A DNA stretch of 64,000 nucleotides, taken from the NCBI RefSeq assembly GCF_020745735.1, contig NC_083423.1, forward strand, positions 18,166,001 to 18,230,000, in the 5' to 3' direction. Origin of the DNA: Hemiscyllium ocellatum. Its lineage: Eukaryota. This document shows, one piece after another, positions 1 through 64,000 of this stretch. Both the position numbers and the translations under genes were made by a program. How positions within the stretch are numbered: the first letter of the stretch is position 1; the number at the start of each line of letters is the position of its first letter. Below the pieces are notes generated by a model. The model saw only the letters and a program-made list of their open reading frames with translations, was not told where the DNA came from and did not search any database.

Positions 1-189
1 TAAAGGAATTGATAGAAATTAGTTCAAGAGGAAATGGATATATCTTGGAAAGTTAAAATCACAGAATATGGTGAAATTAATCAAACAGTAAATCGACATT
101 TGACCTCATTCCTGAAAGTGCTAGTATTTTTAAAGTGACACATTCTTCACGTAAGTGATTTTTGCTGAAAAACTTCCTTTTGTTTGCAG

Positions 190-239
190 ATGGACTACAG
201 AATGATATCACTCATTTCATCAAACGCTTCACACAGTAA
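190..239 (+). CDS. Probable terminal coding exon of an unidentified gene lying mostly left of the window (xGLQNDITHFIKRFTQ*)
   Basis: Pyrimidine-rich acceptor (cttcctttgtttgcag|) ending at 189; open phase-1 frame to TAA at 237-239; AATAAA at 281-286. Product not recognised. Confidence 0.4.
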
Positions 240-781
240 ACATTTCCTCCACCCTCCCAAAGCAACAAGTTGATCCTCTAAATAAAGATAATGCCCCAGT
301 AACAATAGCAGTAACAATTGTACGTAAAACCAAGTGGTCCTGACTAGTGCACCTATCATGTAACCATGTTATTTATCCTTGTGGGATCACCAATACAGGA
401 TCTGTCCTGCAAACCACAGTATACAATGAGCATGGCCTAGAGGCAAACAGTCTATCCTTTTGTATACCTCAAGGCTTCAAAATTTGACAAGCATGTGCGT
501 ATTACATTAACAAAGCATGTTATATAACAGAATTTACTTTATGAATGCTAAGTAGTTATATTTTCAGTGCATGATATATATAAAATGTAAAAGGGTTCTT
601 TATGGTTTGATTTTGTATCAGGTGACTTGCTGGTCAGTACTGACCCCACATCCAGTTATTCTAAATAATTCGGCTGAAACAGCAGCATGAGAGACAGAAG
701 CCAGCAGCTTCAAACTTTTTGATTCCATTTGCAAGAGATAAAACAAGAGAGGGAGATGCTTGCCTCCATTAAATGGAGGTG

Positions 782-804
782 ATGGTGGTGGTGGTGGTGG
801 TGGT
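782..804. repeat. (GGT)n/(ACC)n microsatellite immediately after the legumain-like stop codon
   Basis: Direct reading of gatggtggtggtggtggtggtggtg. Confidence 0.9.
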
Positions 805-807
805 GTG

Positions 808-853
808 TCACTTCTTCAGCTTCTTGCTCACTTGGTCGATTGCTTCTTTGATT
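808..853 (-). CDS. LGMN-like: Legumain-prodomain-like gene, last coding exon ((R)IKEAIDQVSKKLKK*)
   Basis: Acceptor tttgtctttgaacag|A; completes the phase-2 Arg codon from exon 5221-5288; aligns to the legumain C-terminus RIKLSMDHVC; TGA at 810-808. Confidence 0.8.
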
Positions 854-1030
854 CTGTTCAAAGACAAAGTGATTACAACAGCTCATTGACCAAGACAAAA
901 CACAGAAGAGATATCTAAAAGTAATATTTATTCTGCAGAAAATGCTGGACTTGCTTAGCAAATCTGGCAGCATCTGTGGAGAAGAGATTCAGAGTTAATG
1001 CTTCAGATTGATGAACTTTCAGAGTTTTTT

Positions 1031-1338
1031 TTAGATTAGACTTAGTGTGGAAACAGGCCCTTCAGCCCAACAAGTCCACACCGACCCGAAGAAGCGCAAC
1101 CCACCCATACCCCTACATTTACCCCTTACCTAACACTATGGGCAATTTAGCTTGGCCAATTCACCTGACCCGCACATCTTTGGACTGTGGGAGGAAACCG
1201 GAGCACCCGGAGGAAACCCACGCAGACACGGGGAGAACGTGCAAACTCCACACAGTCAGTCGCCTGAGTCGAGAATTGAACCCGGGTCTACAGGCGCTGT
1301 GAGGCAGCAGTGCTAACCACTGTGCCACCGTGCCGCCC
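1031..1338 (-). mobile_element. HE1-type tRNA-derived SINE
   Basis: Reverse complement of the ggcggcacggtggcacagtggttagcactgctgcctcacagcgcc head and (TCTAA)n tail; many copies in the window. Confidence 0.85.
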
Positions 1339-3049
1339 TTTAGTTCTGACTAAAGATTATTGAACTGAAATATTTACTCAGTTTCTCTCTCTACAGACGC
1401 TGCTTTAACTGCTACTCTAGTACTTGCTCTTTTATTTCAGGTTTCTGTGTAATTTGGCTTTTGGTTTATTCTGTAAGTGGGTGTACCACTGAAGTCCAGA
1501 TAGGGATGAACTTTGACAACAAATCAGATAATTTGATGGACCTGGTACTTTGAGACAAATGATTCAGTGAGCCACCAATTTTCAAAAAGCTTTATCAGAT
1601 TCAAGCTGATAACTTCTGCACTTCTCAATGCCTTAAATTTGTTGTGCAAATCCTATACAGCATTTTGTAGTGACATCTGGTAATATTTCAACAATTAATA
1701 CACTGACAGGATTTGCAATTTGGCCAGCCAGAATCAACAACTAAAAAGAGGTGTTAACTTTGGGGACAACTGGCCATGCTTAGGTTTCCCTGCTTGACGG
1801 CCAAGTTTGTCATTTGTTATACTCAAAGTTGATAGCTTGTTTCCCAGTTTCTGGGTAAGTAAATAATTTTGCAATAACTGAGGTAATAGATTTTCATTCA
1901 ACAGGGATATTATTGTCAGAATTGGAAATATCTGCACTTAGCACTTGTCACGATTACACCTTCTCGGCATTTATACAATTGAATTTACCCCATTTATTTT
2001 AGGAGAAAAGCTTCAGGACAATTTAATTGTATAAACTTTATATGGAATACACTGCACAGCAACAGGCATTTCACTAATCTATATGTAAATCTGAGATAAA
2101 TACAGAAAATACTGGAGTAGCCGATAGTGTGTCATCTGTGGTGACAGAATCTAGTCAATGTATCAGAGTCAATGCACCTTCATCAGGACCCTGAAAGGTC
2201 ATTAATCTGAAGGGTTAGCTCTGAATCTCTCTTCACAGATGTTTATTATCTACATGAGTCTCCTTTCATTTCTCTTGAAAACAAGAAGCTGCCTTAGTTT
2301 TTCAGCTTTGCCTTTGGTTCCTTTTGCTCTCATGTGATCCTCAGTTTGTTTTTGAAAGTACCTAAGTTATTTGCCTCAACCACAGTTGTCTTAAGAAAAT
2401 TAGCATTCCAATCACTGACTGAAGTTTCTAATTTTTCAATTGGATTCATTAGTAACCATCAAGTGATTGTTACATTTATCCTTCTAGTCTATTCATAATT
2501 TTAGAAAACATGATCAAGTCTCCTCTTTTCTTAGGAAAAAAGCTCAAACCTGTTATCTTTGTCACAGTTATGATCATTTAGTTCTGGTGCCACTCTTGTA
2601 CATCTTTTTATCATAAGGAAACCAGGAAAATTAAAGTACCCAAAGTGTGGCCCAACCAGGGTCTGATACAAATTTAGCATAACTTCACTATTTCATTCAT
2701 CCATCTCAGACACTGAAACAGTCCTTATTTTTGTTTTTAAGAAAGAATTTAACATCACCTCTTAGCATTCAATGACATTACCATTTCTGAATCTCCCAGT
2801 ATCAACATACTGGGAATTACAATTGACCAGAAACTGAGTTAGACTGGCAATATAAATACGACTAACCATATAAACATATGAATCCCACACAACTAACTTG
2901 GCTTCTGACTCCTATTCACCAATAACAAGGCATAAATCAGGAGTGTGATGGAATACTGACCACTTTCCTGGATAAGAGCAGCTCCAACAACATTCAAGAA
3001 GCTTGACATGATCCATTATAAAGCAGCCCACTTGATTGGCACCACATCC

Positions 3050-3785
3050 ACAAATATAGGATTAAAGACAGGATTCTTGGCAGTGTGGAGGAACAGAGGG
3101 ATCTGGGTGTGCAAGTACATAGATCCCTCAAAGTTGCTACCCAAGTAGATAGGGTTGTTAAGAAAGCATATGGTGTTTTGGCTTTCATTAATAGGGGGAC
3201 TGAGTTTAAGAGCCACGAGGTTTTGCTGCAACTCTACAAGTCCCTGGTGAGACCACACTTGGAATATTGTGTACAGTTCTGGTCGCCCTACTACAGGAAA
3301 GATAGAGGCTTTGGAGAGGGTGCAAAGAAGGTTTGCCAGGATGCTGCCTGGATTGGAGGGCTTGCCTTATGAAGAAAGGTTGAATAAGCTCAGACTTTTC
3401 TCTCTGGACAGGAGGAGGAAGAGAGGAGACCTGATCGAGGTGTACAACATAATGAGAGGAATAGACAGAGTCAACAACCAGAGACTTTTCCCCAGGGCAA
3501 GATGGACTGGTACGAGAAGTCATAGTTTGAAGATATTAGGAGGAAGGTATAAAGGAGATGTCAGAGGTAGGTTCTTTATGCAGAGAGTTGTGAATGCATG
3601 GAATGCGTTGCCAGCTGTGGTGGTGGAAGCAGAGTCACTGGGGACATTTAAGTGACTGCCGGACATGGATAGCAGTGAGTTGAGGGGTGTGTATGTTAAG
3701 TTACTAAATTTTACATTAGGATTAAATCTTGGCACAACATCGTGGGCCAAAGGGTTTGTTCTGTGCTGTACTTTTCTATGTTTTA
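3050..3785 (+). mobile_element. CR1 LINE 3' fragment
   Basis: ORFs 3085-3372 and 3269-3655 carry CR1 ORF2 C-terminal motifs (LYKSLVRPHLEYCVQFWSP, LERVQRRF, RGDLIEVY, FFMQRVVNAWNALP). Confidence 0.9.
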
Positions 3786-4109
3786 AACATTCTCCTCCTC
3801 CACCTCAGATGCTCAGTCTCACACTGTGTACAATCTACATGATGAACTACAGAAATACTCCATGGCTCCTTAGATATCATCTTCCAAACACACAAATCTA
3901 CCATCTAGGAGGGCAAGGGCAATAGGTACATGGGGCCATCACCACCTGCAAGGTCCCCTCTAAGTTACAATCATCCAGACTTAGAAATATATAGTCATTC
4001 CTTCAGTGATACTTGGAAACCACACACCACCCCACTGGTATTACAGGTCTACCTACTGCAAATTAACTGCTGTAGTTCAAGAACACAGCTCACTATCATC
4101 TTCTGAAAG

Positions 4110-4480
4110 GTGACCTTATAGAGGGCTATAAAATCATAAGAGGCATGGACAGGCCCAAGGTCTTTGTTCTAGGGTCGGAGGTCCAAAACTAGAGATCATG
4201 GGTTTAAAGTGAGTCGGGAAAGATTTAAAAATGACCTCTTGGGGATCATCTTCATGCAGAGGATGGTAGTGTATGGAACAAACTGCCAGAGGAAATGATG
4301 GAGGTGGGTACAATTACAGCATTCAAAAGGCATCTGGATGAGTATACGAATAGGAAGGGTTTAGAGGGATACAGGGCGAATGCTGGCAAATAGGACTTGG
4401 TCAGATTGGGATATCCGGTCGGCGTGAATGAGTTGGACTGAAGGATCTGTTTCTGTGCTGTATGACTATGATTCTATGGC
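4110..4480 (+). mobile_element. CR1 LINE 3' end fragment (degenerate)
   Basis: ggtgaccttatagagggctataaaatc...aggcatctggatg matches the other CR1 3' ends in the window. Confidence 0.75.
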
Positions 4481-4850
4481 AAATAGGACAGTGATAAAAC
4501 AATGGCTCATCCAGCAATGGCTCCACATCCCACTAATGAATTTTTAAAAATCTCTGAAGGTATATTTGAGTTTTGTTGACATTTTAATTGTTTTGCTGAC
4601 CTGCGATGCTGCTTTAATCATTTATTTACATTTATCCATTGATCTTTTTGCTTTTCTACATCTTTTTCTATATCTTGCTTTGTATTTTATGAGGTGTAAT
4701 TTATATTTCTCTTTGCCAACTAAAATATTACCTTATTTATGTTTAAATTTATTTGTCACTAATCGTCCACTCTATTTTCACCCTTCTTTTTGTATTATGT
4801 TGCATTGTTTCTCAATATTTCTTAACATCAGATCTTTCACTAGACATGGT

Positions 4851-5178
4851 GGGCGGCACGGTGGCACAGTGGTTAGCACTGCTGCCTCACAGCGCCTGAA
4901 GACCCGGGTTCAATTCCCGACTCAGGCAACTGACTGTGTGGAGTTTGCATGTTCTCCCCGTGTCTGCGTGGGTTTCCTCCGGGTGCTCCGGTTTCCTCCC
5001 ACAGTCCAAAGATGTGTGGGTCAGGTGAATTGGCCATGCTAAATTGCCCGTAGTGTTAGGTAAGGGGTAATGTAGGGGTATGGGTGGGTTTCGCTTCGGC
5101 GGGTCGGTGTGGACTTGTTGGGCCGAAGGGCCTGTTTCCACACTGTAAGTCTAATCTAATCTAAGTCTAATCTAATCT
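4851..5178 (+). mobile_element. HE1-type SINE, full length
   Basis: A-box-like TGGCACAGTGG, B-box-like GGTTCAATTCC, (TCTAA)n tail. Confidence 0.9.
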
Positions 5179-5220
5179 TAACTTAATATCCAAGTATGCA
5201 GTTGTTGAGTAATACTGTAC

Positions 5221-5288
5221 CGTGTCAGTGGGACCCGCTCTTCGCATAAATTGACAAAGGCACTCAGCTGGTGACGAGCATATTCATA
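5221..5288 (-). CDS. LGMN-like: Legumain-prodomain-like gene, 68-bp exon (YEYARHQLSAFVNLCEERVPLT(R))
   Basis: ctgttgttgcag| acceptor and |gtacag donor; phase 0 to 2; aligns to legumain [23 protein letters not shown]. Confidence 0.9.
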
Positions 5289-7959
5289 CTGCAACAACAG
5301 AACCACAGATAAACAATTCTACATGGTATCAACATTAGTTACAATAATGAGATGCTCTAAAATGATAAAGGAATTGAATACAAAAACAGAAATTGCTGCA
5401 AAAACTCAACAGGACTGGCAGCATCTGTGGGAAGAAAGCAGAGTTAATGTTTTGAGTCTGGTGACTCTTCATCAGAACTGTTAGCAGCTAGGAAAGGTGG
5501 TACTTATGCTGAAATTAAAGTTGGGGGGCCAAGAGAAGAGGCCAAGCAATACATCTTATTTTACGCTTGAAAACCCTGCAGCCTCTAGGACTCAACATTG
5601 AGTTCAATAAGTTGAGAGATTGATTCCATCCTTCCATATTTTCTTTTACTTACTCCACACCTGATCCTGTTATAACATGGGTTGCTTTTAGCACAGTCAC
5701 CTATTCACATTTACTCCTAGGCCCATTATCACATTATATGGGTTGTATTCAGTACAGCTTACATAGTATCTCCTACTTTTAGTTCTTATTATCGCTTATC
5801 TTTTCTTCTATCTTGGCCTGCTATCCATAATCTCCTGGTTAACCTATCCCTTTCATATCTCTCTCTGGACTCCAACCCTCCATATCCCCCACCCAACTTC
5901 AGTATCAATGCCACTTTTTCCTAGCCGTCATCAGTTCTGATGAAGAGTCACCAGACTGGAAACATTAAGTCTGCCTTCTTCCCACAGATGCTGAGAGACC
6001 TGCTGAGTTTCACCAGCAATGTGTTTTTGTTTCAGATCTCCAACATTTACAGTTCTTTGTTTTACTTTAATGAATTGAGTAAATGGTAAACTTTGTACTT
6101 TTTTTGCTAACTATTTCCATTTACAAAACCCTTGTAAACAAAAAAAAAAATTTTCCAAACCAAATTGGAATGATAAACATAGATGCACCAACAGGCAAAA
6201 AGGAGAGAAACTGGAAGGCTGTTTATAGGATTCCATGGAGATCAGCATTCAATTCTTTGTCTTTCGTGGAATGCATCGATGATTTGGACTTAAATGTGAT
6301 GGAATGACGAAGAGGTTTGCATGATACAAACTTTAGCCCTGTGATTGATAGTGATTCTGTTGACTGTATGGAGAGATCAATAGATTGATCATTTGGGAAG
6401 AAAAGTGATAAATTTAAATCAGTCTTGAGAAGAATTAAGTAATACATTTGAAGACAGCAAGACACAGGATAGGATTTCGGACAGAAATGCAGACTCATTG
6501 ATCCCTTAGAAAAGCAGAAAAGATAAGTAATATGATTAAGGCAACATACAATTGACTTGCATTTTGTCTTTGTTGATAAAGGGAAAGTTATGCTTTGGAT
6601 GGTATGAAACACAAGGTAAATAACGTGGAACTCAGTACTGACCAGAATAGTCTGCATTTAATGCCATACTTTATTAAGCTAACTGATCTCAGAGGGTTAG
6701 AGAAAGAAAAAATTCGATTTGAGTGCACTCTCCTACTCTTGGTCCAGTGACCCTGATTTAAAAGTGAATTTGAAGAAAAGGGGGACCAGAGAGGCAAGCA
6801 ACAAAATTAACTAAAAAGAAAATCATACAAAAATACAGATCCCAACAACTGGCAAAAACAGAAGGAACAAAGGGTGAAAAAAAATAGTAAGAAAGAGCTA
6901 CAAAAAGATAGTACAAAGAAATTAAGAGATTCAAAAATCTCAATATTTTAATAATTCAATGGATAACAATAAGGAAATAGCACACTGTTCAATAATTACT
7001 TTGTGTCAATGTTTACAGGAGAGGAATTAGTCAGCTGGCCAAATTAATTGTTAATGAGTAAGGGACAGGGACTCAACAAAATTGACCTAAAAAGAAAATA
7101 ATGGCAGGAAATGGTAACAAATCCTCACGGCCAAATGGCTTCTCTCTCAGGTGTTATGATTAGAACACACAGAAGGTTATTAATCTGAAAACTTAACCCC
7201 ATTTTTCTCTCCCCTCAGATGGTTCCTGTTGAGTTTTTCCAGCATTGTCAATATTTTGCTTTTAAATAATCCCTCAAAGTGCTACTGATTTAGGAGACAC
7301 ACCTACAGACTGGAAACTGCACATGATACTCCAAAGAGTATCCACAGTCCAGATAGACAGCTCATTAAAATGTCAACAGCAGAAAATAATCAAGTAGGCT
7401 AGACTACTTGTCCTTCTGTATCGAGGAATGAAATACAAAAAAAGGAGATGCCATGCTTCAGCTATACAAAAACCTGGTTAGAAGACACTGGTAGTTCAGT
7501 GAGCAGTTCTGGCTACCATACCTTATTAGGATACAGTAGCCTTGGAAGAAGTGGAATGTAGATTTACCAGAATGATTCTAAAATGGTGGACTGAGAGTAG
7601 CAGATGCTCAAGGAAGAAAACAGCACAGGAACAGGCCATTTGACCCTCCAAGCTCGCATTGGCACACCCTGTCCTTCCATTCTAAAGATATCTTCATTTA
7701 CAGGATCAGCATCCCTCTATTCCCTTCCTATTCGTGAATTTGCCAAGACGTTTCCGGAATGCTGCTATTGTGTCTGCTTCCACCACCTGCTCTGGCAGCG
7801 TGTTCCAAACACTCACCATTCTTTGTGGGAAAACTTGCTTTGCACATCTTTTTTAACACCCCCCCAGCACCTCCCCCCAACCCCCAAGCCCACACTCTGG
7901 TCCTGTGTCCCTACTAATTGACCCTTGCACTCTGGGAAAAAGCCTCATACTTTCCACTT

Positions 7960-9185
7960 TATCCATGCTATTAACAATCTTATCAACTTCTTTCAGGTCA
8001 CCCCTCAGATCCTTCTGTGTTCCAGTGAAAACAAACCCAGTCTATCCAACCTTTCTTCATAGCTAAAATTTCCCATGCCAGGCAACATCCAGATAAACTG
8101 TTTCTGTATCATCTCCAAAGCATCCACATCCTTCTGGTAGTGTGGTGACCAGAAATGTGTGCAATATTCCAAGTGTGGCCTAACTAAAGTTCCATAAAGT
8201 TGCAGCATAACTTGCTTATCCTTACATACAATGCCATTTCCAATGAAGGCAAGCATGCCATAGGCCTTTTTGTGACCTTACTGCCACCTTCAGTGATCTG
8301 TGGACCAGCACATCCAGATCCCTCTACATATCAACACTCCCAAGGGTTCTGCCATTCACTGCATAATTTCCATCTGTACCTGACATTCCAAAATGCATCA
8401 TCTCACATTTGTTTGGATTAAACTCCAACTGCGATTTTTCTGCCCATGTCTCCAATTGATCCATATCCTGCTGTATCCTCTGACAATTCTCCTCACTGTT
8501 TGCAACTCCATCAATCTTTGTATCATCCATAAACATACTAATTAGACCAGTCACATTTTCCCAAATCATTTATGTAGGCTATGAACAGCAGAGGTCCCAG
8601 CACTGATCCCTATGGAACACCAGTAGTCGCAACTCTCCATTCTGGAAAGCATGCTTCCACTGCTACCCTCTGTCTCCTTTGATGAAACCTGTTCTGTATC
8701 AATCTTACCAGCTCACCTAATGCCATGTTACTTTACCTTTTGTACCAGTCTGCTACGAGGGACATTGTCAAAGTCTTTACCGAAATCCATGCAGACAACA
8801 TCAATCTCTTTTCCCTCAATCATTTTCATTACCACCTCAAAAAAAAACTCAATCAAGTTAGTGAGACGTGACCTCGTCCAAACAAAACCTTGCCGTCCCT
8901 TGCTAATAAATCCATTTGCTTCTAAATGCGCCTAGGTCTTGTCCCTGAGAATCTTTTCCAATAATTTCCCTGCCACTGACATGAGGCTCACAATCCTGTA
9001 ATTTCCTGGATTATCCCTGCTACCCTTCTTAAACAATAGGATAACATTGGCTATTCTCCAGTCCTGTGGGACCTCACCTGTGGCTAAAGAGGATATAAAG
9101 GTGTCTGTCAACGCTTCAGCAATGTGTTCTCTTGCCTCCCTCAATATTCTGGGATAGATCCCATCGGGACCCAGGAACTTATCTT
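7960..9185 (-). mobile_element. CR1 LINE ORF2 (RT) fragment
   Basis: Minus-strand ORFs with GPDGIYPRILRE, PGNYR.VSL.SV.GKLLE, FMDDTKI and LVRPHLEYC motifs. Confidence 0.9.
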
Positions 9186-9186
9186 G

Positions 9187-9515
9187 AATCATAGAAATCC
9201 GACAGTGTGGAAACAGATCACTTGGCCCAACAAATCCACACCGACCCTCCAAAGAGTAACCCACCCAAACCCATTCCCCTATCCTATTGCTCAAGATTTA
9301 CTCCTGATTAATGGTCCTATCTTATACATCCCTGAACACGGTGGGCAATTTAGCATGGCCAATTCACCTCAACTGCACATCTTTGCATTATGGGAGGAAA
9401 CTGGAGCACCCAGAGGAAACCCACGCTGACCCAGGGAGAATGTGCAAATTCTACACAGACTGTCGTCCAATGCTGGAATCGAATCCAGGTCAGAGGCAGC
9501 TGTGTTAACCACTGA
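9187..9515 (-). mobile_element. HE1-type SINE (diverged)
   Basis: Similar to the copy at 1031-1338. Confidence 0.75.
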
Positions 9516-9600
9516 ACTACATTAATATTTTTTAAGACACACAACACTTTCTTTTTAAAAGAAACTTGATGCTCCTGAGATTCAGACTTATTTCTAGATT

Positions 9601-10790
9601 TAGAACATTAAACACAGAACGTTACAGCGCAGTACAGGCCCTTCAGTCCTTGATGTTGCGCCGACCTTAGAAATTAATCTGATGCCCATCTAACCTACAC
9701 CATTCAATTATTACCCGCATATCTGTCCAATGCCCATTTAAATACTCTTAACGTCGGCAAGTCTACTACTGTTGCATGTAGGCCATTCCACACCCCTACT
9801 ATTTTGAGTAAACAAACTACCCCTAATATCTGTCCTAAATCTATCACCCCTCAATTTAAAGCTATGTCCCCTTATGTTAGCCTTCACCATCCAAGGAAAA
9901 AGGCTCTCACTGTCCACTCTATCTAACCCCCTGATTACCTTTATGTCTCGATTAAGTCACCTCTCAACCACCTTCTCTCCAATGAAAACTGCCTCAGTGC
10001 CCTTATAAGACCTTCTTTCCATACCAGGCAACATCCTAGTAAATCTCCTCTGAATCCTTTCCAAAGCTTCCACATCGTCCCTATAATGCGGTGACCAGAA
10101 CTGTCCATAATATTTCAGGAGCAGCCTTACCAGTGTCTTGTACAGCTGAATTATGACCTTGTGGCTCCGAAACTCAATCCCCCTACCAATAAACGGCAAT
10201 GTGCCTTCTTAACGATCCTATCAACCTGGGTGGCAACTTTGAGGGATTTATGCACCTGGACACAGATCTCTGTTCATCTACACTGCCAAGACTTTTACCA
10301 TTAGCCCAGTACTTTGCATTCCTGTTACTTCATCCGAAGTGAACTACCTCCATTTGCCACCTCTCAGCCCAGCTCTGCATCTATGTCCCTCTGTAACCCA
10401 CAATATCCTTTGGCACTATCCACAACTCTTCCTACCATCTTCTACGTCCACCTCCAGATCAATTATAAAAATGAGTAACAGCAGTAGCCCCAAACAAATC
10501 CTTGCAGCATACCACTGGTAACTGAGCTCCAGGCTGAACGTTTCCCATCAACCACTGTCTTCTTTCATCTAGCCAATTTCTGATTCAAACTGCTAAATCA
10601 CCTTCAATCCCAAAACTTCAGTTTGTGCAATAGCCTACCATGTGGAACCTTATCAAGTACCTTACTGAAGTCCACGTACATCATATCAACCACCCGAACT
10701 TCATCCACCTATTTTGTCACCTTCTCGAAGAACTCAGTAAGGTTAGCGAGGCATGACCTAACCGTCATTTATCTCTAATCAAATTATTCC
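9601..10790 (-). mobile_element. CR1 LINE 3' fragment
   Basis: ORF 9957-10199 (QLYKTLVR..FWSPHYR.DVEALERIQRRFTRMLPG) and degenerate RT further right. Confidence 0.85.
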
Positions 10791-10824
10791 TTTCCAGATG
10801 ATTATAAATCCTCTCTTATTACCG

Positions 10825-11870
10825 TTGCCAACATTTGTAACATCGATAGTCACAGGTGAGGTGCCGGAAGACTGGAGGTTGGCTGATGTGGTGCCACTGT
10901 TTAAAAAAGGTGGTAATCACAAGCCAGAGAACTACAGACCGGTGAGCCTGACTTCGGTGGTGGACAAGTTGTTGGAGGGAATCCTGAAGGACTGGATGTA
11001 CATGTATTTGGAAAGACAAGGACTGATTAGAGATAGTCAACATGGCTGTATGGGTAGGAAATCATATCTCACAAACTTGATTGAGTTTTTTGAAGGAGTA
11101 ACAAAGAGGATTGATGAGGGCAGAGTGGTGGATGTGATCTATATGAACTTCAGTAAGGCATTCGACAACTTTCCTCATGGGAGACTGGTTAGCAAGGTTA
11201 GATCTCATGAAATACAGGGAGAACTAGCCATTTGGATATAGAACTGGCTCAAAGGTAGAAGACAAGAGGGTGGTGGTGGAGGGTTGTTTTTCAGACTGGA
11301 GCCCTGTGACCAGTAGAGTGCCACAAGGACCAATGCTGGGTCCTCTACTTTTCATGATTTATATAAATGATTTGGACGTGAGCATAAGAGGTATAGTTAG
11401 TAGGTTTGAGATGACACCAAAATTGGAGGTGCAGCAGACAGCGAAGGAGGTTGCCTCAGAATACAACGGGATCTTGATCAGATGGGCCAATGGGCTGAGA
11501 AGTGGCAGATGGAGTTTAATTTAGATAAACGTGAGGTGCTGCACTTTGGGAAAGCAAATCTTAGCAGGACTTATACACTTAATGGTAAGGTCCTGGGGAG
11601 TGTTGCTGAACAAAGAGACTTTGGAGTGCAGATTCATAGCTCCTTGAAAGTGGAGTCGCAGGTAGATAGGATAGTGAAGGTGGTGTTTGGTATATTTTTC
11701 TTTATTGGTCAGAGTATTGAGTACAGGAGTCGGGAGGTCATGTTGCAGCTGTATAGGACATTGGTTAGGGCACTGTTGGAATATTAAGTGCAATTCTGGT
11801 TTTCTTCCTATCGGAAAGATGTTGTGAAACTTGAAAGGTTCAGAAAAGACTGTCAAGGACATTGCCAGGG
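10825..11870 (+). mobile_element. CR1 LINE RT fragment
   Basis: ORFs 10798-11241 and 11482-11787: VVPLFKKG, NYRPVSLTSVV, TNLIEFFE, DFSKAFD-like motifs. Confidence 0.9.
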
Positions 11871-12505
11871 TACCAACTCATACTGCAAGTTCACCCATCT
11901 TACTCTGGATGCTCCTGGCATTGAAGTACACACATTTTAAACCAACTTGATTGCCGGTGCTCTCTCCCGATCTTGTAAATCTATCCCTGATCTCACTACC
12001 CTGAACCTCCTGTACATTGTAACTACAATTCAGGTTCCCATCCCCTTGCTGCATTAGTTTAAAGACATTTCTTTTAGATTTCTTACAGGTTTTAAAAGAA
12101 ATGTTTACAGGGATATGGACCAAGCACAGGCAGGTAGCACTAGTTTAGGATTATGGTTGGCATGGACTGGTTAAACCAAAATGAGGCAAAATTATTTCTG
12201 CTCATTGGGGAACATAGGACCATGGAGCAAGGTCAAAAAAGAAAAGCCAACTTTTACAGGTGTGAAATTAAGACATACATCTACACTCAAAATATGGTAG
12301 AACTTTGGAACTGGTAATTGCTGAGTCAATTGTTGATTTTAAATTTGTTCAGGGATATGGAGCAATGGTGGTCAAATGGAGTTAAGCCACAGATCAGTCT
12401 AGATCTTACTAAGTGACTGAACAGACTTGAGGGACTCATGACTGTGTTCTATTCGCAGGTTGGTTTTCTTCTGGTCAGTCACTAAATTCCAGTGACACCG
12501 CATAC

Positions 12506-12676
12506 CTCCTGCTTGTGCCAGTCAAAGCACTCAACTCGGAAATATTCCACTGCAGCATGATAGTTTTCCTTCTCCGTGAGGTGCTGTTTAGTTGCAAGGA
12601 TACGTTCAGCTTGTTCCTCAGAGTCTGCAGCCAGTTTAACGATCTCCTGTACTGTCTGGCGGATCAATTCCCTTGT
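12506..12676 (-). CDS. LGMN-like: Legumain-prodomain-like gene, 171-bp LSAM exon (TRELIRQTVQEIVKLAADSEEQAERILATKQHLTEKENYHAAVEYFRVECFDWHKQE)
   Basis: ttattacattacag| acceptor and GAG|gtatgc donor; phase 0-0; aligns colinearly with legumain [27 protein letters not shown]...FRTHCFNWHSPT. Confidence 0.92.
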
Positions 12677-12974
12677 CTGTAATGTAATAAATTTGTTAGT
12701 TACACCTCAACCACCTCAGAAGGGATTGACTGTGACTAAATCTACCATTTTACTCTCCTTTCAACCAAAACAACCATGTAAACTGCTGAGGGCTCAGGGG
12801 ATTGTCTGGTGTTAGCAACTTCATACTGCAAAGTAGGTCGGCATCAACAACCCACAGCCAGGTAGTTCCCAGTTCTATCACTACCCAATCCGTCACCAAA
12901 TAATAATATTCAGTCACTTGTTGCAAAGAGAGTAAATGAGTACCAGAAGGGGAAGATCCCACTTGTTCAGTTAC

Positions 12975-13125
12975 CTCAAGGAGCTTGTCCAATTCTTTCT
13001 GAAGCTTCGCTGTCTCCTCAGGGTTCTTGGCAGCTTTGATCCGATTCTGAAGGATAGCAACAGGCACATCACACTGTGCCAAAGCCTCCATTCTGGCAAT
13101 TGACACACTGGATATCCACCAGAAC
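12975..13125 (-). CDS. LGMN-like: Legumain-prodomain-like gene, exon homologous to the activation-peptide/LSAM junction (..MEALAQCDVPVAILQNRIKAAKNPEETAKLQKELDKLLE)
   Basis: GAG|gtaact donor; DVPVAILQNRI aligns to legumain DVPLTIMKRKL. In-frame TGA at 13139-13137 limits the exon; best acceptor is gattgtcccacag|13125; strong-context ATG (gccagaATGG) at 13091. The 5' boundary is less certain than the 3'. Confidence 0.8.
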
Positions 13126-13877
13126 CTGTGGGACAATCAATCAATCACTAGATGACCCTCAACTTCCACAAGATGATATAGGGCTCACCAATCCAAGAGG
13201 AAAGCCCAAGGAGTCTCAACAATTATCCAGCCGGCTTTTGAACATGATGGTAATTAAGACAAGATACTCAATGCAAAGACCCTAATCAGAACTGGGTCAA
13301 AGGGTAGCAGAGATTAACTTGTAACCTTTTGTAATTTTCAATGTCTATAGTAGAATTTTGTCATATTAAATAGTTTTTTTAAAGAAAAAGATTGTGAATA
13401 CATTGAATATAACTTGGAACCAGGCTTAGTCACTGGCTCCCACACTGTGCACACAGGCTAGTGAGAACATTGACAATGCTTAAAGAAAGGGGTGGATTTA
13501 TGCAGAATCTCCCTCAACCTCAGTATATTTCAAAGTATTTTAGAATTCAGTAAGTATTTTTTGAAGTGTAGTTTTTGTTGTGGGAAACAGCAGGCAATTT
13601 GCACACAGATAATCAACAGCAAACTCTTTTGGTGATGATGATTTACGGATAAATATTAATGGGGACACAAGATGCCACTGGTAAGGCTGGAAAGCACCAC
13701 TTCAAACAGATACTAATGCACAGATGTTGAACTGATTAAGTGAAATATTCTGACACTTTGGGATCTGGCTGGTGACCAGAGAAAAAAGCAAAATTGAAGG
13801 CTGAACATTTACAGATTGTAACTACAGATCACCAAAGAAAATATTTAAAATTATGACAATGTGTGACAATCATGCAA

Positions 13878-14128
13878 TGGGCAGCACAGTGGTTAGCACT
13901 GCTGCCTCACAGCACCAGTTCCCACCTCAGGCAACTGCCTGTGTGGAGATTGCACATTCTCCCCGTGTCTGCGTGGGTTTCCTCCAGGTGCTCCGGTTTC
14001 CTCCCACAGTCCAAAAATGTGCAGGTCAAGTGAAGAGGTAAGTGTAGGGGAATGGTTGCGCTTCAGCAGTTCGGTGTGGACTTGTTGGGCTGAAGAGCTT
14101 GTTTCCACACTAAGTAATCTAATCTAAT
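13878..14128 (+). mobile_element. HE1-type SINE (internally deleted)
   Basis: gcacagtggttagcactgctgcctcacagc head and ctaatctaat tail. Confidence 0.8.
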
Positions 14129-14681
14129 CTCATATGTCTAAACACAAAATAACAGTAAGGTCACAGGCATAATGTTACTATCTCTAAAGGGAGAATTCAA
14201 ACCACGATCCCTCTGAGGATGAGTCACTGGACTTAAAACAATTCTGATTTCTTTCCATAGATGCTGCCACACCTGTTGAGCTTTTCCAGCAACTTCTGTT
14301 TTTCTTGTCCTTGATCCCTTTGTCTCTGTTAGAAACCAGACACCCACCACTTCATCATATGTCATCACTAGGATATCAGTCAAATGTCACAGTGAATGTG
14401 AAATGGGAACATTGCTATTCAATCCTGTCTGTCCCATTTGAATTCTACTGATCACTAGCAGCATCAATATAGCTAAATCAGACAATCATTTAACTTTATG
14501 TAAAGTATCTCAACAGTTTGTTTACTTAGCATTTTTGAACTCAAATATATATCGCACTGTGTAGTTGACTTTAATACATAGGTGCTAAGAGGATGTCTTC
14601 CCTTTATGGAAGAGTCAAGGACCAAAGGTCATAATCCTAGAGTAAGAGTCCATTCATTTAAGGCAGCGATGAGAAGGAATG

Positions 14682-14970
14682 ATAGAATTCCTACAGTATC
14701 AAAACAGGCTATTTGACCCAACAAGTCCACACCGACCGTCTGAAGAGTATCCCACCCAGACCCATTCCCCTACCCTATTACTCAAGAGATTTTCCATGAC
14801 TAATGCACCTAACCTACAAATCCCTGAACATTACGGACAATTTAGCATGGCCAATTCACCTGACCTGTAATCATTAAGATTGTGGAGGAATCACAGCCAC
14901 CCAAGGCTGGAATCAAAGCCAGGTTCCTGGCACTGACAGGCAACAGTGCTAACCACTGAGCCATCATGCT
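14682..14970 (-). mobile_element. HE1-type SINE (diverged)
   Basis: Similar to the other minus-strand copies. Confidence 0.7.
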
Positions 14971-15603
14971 TCCCCATGGAATTATCTATCACAGTGGGCT
15001 GAGGGAGTGCCATTCTATATACTGAAAGTGTGATAGGCAAGTTTTTAATCAGTAAAAGAATCATGATTTATAAGGTAATGGTAGGAAGGTTCAGTCGAGG
15101 ATTCTCAGATCAGCTCTGATCTGTCTGAATGACGGGCCGAATGGCCTGCTTCAGCTTAAGGCACTGTCTTTCAGGAACGTAGACAGGCAGGATTCTGGAA
15201 GAACACAGCAAGCCAGGCAGCACCAGGTGGAGAAGTCGACGTTTTGAGTGTAACCCTTTGGATTTCAGCATCTATAGTTTTTTTTGGTCTATAACCAAGT
15301 CTTTCACTGATAGTAAGGGGCGCCACGTCGAGTCATAATTTTAAAACCAAGCTTGATAAATGCTCTATAGACTAAAGGTATCCGGGCATCTGAGGTAAAG
15401 GTAGTTTCAGTATGCGAAGTTAAATCGCAGATCAGCCACTGAGTGCAGGCAGGGAGTAACCTTCCTGTTCCCATCTTGTGCAGCAATGTTCCAAACTCCA
15501 CCCTCCACACTCAGGCAAATCCTTTTATATTATCCAACCTGAAAGTCCACCTTACCTCTGGATAAACAATCTACTTTCAGCTTCTGTAATTTTGCAAACT
15601 CAC

Positions 15604-15780
15604 GCAACCAAAGGGAAGTTGCAGGCTCCGGTGAAACTCTCTATACTCCACCTTCCCAGGACAGCAGCCCGTGACAAACAGGTGACCATCCCAAACCCAC
15701 AATGCACCACGCACAAGGCGGAGATAGACCACTTTACCCGTGACGTCATCGTGCGGGGCGGTCGCCGCCATTTTCGATCC
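15604..15780 (-). promoter_or_regulatory. CpG-rich promoter-like segment and putative first exon of the legumain-prodomain gene
   Basis: Perfect CRE TGACGTCA at 15741-15748, GC box GGGGCGG at 15755-15761, YY1-type CCGCCATTTT at 15765-15774, locally high CpG, and a minus-strand donor TGC|GTGAGT at 15604/15603. Direction of transcription is not proven. Confidence 0.5.
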
Positions 15781-16199
15781 CATGACTGTTCCGGGGTCTT
15801 CAATAAGAGAACATACCATCACTGAAGTGGATGTGGAATCCAAATATATTGACTTATTTACGAATAATTGTAACTACAAAATGTTGCATTTTAGATGTGC
15901 ACCATATGTAATAATTTTTACGTAACAAGACCTATTTTTATATGAGCAATTCCATTATTGAAATGAAAAATAGGATACTTTGTGAAATATTTCACTTTTA
16001 CTTTTATTTAAGTCAACAAACCATGATAAACCATATTGAAGTTCTCACCAAGTCAATTTCGAGTAGAAAGGTTGACATAAAAATAGCGACAGGAATGTGT
16101 TTGGAAGTTGTTAAATACGGACACAGGTTCCTTTTAGTTCAAATTAAAACACATCAACTAAATTTAAAGAAGGCAGTAAATCCAAATAATGGAACAGAT

Positions 16200-16475
16200 T
16201 CACAGCATCATAGGATCTCTACAGTGTGGACAAAGGCCATTCAGCCAATTCACATCAACCCTTCAAAAAGCATCCCATCCAGACCCAAACCCCTTACCCT
16301 ATCCCTGCATCTCCCATGATTAATCCACGAACCTGCACATTTTCAGACTGTGTGAGGAATGCCACACAGACATGAGATAATGTAAACTCCACATGGACAG
16401 TCACCCAAGGGTGGAATTGAACCCCAGTCCCTGGCAGTTTGAGGCAGCAGTGCCAACTACTGAGCTACTATGCCA
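16200..16475 (-). mobile_element. HE1-type SINE (diverged)
   Basis: tctacagtgtgg...ggcagcagtgc matches the other copies. Confidence 0.7.
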
Positions 16476-17673
16476 TCTCAAATCATGAATGACTAAAATG
16501 TGTAGAATGATTCTATTAAGCTATAAACAATGTTGGGATGAGGTGGGTTGCAGTTAAACCTGTATTTATCCACACTGGAAGTAATAACAAAATTTACATG
16601 GTCATGGCAATTGGACAGGTTAACTACTATCAGCAGGAAGAGAACTTGAAAATGACTACTTCAAAGCCACAATTTGCCAAGTGGCAGGTATGCATCAATA
16701 CCTTCCCTGCTATTGGGAAAATACCAATAGAGACAAGTTCGAGAAAGACACGATGCCTTCCTTCCCATCCAACCTCATTTTAAGCTTCCCCACTTCCTAC
16801 CTGCCAACCCAATCCAATTCCAATTCTATGGGAGAAACAACACCTAATGGAATTAGGCTTTAGTTTCTGATAGTTTGTTGGTCTAGGACTGCCCTCTTGG
16901 AAATGTGAAATAAGGAGCACCTCCACTGTGCAACCTCCCCCCCCCCCCCCCCCCCCAAACCATACCTGTACCCCATTAACTGCACACTTATTCAGTGGCA
17001 CGGTGAGCATGTAGGATTCAAGTCCTACCTGTTCCAGAGGTATGTCACTAACATAGCTGAACAGGTTAATTAAAGATACCAATAATGGCCTGGTGATGTC
17101 CAAAACTCTCACGGAAATGGAGGAGTAGCTGACAAAAAAGCACTTAAACTCTGAGTCATCCTGAGGCAGTGAGGAAAACCTCAGTTCCACTTGTTTTCCA
17201 CATTTTCTAAATGTTCTCCTTTATTACATTTAGCCTAATTTTTTTGTGTTGACTGGTAATATGGCCTGTGCCATCTTTGAGGCATAGTTTCCCAAAGATT
17301 GAAAGCCAGTCTATTATACTTCGTTAATTCAACCATTGTCTCTTTAATTGGGTTGTATGATCCATGACTTTTTCATTATCTGAGAAATAGCTAATGTTCT
17401 TCAGTGGTTTTTGAGTTGCTGATAAAAGTTTATGAGCCTGATCTGCAAAATGGTTTCCACATAAACTGAAAAAAAAGTTTTTGTTGTCAAAAAATCCTGA
17501 TATAACCTCTTCATAACCCTTTAACCCATTACTAATTTAAAAATCTGTTTCTTTCTTCCTTAAATTTATTTGTTATCCATTCACAGGGTAGAGAATGGCA
17601 TAGATTCAGAACCATTTGAGATATGTAATTCCTCCCTATCTGTTTTATATTTGCTAAACCTTAGTCTAAAGCC

Positions 17674-17777
17674 ATGATTTCTCATTCTAGATTGCTTCAG
17701 AAAGGGAAACATCCACTCTACGCTGACATTGTCAAGATCTTTTAATATCTTATACACCCCAATTAGATCTCCTCTTA
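17674..17777 (-). repeat. About 104-bp CR1-derived segment duplicated in inverted orientation at 24417-24520
   Basis: Reverse complement matches 24417-24520 with two substitutions that I could see. Confidence 0.85.
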
Positions 17778-18216
17778 CTTTTTTAACTCGAGCAAGTATA
17801 GTCCCAGATTGCCTCATGAGACTAACCTTTCACCTCTGGAATTAATGTAGTGAACATTCACTGAACTGCCTCCACTGCAATTTCATGCTTCCTCAAATAA
17901 GGGGACCAAACCTGTGGACGTTACTCCAGATGCATTCTCACCAATGCTTAAAACAATTGCAACAACATTTCTCTACTTTCATACGCTATTCCTTTAGCAA
18001 GGTGGGCTCTTCCTTCCATCCAGAAATGTTAAAACACCAAATGAGGGGGATCCAAGATGGCGGCGACCCAGCAAGACTGAGTCCACAGTGCTCTACCCAA
18101 AACTTGGGAAAAGTGGGCTATCCACCCCCACCACACTCACTAAACCATTTATAATAGTTGTTAACCTTAAATAGTTACCTATTAGTACATTTAAATAGTC
18201 TAATACTAGCTGGAAA

Positions 18217-19080
18217 ATGAGTAAAGGGAAGGGAACAGGCGGCTCTAAGAAAGCAGGGACCCCTCCGCCACCCTCTCCCTCTTCAGCTGCAACAAAGGTG
18301 TCTTCAGCTACTTCAGGAGATTTACCAATGAAGATGAGCTTTGAGGAGATGTTTGCCAGGTGGGAGGCGAAGATTGATGCTTTTATCGATGAGTCTCGGC
18401 AGAGCAGAGAAGCACTATCAGCCGAGCTGCAGAAGCAGGGCAGAGACATTCAGGAATTGGAGTGCCGAGTCAGAGAGGTGGAGTCGAAGGCCGCAGCCTC
18501 AGAGACTGGGATAAAATCAACAGCCGACCACATCCGTTTTCTCGAGAATCGAGTCCAGAACCTAGAAAACCACATTGATGACCTTGAAAATCGATGTCGT
18601 AGAAAAAATATTCGGTTGTTGGGCCTGCCCGAGCAGGAAGAGGGAGGTCAGCTGACAGCATTCTTAGAGCATTGGCTGCCACAACTTTTAAATCTGCATA
18701 ATGGATCAGGCCAGGTAAGGGTAGAATGGGCCTACCGGGTCACAGTACGTGGGCCCGGCTCAACCCAGCGCCCACGCCCGGTCCTGTTCCAGCTGCAGAG
18801 CTATAGGGAGAGGCAGATGCTCCTGGAAGCCTCAAGAAATCTGGGAAAAGATCCCCAAGCTATGACCCACAAAGGATCCAGGATCATGCTGTTCCAGGAC
18901 TTCTCCCCAGCTTTGGTCCGAAAGAGGAAGGCATTCGATGAGGCGAAGAAGCGTTTAAGGGACTTAAATATCCAGTACTCCTTACGATATCCAGCGACGC
19001 TACGCCTTAGCCACGAAGGATCCATATATAACTTCGGATCACCAGAGAAGGCTAAGGAATTCTTGGACTCTCTTAAATAA
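18217..19080 (+). CDS. L1 ORF1p (287 aa; coiled coil, RRM, CTD), intact
   Basis: Heptad-rich region followed by DDLENRCRRKNIRLLGLPE, RPRPVL and FQDFS..L..KRK motifs typical of L1 ORF1p. Confidence 0.9.
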   Translation: MSKGKGTGGSKKAGTPPPPSPSSAATKVSSATSGDLPMKMSFEEMFARWEAKIDAFIDESRQSREALSAELQKQGRDIQELECRVREVESKAAASETGIKSTADHIRFLENRVQNLENHIDDLENRCRRKNIRLLGLPEQEEGGQLTAFLEHWLPQLLNLHNGSGQVRVEWAYRVTVRGPGSTQRPRPVLFQLQSYRERQMLLEASRNLGKDPQAMTHKGSRIMLFQDFSPALVRKRKAFDEAKKRLRDLNIQYSLRYPATLRLSHEGSIYNFGSPEKAKEFLDSLK

Positions 19081-19710
19081 ACTGTAAGAGATTGTGGACG
19101 TTGGTCTGCCTTTCCCATTATTTTGGTTTACATCCCTTCAACTTTTCTTATCTTTCCCCCTATGTGTGTATGTGTATATATATATATATATATATAGGGG
19201 TGTTTGGTTAATGTTGATGGGGAGAGGTGGTTACCTTATTCTATTTTACTTCTGTTTTTAGGAGCGGGGTTGTTTTTCTTTCCCCTGTTATTTTGTGGTA
19301 TTATATTTAAGTATTACATGTTGAGATTGTAATCTTATAGTTATATATGGTATTAATATTCCCAAATATATTTAGATGTGGGTGTGGGTGGGGGTGGGGT
19401 GTTCACTGTTAACTCTAGCTTTATATTATATTTGAATTCTCCTCATTTTATTGAGGAACACCTGGGTCAAGGGTGGGGCACTGGTTGGAAGAGGGTAAGA
19501 TGGACTGTGGGAGAGGAAGTGACGCTCCCTGGGAACAAGGGAGAAAATCTCCAATTCGGAATGTTTTATATTTTTTATACTTAGAAAGAGTTTTTTGTTA
19601 TATTGTTTTGAGTGTATCAGAGAGTCTTTACTTTTGTAAATCTTGTATGTTCCATGCTCGGGATGTTCTAGATAGGGTTTCCCCTCCCGAGGGGTCTCGG
19701 ATCTGTCCAG

Positions 19711-22700
19711 ATGATTATGGCTGAACAGTCGGTTAAGTGGTGCACCTGGAATGTCAGGGGGAGTAATTCGCCAGTTAAAAGGAAGAAAATATTATCAAAT
19801 CTTAAGAAGGAGAGAGTTGATATAGCTCTCCTACAGGAGACACACCTGTCGGATAAAGAACACTTAAAATTACGACAGGGCGGATTTGATCAGGCCTTTT
19901 TTTCCTCTTTTAATTCAAAAAGCAGGGGAATCGTTATCCTTGTCCGGAAGAACTTCCCTTTGAAAATTCTAAATCAGATAAAAGACGAATCTGGACGATA
20001 TATTTTGATTAAAGCCCTCATAAATGGAGAGGAATATGGGATCTTAAATGTATACTGCCCCCCGGCACACCCCTTTAAATTCATAACGGAAGCTTTTTCA
20101 AAACTGATGGCCTTTGGTGCCCGTCATACAATTATAGGGGGAGACTTTAATTGTATTATGGATCCGGAAAAGACAGGATTCCCAAGAGTGCTGCTGGAGT
20201 ATCTCCCAGATCTAGACAACTGGCAGACCTGAATAAAGAATTAGGATTGGTAGATGTATGGAGATGTCTCCATCCACAGGGTAGAGATTTTTCTTTCTAC
20301 TCTAATCCACATAAATGTCACACAAGAATTGATATGTTTTTTGCCCCATCGATTTTTCTAAACTCTATAGCAACCTGTAAAATAGGTACTATAGCAATCT
20401 CTGACCATGCCGCTGTATACATGGAAACTAAGGTAAAGAACAATGGGACATCTGCTCGGCATTGGCGTATGGACCCCTTCCTGATAAAAGATAGCAAATT
20501 TTTAAAGTACTTCTCCCACGAACTTAAAACTTTTTTAGAAATTAATACTGGTACGGCTAGCAATCCGTCAATGATGTGGGAGTCCATCAAAGCTTATGCA
20601 CGAGGTTTGATCATCTCCTATTCAGTGACCCAGAGGAAAATGAAGGGAGAGCAACAGCGTCTGCTCGAAGCTCGCCTAAAAGCAGCCGAAACAGCATACG
20701 CTGATAGACCTTCCATCACAAAATTGCAGAGGATTACAGCTCTTAGGACAGCTTTAAACACCGCGCTTACTCAAACGGCTAAAAGGGAAATATTATTTGC
20801 GAAACAAAGATTATATGAATATGGCGACAAACCGGGTAGATACTTAGCATTTCTTGCAAAGAAAAAGAAAGCCCCTCAAACTATTCCGACCATCAAGGAA
20901 AGTACAGGTACCCTGACTCATGATCATAAAAAGATCAATGCGACCTTTAAAGAATTTTATTCTGAACTATATAGATCGCAGGATTGTGAAGATAGGATTA
21001 GGAGGATGCAGTCATTTTTAAAAAATTTGACCTTCCCGGGCCTGACTCCGGAACAGGTGTCGGCCCTAAATACCCCTTTAACAGTCCAAGAAATACTTGA
21101 GGCAATTAGGCAACTTCAGAGCGGAACAGCACCGGGCCCGGATGGTTTTCAAGCTGAATTCTATAAAGAATTTACAGGAATATTGGTTGACCCACTTATG
21201 GATATGTATAATTTTGCGCATAGTCAGGTCTGTCTCCCGCCCACGCTGAAAGAAGCAAATATTTCTCTTATCCTCAAAAAAGGAAAAGACCCAGAAGATT
21301 GTGCATCTTACAGACCAATATCCTTACTAAATGTAGACTTTAAAATTCTCTCAAAAATGTTAGCACTAAGACTAGAAAGGGTACTGCCATATATTATAAA
21401 GGAGGACCAGACGGGATTTATTAAGGGCCGCAGATCATCCAATAATATCAGAAGGGTCTTGAATATGATCCAAGCCTGTCATCAGGGAAAGATACCAGGA
21501 GTAGTAATTTCATTGGATGCGGAAAAGGCATTTGATAGGGTTGAATGGTCATATTTATTTTACACATTGGAAAGGTTTGGCATTGGACAGGTGTTTACCA
21601 AATGGGTTTCAACATTGTATAATGACCCCAAAGCAGCTGTTATTACTAACGAGTTAAGATCGGATGGCTTCAGTGTGGGTAGGGGCTGCCGTCAAGGATG
21701 TCCTCTCTCACCATTGTTGTTTACACTGATAATCGAACCATTAGCAGAAGCCATCCGGACTGATCCTAATATAACGGCCCCGAGGATTGGTACAGGTAAA
21801 CACAAAATTACCCTCTATGCAGATGACGTTCTCTTATTCCTCAGTAATCCTTTAATGTCAGTGCCTCGTCTAATTCAAGTTATTAATACATTTAGTGCAT
21901 TCTCAGGCTATAAAATTAATTTTTCAAAATCGGAAGCCATGCCAATGGGTTGTCTGGCTATGATACCCCACTTAATGGACGGATCCCCTTTTCCCTTCCG
22001 TTGGTCCCTGGAGGGCTTCTTATATTTAGGTATTTTTATCATGCCAGTATTTGATCAGCTGTATAGGGCTAATTTTGTACAATTAATGGAAAGGATAAGG
22101 CAGGACCTCCAGCGATGGAGAGACCTTCCGATTTCCTGGCTAGGGAGAATAGCATTAATTAAAATGAATGTTCTGCCCCGTCTCTTATATCCTATGAGAA
22201 TGCTCCCGCTGATGCTGCCAAGGCTAGCCCTACGTAAATTATATGGCTGGTTGGGCTCCTTTATTTGGAACCATAGACGGCCCCTTATTAAGCTGAAGAA
22301 GCTACAGCTTCCACAGGCAAGGGGAGGATGGGACTTCCCAGACTTTAGGAAATATCAGTTAAGCTCCCTACTAAGTTACATAGCTGATTGGGTTTCATCT
22401 GATCCACAATCAATTTGGCTGGATATCGAAGCCTCCCAAGTAAAATACCCACTTATTAACCTTTTATTTTCAGATAAGAGGAAAATCATTACAGACCACT
22501 GTAAAAATCCCATAATATTAAACACAATTAAGGCCTGGAATATAATGCGGCAAAATGAGGGTAACTCACATAAAACATCCCCCCATGCACCAATAGTAGG
22601 CGCATGGGGATTCCAACCGGGGATTACAGATGCCACCTTTAAACTCTGGAGATCCAGGGGCATCTCATGCTTAGGGGACCTATTTAAAGATGGGATCCTG

Positions 22701-23523
22701 ATGTCATTTGAGCAGCTGCGTCTGAAATTCGGAATACCTAATGGGGATCTCTTTTGATACTTCCAAGTTCGAGATTATATACAGAGGAAGACTACATTAA
22801 TAGATAGTCTTTATAAATCAGACAGAGAACGTAATGTCTTACGACCAGCGGGGGCATCCTCCGTCAGTACTATATACCATTTGCTACATGATGGAGTCTC
22901 AGGAGACATGGATGACCTGCTTAAAACATGGGAGCAGGACTTGGGGCTAGAAATCTCTGAGGATATATGGAATGACATTTGGGAAAATGCTAGAAGAATT
23001 GCTATCTGTAACAGAACTCAGGCTATCCAACTAAAGATACTTCATAGGGCCCATATAGCTCTGGCTCGACTGGCAAAATTTAAGGCAGGAGCATCTCCAA
23101 TGTGTCCTAAATGCAAAATAGAGGTGGGTACTCTTGTACATTGTCTGTGGACTTGTCAGAAAATCCGCAGATACTGGACTAAAGTGGCAAATACCCTGAC
23201 AGAAATTTTAGGAACGGAAATTAGGGTGGACCCTGTATCTCTCCTTTTGGGCTTTTCGAACCTCTCATCTCTGGATATGCATGGGAAGAGACTATTTTCT
23301 ATTCTCTCTTTCTGTGCAAGGAAAAATATTTTGGTGAACTGGGTGGCTGAGGGCCCCCCCTGGACTTTCAAATTGGCACAGATTAATTATGGAATATATC
23401 CCCCTTGACTTCCTCACAAATATGGTGCACCGAAAGACTGAATTATTTTATAAAATATGGCAGCCCTTTTTGAATTATATAAATGCGGATATTTCGGCTA
23501 TCCTAACAAGGGCTTTTATTTAG
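19711..23523 (+). pseudogene. L1 ORF2 (endonuclease, reverse transcriptase, CCHC) with three lesions
   Basis: WNVRG, LLQETH, IGGDFN, SDHA (APE); APGPDG, YRPISL, DAEKAFD, QGCPLSP, YADD (RT); CPKC..HCLWTC. Frameshift near 20168, in-frame TGA at 22755-22757, frameshift in the C-run at about 23354-23360; probable true stop TAG at 23521-23523. Confidence 0.9.
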
Positions 23524-24416
23524 TGAAGATTTCAGACCGGGCTGCTCCGGGGCCCCTTGGGAGAGGAATCCTGCGCGAATACAGGTTTTATTATATTTGA
23601 TGTTTATACATTCCGAGCATGTAAGAGACTTAGGTATACACTCTGGTTAGTTATAGGTTAAATTAGTAGAAAGTTGAGTTTTTTTTTCTTTCTTTTTTCG
23701 TTACTTTTTTTTCTTTTTTTTGTTTTCTTTCTTTCTCTTTTCTTTGTTAAATTATGACTATTGTATATATGATTTAATTGTACATCAATGTTTGTATTTG
23801 AGAGTTTTGTTTATTTTTGTAAATTTGCAAAAATGTTAAATTTCAATAAAAATATCTACAAAAAAACCCACCAAATTAAACTAAGAAGTCATGGATGCAG
23901 AAGACTTGAAAGGGAAGCAGCCAGATTCATTGAGGCTAATATAATGCAGTGCTGATGGAGCTTCAATGATCCACTAAGATCTGGAAATTTAAGTGGCAAC
24001 AAAAATGAGGCTGGGAAGTGAGGCCAGTTTAGACACCAGTGTGCACATCAACCAAGAAGGTTGTGTAGTTCTTCCTGACATTGTCAGATCAAGTGACCAA
24101 TTGGCTCATTGAGATGCAGTTCTCAAGGATTGATGAGGCAGACACAATGAAAGTGCTTCATTGAGTAGTGCATATCTCATGTGATTGTCATGCTGGAATG
24201 GATGAGCAGGGTGTCTTTCTCATAAATCAGTCTCTCTTCATCCTGTAAAAGATAGCACTTCATTTGCAGAGATATTTCGGGCTAATGGAAGTGTGCTGTA
24301 GCACTGTTCATGATTCCTTTGGAGGATGGCCTTACCTTCCTGTCTGTACCATGTAGTAACTCCTACTTCTTTGTAAGTTCATTACCTTGTGTGTACTTTT
24401 GTTTGTGTCTGAAAAA

Positions 24417-24520
24417 TAAGAGGAGATCTAATTGGGGTGTATAAGATATTAAAAGATCTTGACAATGTCAGCGTAGAGTTGATGTTTCCCTTTCTGGAGC
24501 AATCTAGAATGAGAAATCAT
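24417..24520 (+). repeat. Inverted copy of 17674-17777
   Basis: Direct sequence comparison. Confidence 0.85.
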
Positions 24521-25084
24521 ATTTTGTTAGTTAAAAAAAAACCTTGTTTCCAGTCAAGTAGACTGTGGAATTGCCTCTCTTTCATTTTCAATCTAGTTAC
24601 TAAAGAAATGAAGTGTGATATCTAGGTGCTACATAAAGCAAATTTTTTTTTAACATTGTAACAGACTGAAGGAGGTTAAACAGGTAGGAAGTTGTAATCT
24701 CTCCTTACTTAGTTGTAACATTAAATATGGTGACCAGTGCATCCATTGGCCTTCATGTCTCCTTGATGGGTTAACACTAGCTGCATCTTAATGTGTCCCA
24801 AACCCTGCCCTTTCTCTTTAGATATCTCCCAAACAACCTCTTCAGAGGCGTTAAAACATACATCTAGAGTAGGTGGGACTTGAACTTGGGGCTCCTGGCC
24901 CAGATGTAGGAACACTTCCCATTGTAGGTTTTCTGCTTCTGAAACATTTGCAGTGCTCTTGGATCAATAATTTATCTACAATTTTCTTTTCAGGTCAGTT
25001 CCCTTATGCAAATGTCAGACTGTTTTGCTCTCTTATATTTTAAAACAAGCTAGTATTCAAAGCTTGATTCTCAACTTGCTCACA

Positions 25085-26390
25085 GTTATAGAGTCATAGA
25101 GATGTACAGCATGGAAACAGACCCTTTGGTCCAACTCGTCCATGCTGACCAGATATCCCAGCCCAATCTAGTCCTACCTGCCAGCACCTGGCCCATATCC
25201 CTCCAAACGCTTCCTGTTCATATACCCATCCAAATGCCTCTTAAATGTTGCAATTGTACCAGCCTCCACCACATCCTCTGGCAGCTCATTCCATACACAT
25301 AACACCCTCTGCATGATCAGGTTGCCCCTTAGGTCTCTTTTATATCTTTCCCCTCTCATCCTAAACCTATGCCCTCTAGTTCTGGACTCCCCCACCCCAG
25401 GGAAAAGACTTTGTCTATTTATCCTATCCATGCCCCTCATAATTTTGCAACCCTCAGCCCCCGATGCTCCAAGGAAAACAGCCCCAGCCTGTTCAGCTTC
25501 TCCCTATAACTGAAATCCTCCAACCCTGACAACATTCTTGGAAATCTTTTCTGAACCCTTTCAAGTTTCACAACACATTTCTGATAGGAAGGAAACCAGA
25601 ATTGCACGCAATCTTCCAACAGTGGCCTAACCATTGTCCTTTACAGCCGCAACATAACCTCCCAACTCCTGTACTCAATACTCTGACCAATAAAGGAAAG
25701 TATACCAAATGCCGCCTTCACTATCCTATCTACCTGCGACTCCACTTTCAAGGAGTTATGAACCTGCACTCCAAGGCCTCTTTGTTCAGCAACACTACCC
25801 TAGACCTTACCATTAAGTGTATAAATCCTGCTAAGATGTGCTTTCCCAAAATGCAGCATCTCACATTTATCTGTATTAAACTCTATCTGCCACTTCCCAG
25901 CCCATTGGCCCATCTCATCCAGATCCTGTTGTAGTCTGAGGTAACCCTCTTTGCTGTCCACTCCACCTCCAATTTTGGTGTCATCTGCAAACTTACTAAC
26001 TGTACCTCTTATGCTCGCATCCAAATCATTTATGTAAATGACAAAACGTAGAGGACCTAGCACCGATCCTTGTGGCATTCCACTGGTCACAGGGGTCCAA
26101 TCTGAAAAACAAGCCTCCACCACCACCCTCTGTCTTCTACCTTTGAGCCAGTTCTGTATCCAAATGGCTAGTTCTCCCTGTATTCCGTGAGATCTAACCT
26201 TACTAACCAGTCTCCCATAGGGAACCTTGTCAAACGCCTTACTGAAGTCCATATAGATCACATCCACTGCTCTGCCCTCACCAATCTTCTTTGCTACTTC
26301 TTTAAAAAACTCAATCAAGTTTGTGAGACATGATTTCCCATGGACAAAGCCATATTGACTGTCCCTAATCAGTCCTTGCCTTTCTAAATG
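25085..26390 (-). mobile_element. CR1 LINE RT and 3' end
   Basis: ORF 25800-26435: SCLTNLIEFF, DFSKAFDKVP, QGSVLGP, FADDTKIGG. Confidence 0.92.
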
Positions 26391-26829
26391 CAAATAAAAA
26401 TGAGGAAAACAAAGAAAGAGCAGTGATGGTCTCAACAGAGTACTCTTTGGTGACGGTTGAAATTAATTGTTTGTTTGGAAAGGTACTCTCTGCTGTCCTC
26501 ATGTTTCATTCCCCTCTTGTCAATGGAGAGTCCACATTGTAAAACAGAGATCATCTCTTCTAATGATTTTGAATCATGAGCAACAGACAGAATTTTGCAC
26601 TCTCAATAATTTGTGATATCCAAGTTACCCTGCTATAACCTCTGAAGTATATGGAGTGTGAGGACTATAGGCATGACAAATGTCTCATTATAAATCAGCA
26701 GTCATTTACAACACTGAGATATATTTGTTCAAAATATTGCAGAATAGATTCTTGCCAATCTTTGATACAAGTATTCATGGATTTGAGCACATTCTTCATA
26801 TAACATTCGTGCATTTCAAATCCTATTTA

Positions 26830-27140
26830 GGGCGTGGCACGGTGGCCCGGTGGCCCAGCGGTTAGCACTGCTATCTCACAGCTCCAGAGACCTGGGTTCA
26901 ATTCCAGCCTTTGGTGTGGAGGTTGCACATTCTCCCTGTGTCTGTGTGGGTTTCCTCCCACAGTGCAATGATGTGCAGGTTAGGTGAATTGGCCATGCTA
27001 AATTGCCCATAGAGTTAGGGGCATTAGTCAGGGGTATATTTAGGGAATGGGTTGGCGGGGGGGGGGGGCGAGGTACTGTCTAGAGGGTCAGTGTGGGCTA
27101 GTTGGGCTGAAGGGCCTGTTTCCCCACTATAGGGAATCTA
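26830..27140 (+). mobile_element. HE1-type SINE
   Basis: gggcgtggcacggtggcc...gttagcactgc head and ggcctgtttcccc tail. Confidence 0.8.
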
Positions 27141-27819
27141 ATTGAAATGTGTTGTTGCTTGTAGGTACTTGTTCATCAGTGAAGTACAGATCTTTTAAAT
27201 TTTCAACAAAATTTAAATCTTCTTATTCAGCATTTGCTGTAGGAATTTGTAACAATGTCGCTTGTTTCTTCCATGTTTCCAATTGTAGTGTTAAATCTCA
27301 TCAATCTCATAGAGTCATTGAGTCATACAGTGTGGAAACAGACCCTTTAGTTTAACTTGTCCATGCCAACCAGTCATCCTAAACTGGCTAGTCCCATTTG
27401 TCTGCGTTTAGCCCCTGTCCATCTAAACCTTTCCTATTCATGTACCTGTCCAAATGTCTTTTAAATGTTGTAATTGTACAATCACTGTACTCTTGGTCGC
27501 AAATTTGCTATTTTCTTTGAATTCAATAGTCACCAAAAGTCTGTAATTTGTCTCCATTGTGAACTGAAAACACAAGACATAACCTTCAAACTTCTCACAG
27601 GCCAAAGAACAGTGGTTGTCCTTTTTACAATGACTGCATACCAATGGACTATTTCACTAAAAGAAATTGATCTACATTTATCATCTCTGATAAATTGGTT
27701 AGAGTCATACCTAGTACAAAGTAAGATGGTTGTGGTGTGGAGAGTCAGTCATCTCAGCTCTAGGACATCTCTGCAGGAATCCCTCAGGGTAGTGTTGTAG
27801 GCCCAACAATCTTCAGAGC

Positions 27820-28050
27820 TGAAAATGTTTTGCTGGAAAAGCACAGCAGGTCAGGCAGCATCCAAGGAGCAGGAGAATCGATGTTTTGGGTATGAGCCCG
27901 TCTTCAGGAATCTTCAGGAATGAGCCCTGAAGAAGGGCTCATGCCGAAATGTCGATTCTCCTGCTCCTTGGATGCTGCCTGACCTGCTGCGCTTTTCCAA
28001 CAACACATTTTCAGCTCTGATCTCCAGCATCTGTAATCCTCACTTTCTCC
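27820..28050. mobile_element. Short Penelope-like terminal fragments in inverted arrangement
   Basis: gctggaaaagcacagcaggtcaggcagcatcc and its reverse complement; the same sequence ends the GIY-YIG elements at about 34060-34171 and 63320-63440. Confidence 0.65.
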
Positions 28051-28569
28051 AACAATCTTCAGCTACTTTAGCAATGACCTTCTCTCTGTCAAAAGGTCAG
28101 AAGTGGGCATTTTCATCGATGATTGCACAGTGTTCAGCACTACTTGCAACTCCGACCAGAATGTAATGAATGAACTTGCCAAGGTGTCCCACAATACCAA
28201 AGCGGTCAAATCGATATGAACACAAGCTGGTACCAAAGCAAAACAGTCCCACTTTATAGAAACAAATTACAATAATCTTAAGGGTTATGGTGAGATGTGG
28301 GTAAGTGGAGCTGAGGCCACAAAAAGATTAGCCATGATCTTATTGAATAACGGAGTGGGCTTGAAGGGTCAGATGGCCTACTCCTGCACCAGATGCTTAT
28401 GTATTTATATGATGTCAGTTACTGGGACAAGACCAGGCTAGATGCTGGTAGTATTCAACAGAATTCATTTGAAAGGATCAAGGAGATGTTAATTTCATTA
28501 TGATTATAATCCAGAGCTGCCCACAATTGTTGCCAAATTATAATTTCTTGTCCTTCTCCAACTTTTCTG

Positions 28570-29074
28570 AGTAAACTTTACCCGCAGAGGCAAATTCTTT
28601 ATAGAGATCAGGTGTGAACTCCATACCCAGCCCCTGCCTAGACTCTGCACTCTCCTGCAGCTCCTTGCCTCTTTTTAGGGTTTCCTTTATACCTTCACTA
28701 ATGCCACTGGCTTAACTTCTTTTACCACATCTTTTCCCACAGTGCCTTTCTTTAACGACCAGCACTGTGATTTCACGTGCCCCACTTTACCACAGTGGAA
28801 ACACCTGAGGCCTTTCATCTCCTTTCCATCCTCTTGGGCTTCTTTTTTAACCTGTGATAAACTCTGACCAGTTTCTCTACTCTTTCTTTCATAGTGTAGG
28901 ATTTCCACTTCTCCCAACTTCTATCCCTCACAGGACAAAATTCTGGCCAGAAGCTTGTCTTATGCACGACGTATTCCTCTGCTAATTCTGTTGCCCTTCT
29001 CACTTCCTGAACTTTCTATTCCTACATGTGAATTCTTATCATCTCTGGAAGTAAGTTTTTAAACTCCTGTAGGA
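28570..29074 (-). mobile_element. Gypsy gag fragment with CCHC zinc knuckle, inverted relative to the adjacent pol
   Basis: Minus-strand ORFs RRATELAEEY and LRCFHCGKVGHVKSQCW. Confidence 0.75.
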
Positions 29075-32000
29075 GGTCACCAAGGGGTACGAGACTCAGG
29101 CTAAGGTACAAAAACATTTTTATTGGCCTGGAATGTACAAGGATGTGATTAATTTTTGCCTTATGTGTCATATATGCCAAATGGTAGATAAGCCACAGTT
29201 GGTTATAAAACCAGCACCTTTGTTGCCAGTTTCCACATTTGAAGAACCATTCATGAGGGTTATAAATGAGAGGGTAGGTCCCCTCCTGAGAACTAGAAGA
29301 GACAAAGAACTAGAGAAATAGGTATTAGTTACTGCCCCGCAGAGTGAGGAATCAAATTCAAATGGTGTGGATTTTGATGCGCCTCAAAATAGATTAACAA
29401 ATGAAGAAGTCCTTGAGGATTGGGATAGGTTAGTAAACTATCTGTCTCAGGAGAATAGAACACAGTTGAAAGGTTTGTTACTGCAGTATGAGGGCCCATA
29501 TAAGGACCAGATGGTGAGGACTAATGCTATTGTACATGAAATAGACATAGGGAATATTGCTCTGATAAAACAACACCCCTTAATCCTTTCAAAGCCAGAC
29601 ACGTTCAGGAGGTGGAGGCCATGCTCAACAAAGATATCATCACACTGAGCCAGAGTGAGTGGTGTTTGCTGATCATCTCAGTTTCCTAGCCAGGTGAGAC
29701 TCAACGATTTTAGATGGATTATCGGAAGGTCAACGCCGCTACAAAATCAGACTCATATCCAATATCGAGATTGGAGGACTGTATCGAGAAAGTTGGACAA
29801 GCCAGCTACATTACCAAGTTGGACTTACTGAGTGCTTATGGGCTGGAACCTTTATCAGAAATGGGGAAAGAAATTTCTGCGTTTGTAACCCCAAATGGGC
29901 TATTTCAATTCAAAGTGATGCCCTTTGGAATGAAGAATGCACCCGCCACATTCCAAAGACTCATAAACAGCGTTGTGGCTGGGTTAACAAACTGTACAGA
30001 TGATAAGAAATAGGATTTATAACCATCTAGAAAAGTTATAAGAGATAGGATTTATAAGGATTTATAACCATCTAGAAAAGAATAATCTGATCAGGGTCAG
30101 TCAACACGGTTTTGTGAAGGGTAGGTCGTGCCTAACAAATCTTATTGACTTTTTTGACAAAGTGACCAAACAGGTAGATGACAGTAAACCGGTTGATGTG
30201 GGGTAAATGGATTTCAGCAAGGCGTTCGATAAGGTTCCCCACAGTAGGCTATTATACTAAATGCGGAGGAATGGGATTGTGGGAGACATAGCAGTTTGGA
30301 TCAGTAATTGGCTTGCTGAAAGAAAACAGGGTTGTAGTTGATGGAACATGTTCATCTTGGTGTCCAGTTACTAGCGGCGTACTGCAAGGGTCAGTGTTGG
30401 GTCCACTGCTGTTCGTCATTTTTTTAACTGACCTGGATGAGGGGCTTAGAAGGGTGGGTTAGTAAATTTGAGGACGACACTAAGGTCGGTGGAGTTGTGA
30501 ATAGTGACGAAGGATGTAGTAAGTTGATAGAGACATAGATAGGTTGCAAAGCTAGGCTGAGAGGTGGCAAATGGAGTTTAATGTGGACAAGTGTGAGGTG
30601 ATACACTTTGACGGAGTAATCGGAATGCAAAGTACTGGGCTAATGGTAAGATTCTTGGGAGTACAGATGAGCAGAGAGATCTCGATGTCTATGTACACAG
30701 ATCCCTGAAAGTTGCCACCCACATTGACAGGGTTGTTAAGAAGGCATACAGTGTATTGGCCTTTATTAATAGAGGGATTGAGTTCCGGAACCAGGAGGTT
30801 ATGCTGCAGCTGTACAAAGCTCTGATACAGCCAAACTTGGAGTATTGTGTACAGTTCTGGTCACCGCATTATAAGAAGTATGTGGAAGCTTTGGAAAGGG
30901 TGCAGAGGAGATTTACTAGGGTGTTGCCTGGTATGGAAGGAATGTCTTACGAGGAAAGGCTGAGGGCCTTGAGGCTGTTCTCGTTAGAGAGAAGGTTGAG
31001 AGGTGACTTAATAGAGACATACAAGATAATCAGAGGGTTAGATAGGGTGGACAGGGAGTTTCTTTTTCCAAGTATGGGAACTTCAAACATGAGGGGACAC
31101 AACTTTAAGGTGAGGGGAGATAGGTCTAAGACAGATGTCAGAGGTAGTTTCTTTACTCAGAGAGTAGTAAGGGTATGGAATGCTTTGCCTGCAAAAGTAG
31201 TAGACTCGCCAAGTTTAAGTGCATTTAAGTCGTCATTGGACAGGCATGGACGTACACGGAATAGTGTAGGTGGGATGGGCTTCAGATTAGTATGACAGGG
31301 CGGTGCAACATCGAGGGCCGAAGGGCCTGTACTGTGCTGTAATGTTCTATTATTTGGAGAATGTAGTGATATTTAGTCAGTAATGGAAAGATCACATGGT
31401 ACAGTTAGCAGAGCCCTTTGAACGATTATAAGAAGCAAAACTGGTAATAAGCTTAAACAAAACTGAATTCGCGAAAGCTGAAGTGGCATTCTTGGGACGT
31501 AACATCGGTCATGGAAGTTTGACCCCACAGAAAGCAAAGACGAAGGCCATCAAGGAATTTCCATGACCAACCTCGAAGAAAGACATGTTTTGATTCTTGG
31601 GACAAAGCAGATTCTGTTGGAAGTTTGTTTCAAACATCAGCAGTGTAGTGGCACTGTTAACTGATTTGCTTAAGAACACAAAGTTACGTTGGACAGAATA
31701 ATGCCAGGAGGCATTCAACTATTTGAAAGCAATACTAACCACTATACCAGTTTTGGCTGCACCAAAGTTTTCAAAACCTTTCAACTTTGCTAGTGACATA
31801 GGAGTTGGAGCTGTACAGCTACAGAAAGATGAGGATGGGACTGAACTGCCAGTTGGTTACTTTTCCAAGAGACTCAACGTCCACCAGAGGAAGTACTCCA
31901 CGATCGAAAAAGAACTACTGAGTTTGGTACTGGCCTTACATTTTAATATGTATGTCATGATCAATGTGTCAGAGACGGTTGTGTACACAGATCACAATTC

Positions 32001-32100
32001 TCTTACATTCTTAGAACACTTTAAAGACAAGAATATGAGACATTTTGTTGTCGTCTTATGATACAGACTTTTAATTTACATATCATACATGATTTGGGTT
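29075..32100 (+). mobile_element. Degenerate Gmr1-like Gypsy pol (integrase before RT and RNase H), interrupted by a CR1
   Basis: GH.G...HFYWPGMYKDVINFC..CHICQ (integrase HHCC, about 29080-29180); DYRKVN, ITKLDL, VMPFGMKNAPATFQR (RT, 29714-30000); ASDIGVGAV, VGYFSKRLN, YSTIEKE, TDH (RNase H, 31723-32061). Confidence 0.85.
30001..31349 (+). mobile_element. CR1 LINE fragment inserted in the Gypsy RT
   Basis: CR1 RT and 3' motifs (ORF 30756-31295). The Gypsy RT breaks after ..AGLTNCT and resumes with tatttggagaatgtagtg (YLDDVV-like). Confidence 0.88.
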
Positions 32101-32301
32101 GTGAGAATGTAATCATTGTTGTAGATTTAACTGATAAATTATAGGTAAGATTGGTATCAATTCAGTATATGCGCGTGAGAAGACATTAGTATGAACTTAG
32201 ATTAAAGTCACATGCATGTCATGATAATGTGATTAAGGAATAGAGAAAAAAAGAAGCTATCTTTCCATTATGATGGTTCATTCTTTTCTTAAGGAGGGAG
32301 G

Positions 32302-34499
32302 TGTTATGAAGGTGTGGAGGTGTACTATACCTTTAGGAGCGATAAAAAACTAGCAAGGACTGACAAAGTACAGAGAGTCCTGAACAAAGTAAAAATGTAA
32401 CACTTGGCAAACAAGTAACTGTAGCTGAGTTGCCATGAAACAAAAACAAATTCAAATTCAGCCAATCAGTTTAAATTATGCCCCAATATACCAAAATCCT
32501 ATCAAATTTGAATTTAGTATTTTGATAATATTAAAACCAATGAAAGATCTGATGTTTTGCGGTGTAAAACCGGATATTGTGAACAGTTAGAAGACAAACT
32601 GCCAAGGGCATCCACAAATATAGACTGCCAGTTGAAGAGCTCTCTGAAAGGTACCTGTCTACAAGGAGTTTGTGAAGCAGAACATCGAAGCTGACCTAGA
32701 GAAAAATCAAGCCCTCCATTTCTTCCTCTCATGCTGTCCCAAACGGTACCCTCCCACTGACACCCTCATCTGTCTGGGTGAACCGATCCTCACCCTCAAC
32801 AACTTTTCCTTCCAATCCCTTCACTTCCTCCAAACCACAGGCACCCACATAGGACCCAGCTATGCCTGCCTATTTGTCGGATATGTGGAACAGTCCATCT
32901 TTCGCAGTTACACCGGCACCAGCCCACACCTGTTCCTCCGCTACATCATTGACTGTATCGGCGCCATCTTGTGCTAACCACAGATATATATTACAAGCCC
33001 ACTGACTCCCACAGCTACCTAGACTACACCTCCTCCCACCCGACCTCCTGTAAAAATGCCACCCCTTATTCCCAATTCCTCTGCCTCCAACACGTCTATT
33101 CCCAGAATGACCAATTCCACCCCAGAAAGTTTCAGATGGCCTCCTTTTTCACGATTGCAACTTCCTGTCCCACGTGATTGACAATGCCCTCCAGCGCATC
33201 TCCTCCACCATGCACCACCACCCTTGAATCCCACCCCTCCCAACGCAACAAGGACAGAACCTCCCGGTCCTCACCTTCCACTCCACCAACCTCCGTATAC
33301 AACGCATCATCCTCCGCCACTTCCATCACCTCCAAATGGACCCCACCACCAGATATATTTCCCTCCCTACCCCTAGCAGCATTCCGAAAAGACCATTCCC
33401 TCCGTGATTCCCTCATCAGGTCCGCACTCCCCACCAGCCCACACCTCACTCCTAGCACATTTCCCTGCCACCGCAGAAAGGTCAAAACCTGGACCCACAC
33501 CACTCCCCTCACCTCCATTCAAGGCCCCAAGGCATTCTTCCACATCCGTGAGAAATTCAGCCACACCTCTCCCAATGTCATATACTGCATCCATTGCACC
33601 TGGTGTGGTCTCCTCTACATCGGGGAGACAGATTGCCTTCTTGCGGATTGTTTCAGAGAACATCGCTGGGATGTCCGCACCCACTAACCCCACCACCCCT
33701 TGGCTGAACACTTCAACTCACTCTCCCACTCTGTCAAGGACATGCAGGTCATGGGCCTCCTCCACCACCAAACAATTACCACCGATACCTGGAGGAGGAA
33801 CGCCTCATATTCCACCTTGGGACCCTGTAACCACAAGGATGAATGTGGATTTCAACTGCTTCCTCATTTCCCCTCCCCCCCTACAAATCCCAGTCCCAAG
33901 CCTCCAACTCCGCACCAGCCTCTCGACCCGTCCATCAATACCCCCTCTGATCTATCACCTTCTCCCTCACCTTCATCCACCTATTGCTTTCCCAGCTACT
34001 TGCTCCCAACCCCAACCCCCTTCTATTTATCTCTTAGCCCCGCCCCACAAGCCTCATTCCTGATTAAGGGCTTATGCCTGAAACGTCAATTCTCCTGCTC
34101 CTCGGATGCTGCCTTTTCCAGCACCACACTCTCAACTCTGATCTCCAGCATCTGCAGTCTTCACTTTCTCCTAGAGAAAAATCTACAAGTGAAAAATCTA
34201 CAAAGCAGAATCAACAAAGCTGACTGGTTTTTTTGAAACGTCTTTTTTTTTGTAAATCTTAATCAGGACTTTTCTTTTGGACTAGTATGTAGAGTAGGAA
34301 GTATGGGAAAGGAATTGTAAATAGTTGTTGGTTTTATTATTCTCACTTGAATTTAAAGAATGAAATTGTTAATTTTACTTTAAATAGTGACCTCTGGGAT
34401 AGTTCTTTGCCTCTCAAATTTTAACAGATTACGACATGAGGTGAACATTTTCTGTGTGGGTAGTTTAAATTAGCAGAGGCGTTTACCCAGTGTTGTAAA
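32302..34499 (+). mobile_element. Putative Gypsy 3' LTR, split by a Penelope-like insertion
   Basis: Polypurine tract aaggagggagg immediately followed by TGTTATG at 32302; ends in a gtgttgtaa-like terminus near 34499. No second LTR in the window to confirm. Confidence 0.6.
32709..34171 (+). mobile_element. Penelope-like element (RT fragment plus GIY-YIG endonuclease), internally deleted
   Basis: GTHIGPSYACLFVGYVEQ..FLRYI(D)DCIG (RT); NVIYCIHCTWCGLLYIGET (GIY-YIG); flanked by direct repeat tagagaaaaatc at 32697-32708 and 34172-34183. Confidence 0.88.
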
Positions 34500-34557
34500 A
34501 TTATACTCCATCAAATGTTAGTCTTGATGTCAAAGGTTGTCACTCACATCTCACGGT

Positions 34558-34912
34558 CTAAATGGGCAACTTTGAAGTGCTAAATGTAGACTTGCTTCCA
34601 ACTGCTATCATTGCTTTTTTCAACAGAAATTTGTTTATACTTTCCTTAATGTTTCCCACCCTATTCTTTATCATCTGGTCTGTTATTTCAGTCTCATCTC
34701 CAAGATCTTTCAGTATGGACTTCATGATGGTTTGAAGCCATTCCTGGTTATACTCCTTGCTTTGAGAGTGTAACTCATTTATCTGTGTTTCAACCCGGAG
34801 TAACAAATCTTCATCTTCTATGATTTTAGTGACAATCTTCAGATGCTGTTGCATCTCTTTGATTTGTTGAATGTTCTTCAGTCCATCGTCACTGAATTCA
34901 TTTACACACAAA
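34558..34912 (-). CDS. Ig-TM-NLR gene, terminal coding exon: last LRR ((Y)LCVNEFSDDGLKNI) plus about 100-aa helical tail
   Basis: Acceptor ttgtcttcccattttcag|; phase 2 completes TA|T (Tyr), giving LEKLYLCVNEFSDDG (LxxLxLxxNxFxDxG); stop at 34560-34558. Confidence 0.85.
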
Positions 34913-35319
34913 CTGAAAATGGGAAGACAATTATAATTAGCAAAAACGTTAACCATTCATAAATCCTCACAAAATGTGTGATGATCAGAAATATCAGAAA
35001 GAACTGTATAGAGGAACAAAGAAAATCAGAGAAGGAGTAGGTCATTGGATCTCTGAGCCTGCCCAACTATTCAACTAGATCATCGATGAATTTTGACCTC
35101 AATGTCATTTTCCCATTCTACAATGCTCAAAATATATGTCAAAACTGTGGAATTTGTCATGATACCACTAAAGATTTCTGGGACAATTTAATCACTGGGG
35201 CAACCTAAAGTGCCTTCTGCTGGGATTAAGCTTTTCAGCAGAAACACAGAAACTAGGTGCAGGAGTTTGGCCTTTTCAGCCTCCATCGCCATTCAACATA
35301 ATCATGCAATCTCAATATC

Positions 35320-36130
35320 CCATTTTCGCTTTCTCTCCATACCCCTTGATCCCTTTAGGCACAAGTGCCACATCCAGTTCCCTCTTAAATATATCTAACT
35401 GGACCCAACAGCTTCTGGTGGGAGACAATTCCACAGGTTCACAACTGAGTGAAGAAATTCTTACACATCTTAGCCCTGAATGGCTTACCCCTTATTCTTA
35501 GACTGTGACCCCTAGTTCTGGACTTTCCCAAAATCAGGAACATTCTTCCCACATGTAGCCTCTTCTGTGCCATTGGGATTTTATATATTTCTATGTGATT
35601 CCCCATCATTCTTCTAAATTCCAGTGAGGACAAGCCCATTCGATTCAGTTTATCCCCATATGTCAGTCCTGCCATCCTGGGAGTCAGTCTGATGAACCTT
35701 CGCTGGACTCCCTCAAATGTCCTTCCTCAGACTGGGAGGCCAAAACTGCACACAATGCTCAAGGTGTGCCCTCACCACGGCCCTGCATAACTGCAGCAAG
35801 ACATCCTTACTCAAATCCTCTCGCTATGAGGGCCAGCATAACATTAGCTTTCTTCACTGCTTGCTGCACCTGTACAATTGCTGAAATTCATAATGTGTTC
35901 TTTAAATGTTTGCCATTTCCTATCCACCGTCAACCATTTAAGTATCCTTGGTGAGTTCATCCTAGACAATGCACACCTCATACCATCAAAATTAGCTTTA
36001 AGTTCGGGTCCTACTTTGAGATTTAGTGGTGTCACTCTCTATCGTAATGAAAAATTCTACCATACTTTGGTCATGCTTCCCCAGAGGATCTTGCACCCAA
36101 TGTTGCTAATCAATCCTCTCTCATTACACA
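35320..36130 (-). mobile_element. CR1 LINE 3' fragment
   Basis: ORF 35439-35675 and flanks carry CR1 3' motifs (SRTRGHSLRIRG). Confidence 0.8.
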
Positions 36131-36267
36131 ATGCCTGGTCTAAGAAGCTTCAAATTTTGTTGTGATGGGGGGTTGCTGTGTTAGGCAGGCTGCAAAGAAA
36201 AGAAAACAGCTTTAAATATGTCAAAGCAATATTTAGATAACCGGCAACCAGAAAAACTTGAAATCAC

Positions 36268-36530
36268 AGGCAGCTTGATTGCTCAGAGGTTAGCACTGCT
36301 GCCTCACAGCACCAGGGATCAGGTTCAATCCCATCCTCAGGTGACTGTGTGTGGAGTCTGCACAATCTCTGTCTGCATGGGTTTTCTCCGTGTTCTCTGG
36401 TTTCCCCTCCACAACCCAAAGATGGATTGGCCATGAGAAGCGCAGGGTCAGGGTAGGATTTTCTTGAGAAGGGCAGTGTGGATTACATAGGCCATATTGG
36501 CCTGTTTCCAGGCTGTAGGAATTCTATGAT
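36268..36530 (+). mobile_element. HE1-type SINE (diverged)
   Basis: gttagcactgctgcctcacagcaccagg head. Confidence 0.7.
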
Positions 36531-37627
36531 TCACTGAGGCAATGAATTTCTCACAAATAAATGAGGAATCTCTCATTTAAGTGTGCAAAAGGTACGAATC
36601 TACTGAATGGGGAAAAACGTAGTGGATGTTAATGTAAGCAAAGCAGTGTCAATTGTTAAGTTTAAATCTGAGGCTAAGATCTGATAAAAGGGGCAGAAAC
36701 TGCCTGCTTAAAATGTTCCATAATTAACAACTCTCAATGAAGATTTATCACAAAAGCAAAATAAAAGTCCATCACTGACATCGTTATTGTCCTACTTTGG
36801 ATTTTGGTTTCTCAATTTATTTTTCCCAATGCTCATGTCCACAACATTTCCTCTTTGTTAAAATCTAAAATTCCTGTCCTAGACTAATATTTTTCATTAT
36901 CTAAGTGAATATCAAATTTTATCACGTTATGATCACTGTGATTTAGAGGTTTCTTTACGATAAGTTTATTGATCAATTCTGTCTCATTACAAAATTCCAA
37001 GTCTAGAATAGCCTACATGCTGATCTACTACAGAATATATTATCCTAAAGCTGGTTGGAGTCAAGTTCCCAATATACTTGCGTTATTTATCCTGCTTTTA
37101 TTATCCCAAACCCACCCACTGCTTCTTTTTAAAAATTCCTTCAAGGTTTTTGATCTGTTCTACAAGGTTGCTTTATCTCCTTTCTTAGTTGGTATTAGTA
37201 TTACGCCTTCAATTCAGGGAACTTGCGAGCAGCTCACAGTGAGAGTGTGCTTGCTTTCCATGATTTTATAATAAACACTGTATTTCCTTCCTATTCCAGT
37301 CTTGAAAAAAAAATCCTCTGACAACAGATTAAGTACTCCTACACAATGGTACAGAAAAGATAAACTTTCTTTGTGAAAGTATTTGGCACTAACCACTGAT
37401 AAATAATCCAGACACTTTAGGGTGGAGAGTGAGGTCAAATGTTTGTGGGGGGAGGGATAAGATAGTAGGCTAGTATTTGCATTATGTTTCCAACAGTTTG
37501 CGTTCATTCACCATTCCAACTAAACTGAGTCAGAAATGATGCATATGCATACATTTGTTTGTTACTTTACAAAGAAATTACATAAAATATTTACATTCAT
37601 GTGCCAGCACACATGCTACATACTTAC

Positions 37628-37795
37628 TAGAGCTTCTCAAGAGTTGTATTGTAACTCAGGTAATCAACCAAGTTTTTTATACCTTCATCTGTAATCTTAT
37701 TATCATACAAACGAAGAGATTTGAGCCTTTGGTTTCTTGTCAAAGCTTTCCAAAAAAATTGAGCTCCTCTGGCTCCAAAACAGTTTGTGCCACAT
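37628..37795 (-). CDS. Ig-TM-NLR gene, 168-bp LRR exon (CGTNCFGARGAQFFWKALTRNQRLKSLRLYDNKITDEGIKNLVDYLSYNTTLEKL)
   Basis: tttcttgtttcatttag| acceptor and TA|gtaagt donor; phase 2-2; 2 x 28-aa ribonuclease-inhibitor-type LRRs, the usual NLR exon unit. Not in the supplied ORF track. Confidence 0.92.
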
Positions 37796-38039
37796 CTAAA
37801 TGAAACAAGAAATTCAGAGACAGAAATGACAATGATCAGATTTTTTTAACTAAACTTGAACAAATTCTTTTTAAAAAAATGATATGATTTAAGTACTTAC
37901 GATAATGTCTCAATTCTGCATTTTGGGTCTTGAAGAATGTCACTCAAAATCTCTGCTGACTTCTCAGTCAGTTTGTTGGAGCTTACACTGTAATATAAGG
38001 TAGTAAAGACACTCAGTTTTGAATACTTGCCAAATAAGG

Positions 38040-39905
38040 ATCATAGAATCATAGTCATAGAGATGTACAGCATGGAAACAGACCCTTCGGTCCAACTCGT
38101 CCATGTCGACCAGCTATCCCAACCCAATCTAGTCCCACCTGCCAGCACATGGCACATATCCCTCCAAACCCTTCCTATTCAGATACCCATCCAAATGCCT
38201 CTTAAATGTTGCAATTGCACCAGCCTCCACCACTTCCTCTGGCATCTCATTCCATACATGTACCACCCTCTGTGTGAAAGTGTTGTCCCTTAGATCTCTT
38301 TTATATCTTTCCCCTCTCATCCTAAACTTGAGCCTGCTAGTTCTGGACTTCCCCACCCCAGGGAAAAGACTTTGTCTATTTATCCTATCCATGCCCCTCA
38401 TGATTTTATAAACCTCTATAAGGTCACCCCTCAACCTCAGACGCTCCAGAGAAAACAGCCCCAGCCTGTTCAGTCTCTCCCTATAGCTAAAATCATCCAA
38501 CCCTGGCAACATCCTTGTAAATCTTTTCTGAACCCTTTCAAGTTTCACAACATCTTTCCGATAGGAAGGAGACTAGAATTGCACGCAATATTCCAACAGT
38601 GGCCTCACCAATGTCCTGTACATTTGCAATATGACATCCCAATTCCTGTACTCAATACTCTGACCAATAAAAGAAAACATACCAAATGCCTTCTTCATTA
38701 TCCTGTCTACCTGCGACTCCATTTTCAAGGACCTGTGAACCTACACTCCAAGGTCTCTTTGTTCAGCAACACTCCCTAGGACCTTACCATTAAGTGTATT
38801 AGTCCTGCTAAGATTTGCTTTCACAAAATGCAGCACCTCGCATTTATCTGAATTAAACTCCATCTGCCACTTCTCAGCCCCTTGGCCCATCTGGTCCAGA
38901 TCCTGTTACAATCAGAGGTAACCTTCTTCGCTGTCCACTACACCTTCAATTTGGTGTGATCTGCAAACTTACTAACTGTATCTCTAATGCTCACATCCAA
39001 ATCATTTTTGTGAAAGACAAAAATTATTGGACCCAGTACTGATCCTTGTGGCACTCCACTGGTCACAGGCCTCCAGTCTGAAAAACAACCCTCCACCACC
39101 ACCCTCTGTCTTCGACCTTTGAGCCAGCTCTGTATCCAAATGGCTAGTTCTCGCTATATTCCATGAGATCTAACCTTGCTAATTAGTCTCCATGGGGAAC
39201 CTTGTCGAATGCCTTACTGAAATCCATATAAATCACATCTACCACTCTGCCCTCATCAATCCTCTTTGTCACTTATTCAAAAATCTCAATCAAGTTTGTG
39301 AGACATGATTTCCAATGCACAAAGCCATGTTGACTATCCCTAATCAGTCCTTGCCTTTCCAAATACATGTATATCCTGTCCCTCAGGATTCCCTCCAAGA
39401 ACTTGCCCACCGCGGAAGTCAGGCTCTCTAGTCTATAGTTCTCTAGCTGGTCTTTACTACCCTTCTTAAACAGTGGCACTACATTAGCCAACACCTGTCT
39501 TCCGGCACTTCACCTGTGACTATTGATGATACAAATATCTCAGCAAGAGATCTGTATCTTCCCACAGAATTCTAGGATACACCTGATCAGGTCCTGGGGA
39601 TTTATCCACCTTTATGTGTTCCAAGACATCCAGCACTTCCTCCTCTGTAATATGGGCATTTGCAAGGTGTCACCATCTATTTCCCTACATTCTATATCTT
39701 CCATATCCTTTTCCACGTAAATACTTATGCAAAATACTCGTTTAGTATTTCCCCCATTTTCTGTGTTTCCACACAAAGGCCGCCTTGCTGATCTTTGAGG
39801 GGCCCTATTCTCCCCCTAGTTATCCTTTTGTCCTTAATGTATTTGTAAAAACCCTTTGGACTCTCCTTAATTCTATTTGCCAAAACTATCTCATGTCCCC
39901 TTTAT
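38040..39905 (-). mobile_element. CR1 LINE ORF2 and 3' end
   Basis: ORFs 38129-38548 and 39273-39494 with CR1 RT motifs; tctatga-type tail at 38040. Confidence 0.9.
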
Positions 39906-40379
39906 CATCTGACTGAAAAGAAGATATTAAGAAGAGCAGCACTGTTAGGGAAACAAGCTTCTGGCCAATGACAAATAAGGAAAATTTTTGTATTAGGTAT
40001 TATTAGGTAAATTTGATCTAGCAATGGTTTTAAATAGTTTAATTTTTAAGAGATTCTTTGTTACTGTCTTGGAGTGCCGAACACACAAAAATGTCTTGAT
40101 TCAACCATCCTTTCAATAACGAGCTTCGCTATCTGTAGGTCCATTTGGCACTGGTCAGCATGTAACACTTCAAGGTCATGACGGAAAGGAGACAGTGGAT
40201 TCTGTGATGGTTCTGTGAGCAGACTGTTAAAGTCATTTTGCAGGTTTCCTTAATTACCCTGATGTACTTATCTAAGGGATGATCTGTCTGGTTAGCACAG
40301 AATACAATACTTTTCACTGTATCTCAGTATACATGACAATAATAAATAAAATCAAGACACAAGCACCAAAGTGCGGAAT

Positions 40380-40800
40380 GACTGGGTGTTAGAAAGGCAC
40401 ACTACGTCAGGCCCTTTATACACATCCAATGTCTCTGAGTCTCTCAAGGGAAGTGTGGTGATGAAGACATTGTCATTCACCTTCTGTGGAATGTGCCTTT
40501 TCAAAGAAGGCCTGGGAAGGTGTCAGTGATGCAATACTCTGTGCCCTACAGATTATCCCCAGGGACATACACTGAGATAACCATCAAACAAAGAACTGCA
40601 GATGTTGGACATCTGAAATGGTTTCAGTGGAAACCACTCTTTGGTCTGCCAGAACCTTGTTGGTCCTCTATTGTATAGTTGTCCACAACTGTGGATTACA
40701 GACTGGCACATTCTAAGGTCAGGACCACGTGCTCAGGGACACATTAAAGCTTGAGGCAGCTGCCCAAGAAAACGCACTGGGGATAGTTTCACCATTTAAA
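40380..40800 (+). mobile_element. Degenerate Tx1/L1-like LINE 3' fragment
   Basis: tgtggtgatgaagacattgtcattcaccttctgtggaatgtgcc reads CGDEDIVIHLLWN(C), resembling a LINE zinc-knuckle remnant. Confidence 0.45.
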
Positions 40801-42770
40801 AACAGTCAGCCATAGTGCACCAAAGGGCTGGTAAATTATGGAATCATCAGGCTGTATGCATGTCATTGAATTCATCGAGTGAATGTCATTGCATTGTCAT
40901 GAGATTCCTAAGAATACAACATGCTCTATGGAGAAAAATTGAAAGTGCTATTGCAATTTCCAGAATACCTGATTTGAAATGTTTATCAAGTACTTTTACA
41001 CGTTTTACGAATAAAGTACATTTTTGGACAAAATATCTGTAACAACAGAGGAAGCAAAAATGGAAATTGCTGGCAAAACTCTGTGGGTCTGGCAGCATTT
41101 GTGAGAAGAAAGCAGAATTAACGTTTTGAGTCCATTGACTCTTCATTAGGGCACAGGAAGGTTGTTTTGATATGAAAATAAACAAAGACATAAATCTCAG
41201 TTTCTAAAGTGATGTAATTGTTAGGCATCTTCAAAACAATAGATATTTGACCTCAAGCTCCTGACCCCACCAGAGGTAAGAAAAAAAGAAATTATATGTA
41301 TTTATATGACACTTTCATGGACTCAGGATTCTCCAAAACATTTCCAAGCTGATGTAATACATTTCCAGTATAGTCACTGCCATTTTATAGATAAACATAT
41401 CAGTCAATTTGTGCCCAGTGAGTTCACACAGATCATAATCAACAGCAAAACAATTTAGATCTACGAAGCAAAGAATTCCAATAAGCTTCAGAGTGACATC
41501 ACAGAACAAAATATAATTCTGAGTGGCATTAGATCAGATGAACAAAATCAATTCCAACTTGGATTTAAGTCTTTGGGAACTGGTCACTGTCCAGTTCTTC
41601 AGTTTGACTCGGAACACAGAAACACTGGTATGTGGAAACTACCAGTTCTGCTGAGACAAAAAAAAATGATTTCAAGAGAGATTTCTAGCTTCTGGTTTGT
41701 CTTCTTTACTGATTCATGATGATAAAACAGAAGTATGAGACCAGAAAGGGAACCAATAGTATCAAGGTCACTTAATCCTTTCAAAGCCTATTTGTCCCAG
41801 TAATTAAGGCAATCAAACAAAAGCTGAAATTGCTGAGAAACTCAACAGGTCTGGCAACATCTGTGAAGAGGAAGTAGAGTTAACATTTTGAGTCCAATGA
41901 CCCTTCTTCAGTACAAGGGAGCAAATTCTATACCATTGCACATTTACAGCTGGAAGTTGGAGCAATAATTTGGGATGCTGAAGAAACCAGATTTAGATGA
42001 GTCTGGATATCTCGAAGTGTTGAGGGGTTGGGCCGGAATGGAGAGGTAGGTAACAGCAGGGCCTTGGAAACAATGAGAATGTTAAAATCAACTCAGAAGG
42101 GTGCGGCCATTTAGATGAGAGGAAGCAGAGGGTCACCTTTGTGCTCTAGATGATTCTGGAAGGGTAAGCAATTTTGGCAGAAAAGATTACGATCTAACAA
42201 TCAGTGACTAAATCAGGTGTCTGCCACATCCTTTCAAACCAAGCTCTGTTGTTGATGCAGCAACTATTGGCACCACAATCTACAATTCTTTCACATGAAA
42301 TTTGGAAACTTGATAAAGTCAACACCCTGACTAACTTACAATCCTGAGAGAAAGTGAGGACTGCAGGTGCTAGAGATCAGAGTCGAAGAGTGTGGTGCTG
42401 GGACAGCAGAGAGACTGCTCCTAACTGCCTGTGCTTCTCCAGCACCACAATCTTCGACTTAGAATCCTGAGAGTTGAGTTGTGACCAATTTCCAGCTTGA
42501 TTTCCAATTGTTTAAATGATCAGAATATAGCTGTCATCAATTTGAGTTTTGCCAACAAGAAAGTTGATGGACTGGAGGAGTCATACATCTTCATCCTTGG
42601 TTTCACAAACCATTGCTTAATATGACTGTATTTCCATTTCATCTTTTTTAAACTATTATCTCTGCAGAATGATTGGTTCCTGTGTGTTTAAGAGGTTTTT
42701 TTTGTGATTGAAAAGGGACATTCTTCTAATTCTGGATTAGTGCTTATATATTAGCTTATATATATATATA

Positions 42771-42914
42771 TTCTTGCTTTTAAGCAGCCCATGAGAAGCC
42801 TCATGAAATTGTACAGCATCTCTGTGTGTTCAGCCTTAAATGATCTCAAGTAGTATTGGCTTTTTTGATTCTGTGGTATTCTCCCAAAACACCAAAGATC
42901 CAGACATTTGACCA
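42771..42914 (-). repeat. 144-bp intronic duplicate of NACHT-exon sequence 43874-44017
   Basis: Same orientation, 5 mismatches in 144 bp by eye, preceded by a (TA)n run. Confidence 0.9.
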
Positions 42915-43527
42915 CTGCCACTTTTGTTAAGGAAGGGCTTTGTGTTGGAATAATGGAATATTTTCATTTACTGAAGAAGTATAGTGCAAAATTGCTTTAA
43001 TTCTGAATAATGGTGCAAAGGGAAAAAATTGCTGTTTTGTTGATTGAATTTAAATGTTCATATGTTTATTTGTGTGATTCATGACTTGGGGCTTAATTAA
43101 CTGTACATTCGTCCTGTCATGATTATAGCAAATACATATTTAAGTTTATGTGAGACTTACAGCAGACCTTGCCATCAATGTATTTTACAGCAAACTAACC
43201 AAACAGTAAGGCAAACAAAGTGAATTTAGAAATACTTTTTAAAAAGAATCTCTGAAATATAGCAGAAAAACCTATAGCAAAGAAATCCAATCACATATTG
43301 CAGTGTACGTTTCAGGCATAATTGATAGGGTATTGTACAAATTATCTCCACGTGGAACGTGACACAATGCAGGCATTAAATTTGATCAGGGCAGAACGGA
43401 AGCAGAAATGCATGACAAAGGGAAACACAGCGAAAGATGGTACAGGGCAAAGCACCCAAATGCAAAATTTTATTCCTTGCAGATTGTAAACCTGTTGCTT
43501 TAAATTCTTATGAATGATATTACTCAC

Positions 43528-45241
43528 AGAACAGTTTTGCATTTGAATAGCACATCCTTGAGCTGTTTTATTCCATCATCCGCTATAGTACAGAGTCTTA
43601 AATCCAATTCTTCCACAGCAGAATGACGGAGACAGTAACATAACACAGAAAGGTCTAGTGAGCTCAGAGAAATGTTGAAAAAATCTACATGCTTGAAGTG
43701 AGGAGATACCTCTGTTGTTATAGTTGAATCATGCAATTCAAAAAGACAATGCATTAAATTCAGCAGCTTGGACTTTTTGCAACTTCGTTCAAGACATTCT
43801 TTGAACCAAGTCACGAGAGCTCTGGCTGTAGAATGAGCGAGTGAAGCGTTACAGTCCCACAACTTGCCACCTCTTCTTGCTTTTAAGGAGCCCATGAGAA
43901 GCCTCGTGAAATTGTACAGCATCTCTGTGTGTTCAGCCTTAAATGATCTCAAATAGTATTGGCTTTTTTGATACTGTGGTGTTCTCCCAAAACACCAAAG
44001 ATCCAGACATTTGACCAACTCTTCAGCGTCATCTTTCAGTGAAGTTGCACAATACAAAGCTGCAAAATATTCCTTTAGCATGACATGGCAGAACTCAAGG
44101 ATTCTTTGGCCTTTAGACTCTTTTTCCAAGAAAAGATTTGAAAAATACTTTGAAAGAACATCTGGATCTATTCCATAGCGATACATATCACCTATTTTTA
44201 TTTCAAGTTTCCCTGACAGCAACTTGTTGAAGGACAGTTCCCCCAATTTCAGGATAGTATCTTGGAGCAATTTCTCTTTCTGTTCAGTCCCAGCGTTTTC
44301 AATAATGATCACTGACTTGTCAGATGTCCTGCAGTGAACCAGGCTATAAAGGAACAGCAAGAGTACTTTACTGTGTGTTATTGACACATCTGCAATCACA
44401 GCGGGTCTGCCGTTACATCTTTCCAAAATATTGCACAGGATATAGCTGTTGAGGGGATTTGACATCAGGCAGTTGATGGTCTCATATTTAATCACGTGTT
44501 CATACATTCCTGCTGCGCGTTGTGTTTCCTGAAAGAATATTTCACAATATCCTCTTAACTGATCATTGGTAAACCCAGAGATAATAAGGATGCAATCAAA
44601 ATACTTCTTGTGAGATTCAAGCTGCTCAGTATTCCATCGGGAGGTAACCCATACCTGTGCTGTTGAAAGGAGATCTCCTGCAATGAGTCTGTAAACAAGA
44701 GTATTTACTTCAGCCTCAGTGTCTATGTTAAAATCGCCATCCAGTGGATTACATTGCAACTGATTGCTGAATTCATCCAGTCCATCCAAAATGAATAACA
44801 CATCCTCAGGGTTATGAAGAAGTTCTGTTAGGACTGATGACAATGACTCAAACTGCTTCTTAAGCAGTTTGCGTAGAGTCGTCTTTCTTTCAATTCCATT
44901 GAAGTCACAGCATCTGAAAACAATGATGCACCTTGGTTGACTTAGCTGAGATTCTGCCCACTCTTGCTGGATGCTGGCTATAGCCCAGCTTTTCCCCACT
45001 CCTTTGTCACCGATCAACAGGACTCGGTTTGAAGGGTAGTTTGCTTTCTGCGGCAATGACAGTAGCTGTGCAACTTTCACTCCTGACACAAAATCTGGAG
45101 CAAGACCTGTGATCTGTTTCATGGGAGAGGTGATATTGATTGTTCTGTCAAGTAAGCTGTAGGCTTTGGCTTTCCCATGTGACATTTTGTAAAATTCTGT
45201 TCGATTTTTCAAAATGTCCTTTTTGTAACCTTTAATGACAT
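43528..45241 (-). CDS. Ig-TM-NLR gene, 1714-bp NACHT exon (NBD, HD1, WHD, HD2 and first LRRs)
   Basis: Walker A LIGDKGVGKS, Walker B VLFILDGLDEF, sensor VWVTSR, NPLNSYILC, FCHVMLKEYFAALY, LMHCLFELHD, LDLRLCTIADDG. Acceptor tcacttccttccag|AT (phase 1) and donor CT|gtgagt (phase 2). Confidence 0.95.
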
Positions 45242-46497
45242 CTGGAAGGAAGTGATTGAAATTCTCAATACACAAAGTGGGAAGGAACAGTTTCATTCAG
45301 AAACAAGCGCCAAGCATTCAGTCACATATTCAGCTTTCATAAATGTCCACCTCCCTTTACTTCAAATTCTAAACATTTAGAGCATTAATATGTTCATTTT
45401 CAGCACTTAATATCTGGGGCAGGATTTTAATGGCTAAGTGGGAGCAGGAACTCAGATGGAAGAACCCATCGTTTCCCAAACCCTATTGTCTGTTTAGAAA
45501 TTGGATTCTCATTTCGTTTGCAGTTAGTCATTTTCCTGAAAGATAAAATATGTCAGGGTGCTATACCTGTCTTGATATGGTTCCCTGTCATCTGTCAGTA
45601 ACACTGGAACCAGAAATTTTCAACACAGAAGTTCACTAACTCTTCTGGCAGAAAATAAGACCCTTGTGGGCAACATGTGGCTCGTATATCTACTCTACGG
45701 CCTCCAGTAGACAGTTTACTCCAACGCCAAAGATCAACACCTCCCCTTTTGCATGACATAGACAATTTGGGCACTCAGTGCTCTATGTCATTAATACCTT
45801 GCTATTCAACATGGCAAGATCACCACAGTTTCAAAGCCTCAAAGTTGAGTCCTAGTTTCTGTCTGGCAGCAGTCACGGAAGATGCCAGAACACAAAAATC
45901 TGATGTTAAACTGGTGCAATGTTTAAGCTTCACATTGGTATGCTTTAATAAGCAGGTTTGGAAGAGCATTCCAAACAATTTTTTTTGAAAGGGAGCTTGA
46001 AAACCAAGTCAGACTTTTCACTGGAGTAGCGTCGGAAGGAACATTCACGTAACATTATCACAGTTTTTAAGTTCTACCTCCTTCCCTATTCATCTGAAGT
46101 AAAGGGAGGTGGACATTTATGAAAGCTGAATATGAGACTGAATGATTCTGAAGGCATTACAGAAATGGTTTCATAATGAAGTAAACCTGGTAGGTTACTG
46201 GTCTTTTCATATGTTTCCAAAGCATTTACATAGTTTTAATCTATACTTTTTATCTCCTTTAGTATATAGAGATAATGGAACCAATATTCCAAATTTGTTT
46301 AATCAGTAAAATTCTATTCTTTCCTGGCTAATTTGCTAAAACAAATGTTATCACAGTCCTCTGAAGATTACATTGGTTTTTTGGTAGAAATGCATCAAAT
46401 TGTTAACAAGAATACCAGATTTATTTTGTAGTTGACTGTAGTGCCATCATATATGTTAGAACCTAATGAGAACACAAAACAGAACTCAGTTCATTAC

Positions 46498-46527
46498 CTT
46501 CTACAGCCTCTTCCAGTAAAGGCACAT
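46498..46527 (-). CDS. Ig-TM-NLR gene, 30-bp linker exon ((N)VPLLEEAVE)
   Basis: Strong acceptor ttattcttttttttcag| and donor AAG|gtaatg; phase 1-1; open in frame. Confidence 0.7.
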
Positions 46528-49500
46528 CTGAAAAAAAAGAATAAGCTTGAGTTAATGTCTGTTTCTTAAGGGCGATATCATTTACTGTCAATATCTGTTA
46601 GATTCACCAAGTTACTGGGCGGGTTTTCTATATGGGCATTGGGACTCCACAGTTGGGGCCAAAAGGGTGTCACAAGCCAGCACTCTTGGGGGGCCATTCA
46701 CCCAGCTGTGATTTTCCCAGTGGTGGCCAATTGATAACTATAGGATAGATTTGCTTTCCAATTCGAAACAACAGATTGACTCTTGCAGCTGCATGGCCTG
46801 AAAGAGACCTCCACTATAGAAGATGGGATGGCGTTGGGAAAACGTCATGTCGGCCAGCAGTGACTCTTGCCTGTCTGTGAACTCTCAGTCACTGGGGGAG
46901 GGCTAAACCTTCAGGCCACTCCAGTATATGTGAAGTTCAATCCTGAGCAGAATTCAATGTAATGACAACAATTTGATAACCCTGTCCATAAATCAAACTC
47001 TATCAAACTGAATCTCACTTTTTTTTTGGCTGATTGTAAGTTGCGTCGAGTTTTTTAAAGAGGGTTTTTCACCATGCGGCCTAGTGAGATTTCTTGCCTG
47101 ATCTTGCCAAACTTGCTTTATCAATGATTCACCCCATCTATGGGGCACCTGTCATATTGATTCTGGCTCTATCTTACAAGAGGTCATTCCTGGAACAACT
47201 CAGCATTGACTATATGTTTGCCAAAGGGCTAGGGCATCCCGGGTGATGATGCTATGTTAGAAAGGCCAATGCGCACCTGAGTGAGGGCTAGCATTCTCAT
47301 GCTGCCCTTCTCTGTTATGGGTACAATTTGAACATGTTGGAGAAGGGTAGATGCTGCTGCAATTCTTTGATAAAGACCTGGAAGTCCTGGTGGATGAATG
47401 GTACAAAGTCAGGGGCATCCTCTTCCTGAAGACGAGTAGGGGGAGTCACAACACCAGACCTTGGCATCCTGGTCTGAGGTTGCCACCTTGGTCAGTGCAG
47501 TCTTGACAGTGCAGATGAACAGCCTGCAGTAACGCAAAGTCAATGATCTTCTCTGCTCTGCTAAAGTAAATGTCACACCTTGATACTTCACAATCACTCT
47601 CTCTCCTAATGTACCCATCTTCCACCAAGGCTCAAGCTCTAATGCTCTCATAACTGTGTGCCTCATTTTCCTCATTTACTCTTATTCCTGCCCCATCTCC
47701 CATGCTTCTAATCCTGCAGAGTTTCTAAATTATCTATGCATTCCCTTGGAAAACCTCAGCAACTTAAACCCCCACCCCCCACCTCACCACCACCACCCCA
47801 CACCAGCACGAACAGCACTGCCATCCATTTTCAGCTCACTCAATCCCTCCCTTTGTCTCCAGACAGGCATCAATAAGCCCATAGGAGTAGTGAGCTCCAC
47901 AACATTAGATCCTGAGGTGCCGTGAAAGTGAGATCTGTCTTTTGCAGAAGACTCAGATCACTCCTGCATTTTTATGGTAAAGTATATTTTTGAAATTAAA
48001 ATAAACATTCATTTCCTGCCAACTGAGTACAGAACATTCTTCATTCCAAACCCTCTCACAATAGCCCTGAAGTCTATCTCATTCATTGTTCACTCTTTCT
48101 AACCAGTCGCAGCGACATGTTGTCTGTCTTTTGTTTTGCAGCACAATGTTCACCACCTCCATGGAGAAACGGCTGGGTCAGCCAGAAGCCACCTGAAAAC
48201 ACTGACACCTCAGTGAGAATGTCAGACACAGAAAGTGGAACATTTGCTGGCGAGCACCTCACTGTGACAGCTGGCTGAGGATGAAATTGCTCAAGCCTCT
48301 GGCATTCGGAAGCCTGCAGGAGACCAAGTGCCTGCTTAGCCCCAGGTAGGAGGGGACCTTTTGGTGTTGACAATCAGGGACATCATCCACATGCACAAGC
48401 AGCAACGGAATTGGCAGCAAGGCATGTGGGAGACAATAGCCATCAATGCCCAAAAGCCTTAGGAGTGCAGCTATGCAGGAGATTGTCTGGCTGCCTCCGG
48501 ATAGTCTCACTGGAGAGCCAGGTCCAGCACCCTCCGAGTTTGCTGGAGAGGTGTACTCACTTGGATTCCAGTCACTGGCCCTCAAAACTGAAGGTGTGGT
48601 GACAGGGGGATGGGGAACCTATCCCCATCCTCAAAAGGAAACAGGGCAGTGCCAGGAGGCACCCAACTGGAGGAGAAACCGCACACACAAGCACCTCAGA
48701 ATCTCCTCCCAGATTACTCCAGAAGTGGTTGGACCCTCCACCTCCACCCTGCCTGCACACCCTTTGACCCTTGGAAGTTAAAGCTAGGAAAAGAGTCCTC
48801 TTGCCCTTGGCAAGAGAAGTCTGGGAAAGCATCTCTGGGCCATCCAGACACAAACGCCTCAGGACATCCTGACCAAATCACTGAGCTCCACTGCCAAGCA
48901 GAGTACCTCCACCCCTCCTGCAGAATCAGCAATTACACCGAGATGTAAAGACATGGATAGAAAGATGAAACCTATTCAGGGCACTTTGCTGGCACAGGTG
49001 ACATTGAACATGTGTGTAAAGTGTCACATTTGTATCATTTTCCTTGTTTTGACACCACATCTGTTTAGCCCTGAATATAACTATGCCAGCAGAAGGACTA
49101 ACTTCATATTTACACAGGATACACCATGGACCAATATCTGTATTGAGAGTCTGCTGCAGTAATCAGAGGTAGGATGAACCAAGTGTATAGAGAAGAATGG
49201 ACTTTGTTGATTCCATTACCCCTCGTTCTTAAACATCCCTATTCATTGCCTGGCCATTTTGTGAATGGTTGTTAGGTGAGATCCCGGCAGGGAGGAGTGC
49301 AGCATACAAGGAGCTAATGCACTAGGGGCCTCCTTCACAGGCTCAGACACTGATCCCACCCAGTGCAGTTGCAGCCATATTCTTTCCCATTGTGTACTTC
49401 CAATTTTCCCTAACAATGGAAGGAGATGGCAGGGTTGATGGTGTTCAGGATCCCAACTGTCTGCTCCCTCTCACAAGACAGACTGCATCCTTCTTCCTTT

Positions 49501-50114
49501 GTTTATTTAACTCTTCTTCATTTAACTTTTGAATCAAATCCATTTCTTCTTTCTCCGGCTGCGGTGATGGAGAGAGATTGCAGAGAACTGTTGAGTGGTG
49601 GTCATGTCCATTCCTACTTGCCATAGCAGTTGCAGCTTGAGGGGCTGTTCCAGCGTCAATGAATTGGGGTCCGCTCATTTCCTTCGGTGTTTTGGTGAGA
49701 TCTGCAATGGTGGGCGAGTTAACGATCTCTTGGTCTTCGGGAATTGATTTGGACGGTCTATCACTTCTTGAGACAGATCCCGGTCCTCAACAGTTGGGAC
49801 ATCCTCCTAGCTATGGCAGTGGCTGGAATGTCAGCAGCAATGAGGCAGCTTTGGCAGAGATGACATCTGGTGGAGGGGGACTGCTTCAGCTGCTTCCCCC
49901 TTGGTGTTGTGACCTCAGGGAGAGCTTTGGTGGCTGCAGAGTGTGACAGTATCCTGTAGCACTTAAGAAATAAATAAACCATGTGTGGAACAAAAAATTA
50001 GATTTGTCCTAACTTTGTATGATTTATTTCTTTTTGTAATTTACGTAATTAAAATTGCACCAATTTATGTCACCTTATATATATTTCACTGTATTTTCAT
50101 AAATATATGTAACA

Positions 50115-50458
50115 TGGCAGGGTGGCTCAGTGGTTAGCCCTGCTGCCTCATAGTGCCAGGGACACAGGTTTGATTGTAGCCTTGGGTGACTGTCTGTATG
50201 AAATTTTCACATCTCCCCATGTCTGCGTGGGTTTCCTCCAGGTGCCCTGGTTTCCTCCCACAGTCCAAAGATGTGCAGATTAAGTGAATTGGCCTTGCTA
50301 AATTGCCCATAGTGTGCTGAGATGTGTAGGTTAAGTGCATCAGTCATGGAAAATGCAAGGTTTTAGAGTAGTAGGATGGATCTGAGTGGGATACTGTTGG
50401 GGGTTGGTGTGGACTTGTTGAGTTGAATGGCCTGTTGCCACACTGTAGGGATTCTATG
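50115..50458 (+). mobile_element. HE1-type SINE
   Basis: ggcagggtggctcagtggttagc head and ggcctgttgccacactgtagg tail. Confidence 0.8.
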
Positions 50459-61616: not shown

Positions 61617-63440
61617 AATCTGGATCAGTGATGCTGGAAGAGCACAGCAGTTCAGGCAGCATCCAACGAGCAGCGAAATCGATGTTTTGGGCAAAAGCCC
61701 TTCATCAGGAATAAAGGCAGAGAGCTGGAAGCATGGAGAGATAAGCTAGAGGAGGGTGGGGGTGGGGAGAGAGTAGCATAGAGTACAATGGGTGAGTGGG
61801 GAAGGAGAGAAAGGTGATAGATCAGGGAGGAGGGGGTGGAGTGGATAGGTGGAAAAGGAGCTAGGCAGGTTGGACCAGTCCGGACAAGTCATGGTGACAG
61901 TGCTGAGCTGGAAGTTTGAAACTAGGATGAGGTGGGGGAAGGGGAAATGAGGAAGCTGTTAAAGTCCACATTGATGCCCTGGGGTTGAAGTGTTCCGAGG
62001 TGGAAGATGAGGCGTTCTTCCTCCAGGCGTCTGGTGGTGAGGGAGCGGCGGTGAAGGAGGCCCAGGACCTCCATGTCCTCAGCAGAGTGGGAGGGGGAGT
62101 TGAAATGTTGGGCCACGGGGCGGTGTGGTTGATTGGTGCGGATATTTCGGAGATGTTCCCTAAAGCGTTCTGCTAGGAGGCGCCCAGTCTCCCCAATGTA
62201 GAGGAGACCGCATCGGGAGCAACGGATACAATAAATGATATTAGTGGATGTGCAGGTAAAACTTTGATGGATGTGGAAGGCTCCTTTAGGGCCTTGGATA
62301 GAGGTGAGGGAGGAGGTATGGGCACAGGTTTTACAATTCCTGCGGTGGCAGGGGAAAATGTCAGGATGGGAGGGTGGGTCGTAGGGGGGCATGGACCTGA
62401 CCATCTCGTCCAGATCCCGCACCTCCGCCCTCAGACCACACTCCTCCAACCGTAACAAGGACGGAATGCCCCTGGTGCTCACCTTCCACCCTACCAACCT
62501 TCGCATAAACCAAATCATCCGCGGACATTTCCGCCACCTCCAAAAACACCCAACCCCCAGGGATATATTTCCCTCCCCACCCCTTTCCACCTTCCGCAAA
62601 GACCGTTCCCTTTGTGACTACCTGGTCAGGTCCATGCCCCCCTACGACCCACCCTCCCATCCTGGCACTTTCCCCTGCCACCACAAGAACTGTAAAACCT
62701 GTGCCCATACCTCCTCCCTCACCTCTATCCAAGGCCCTTAAGGAGCCTTCCACATCCATCAAAGTTTTACCTGCACATCCACTAATATCATTTATTGTAT
62801 CCGTTGCTCCCGATGCGGTCTCCTCTACATTGGGGAGACTGGGCGCCTCCTAGCAGAACGCTTTAGGGAACATCTCCGAGATACCCTCACCAATCAACCA
62901 CACCGCCCCATGGCCCAACATTTCAACTCCCCCTCCCACTCTGCCAAGGACATAGAGGTCCTGGGCCTCCTTCACCGTCGCTCCCTCACCACCAGACGCC
63001 TGGAGGAAGAACGCCTCATCTTCCACCTCGGAACACTTCAACCCCAGGGCATCAATGTGGACTTCAACAGCTTCCTGATTTCCCCTTCCCCCACCTCATT
63101 CTACTTTCAAACTTCCAGCTCAGCACTGTCACCATGACTTGTCCGGATTGGTCCAACCTGCCTAGCTCGTTTTCCACCTATCCACTCCACCCTCTCCTCC
63201 CTGATCTATCACCTTCCTCTCCTCCCCCACTCACCCATTGTACTCTATGCTACTCTCTCCCCACCCCCACCCCCCTCTAGCTTATCTCTCCACGCTTCCA
63301 GCTCACTGCCTTTATTCCTGATGAAGGGCTTTTGCCCGAAACATCAATTTCGCTGCTCATTGGATGCTGCCTGAACTGCTGTGCTCTTCCAGCACCACTG
63401 ATCCAGAATCTGGTTTCCAGCATCTGCAGTCATTGTTTTT
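61617..63440. mobile_element. Penelope-like element with an inverted terminal duplication (GIY-YIG region on both strands)
   Basis: 61617-62403 is the approximate reverse complement of 62622-63410; NIIYCIRCSRCGLLYIGETGRLLAERFREH is encoded on both strands. Confidence 0.9.
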
Positions 63441-64000
63441 ACCTCACGAGTGGAATGTTTGATCCCGATGGGTCCCCGAGGCCGACATCCTTTCCAAGGG
63501 ACATTTCCCTAGAGACGCCAAGGCAAGCCTCCTGCCAGTATCAGGCTGCCATTGGAGGGTCCGCAAGGCCACTTGCCCAGAATTGGAAAGTTAAAGGTGT
63601 TCTGTACAAGCCCACATTTTCATCACTTGTGCCCCTATTAGGACTCTGTGTACATTTCTAACCACTTTATCCTGCCACTTTCAATGCTTTATGCACATAC
63701 ACACGCAGGATCTTCCACTCCTGCACCCTCACTAAAATTGTATACTTTATTGTTTTACTATTAAATGAGTGTCTTTATGCGTTGTATAAGATGTTTGGTT
63801 CTAAAAGGGTTAATGCTGCAGAGTGCATTAAGCTCTAGCAAATATGATGATATCCGGAGGACAGAGATTGGGAAACAGCTCTGAATCTGGAAGAAGACAG
63901 ATCCAATCTCCTGGTAATTTTAGGAACCATGTCTATCATCCAATGTAACTTGTTTGTAAATTGCCAACATGTAATAAAATACATTGTTGAAGAAAAGAGT

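Follow-up and report, generated by a model that had tools for sequence, protein, structure and literature searches.

Does the genome of the epaulette shark, Hemiscyllium ocellatum, encode the activation peptide and LSAM of legumain as a gene of its own, without the protease, and what might such a protein do? The initial annotation of the 64-kb stretch of DNA analysed here (the window) had proposed a gene of this kind, with four exons and a 133-aa product starting at ATG 13091. We checked the splice sites, which were canonical, and recovered the same four minus-strand exons and, after splicing, the same product (Table 1), which is letter-for-letter identical to XP_060699104.1, annotated in RefSeq as 'legumain-like' from H. 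ocellatum. The gene is already in public annotation under this name, a point that had been missed. The exons had also been described as homologs of the last four legumain exons. This held for exons B, C, and D, whose boundaries are those of the last three legumain coding exons in medaka and sturgeon: exon B, which alone matches residues 330–383 of legumains in the PDB (E 6e-7), has the boundaries of the legumain exon spanning medaka aa 343–398, exon C those of the penultimate coding exon, and exon D corresponds to the last coding exon, with Ser replacing the last disulfide Cys. Exon A did not fit the description, as it covers only the 3' 50 codons of a 69–71-codon legumain exon, and its acceptor must therefore be new. 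A counterpart of exon A is present in Chiloscyllium punctatum and Pristis. The in-frame TGA at 13139–13137 exists as noted earlier and is intronic, lying just upstream of this acceptor. The introns of the gene are full of transposon debris.

Table 1. Positions within the window of the exons of the prodomain-only gene and of upstream features
Feature	Position	Strand	Description
Coding exon A	12975–13125	–	34 nt of 5'UTR, then ATG 13091 and 39 codons
Exon A splice sites	acceptor AG 13127–13126; donor GT 12974–12973	–	
Exon A product	12975–13125	–	N-terminal tail and activation-peptide helix (DVPVAIL...); profile HMM positions 279–328
Coding exon B	12506–12676	–	57 codons, phase 0/0; first LSAM helices
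Coding exon C	5221–5288	–	22 codons and 2 nt (YEYARHQ...NLCEE...); AG 5290–5289, GT 5220–5219
Coding exon D	808–853	–	1 nt, 14 codons, and stop TGA 810–808; AG 855–854
SINE-derived alternative 5' exon	13911–13957	–	ATG 13957, donor CT/GTGAGG; in frame with exon A
Candidate promoter and non-coding exon 1	15604–15800	–	ends at strong donor GC/GTGAGT, 15604/15603

We searched the window and the loci of C. punctatum, Pristis, and Albula for catalytic exons. tBLASTn revealed none with either 13 or, subsequently, 10 full-length queries (legumains and legumain-like proteins), and a profile HMM (414 positions, 99 sequences) run on all six-frame ORFs of at least 12 aa matched only from position 278 onward, with no match to positions 1–277 in any frame in the window or the three loci. 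A catalytic exon was thus found neither in the 51 kb upstream within the window nor in 10 kb of the three other loci, and no legumain catalytic domain with its His-Cys dyad (MEROPS C13, Pfam PF01650) was detected at the locus; the two methods agree with the original reading, which had seen no catalytic motifs between 13.2 and 34.5 kb. An NLR gene lies upstream on the same strand, ending at ~34.5 kb. No NLR was seen within 10 kb of the gene in Pristis or Albula, and the DNA compared around the gene in Pristis and C. punctatum showed no NACHT similarity. This absence, together with the short batoid mRNAs described below, argues against a fusion to the NLR. In Albula, the end of an epimerase-family gene, unrelated to legumain, lies 2 kb upstream, and a tBLASTx comparison of this locus with the shark loci matched the prodomain exons only.

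Annotated orthologs of 133–141 aa, with PF20985 as their sole domain, exist for at least 18 elasmobranch species, five of them batoids; the only longer RefSeq model is isoform X1 of 165 aa, whose additional length is a SINE-derived exon. Across at least 18 species spanning the shark-batoid split, the ORF and splice sites have stayed intact, and the four-exon structure is identical in Pristis (sawfish). Identities of the orthologs range from 67 to 95%, indicating that they are not annotation copies of a single sequence, and 54 of the 133 residues are invariant across 16 species. Comparison across species gave dN/dS values of 0.12–0.24, indicative of purifying selection, at a dS of about 1.0 between sharks and batoids. 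Three Logan RNA contigs of ~1.3 kb, from three runs, represent spliced mRNAs carrying the prodomain-only ORF. The batoid mRNAs have a short 5'UTR in which an in-frame TGA 36 nt before the ATG closes the ORF, and one RNA contig begins with the SMART template-switch oligo ~70 nt upstream of the ATG. We conclude from the RefSeq match, the elasmobranch orthologs, purifying selection, the spliced mRNAs, and the lack of catalytic exons that this is a real stand-alone gene for the activation peptide and LSAM without the protease, intact, expressed, and conserved across elasmobranchs. The possibility raised at the outset that it is a neutral, silent pseudogene fragment is contradicted by the dN/dS values, the transcripts, and the number of orthologs. 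We found no study of this gene in the literature.

Because the exon A acceptor is used, one or more exons must exist upstream. The SINE-derived exon listed in Table 1 corresponds to the one that C. punctatum isoform X1 uses; it is presumably used in H. ocellatum as well, although it is absent from the annotation of that species. Farther upstream, a coding extension beginning at ATG 15689 or 15749 and yielding 173 or 193 aa had been suggested. Compared to C. punctatum, this extension shows eight nonsynonymous and one synonymous codon changes, vs. six and seven in the main CDS, which does not support it as coding sequence; it is also present in no ortholog. The stretch ending at 15604 evolves like non-coding DNA, contains a YY1-like sequence (AAAATGGCGGCG) and a CRE (TGACGTCA), and falls within a CpG-enriched patch (observed/expected 0.5–0.77 at 15.0–16.2 kb vs. 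0.07–0.28 nearby). It may instead be a non-coding first exon plus promoter.

The 133-aa product matched Pfam PF20985 (Legum_prodom) over profile positions 1–96 of 97 with 40.1 bits (gathering score 25.2 bits). Its AF2 model (pLDDT 83.6) had prolegumains 4nok, 4nom, and 4fgu as its best Foldseek matches (TM 0.86, rmsd 1.4–1.7 Å, with 1.4 Å over 122 residues), and the superposition takes in the activation-peptide helix, so that the predicted structure fits the C-terminal part of prolegumain. A death-domain-like topology has been described for LSAM (PMC7489914). Foldseek searches of the PDB and AFDB clusters at E <1, a method that is weak on small helical folds, returned legumain prodomains only and no DD, CARD, or PYD, and a feature search of the ESM Atlas gave only noise (scores <0.8). 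A lamprey protein of 161 aa (UniProt S4RNK1) also came up among the structural matches. One Cys of each of the two LSAM disulfides has been lost: all 16 elasmobranch proteins have Asn in column 77 and Ser in column 128, positions occupied by Cys in each of the 14 canonical and invertebrate legumains with a residue there, and the two-disulfide arrangement is therefore absent. A different cysteine, Cys7, is invariant and elasmobranch-specific. The Asn autocleavage site, which follows the pattern (S/T)-N-D in canonical legumain and is N-D in all canonical vertebrate rows, reads K-D-P in 11 of the 16 elasmobranch species and K-N-P in H. ocellatum. V9, P10, and R41 are common to the short, legumain-like (LL), and canonical proteins. 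For human legumain we assumed the residue numbers C378, C390, C412, C429, R342, and R403; in the 'double arginine' of LSAM, the second residue, which we take to be R403, is His in the shark protein. The pI is 5.5–6.5 in most species and the net charge slightly acidic; human LSAM is described as positively charged, yet a crude charge count varied among canonical prodomains too, and neither net charge nor pI discriminated between groups of prodomains.

On a prodomain tree, the elasmobranch proteins grouped with the signal-peptide-less LL family (97/92), while canonical LGMN formed a separate group (98/90). Judged by this grouping, the gene is a member of the signal-peptide-less, disulfide-poor LL lineage and not of canonical LGMN, a distinction that the initial annotation did not make. 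Full-length LL proteins of ray-finned fishes (XP_026877345.1 of Electrophorus, XP_030630733.1 of Chanos, and those of gar and sturgeon) belong to the same prodomain clade, have lost the same two cysteine columns, and have a similar C-terminus (...RIK.AI..VS...). Unlike the shark proteins, they keep a Peptidase_C13 domain with DHG and ESC(H/C)SGS motifs within 405–430 aa, and their prodomains evolve much faster; the branches of the elasmobranch proteins are far shorter than those of either LL or canonical prodomains. The nearest relatives outside elasmobranchs are short bony-fish 'legumain-like' proteins (Albula goreensis KAI1902697.1, Pygocentrus XP_017554107.1, and Acipenser RXM93072.1), which are likewise prodomain-only (42–46% identity); in the 10 kb flanking the Albula gene on each side, as at the shark locus, there are no catalytic exons. 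These proteins differ in that their N-termini are poorly annotated and the cysteines they retain are not the same. The best tree groups them with the shark proteins, and they are probably orthologs, although the grouping is weakly supported (69/36; alternatives AU p ~0.4).

The N-terminus (MEALAQCDVP...) contains no hydrophobic stretch by eye, and the product appears to lack a signal peptide, judging from this inspection and from its homologs. Related LL proteins start seven residues before the C13 domain; in sturgeon LL, the Peptidase_C13 profile begins at residue 8. The apparent absence of a signal peptide, the lost disulfide cysteines, and the grouping with signal-peptide-less LL proteins together suggest that the prodomain-only protein is cytosolic.

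From these sequence features, the most likely role of the protein appears to be that of a trans-acting, propeptide-like binder. A protein residing in the cytosol or nucleus would place its activation-peptide helix, together with LSAM, across the active site of a C13 catalytic domain, as the covalent prodomain does in prolegumain, and would inhibit or stabilize the enzyme at neutral pH. The enzyme it binds might be canonical legumain that has entered the cytosol or, should sharks possess such a protease, a legumain-like enzyme resident there. With its Asn autocleavage site replaced, the protein would escape removal by the usual Asn-directed self-processing. In favor of this reading, the activation-peptide helix equals the best LSAM segment in conservation (mean pairwise identity of 82% vs. 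84%), and covering the active site is, to our knowledge, its only known job; the retention of V9, P10, and R41 across short, LL, and canonical proteins points the same way. Overall, we consider the chance that the protein acts in this way to be about even. Canonical legumain is endolysosomal and would have to leak or be translocated before a cytosolic protein could encounter it; this compartment mismatch, the His at what we take to be the R403 position, and the slightly acidic charge, as opposed to the positive charge described for human LSAM, are points against a trans-acting binder. A point in its favor is that cleaved LSAM is known to remain non-covalently bound to the catalytic domain, stabilizing it at pH >4 (PMC9788469); a two-chain state has also been reported (PMC7489914).

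Somewhat unlikely, in our judgment, is a neofunctionalized death-fold-like adaptor that has no protease role and instead makes cytosolic or nuclear contacts, for example in cell-death or innate-immune signaling. The death-domain-like LSAM topology (PMC7489914) would suit such a function, as would the invariant Cys7, the loss of the disulfides and the Asn cleavage site, the retention of the gene for hundreds of millions of years with no linked catalytic gene at the loci searched, and its position downstream of an NLR gene in the window. The NLR is not found within 10 kb in Pristis or Albula, however, Foldseek matched legumain prodomains and no death-fold family, and the strong conservation of the activation-peptide helix, which lies outside the globular LSAM core, would not be expected of an adaptor. 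We are more doubtful of a microProtein-type dimerization decoy, which would pair with the AP-LSAM of prolegumain or legumain-like zymogens and tune their activation without covering the active site. Plant prolegumains do dimerize through an alpha6/alpha7 four-helix bundle of AP-LSAM, staying latent (PMC7489914), and both helices are present and confidently modeled in the predicted shark structure; yet regulation of human prolegumain is described mainly as LSAM covering the active site (PMC9788469), and a decoy would face the same compartment problem as the trans-acting binder.

Two further explanations question whether the four exons are a functional unit at all. They could be the terminal exons of a larger gene, with catalytic exons beyond the window or splicing to the upstream NLR. 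The use of the exon A acceptor, which requires at least one upstream exon, and the same-strand NLR gene are compatible with this; the short 5'UTR, in-frame stop, and template-switch-marked 5' end of the batoid mRNAs, the short RefSeq models of many species, to which X1 adds only a SINE-derived exon, the failure to find catalytic exons in the 51 kb upstream within the window or in 10 kb of the three other loci, and the epimerase-family gene of Albula make it highly improbable. That the locus is a non-functional relic, a partial legumain duplicate transcribed without selection, is effectively refuted. It does resemble a 3' gene fragment, its introns are packed with transposon debris, and two of four disulfide cysteines have been lost, but the low dN/dS, the intact ORF and splice sites in species that diverged with sharks and batoids, cysteine losses that are invariant rather than scattered, and branches far shorter than those of LL or canonical prodomains are contrary to a lack of selection.

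For papain-like, subtilisin-like, and caspase-1 proteases, propeptides encoded by genes of their own are known; we found no such gene described for legumain. At ~15 kDa, the shark protein is a naturally occurring AP-LSAM module without disulfides that selection has maintained at least since sharks and batoids split, and it could reveal how an isolated prodomain acts at neutral pH. Legumain that escapes into the cytosol and nucleus is of importance in cancer and neurodegeneration (PMC9579014, PMC9788469). Since disulfides hamper bacterial production of human LSAM (PMC12320161), the shark protein might be easier to express and serve as a scaffold for legumain modulators. Our analysis also brings to light an apparently cytosolic, so far unstudied family of fish legumain-like proteases. 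An unlikely but broader reading is that the LSAM-only gene is an ancient innovation of jawed vertebrates common to elasmobranchs and early-branching ray-finned fishes, forming a two-gene module with the cytosolic, signal-peptide-less legumain-like proteases, that is, a non-lysosomal clan CD protease-decoy system comparable to caspase-1 and the CARD-only proteins, which disappeared from tetrapods and has so far escaped study.

Among known systems, the closest is the AP-LSAM propeptide of legumain itself (MEROPS C13; PDB 4fgu, 4nok), which is homologous, has the same fold (TM 0.86), and shares the last three exon boundaries; the shark protein begins at the linker where prolegumain is processed (D303/D309 region, PMC9788469). 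It differs in being encoded alone, apparently lacking a signal peptide, having Asn or Ser in place of one Cys per disulfide and K-D-P (K-N-P in H. ocellatum) at the Asn323-type site, gaining the invariant Cys7, and having a new exon A acceptor inside the old exon. The CARD-only proteins ICEBERG/CARD18, COP/CARD16, and INCA/CARD17 derive from partial duplicates of the gene for caspase-1, a clan CD protease, and serve that protease, their parent, as decoys or regulators. Like the shark gene, theirs are stand-alone prodomain genes, in their case with a death fold; they are, however, primate-specific and young whereas the shark gene is ancient, CARD is an N-terminal recruitment domain rather than an active-site cover, and there is no sequence relation. 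CTLA-2alpha, crammer, and BCPI of MEROPS I29 (PMC4089206, PMC3551606) and the subtilisin propeptide-like inhibitors of MEROPS I9 (PMC6993865) are products of free-standing genes and block their cognate enzymes in trans. Their folds, derived from the N-terminal propeptides of papain-like and subtilisin-like enzymes, are unrelated to that of the shark protein, and their inhibition is demonstrated while the same mechanism is a proposal for the shark protein; as in I29 and I9, the shark gene stands alone and encodes a protease propeptide only.

All four minus-strand exons reported in the initial annotation were located, and when spliced from the ATG at 13091 they yield a product of 133 aa; the in-frame TGA at 13139-13137 is likewise present, within the intron just 5' of the exon A acceptor. 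The product scored 40.1 bits against Pfam PF20985 Legum_prodom (cut-off 25.2 bits), and exon B by itself matched legumains in the PDB (residues 330-383 of 4fgu, E 6e-7). RefSeq and UniProt already list the gene, with automatically assigned names. XP_060699104.1 of H. ocellatum, a member of the best hit's 90% cluster, is identical to our product over 133/133 residues, and its CDS is recorded as spanning 12,284 nt, the length of 13091-808. A protein search, queried first with the exon A ORF and next with its best hit, recovered "legumain-like" proteins (133-141 aa) with PF20985 as their sole domain from sharks (Chiloscyllium, Stegostoma, Rhincodon, Cetorhinus, Mustelus, Scyliorhinus, Heterodontus, Pristiophorus, and Heptranchias) and batoids (Pristis, Rhinoraja, Narcine, Mobula, and Hemitrygon). 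Full-text literature searches turned up no publication on a legumain prodomain encoded by a gene of its own.

Coordinates of the legumain-like gene and neighboring features (window positions unless stated)
Feature	Position	Strand	Remarks
Exon A	13125-12975	minus	acceptor AG 13127-13126; ATG 13091; donor GT 12974-12973
Exon B	12676-12506	minus	57 codons; phase 0 at both ends
Exon C	5288-5221	minus	22 codons + 2 nt
Exon D	853-808	minus	1 nt + 14 codons + TGA 810-808
SINE-derived alternative 5' exon	13957-13911	minus	own ATG; homologous to the C. punctatum X1 exon; in frame
SINE-derived 5' exon of C. punctatum X1	C. punctatum locus (L004) 9122-9183		annotated
NLR gene, 590-codon ORF	43524-45296	minus	NACHT, NOD2_WH, NLRC4_HD2; same strand as the legumain-like gene
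132-codon helical ORF	34561-34956	minus	no family match; taken as the NLR 3' end in the initial annotation
Immunoglobulin V-set exon	55856-56317	minus	Pfam V-set E 1.7e-12; upstream of the NLR gene
LINE	18217-23408	plus	long ORF1 of 287 aa; endonuclease/reverse-transcriptase ORF2 broken into three ORFs of 173, 868, and 175 aa

Many more reverse-transcriptase fragments fill the introns of the legumain-like gene.

The proposed homology to the last four legumain exons held for exons B, C, and D, whose boundaries are those of the last three coding exons in medaka LGMN and a sturgeon legumain-like gene (13 coding exons each). Exon A covers just 50 codons at the 3' end of an exon that has 69-71 codons in those genes; its acceptor arose within the ancestral exon, at the linker preceding the activation peptide. 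That acceptor is in use: the 165-aa isoform X1 of C. punctatum joins a SINE-derived exon to it.

To look for catalytic exons, we ran tBLASTn using full-length proteins of both the canonical and the legumain-like kind, and searched six-frame ORFs with a 414-position HMM derived from 99 full-length sequences. In the window and the C. punctatum, Pristis pectinata, and Albula loci, both searches produced matches only at positions of at least 278, bearing out the earlier report of no catalytic domain: the encoded product consists of the activation peptide and the LSAM module. On RNA-run contigs from three independent assemblies (~1.3 kb each), the ORF of a batoid orthologue (P0013) was unbroken, and its mRNA is therefore spliced. 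Of these contigs, one opens with a SMART template-switch oligo and a second with a Nextera adapter, in each case ~65-72 nt 5' of the ATG, which marks the 5'UTR as short; contig L001 has an in-frame TGA 36 nt 5' of the first ATG. Together with the lack of matches ahead of profile position 278, these features make it very unlikely that the exons are part of a larger gene. The notion of a non-functional relic is effectively refuted. In the CDS reconstructed from C. punctatum and P. pectinata, exon lengths, phases, and AG/GT sites were unchanged, and the dN/dS comparison called for earlier did not indicate neutrality, with Nei-Gojobori values of 0.22 for Hemiscyllium versus Chiloscyllium and 0.12-0.15 for sharks versus batoids (dS ~1.0, dN 0.12-0.14). 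Across 16 species, 54/133 residues are invariant. We conclude that this is a stand-alone gene that is both selected and expressed.

The suggested upstream extension to 173 or 193 aa was not supported as coding. A strong donor (GC|GTGAGT, 15604/15603) closes the candidate exon, which lies inside a CpG-enriched patch. When taken as coding, this exon showed eight nonsynonymous changes to one synonymous change against C. punctatum, and a non-coding first exon is the most that it could be. The patch, at ~15000-16250 (observed/expected 0.5-0.77 vs. 0.07-0.28 around it) and the only one in the neighborhood, contains a YY1-like AAAATGGCGGCG and a perfect CRE TGACGTCA on the minus strand at ~15740-15775. 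It is probably a promoter plus non-coding first exon, and may serve this gene or another.

Structure prediction, also proposed earlier, gave an all-helical AlphaFold2 model (31-row alignment, pLDDT 83.6) that superposed on the C-terminal part of prolegumain, activation-peptide helix included (TM 0.86, rmsd 1.4 Å, 122 residues). AFDB clusters matched legumain prodomains only. One AFDB entry, S4RNK1 (161 aa, "Legumain prodomain domain-containing protein", 37% identity, TM 0.93), has an accession pattern that suggests lamprey, and may be a fragment or a further prodomain-only gene. All canonical and invertebrate legumains in our set have Cys at columns 77, 89, and 111, and at 128 wherever a residue occupies that column. 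The elasmobranch proteins (16/16) carry Asn77 and Ser128; they retain Cys89 and Cys111 and have an additional invariant Cys7. By the human pairing, each disulfide lacks one partner. The canonical autocleavage site, [S/T]-N-D, is K-D-P in most elasmobranch species and K-N-P in H. ocellatum. The disulfide cysteines at columns 77 and 128 and the Asn cleavage site have been lost.

A maximum-likelihood prodomain tree joined the elasmobranch proteins with three short proteins of bony fishes (Albula, Pygocentrus, and Acipenser) and with the full-length "legumain-like" (LL) proteins found in ray-finned fishes. Support for this clade was 97/92, and its sister group was canonical vertebrate LGMN (98/90). 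Within the clade, elasmobranch and short bony-fish proteins grouped weakly (69/36), and alternative orders had AU p ~0.4. The LL proteins lack a signal peptide, since the profile of the catalytic domain (C13) begins at residue 8; they keep the catalytic motifs DHG and ESC(H/C)SGS and lack the same two cysteines as the elasmobranch proteins. Full-text searches found no paper on this fish family, which is multi-copy in gar, sturgeon, bonefish, and Otophysi (405-430 aa; P0032, P0035, P0146, P0150, P0143, and others, and sturgeon locus L008). Both LSAM disulfides are lost in it, and the N-terminus is often MGxxxS/K, a possible N-myristoylation signal. The short gene in Albula is compact, with the end of an unrelated epimerase-family gene 2 kb upstream and no catalytic exon found within 10 kb. 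Counterparts of shark exons C and D fall within ~130 nt of one another there (12094-12225 of L006), suggesting that the last intron was lost or is very short.

We infer that the elasmobranch protein is cytosolic or nuclear, where it would bind the C13 catalytic domain of a putative partner in trans, in the manner of a propeptide. This reading draws on mean conservation, which is about as high in the activation-peptide helix as in the LSAM core (82% vs. 84%), and on the finding that LSAM stays non-covalently attached to the catalytic domain, stabilizing it near neutral pH (PMC9788469, PMC7489914). Rival readings make it an adaptor that has a new partner or a dimerization decoy. As a concept, a stand-alone prodomain gene has a precedent in CARD-only proteins, which are derived from caspase-1. 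I29 and I9 propeptide-like inhibitors offer others (PMC4089206, PMC6993865).
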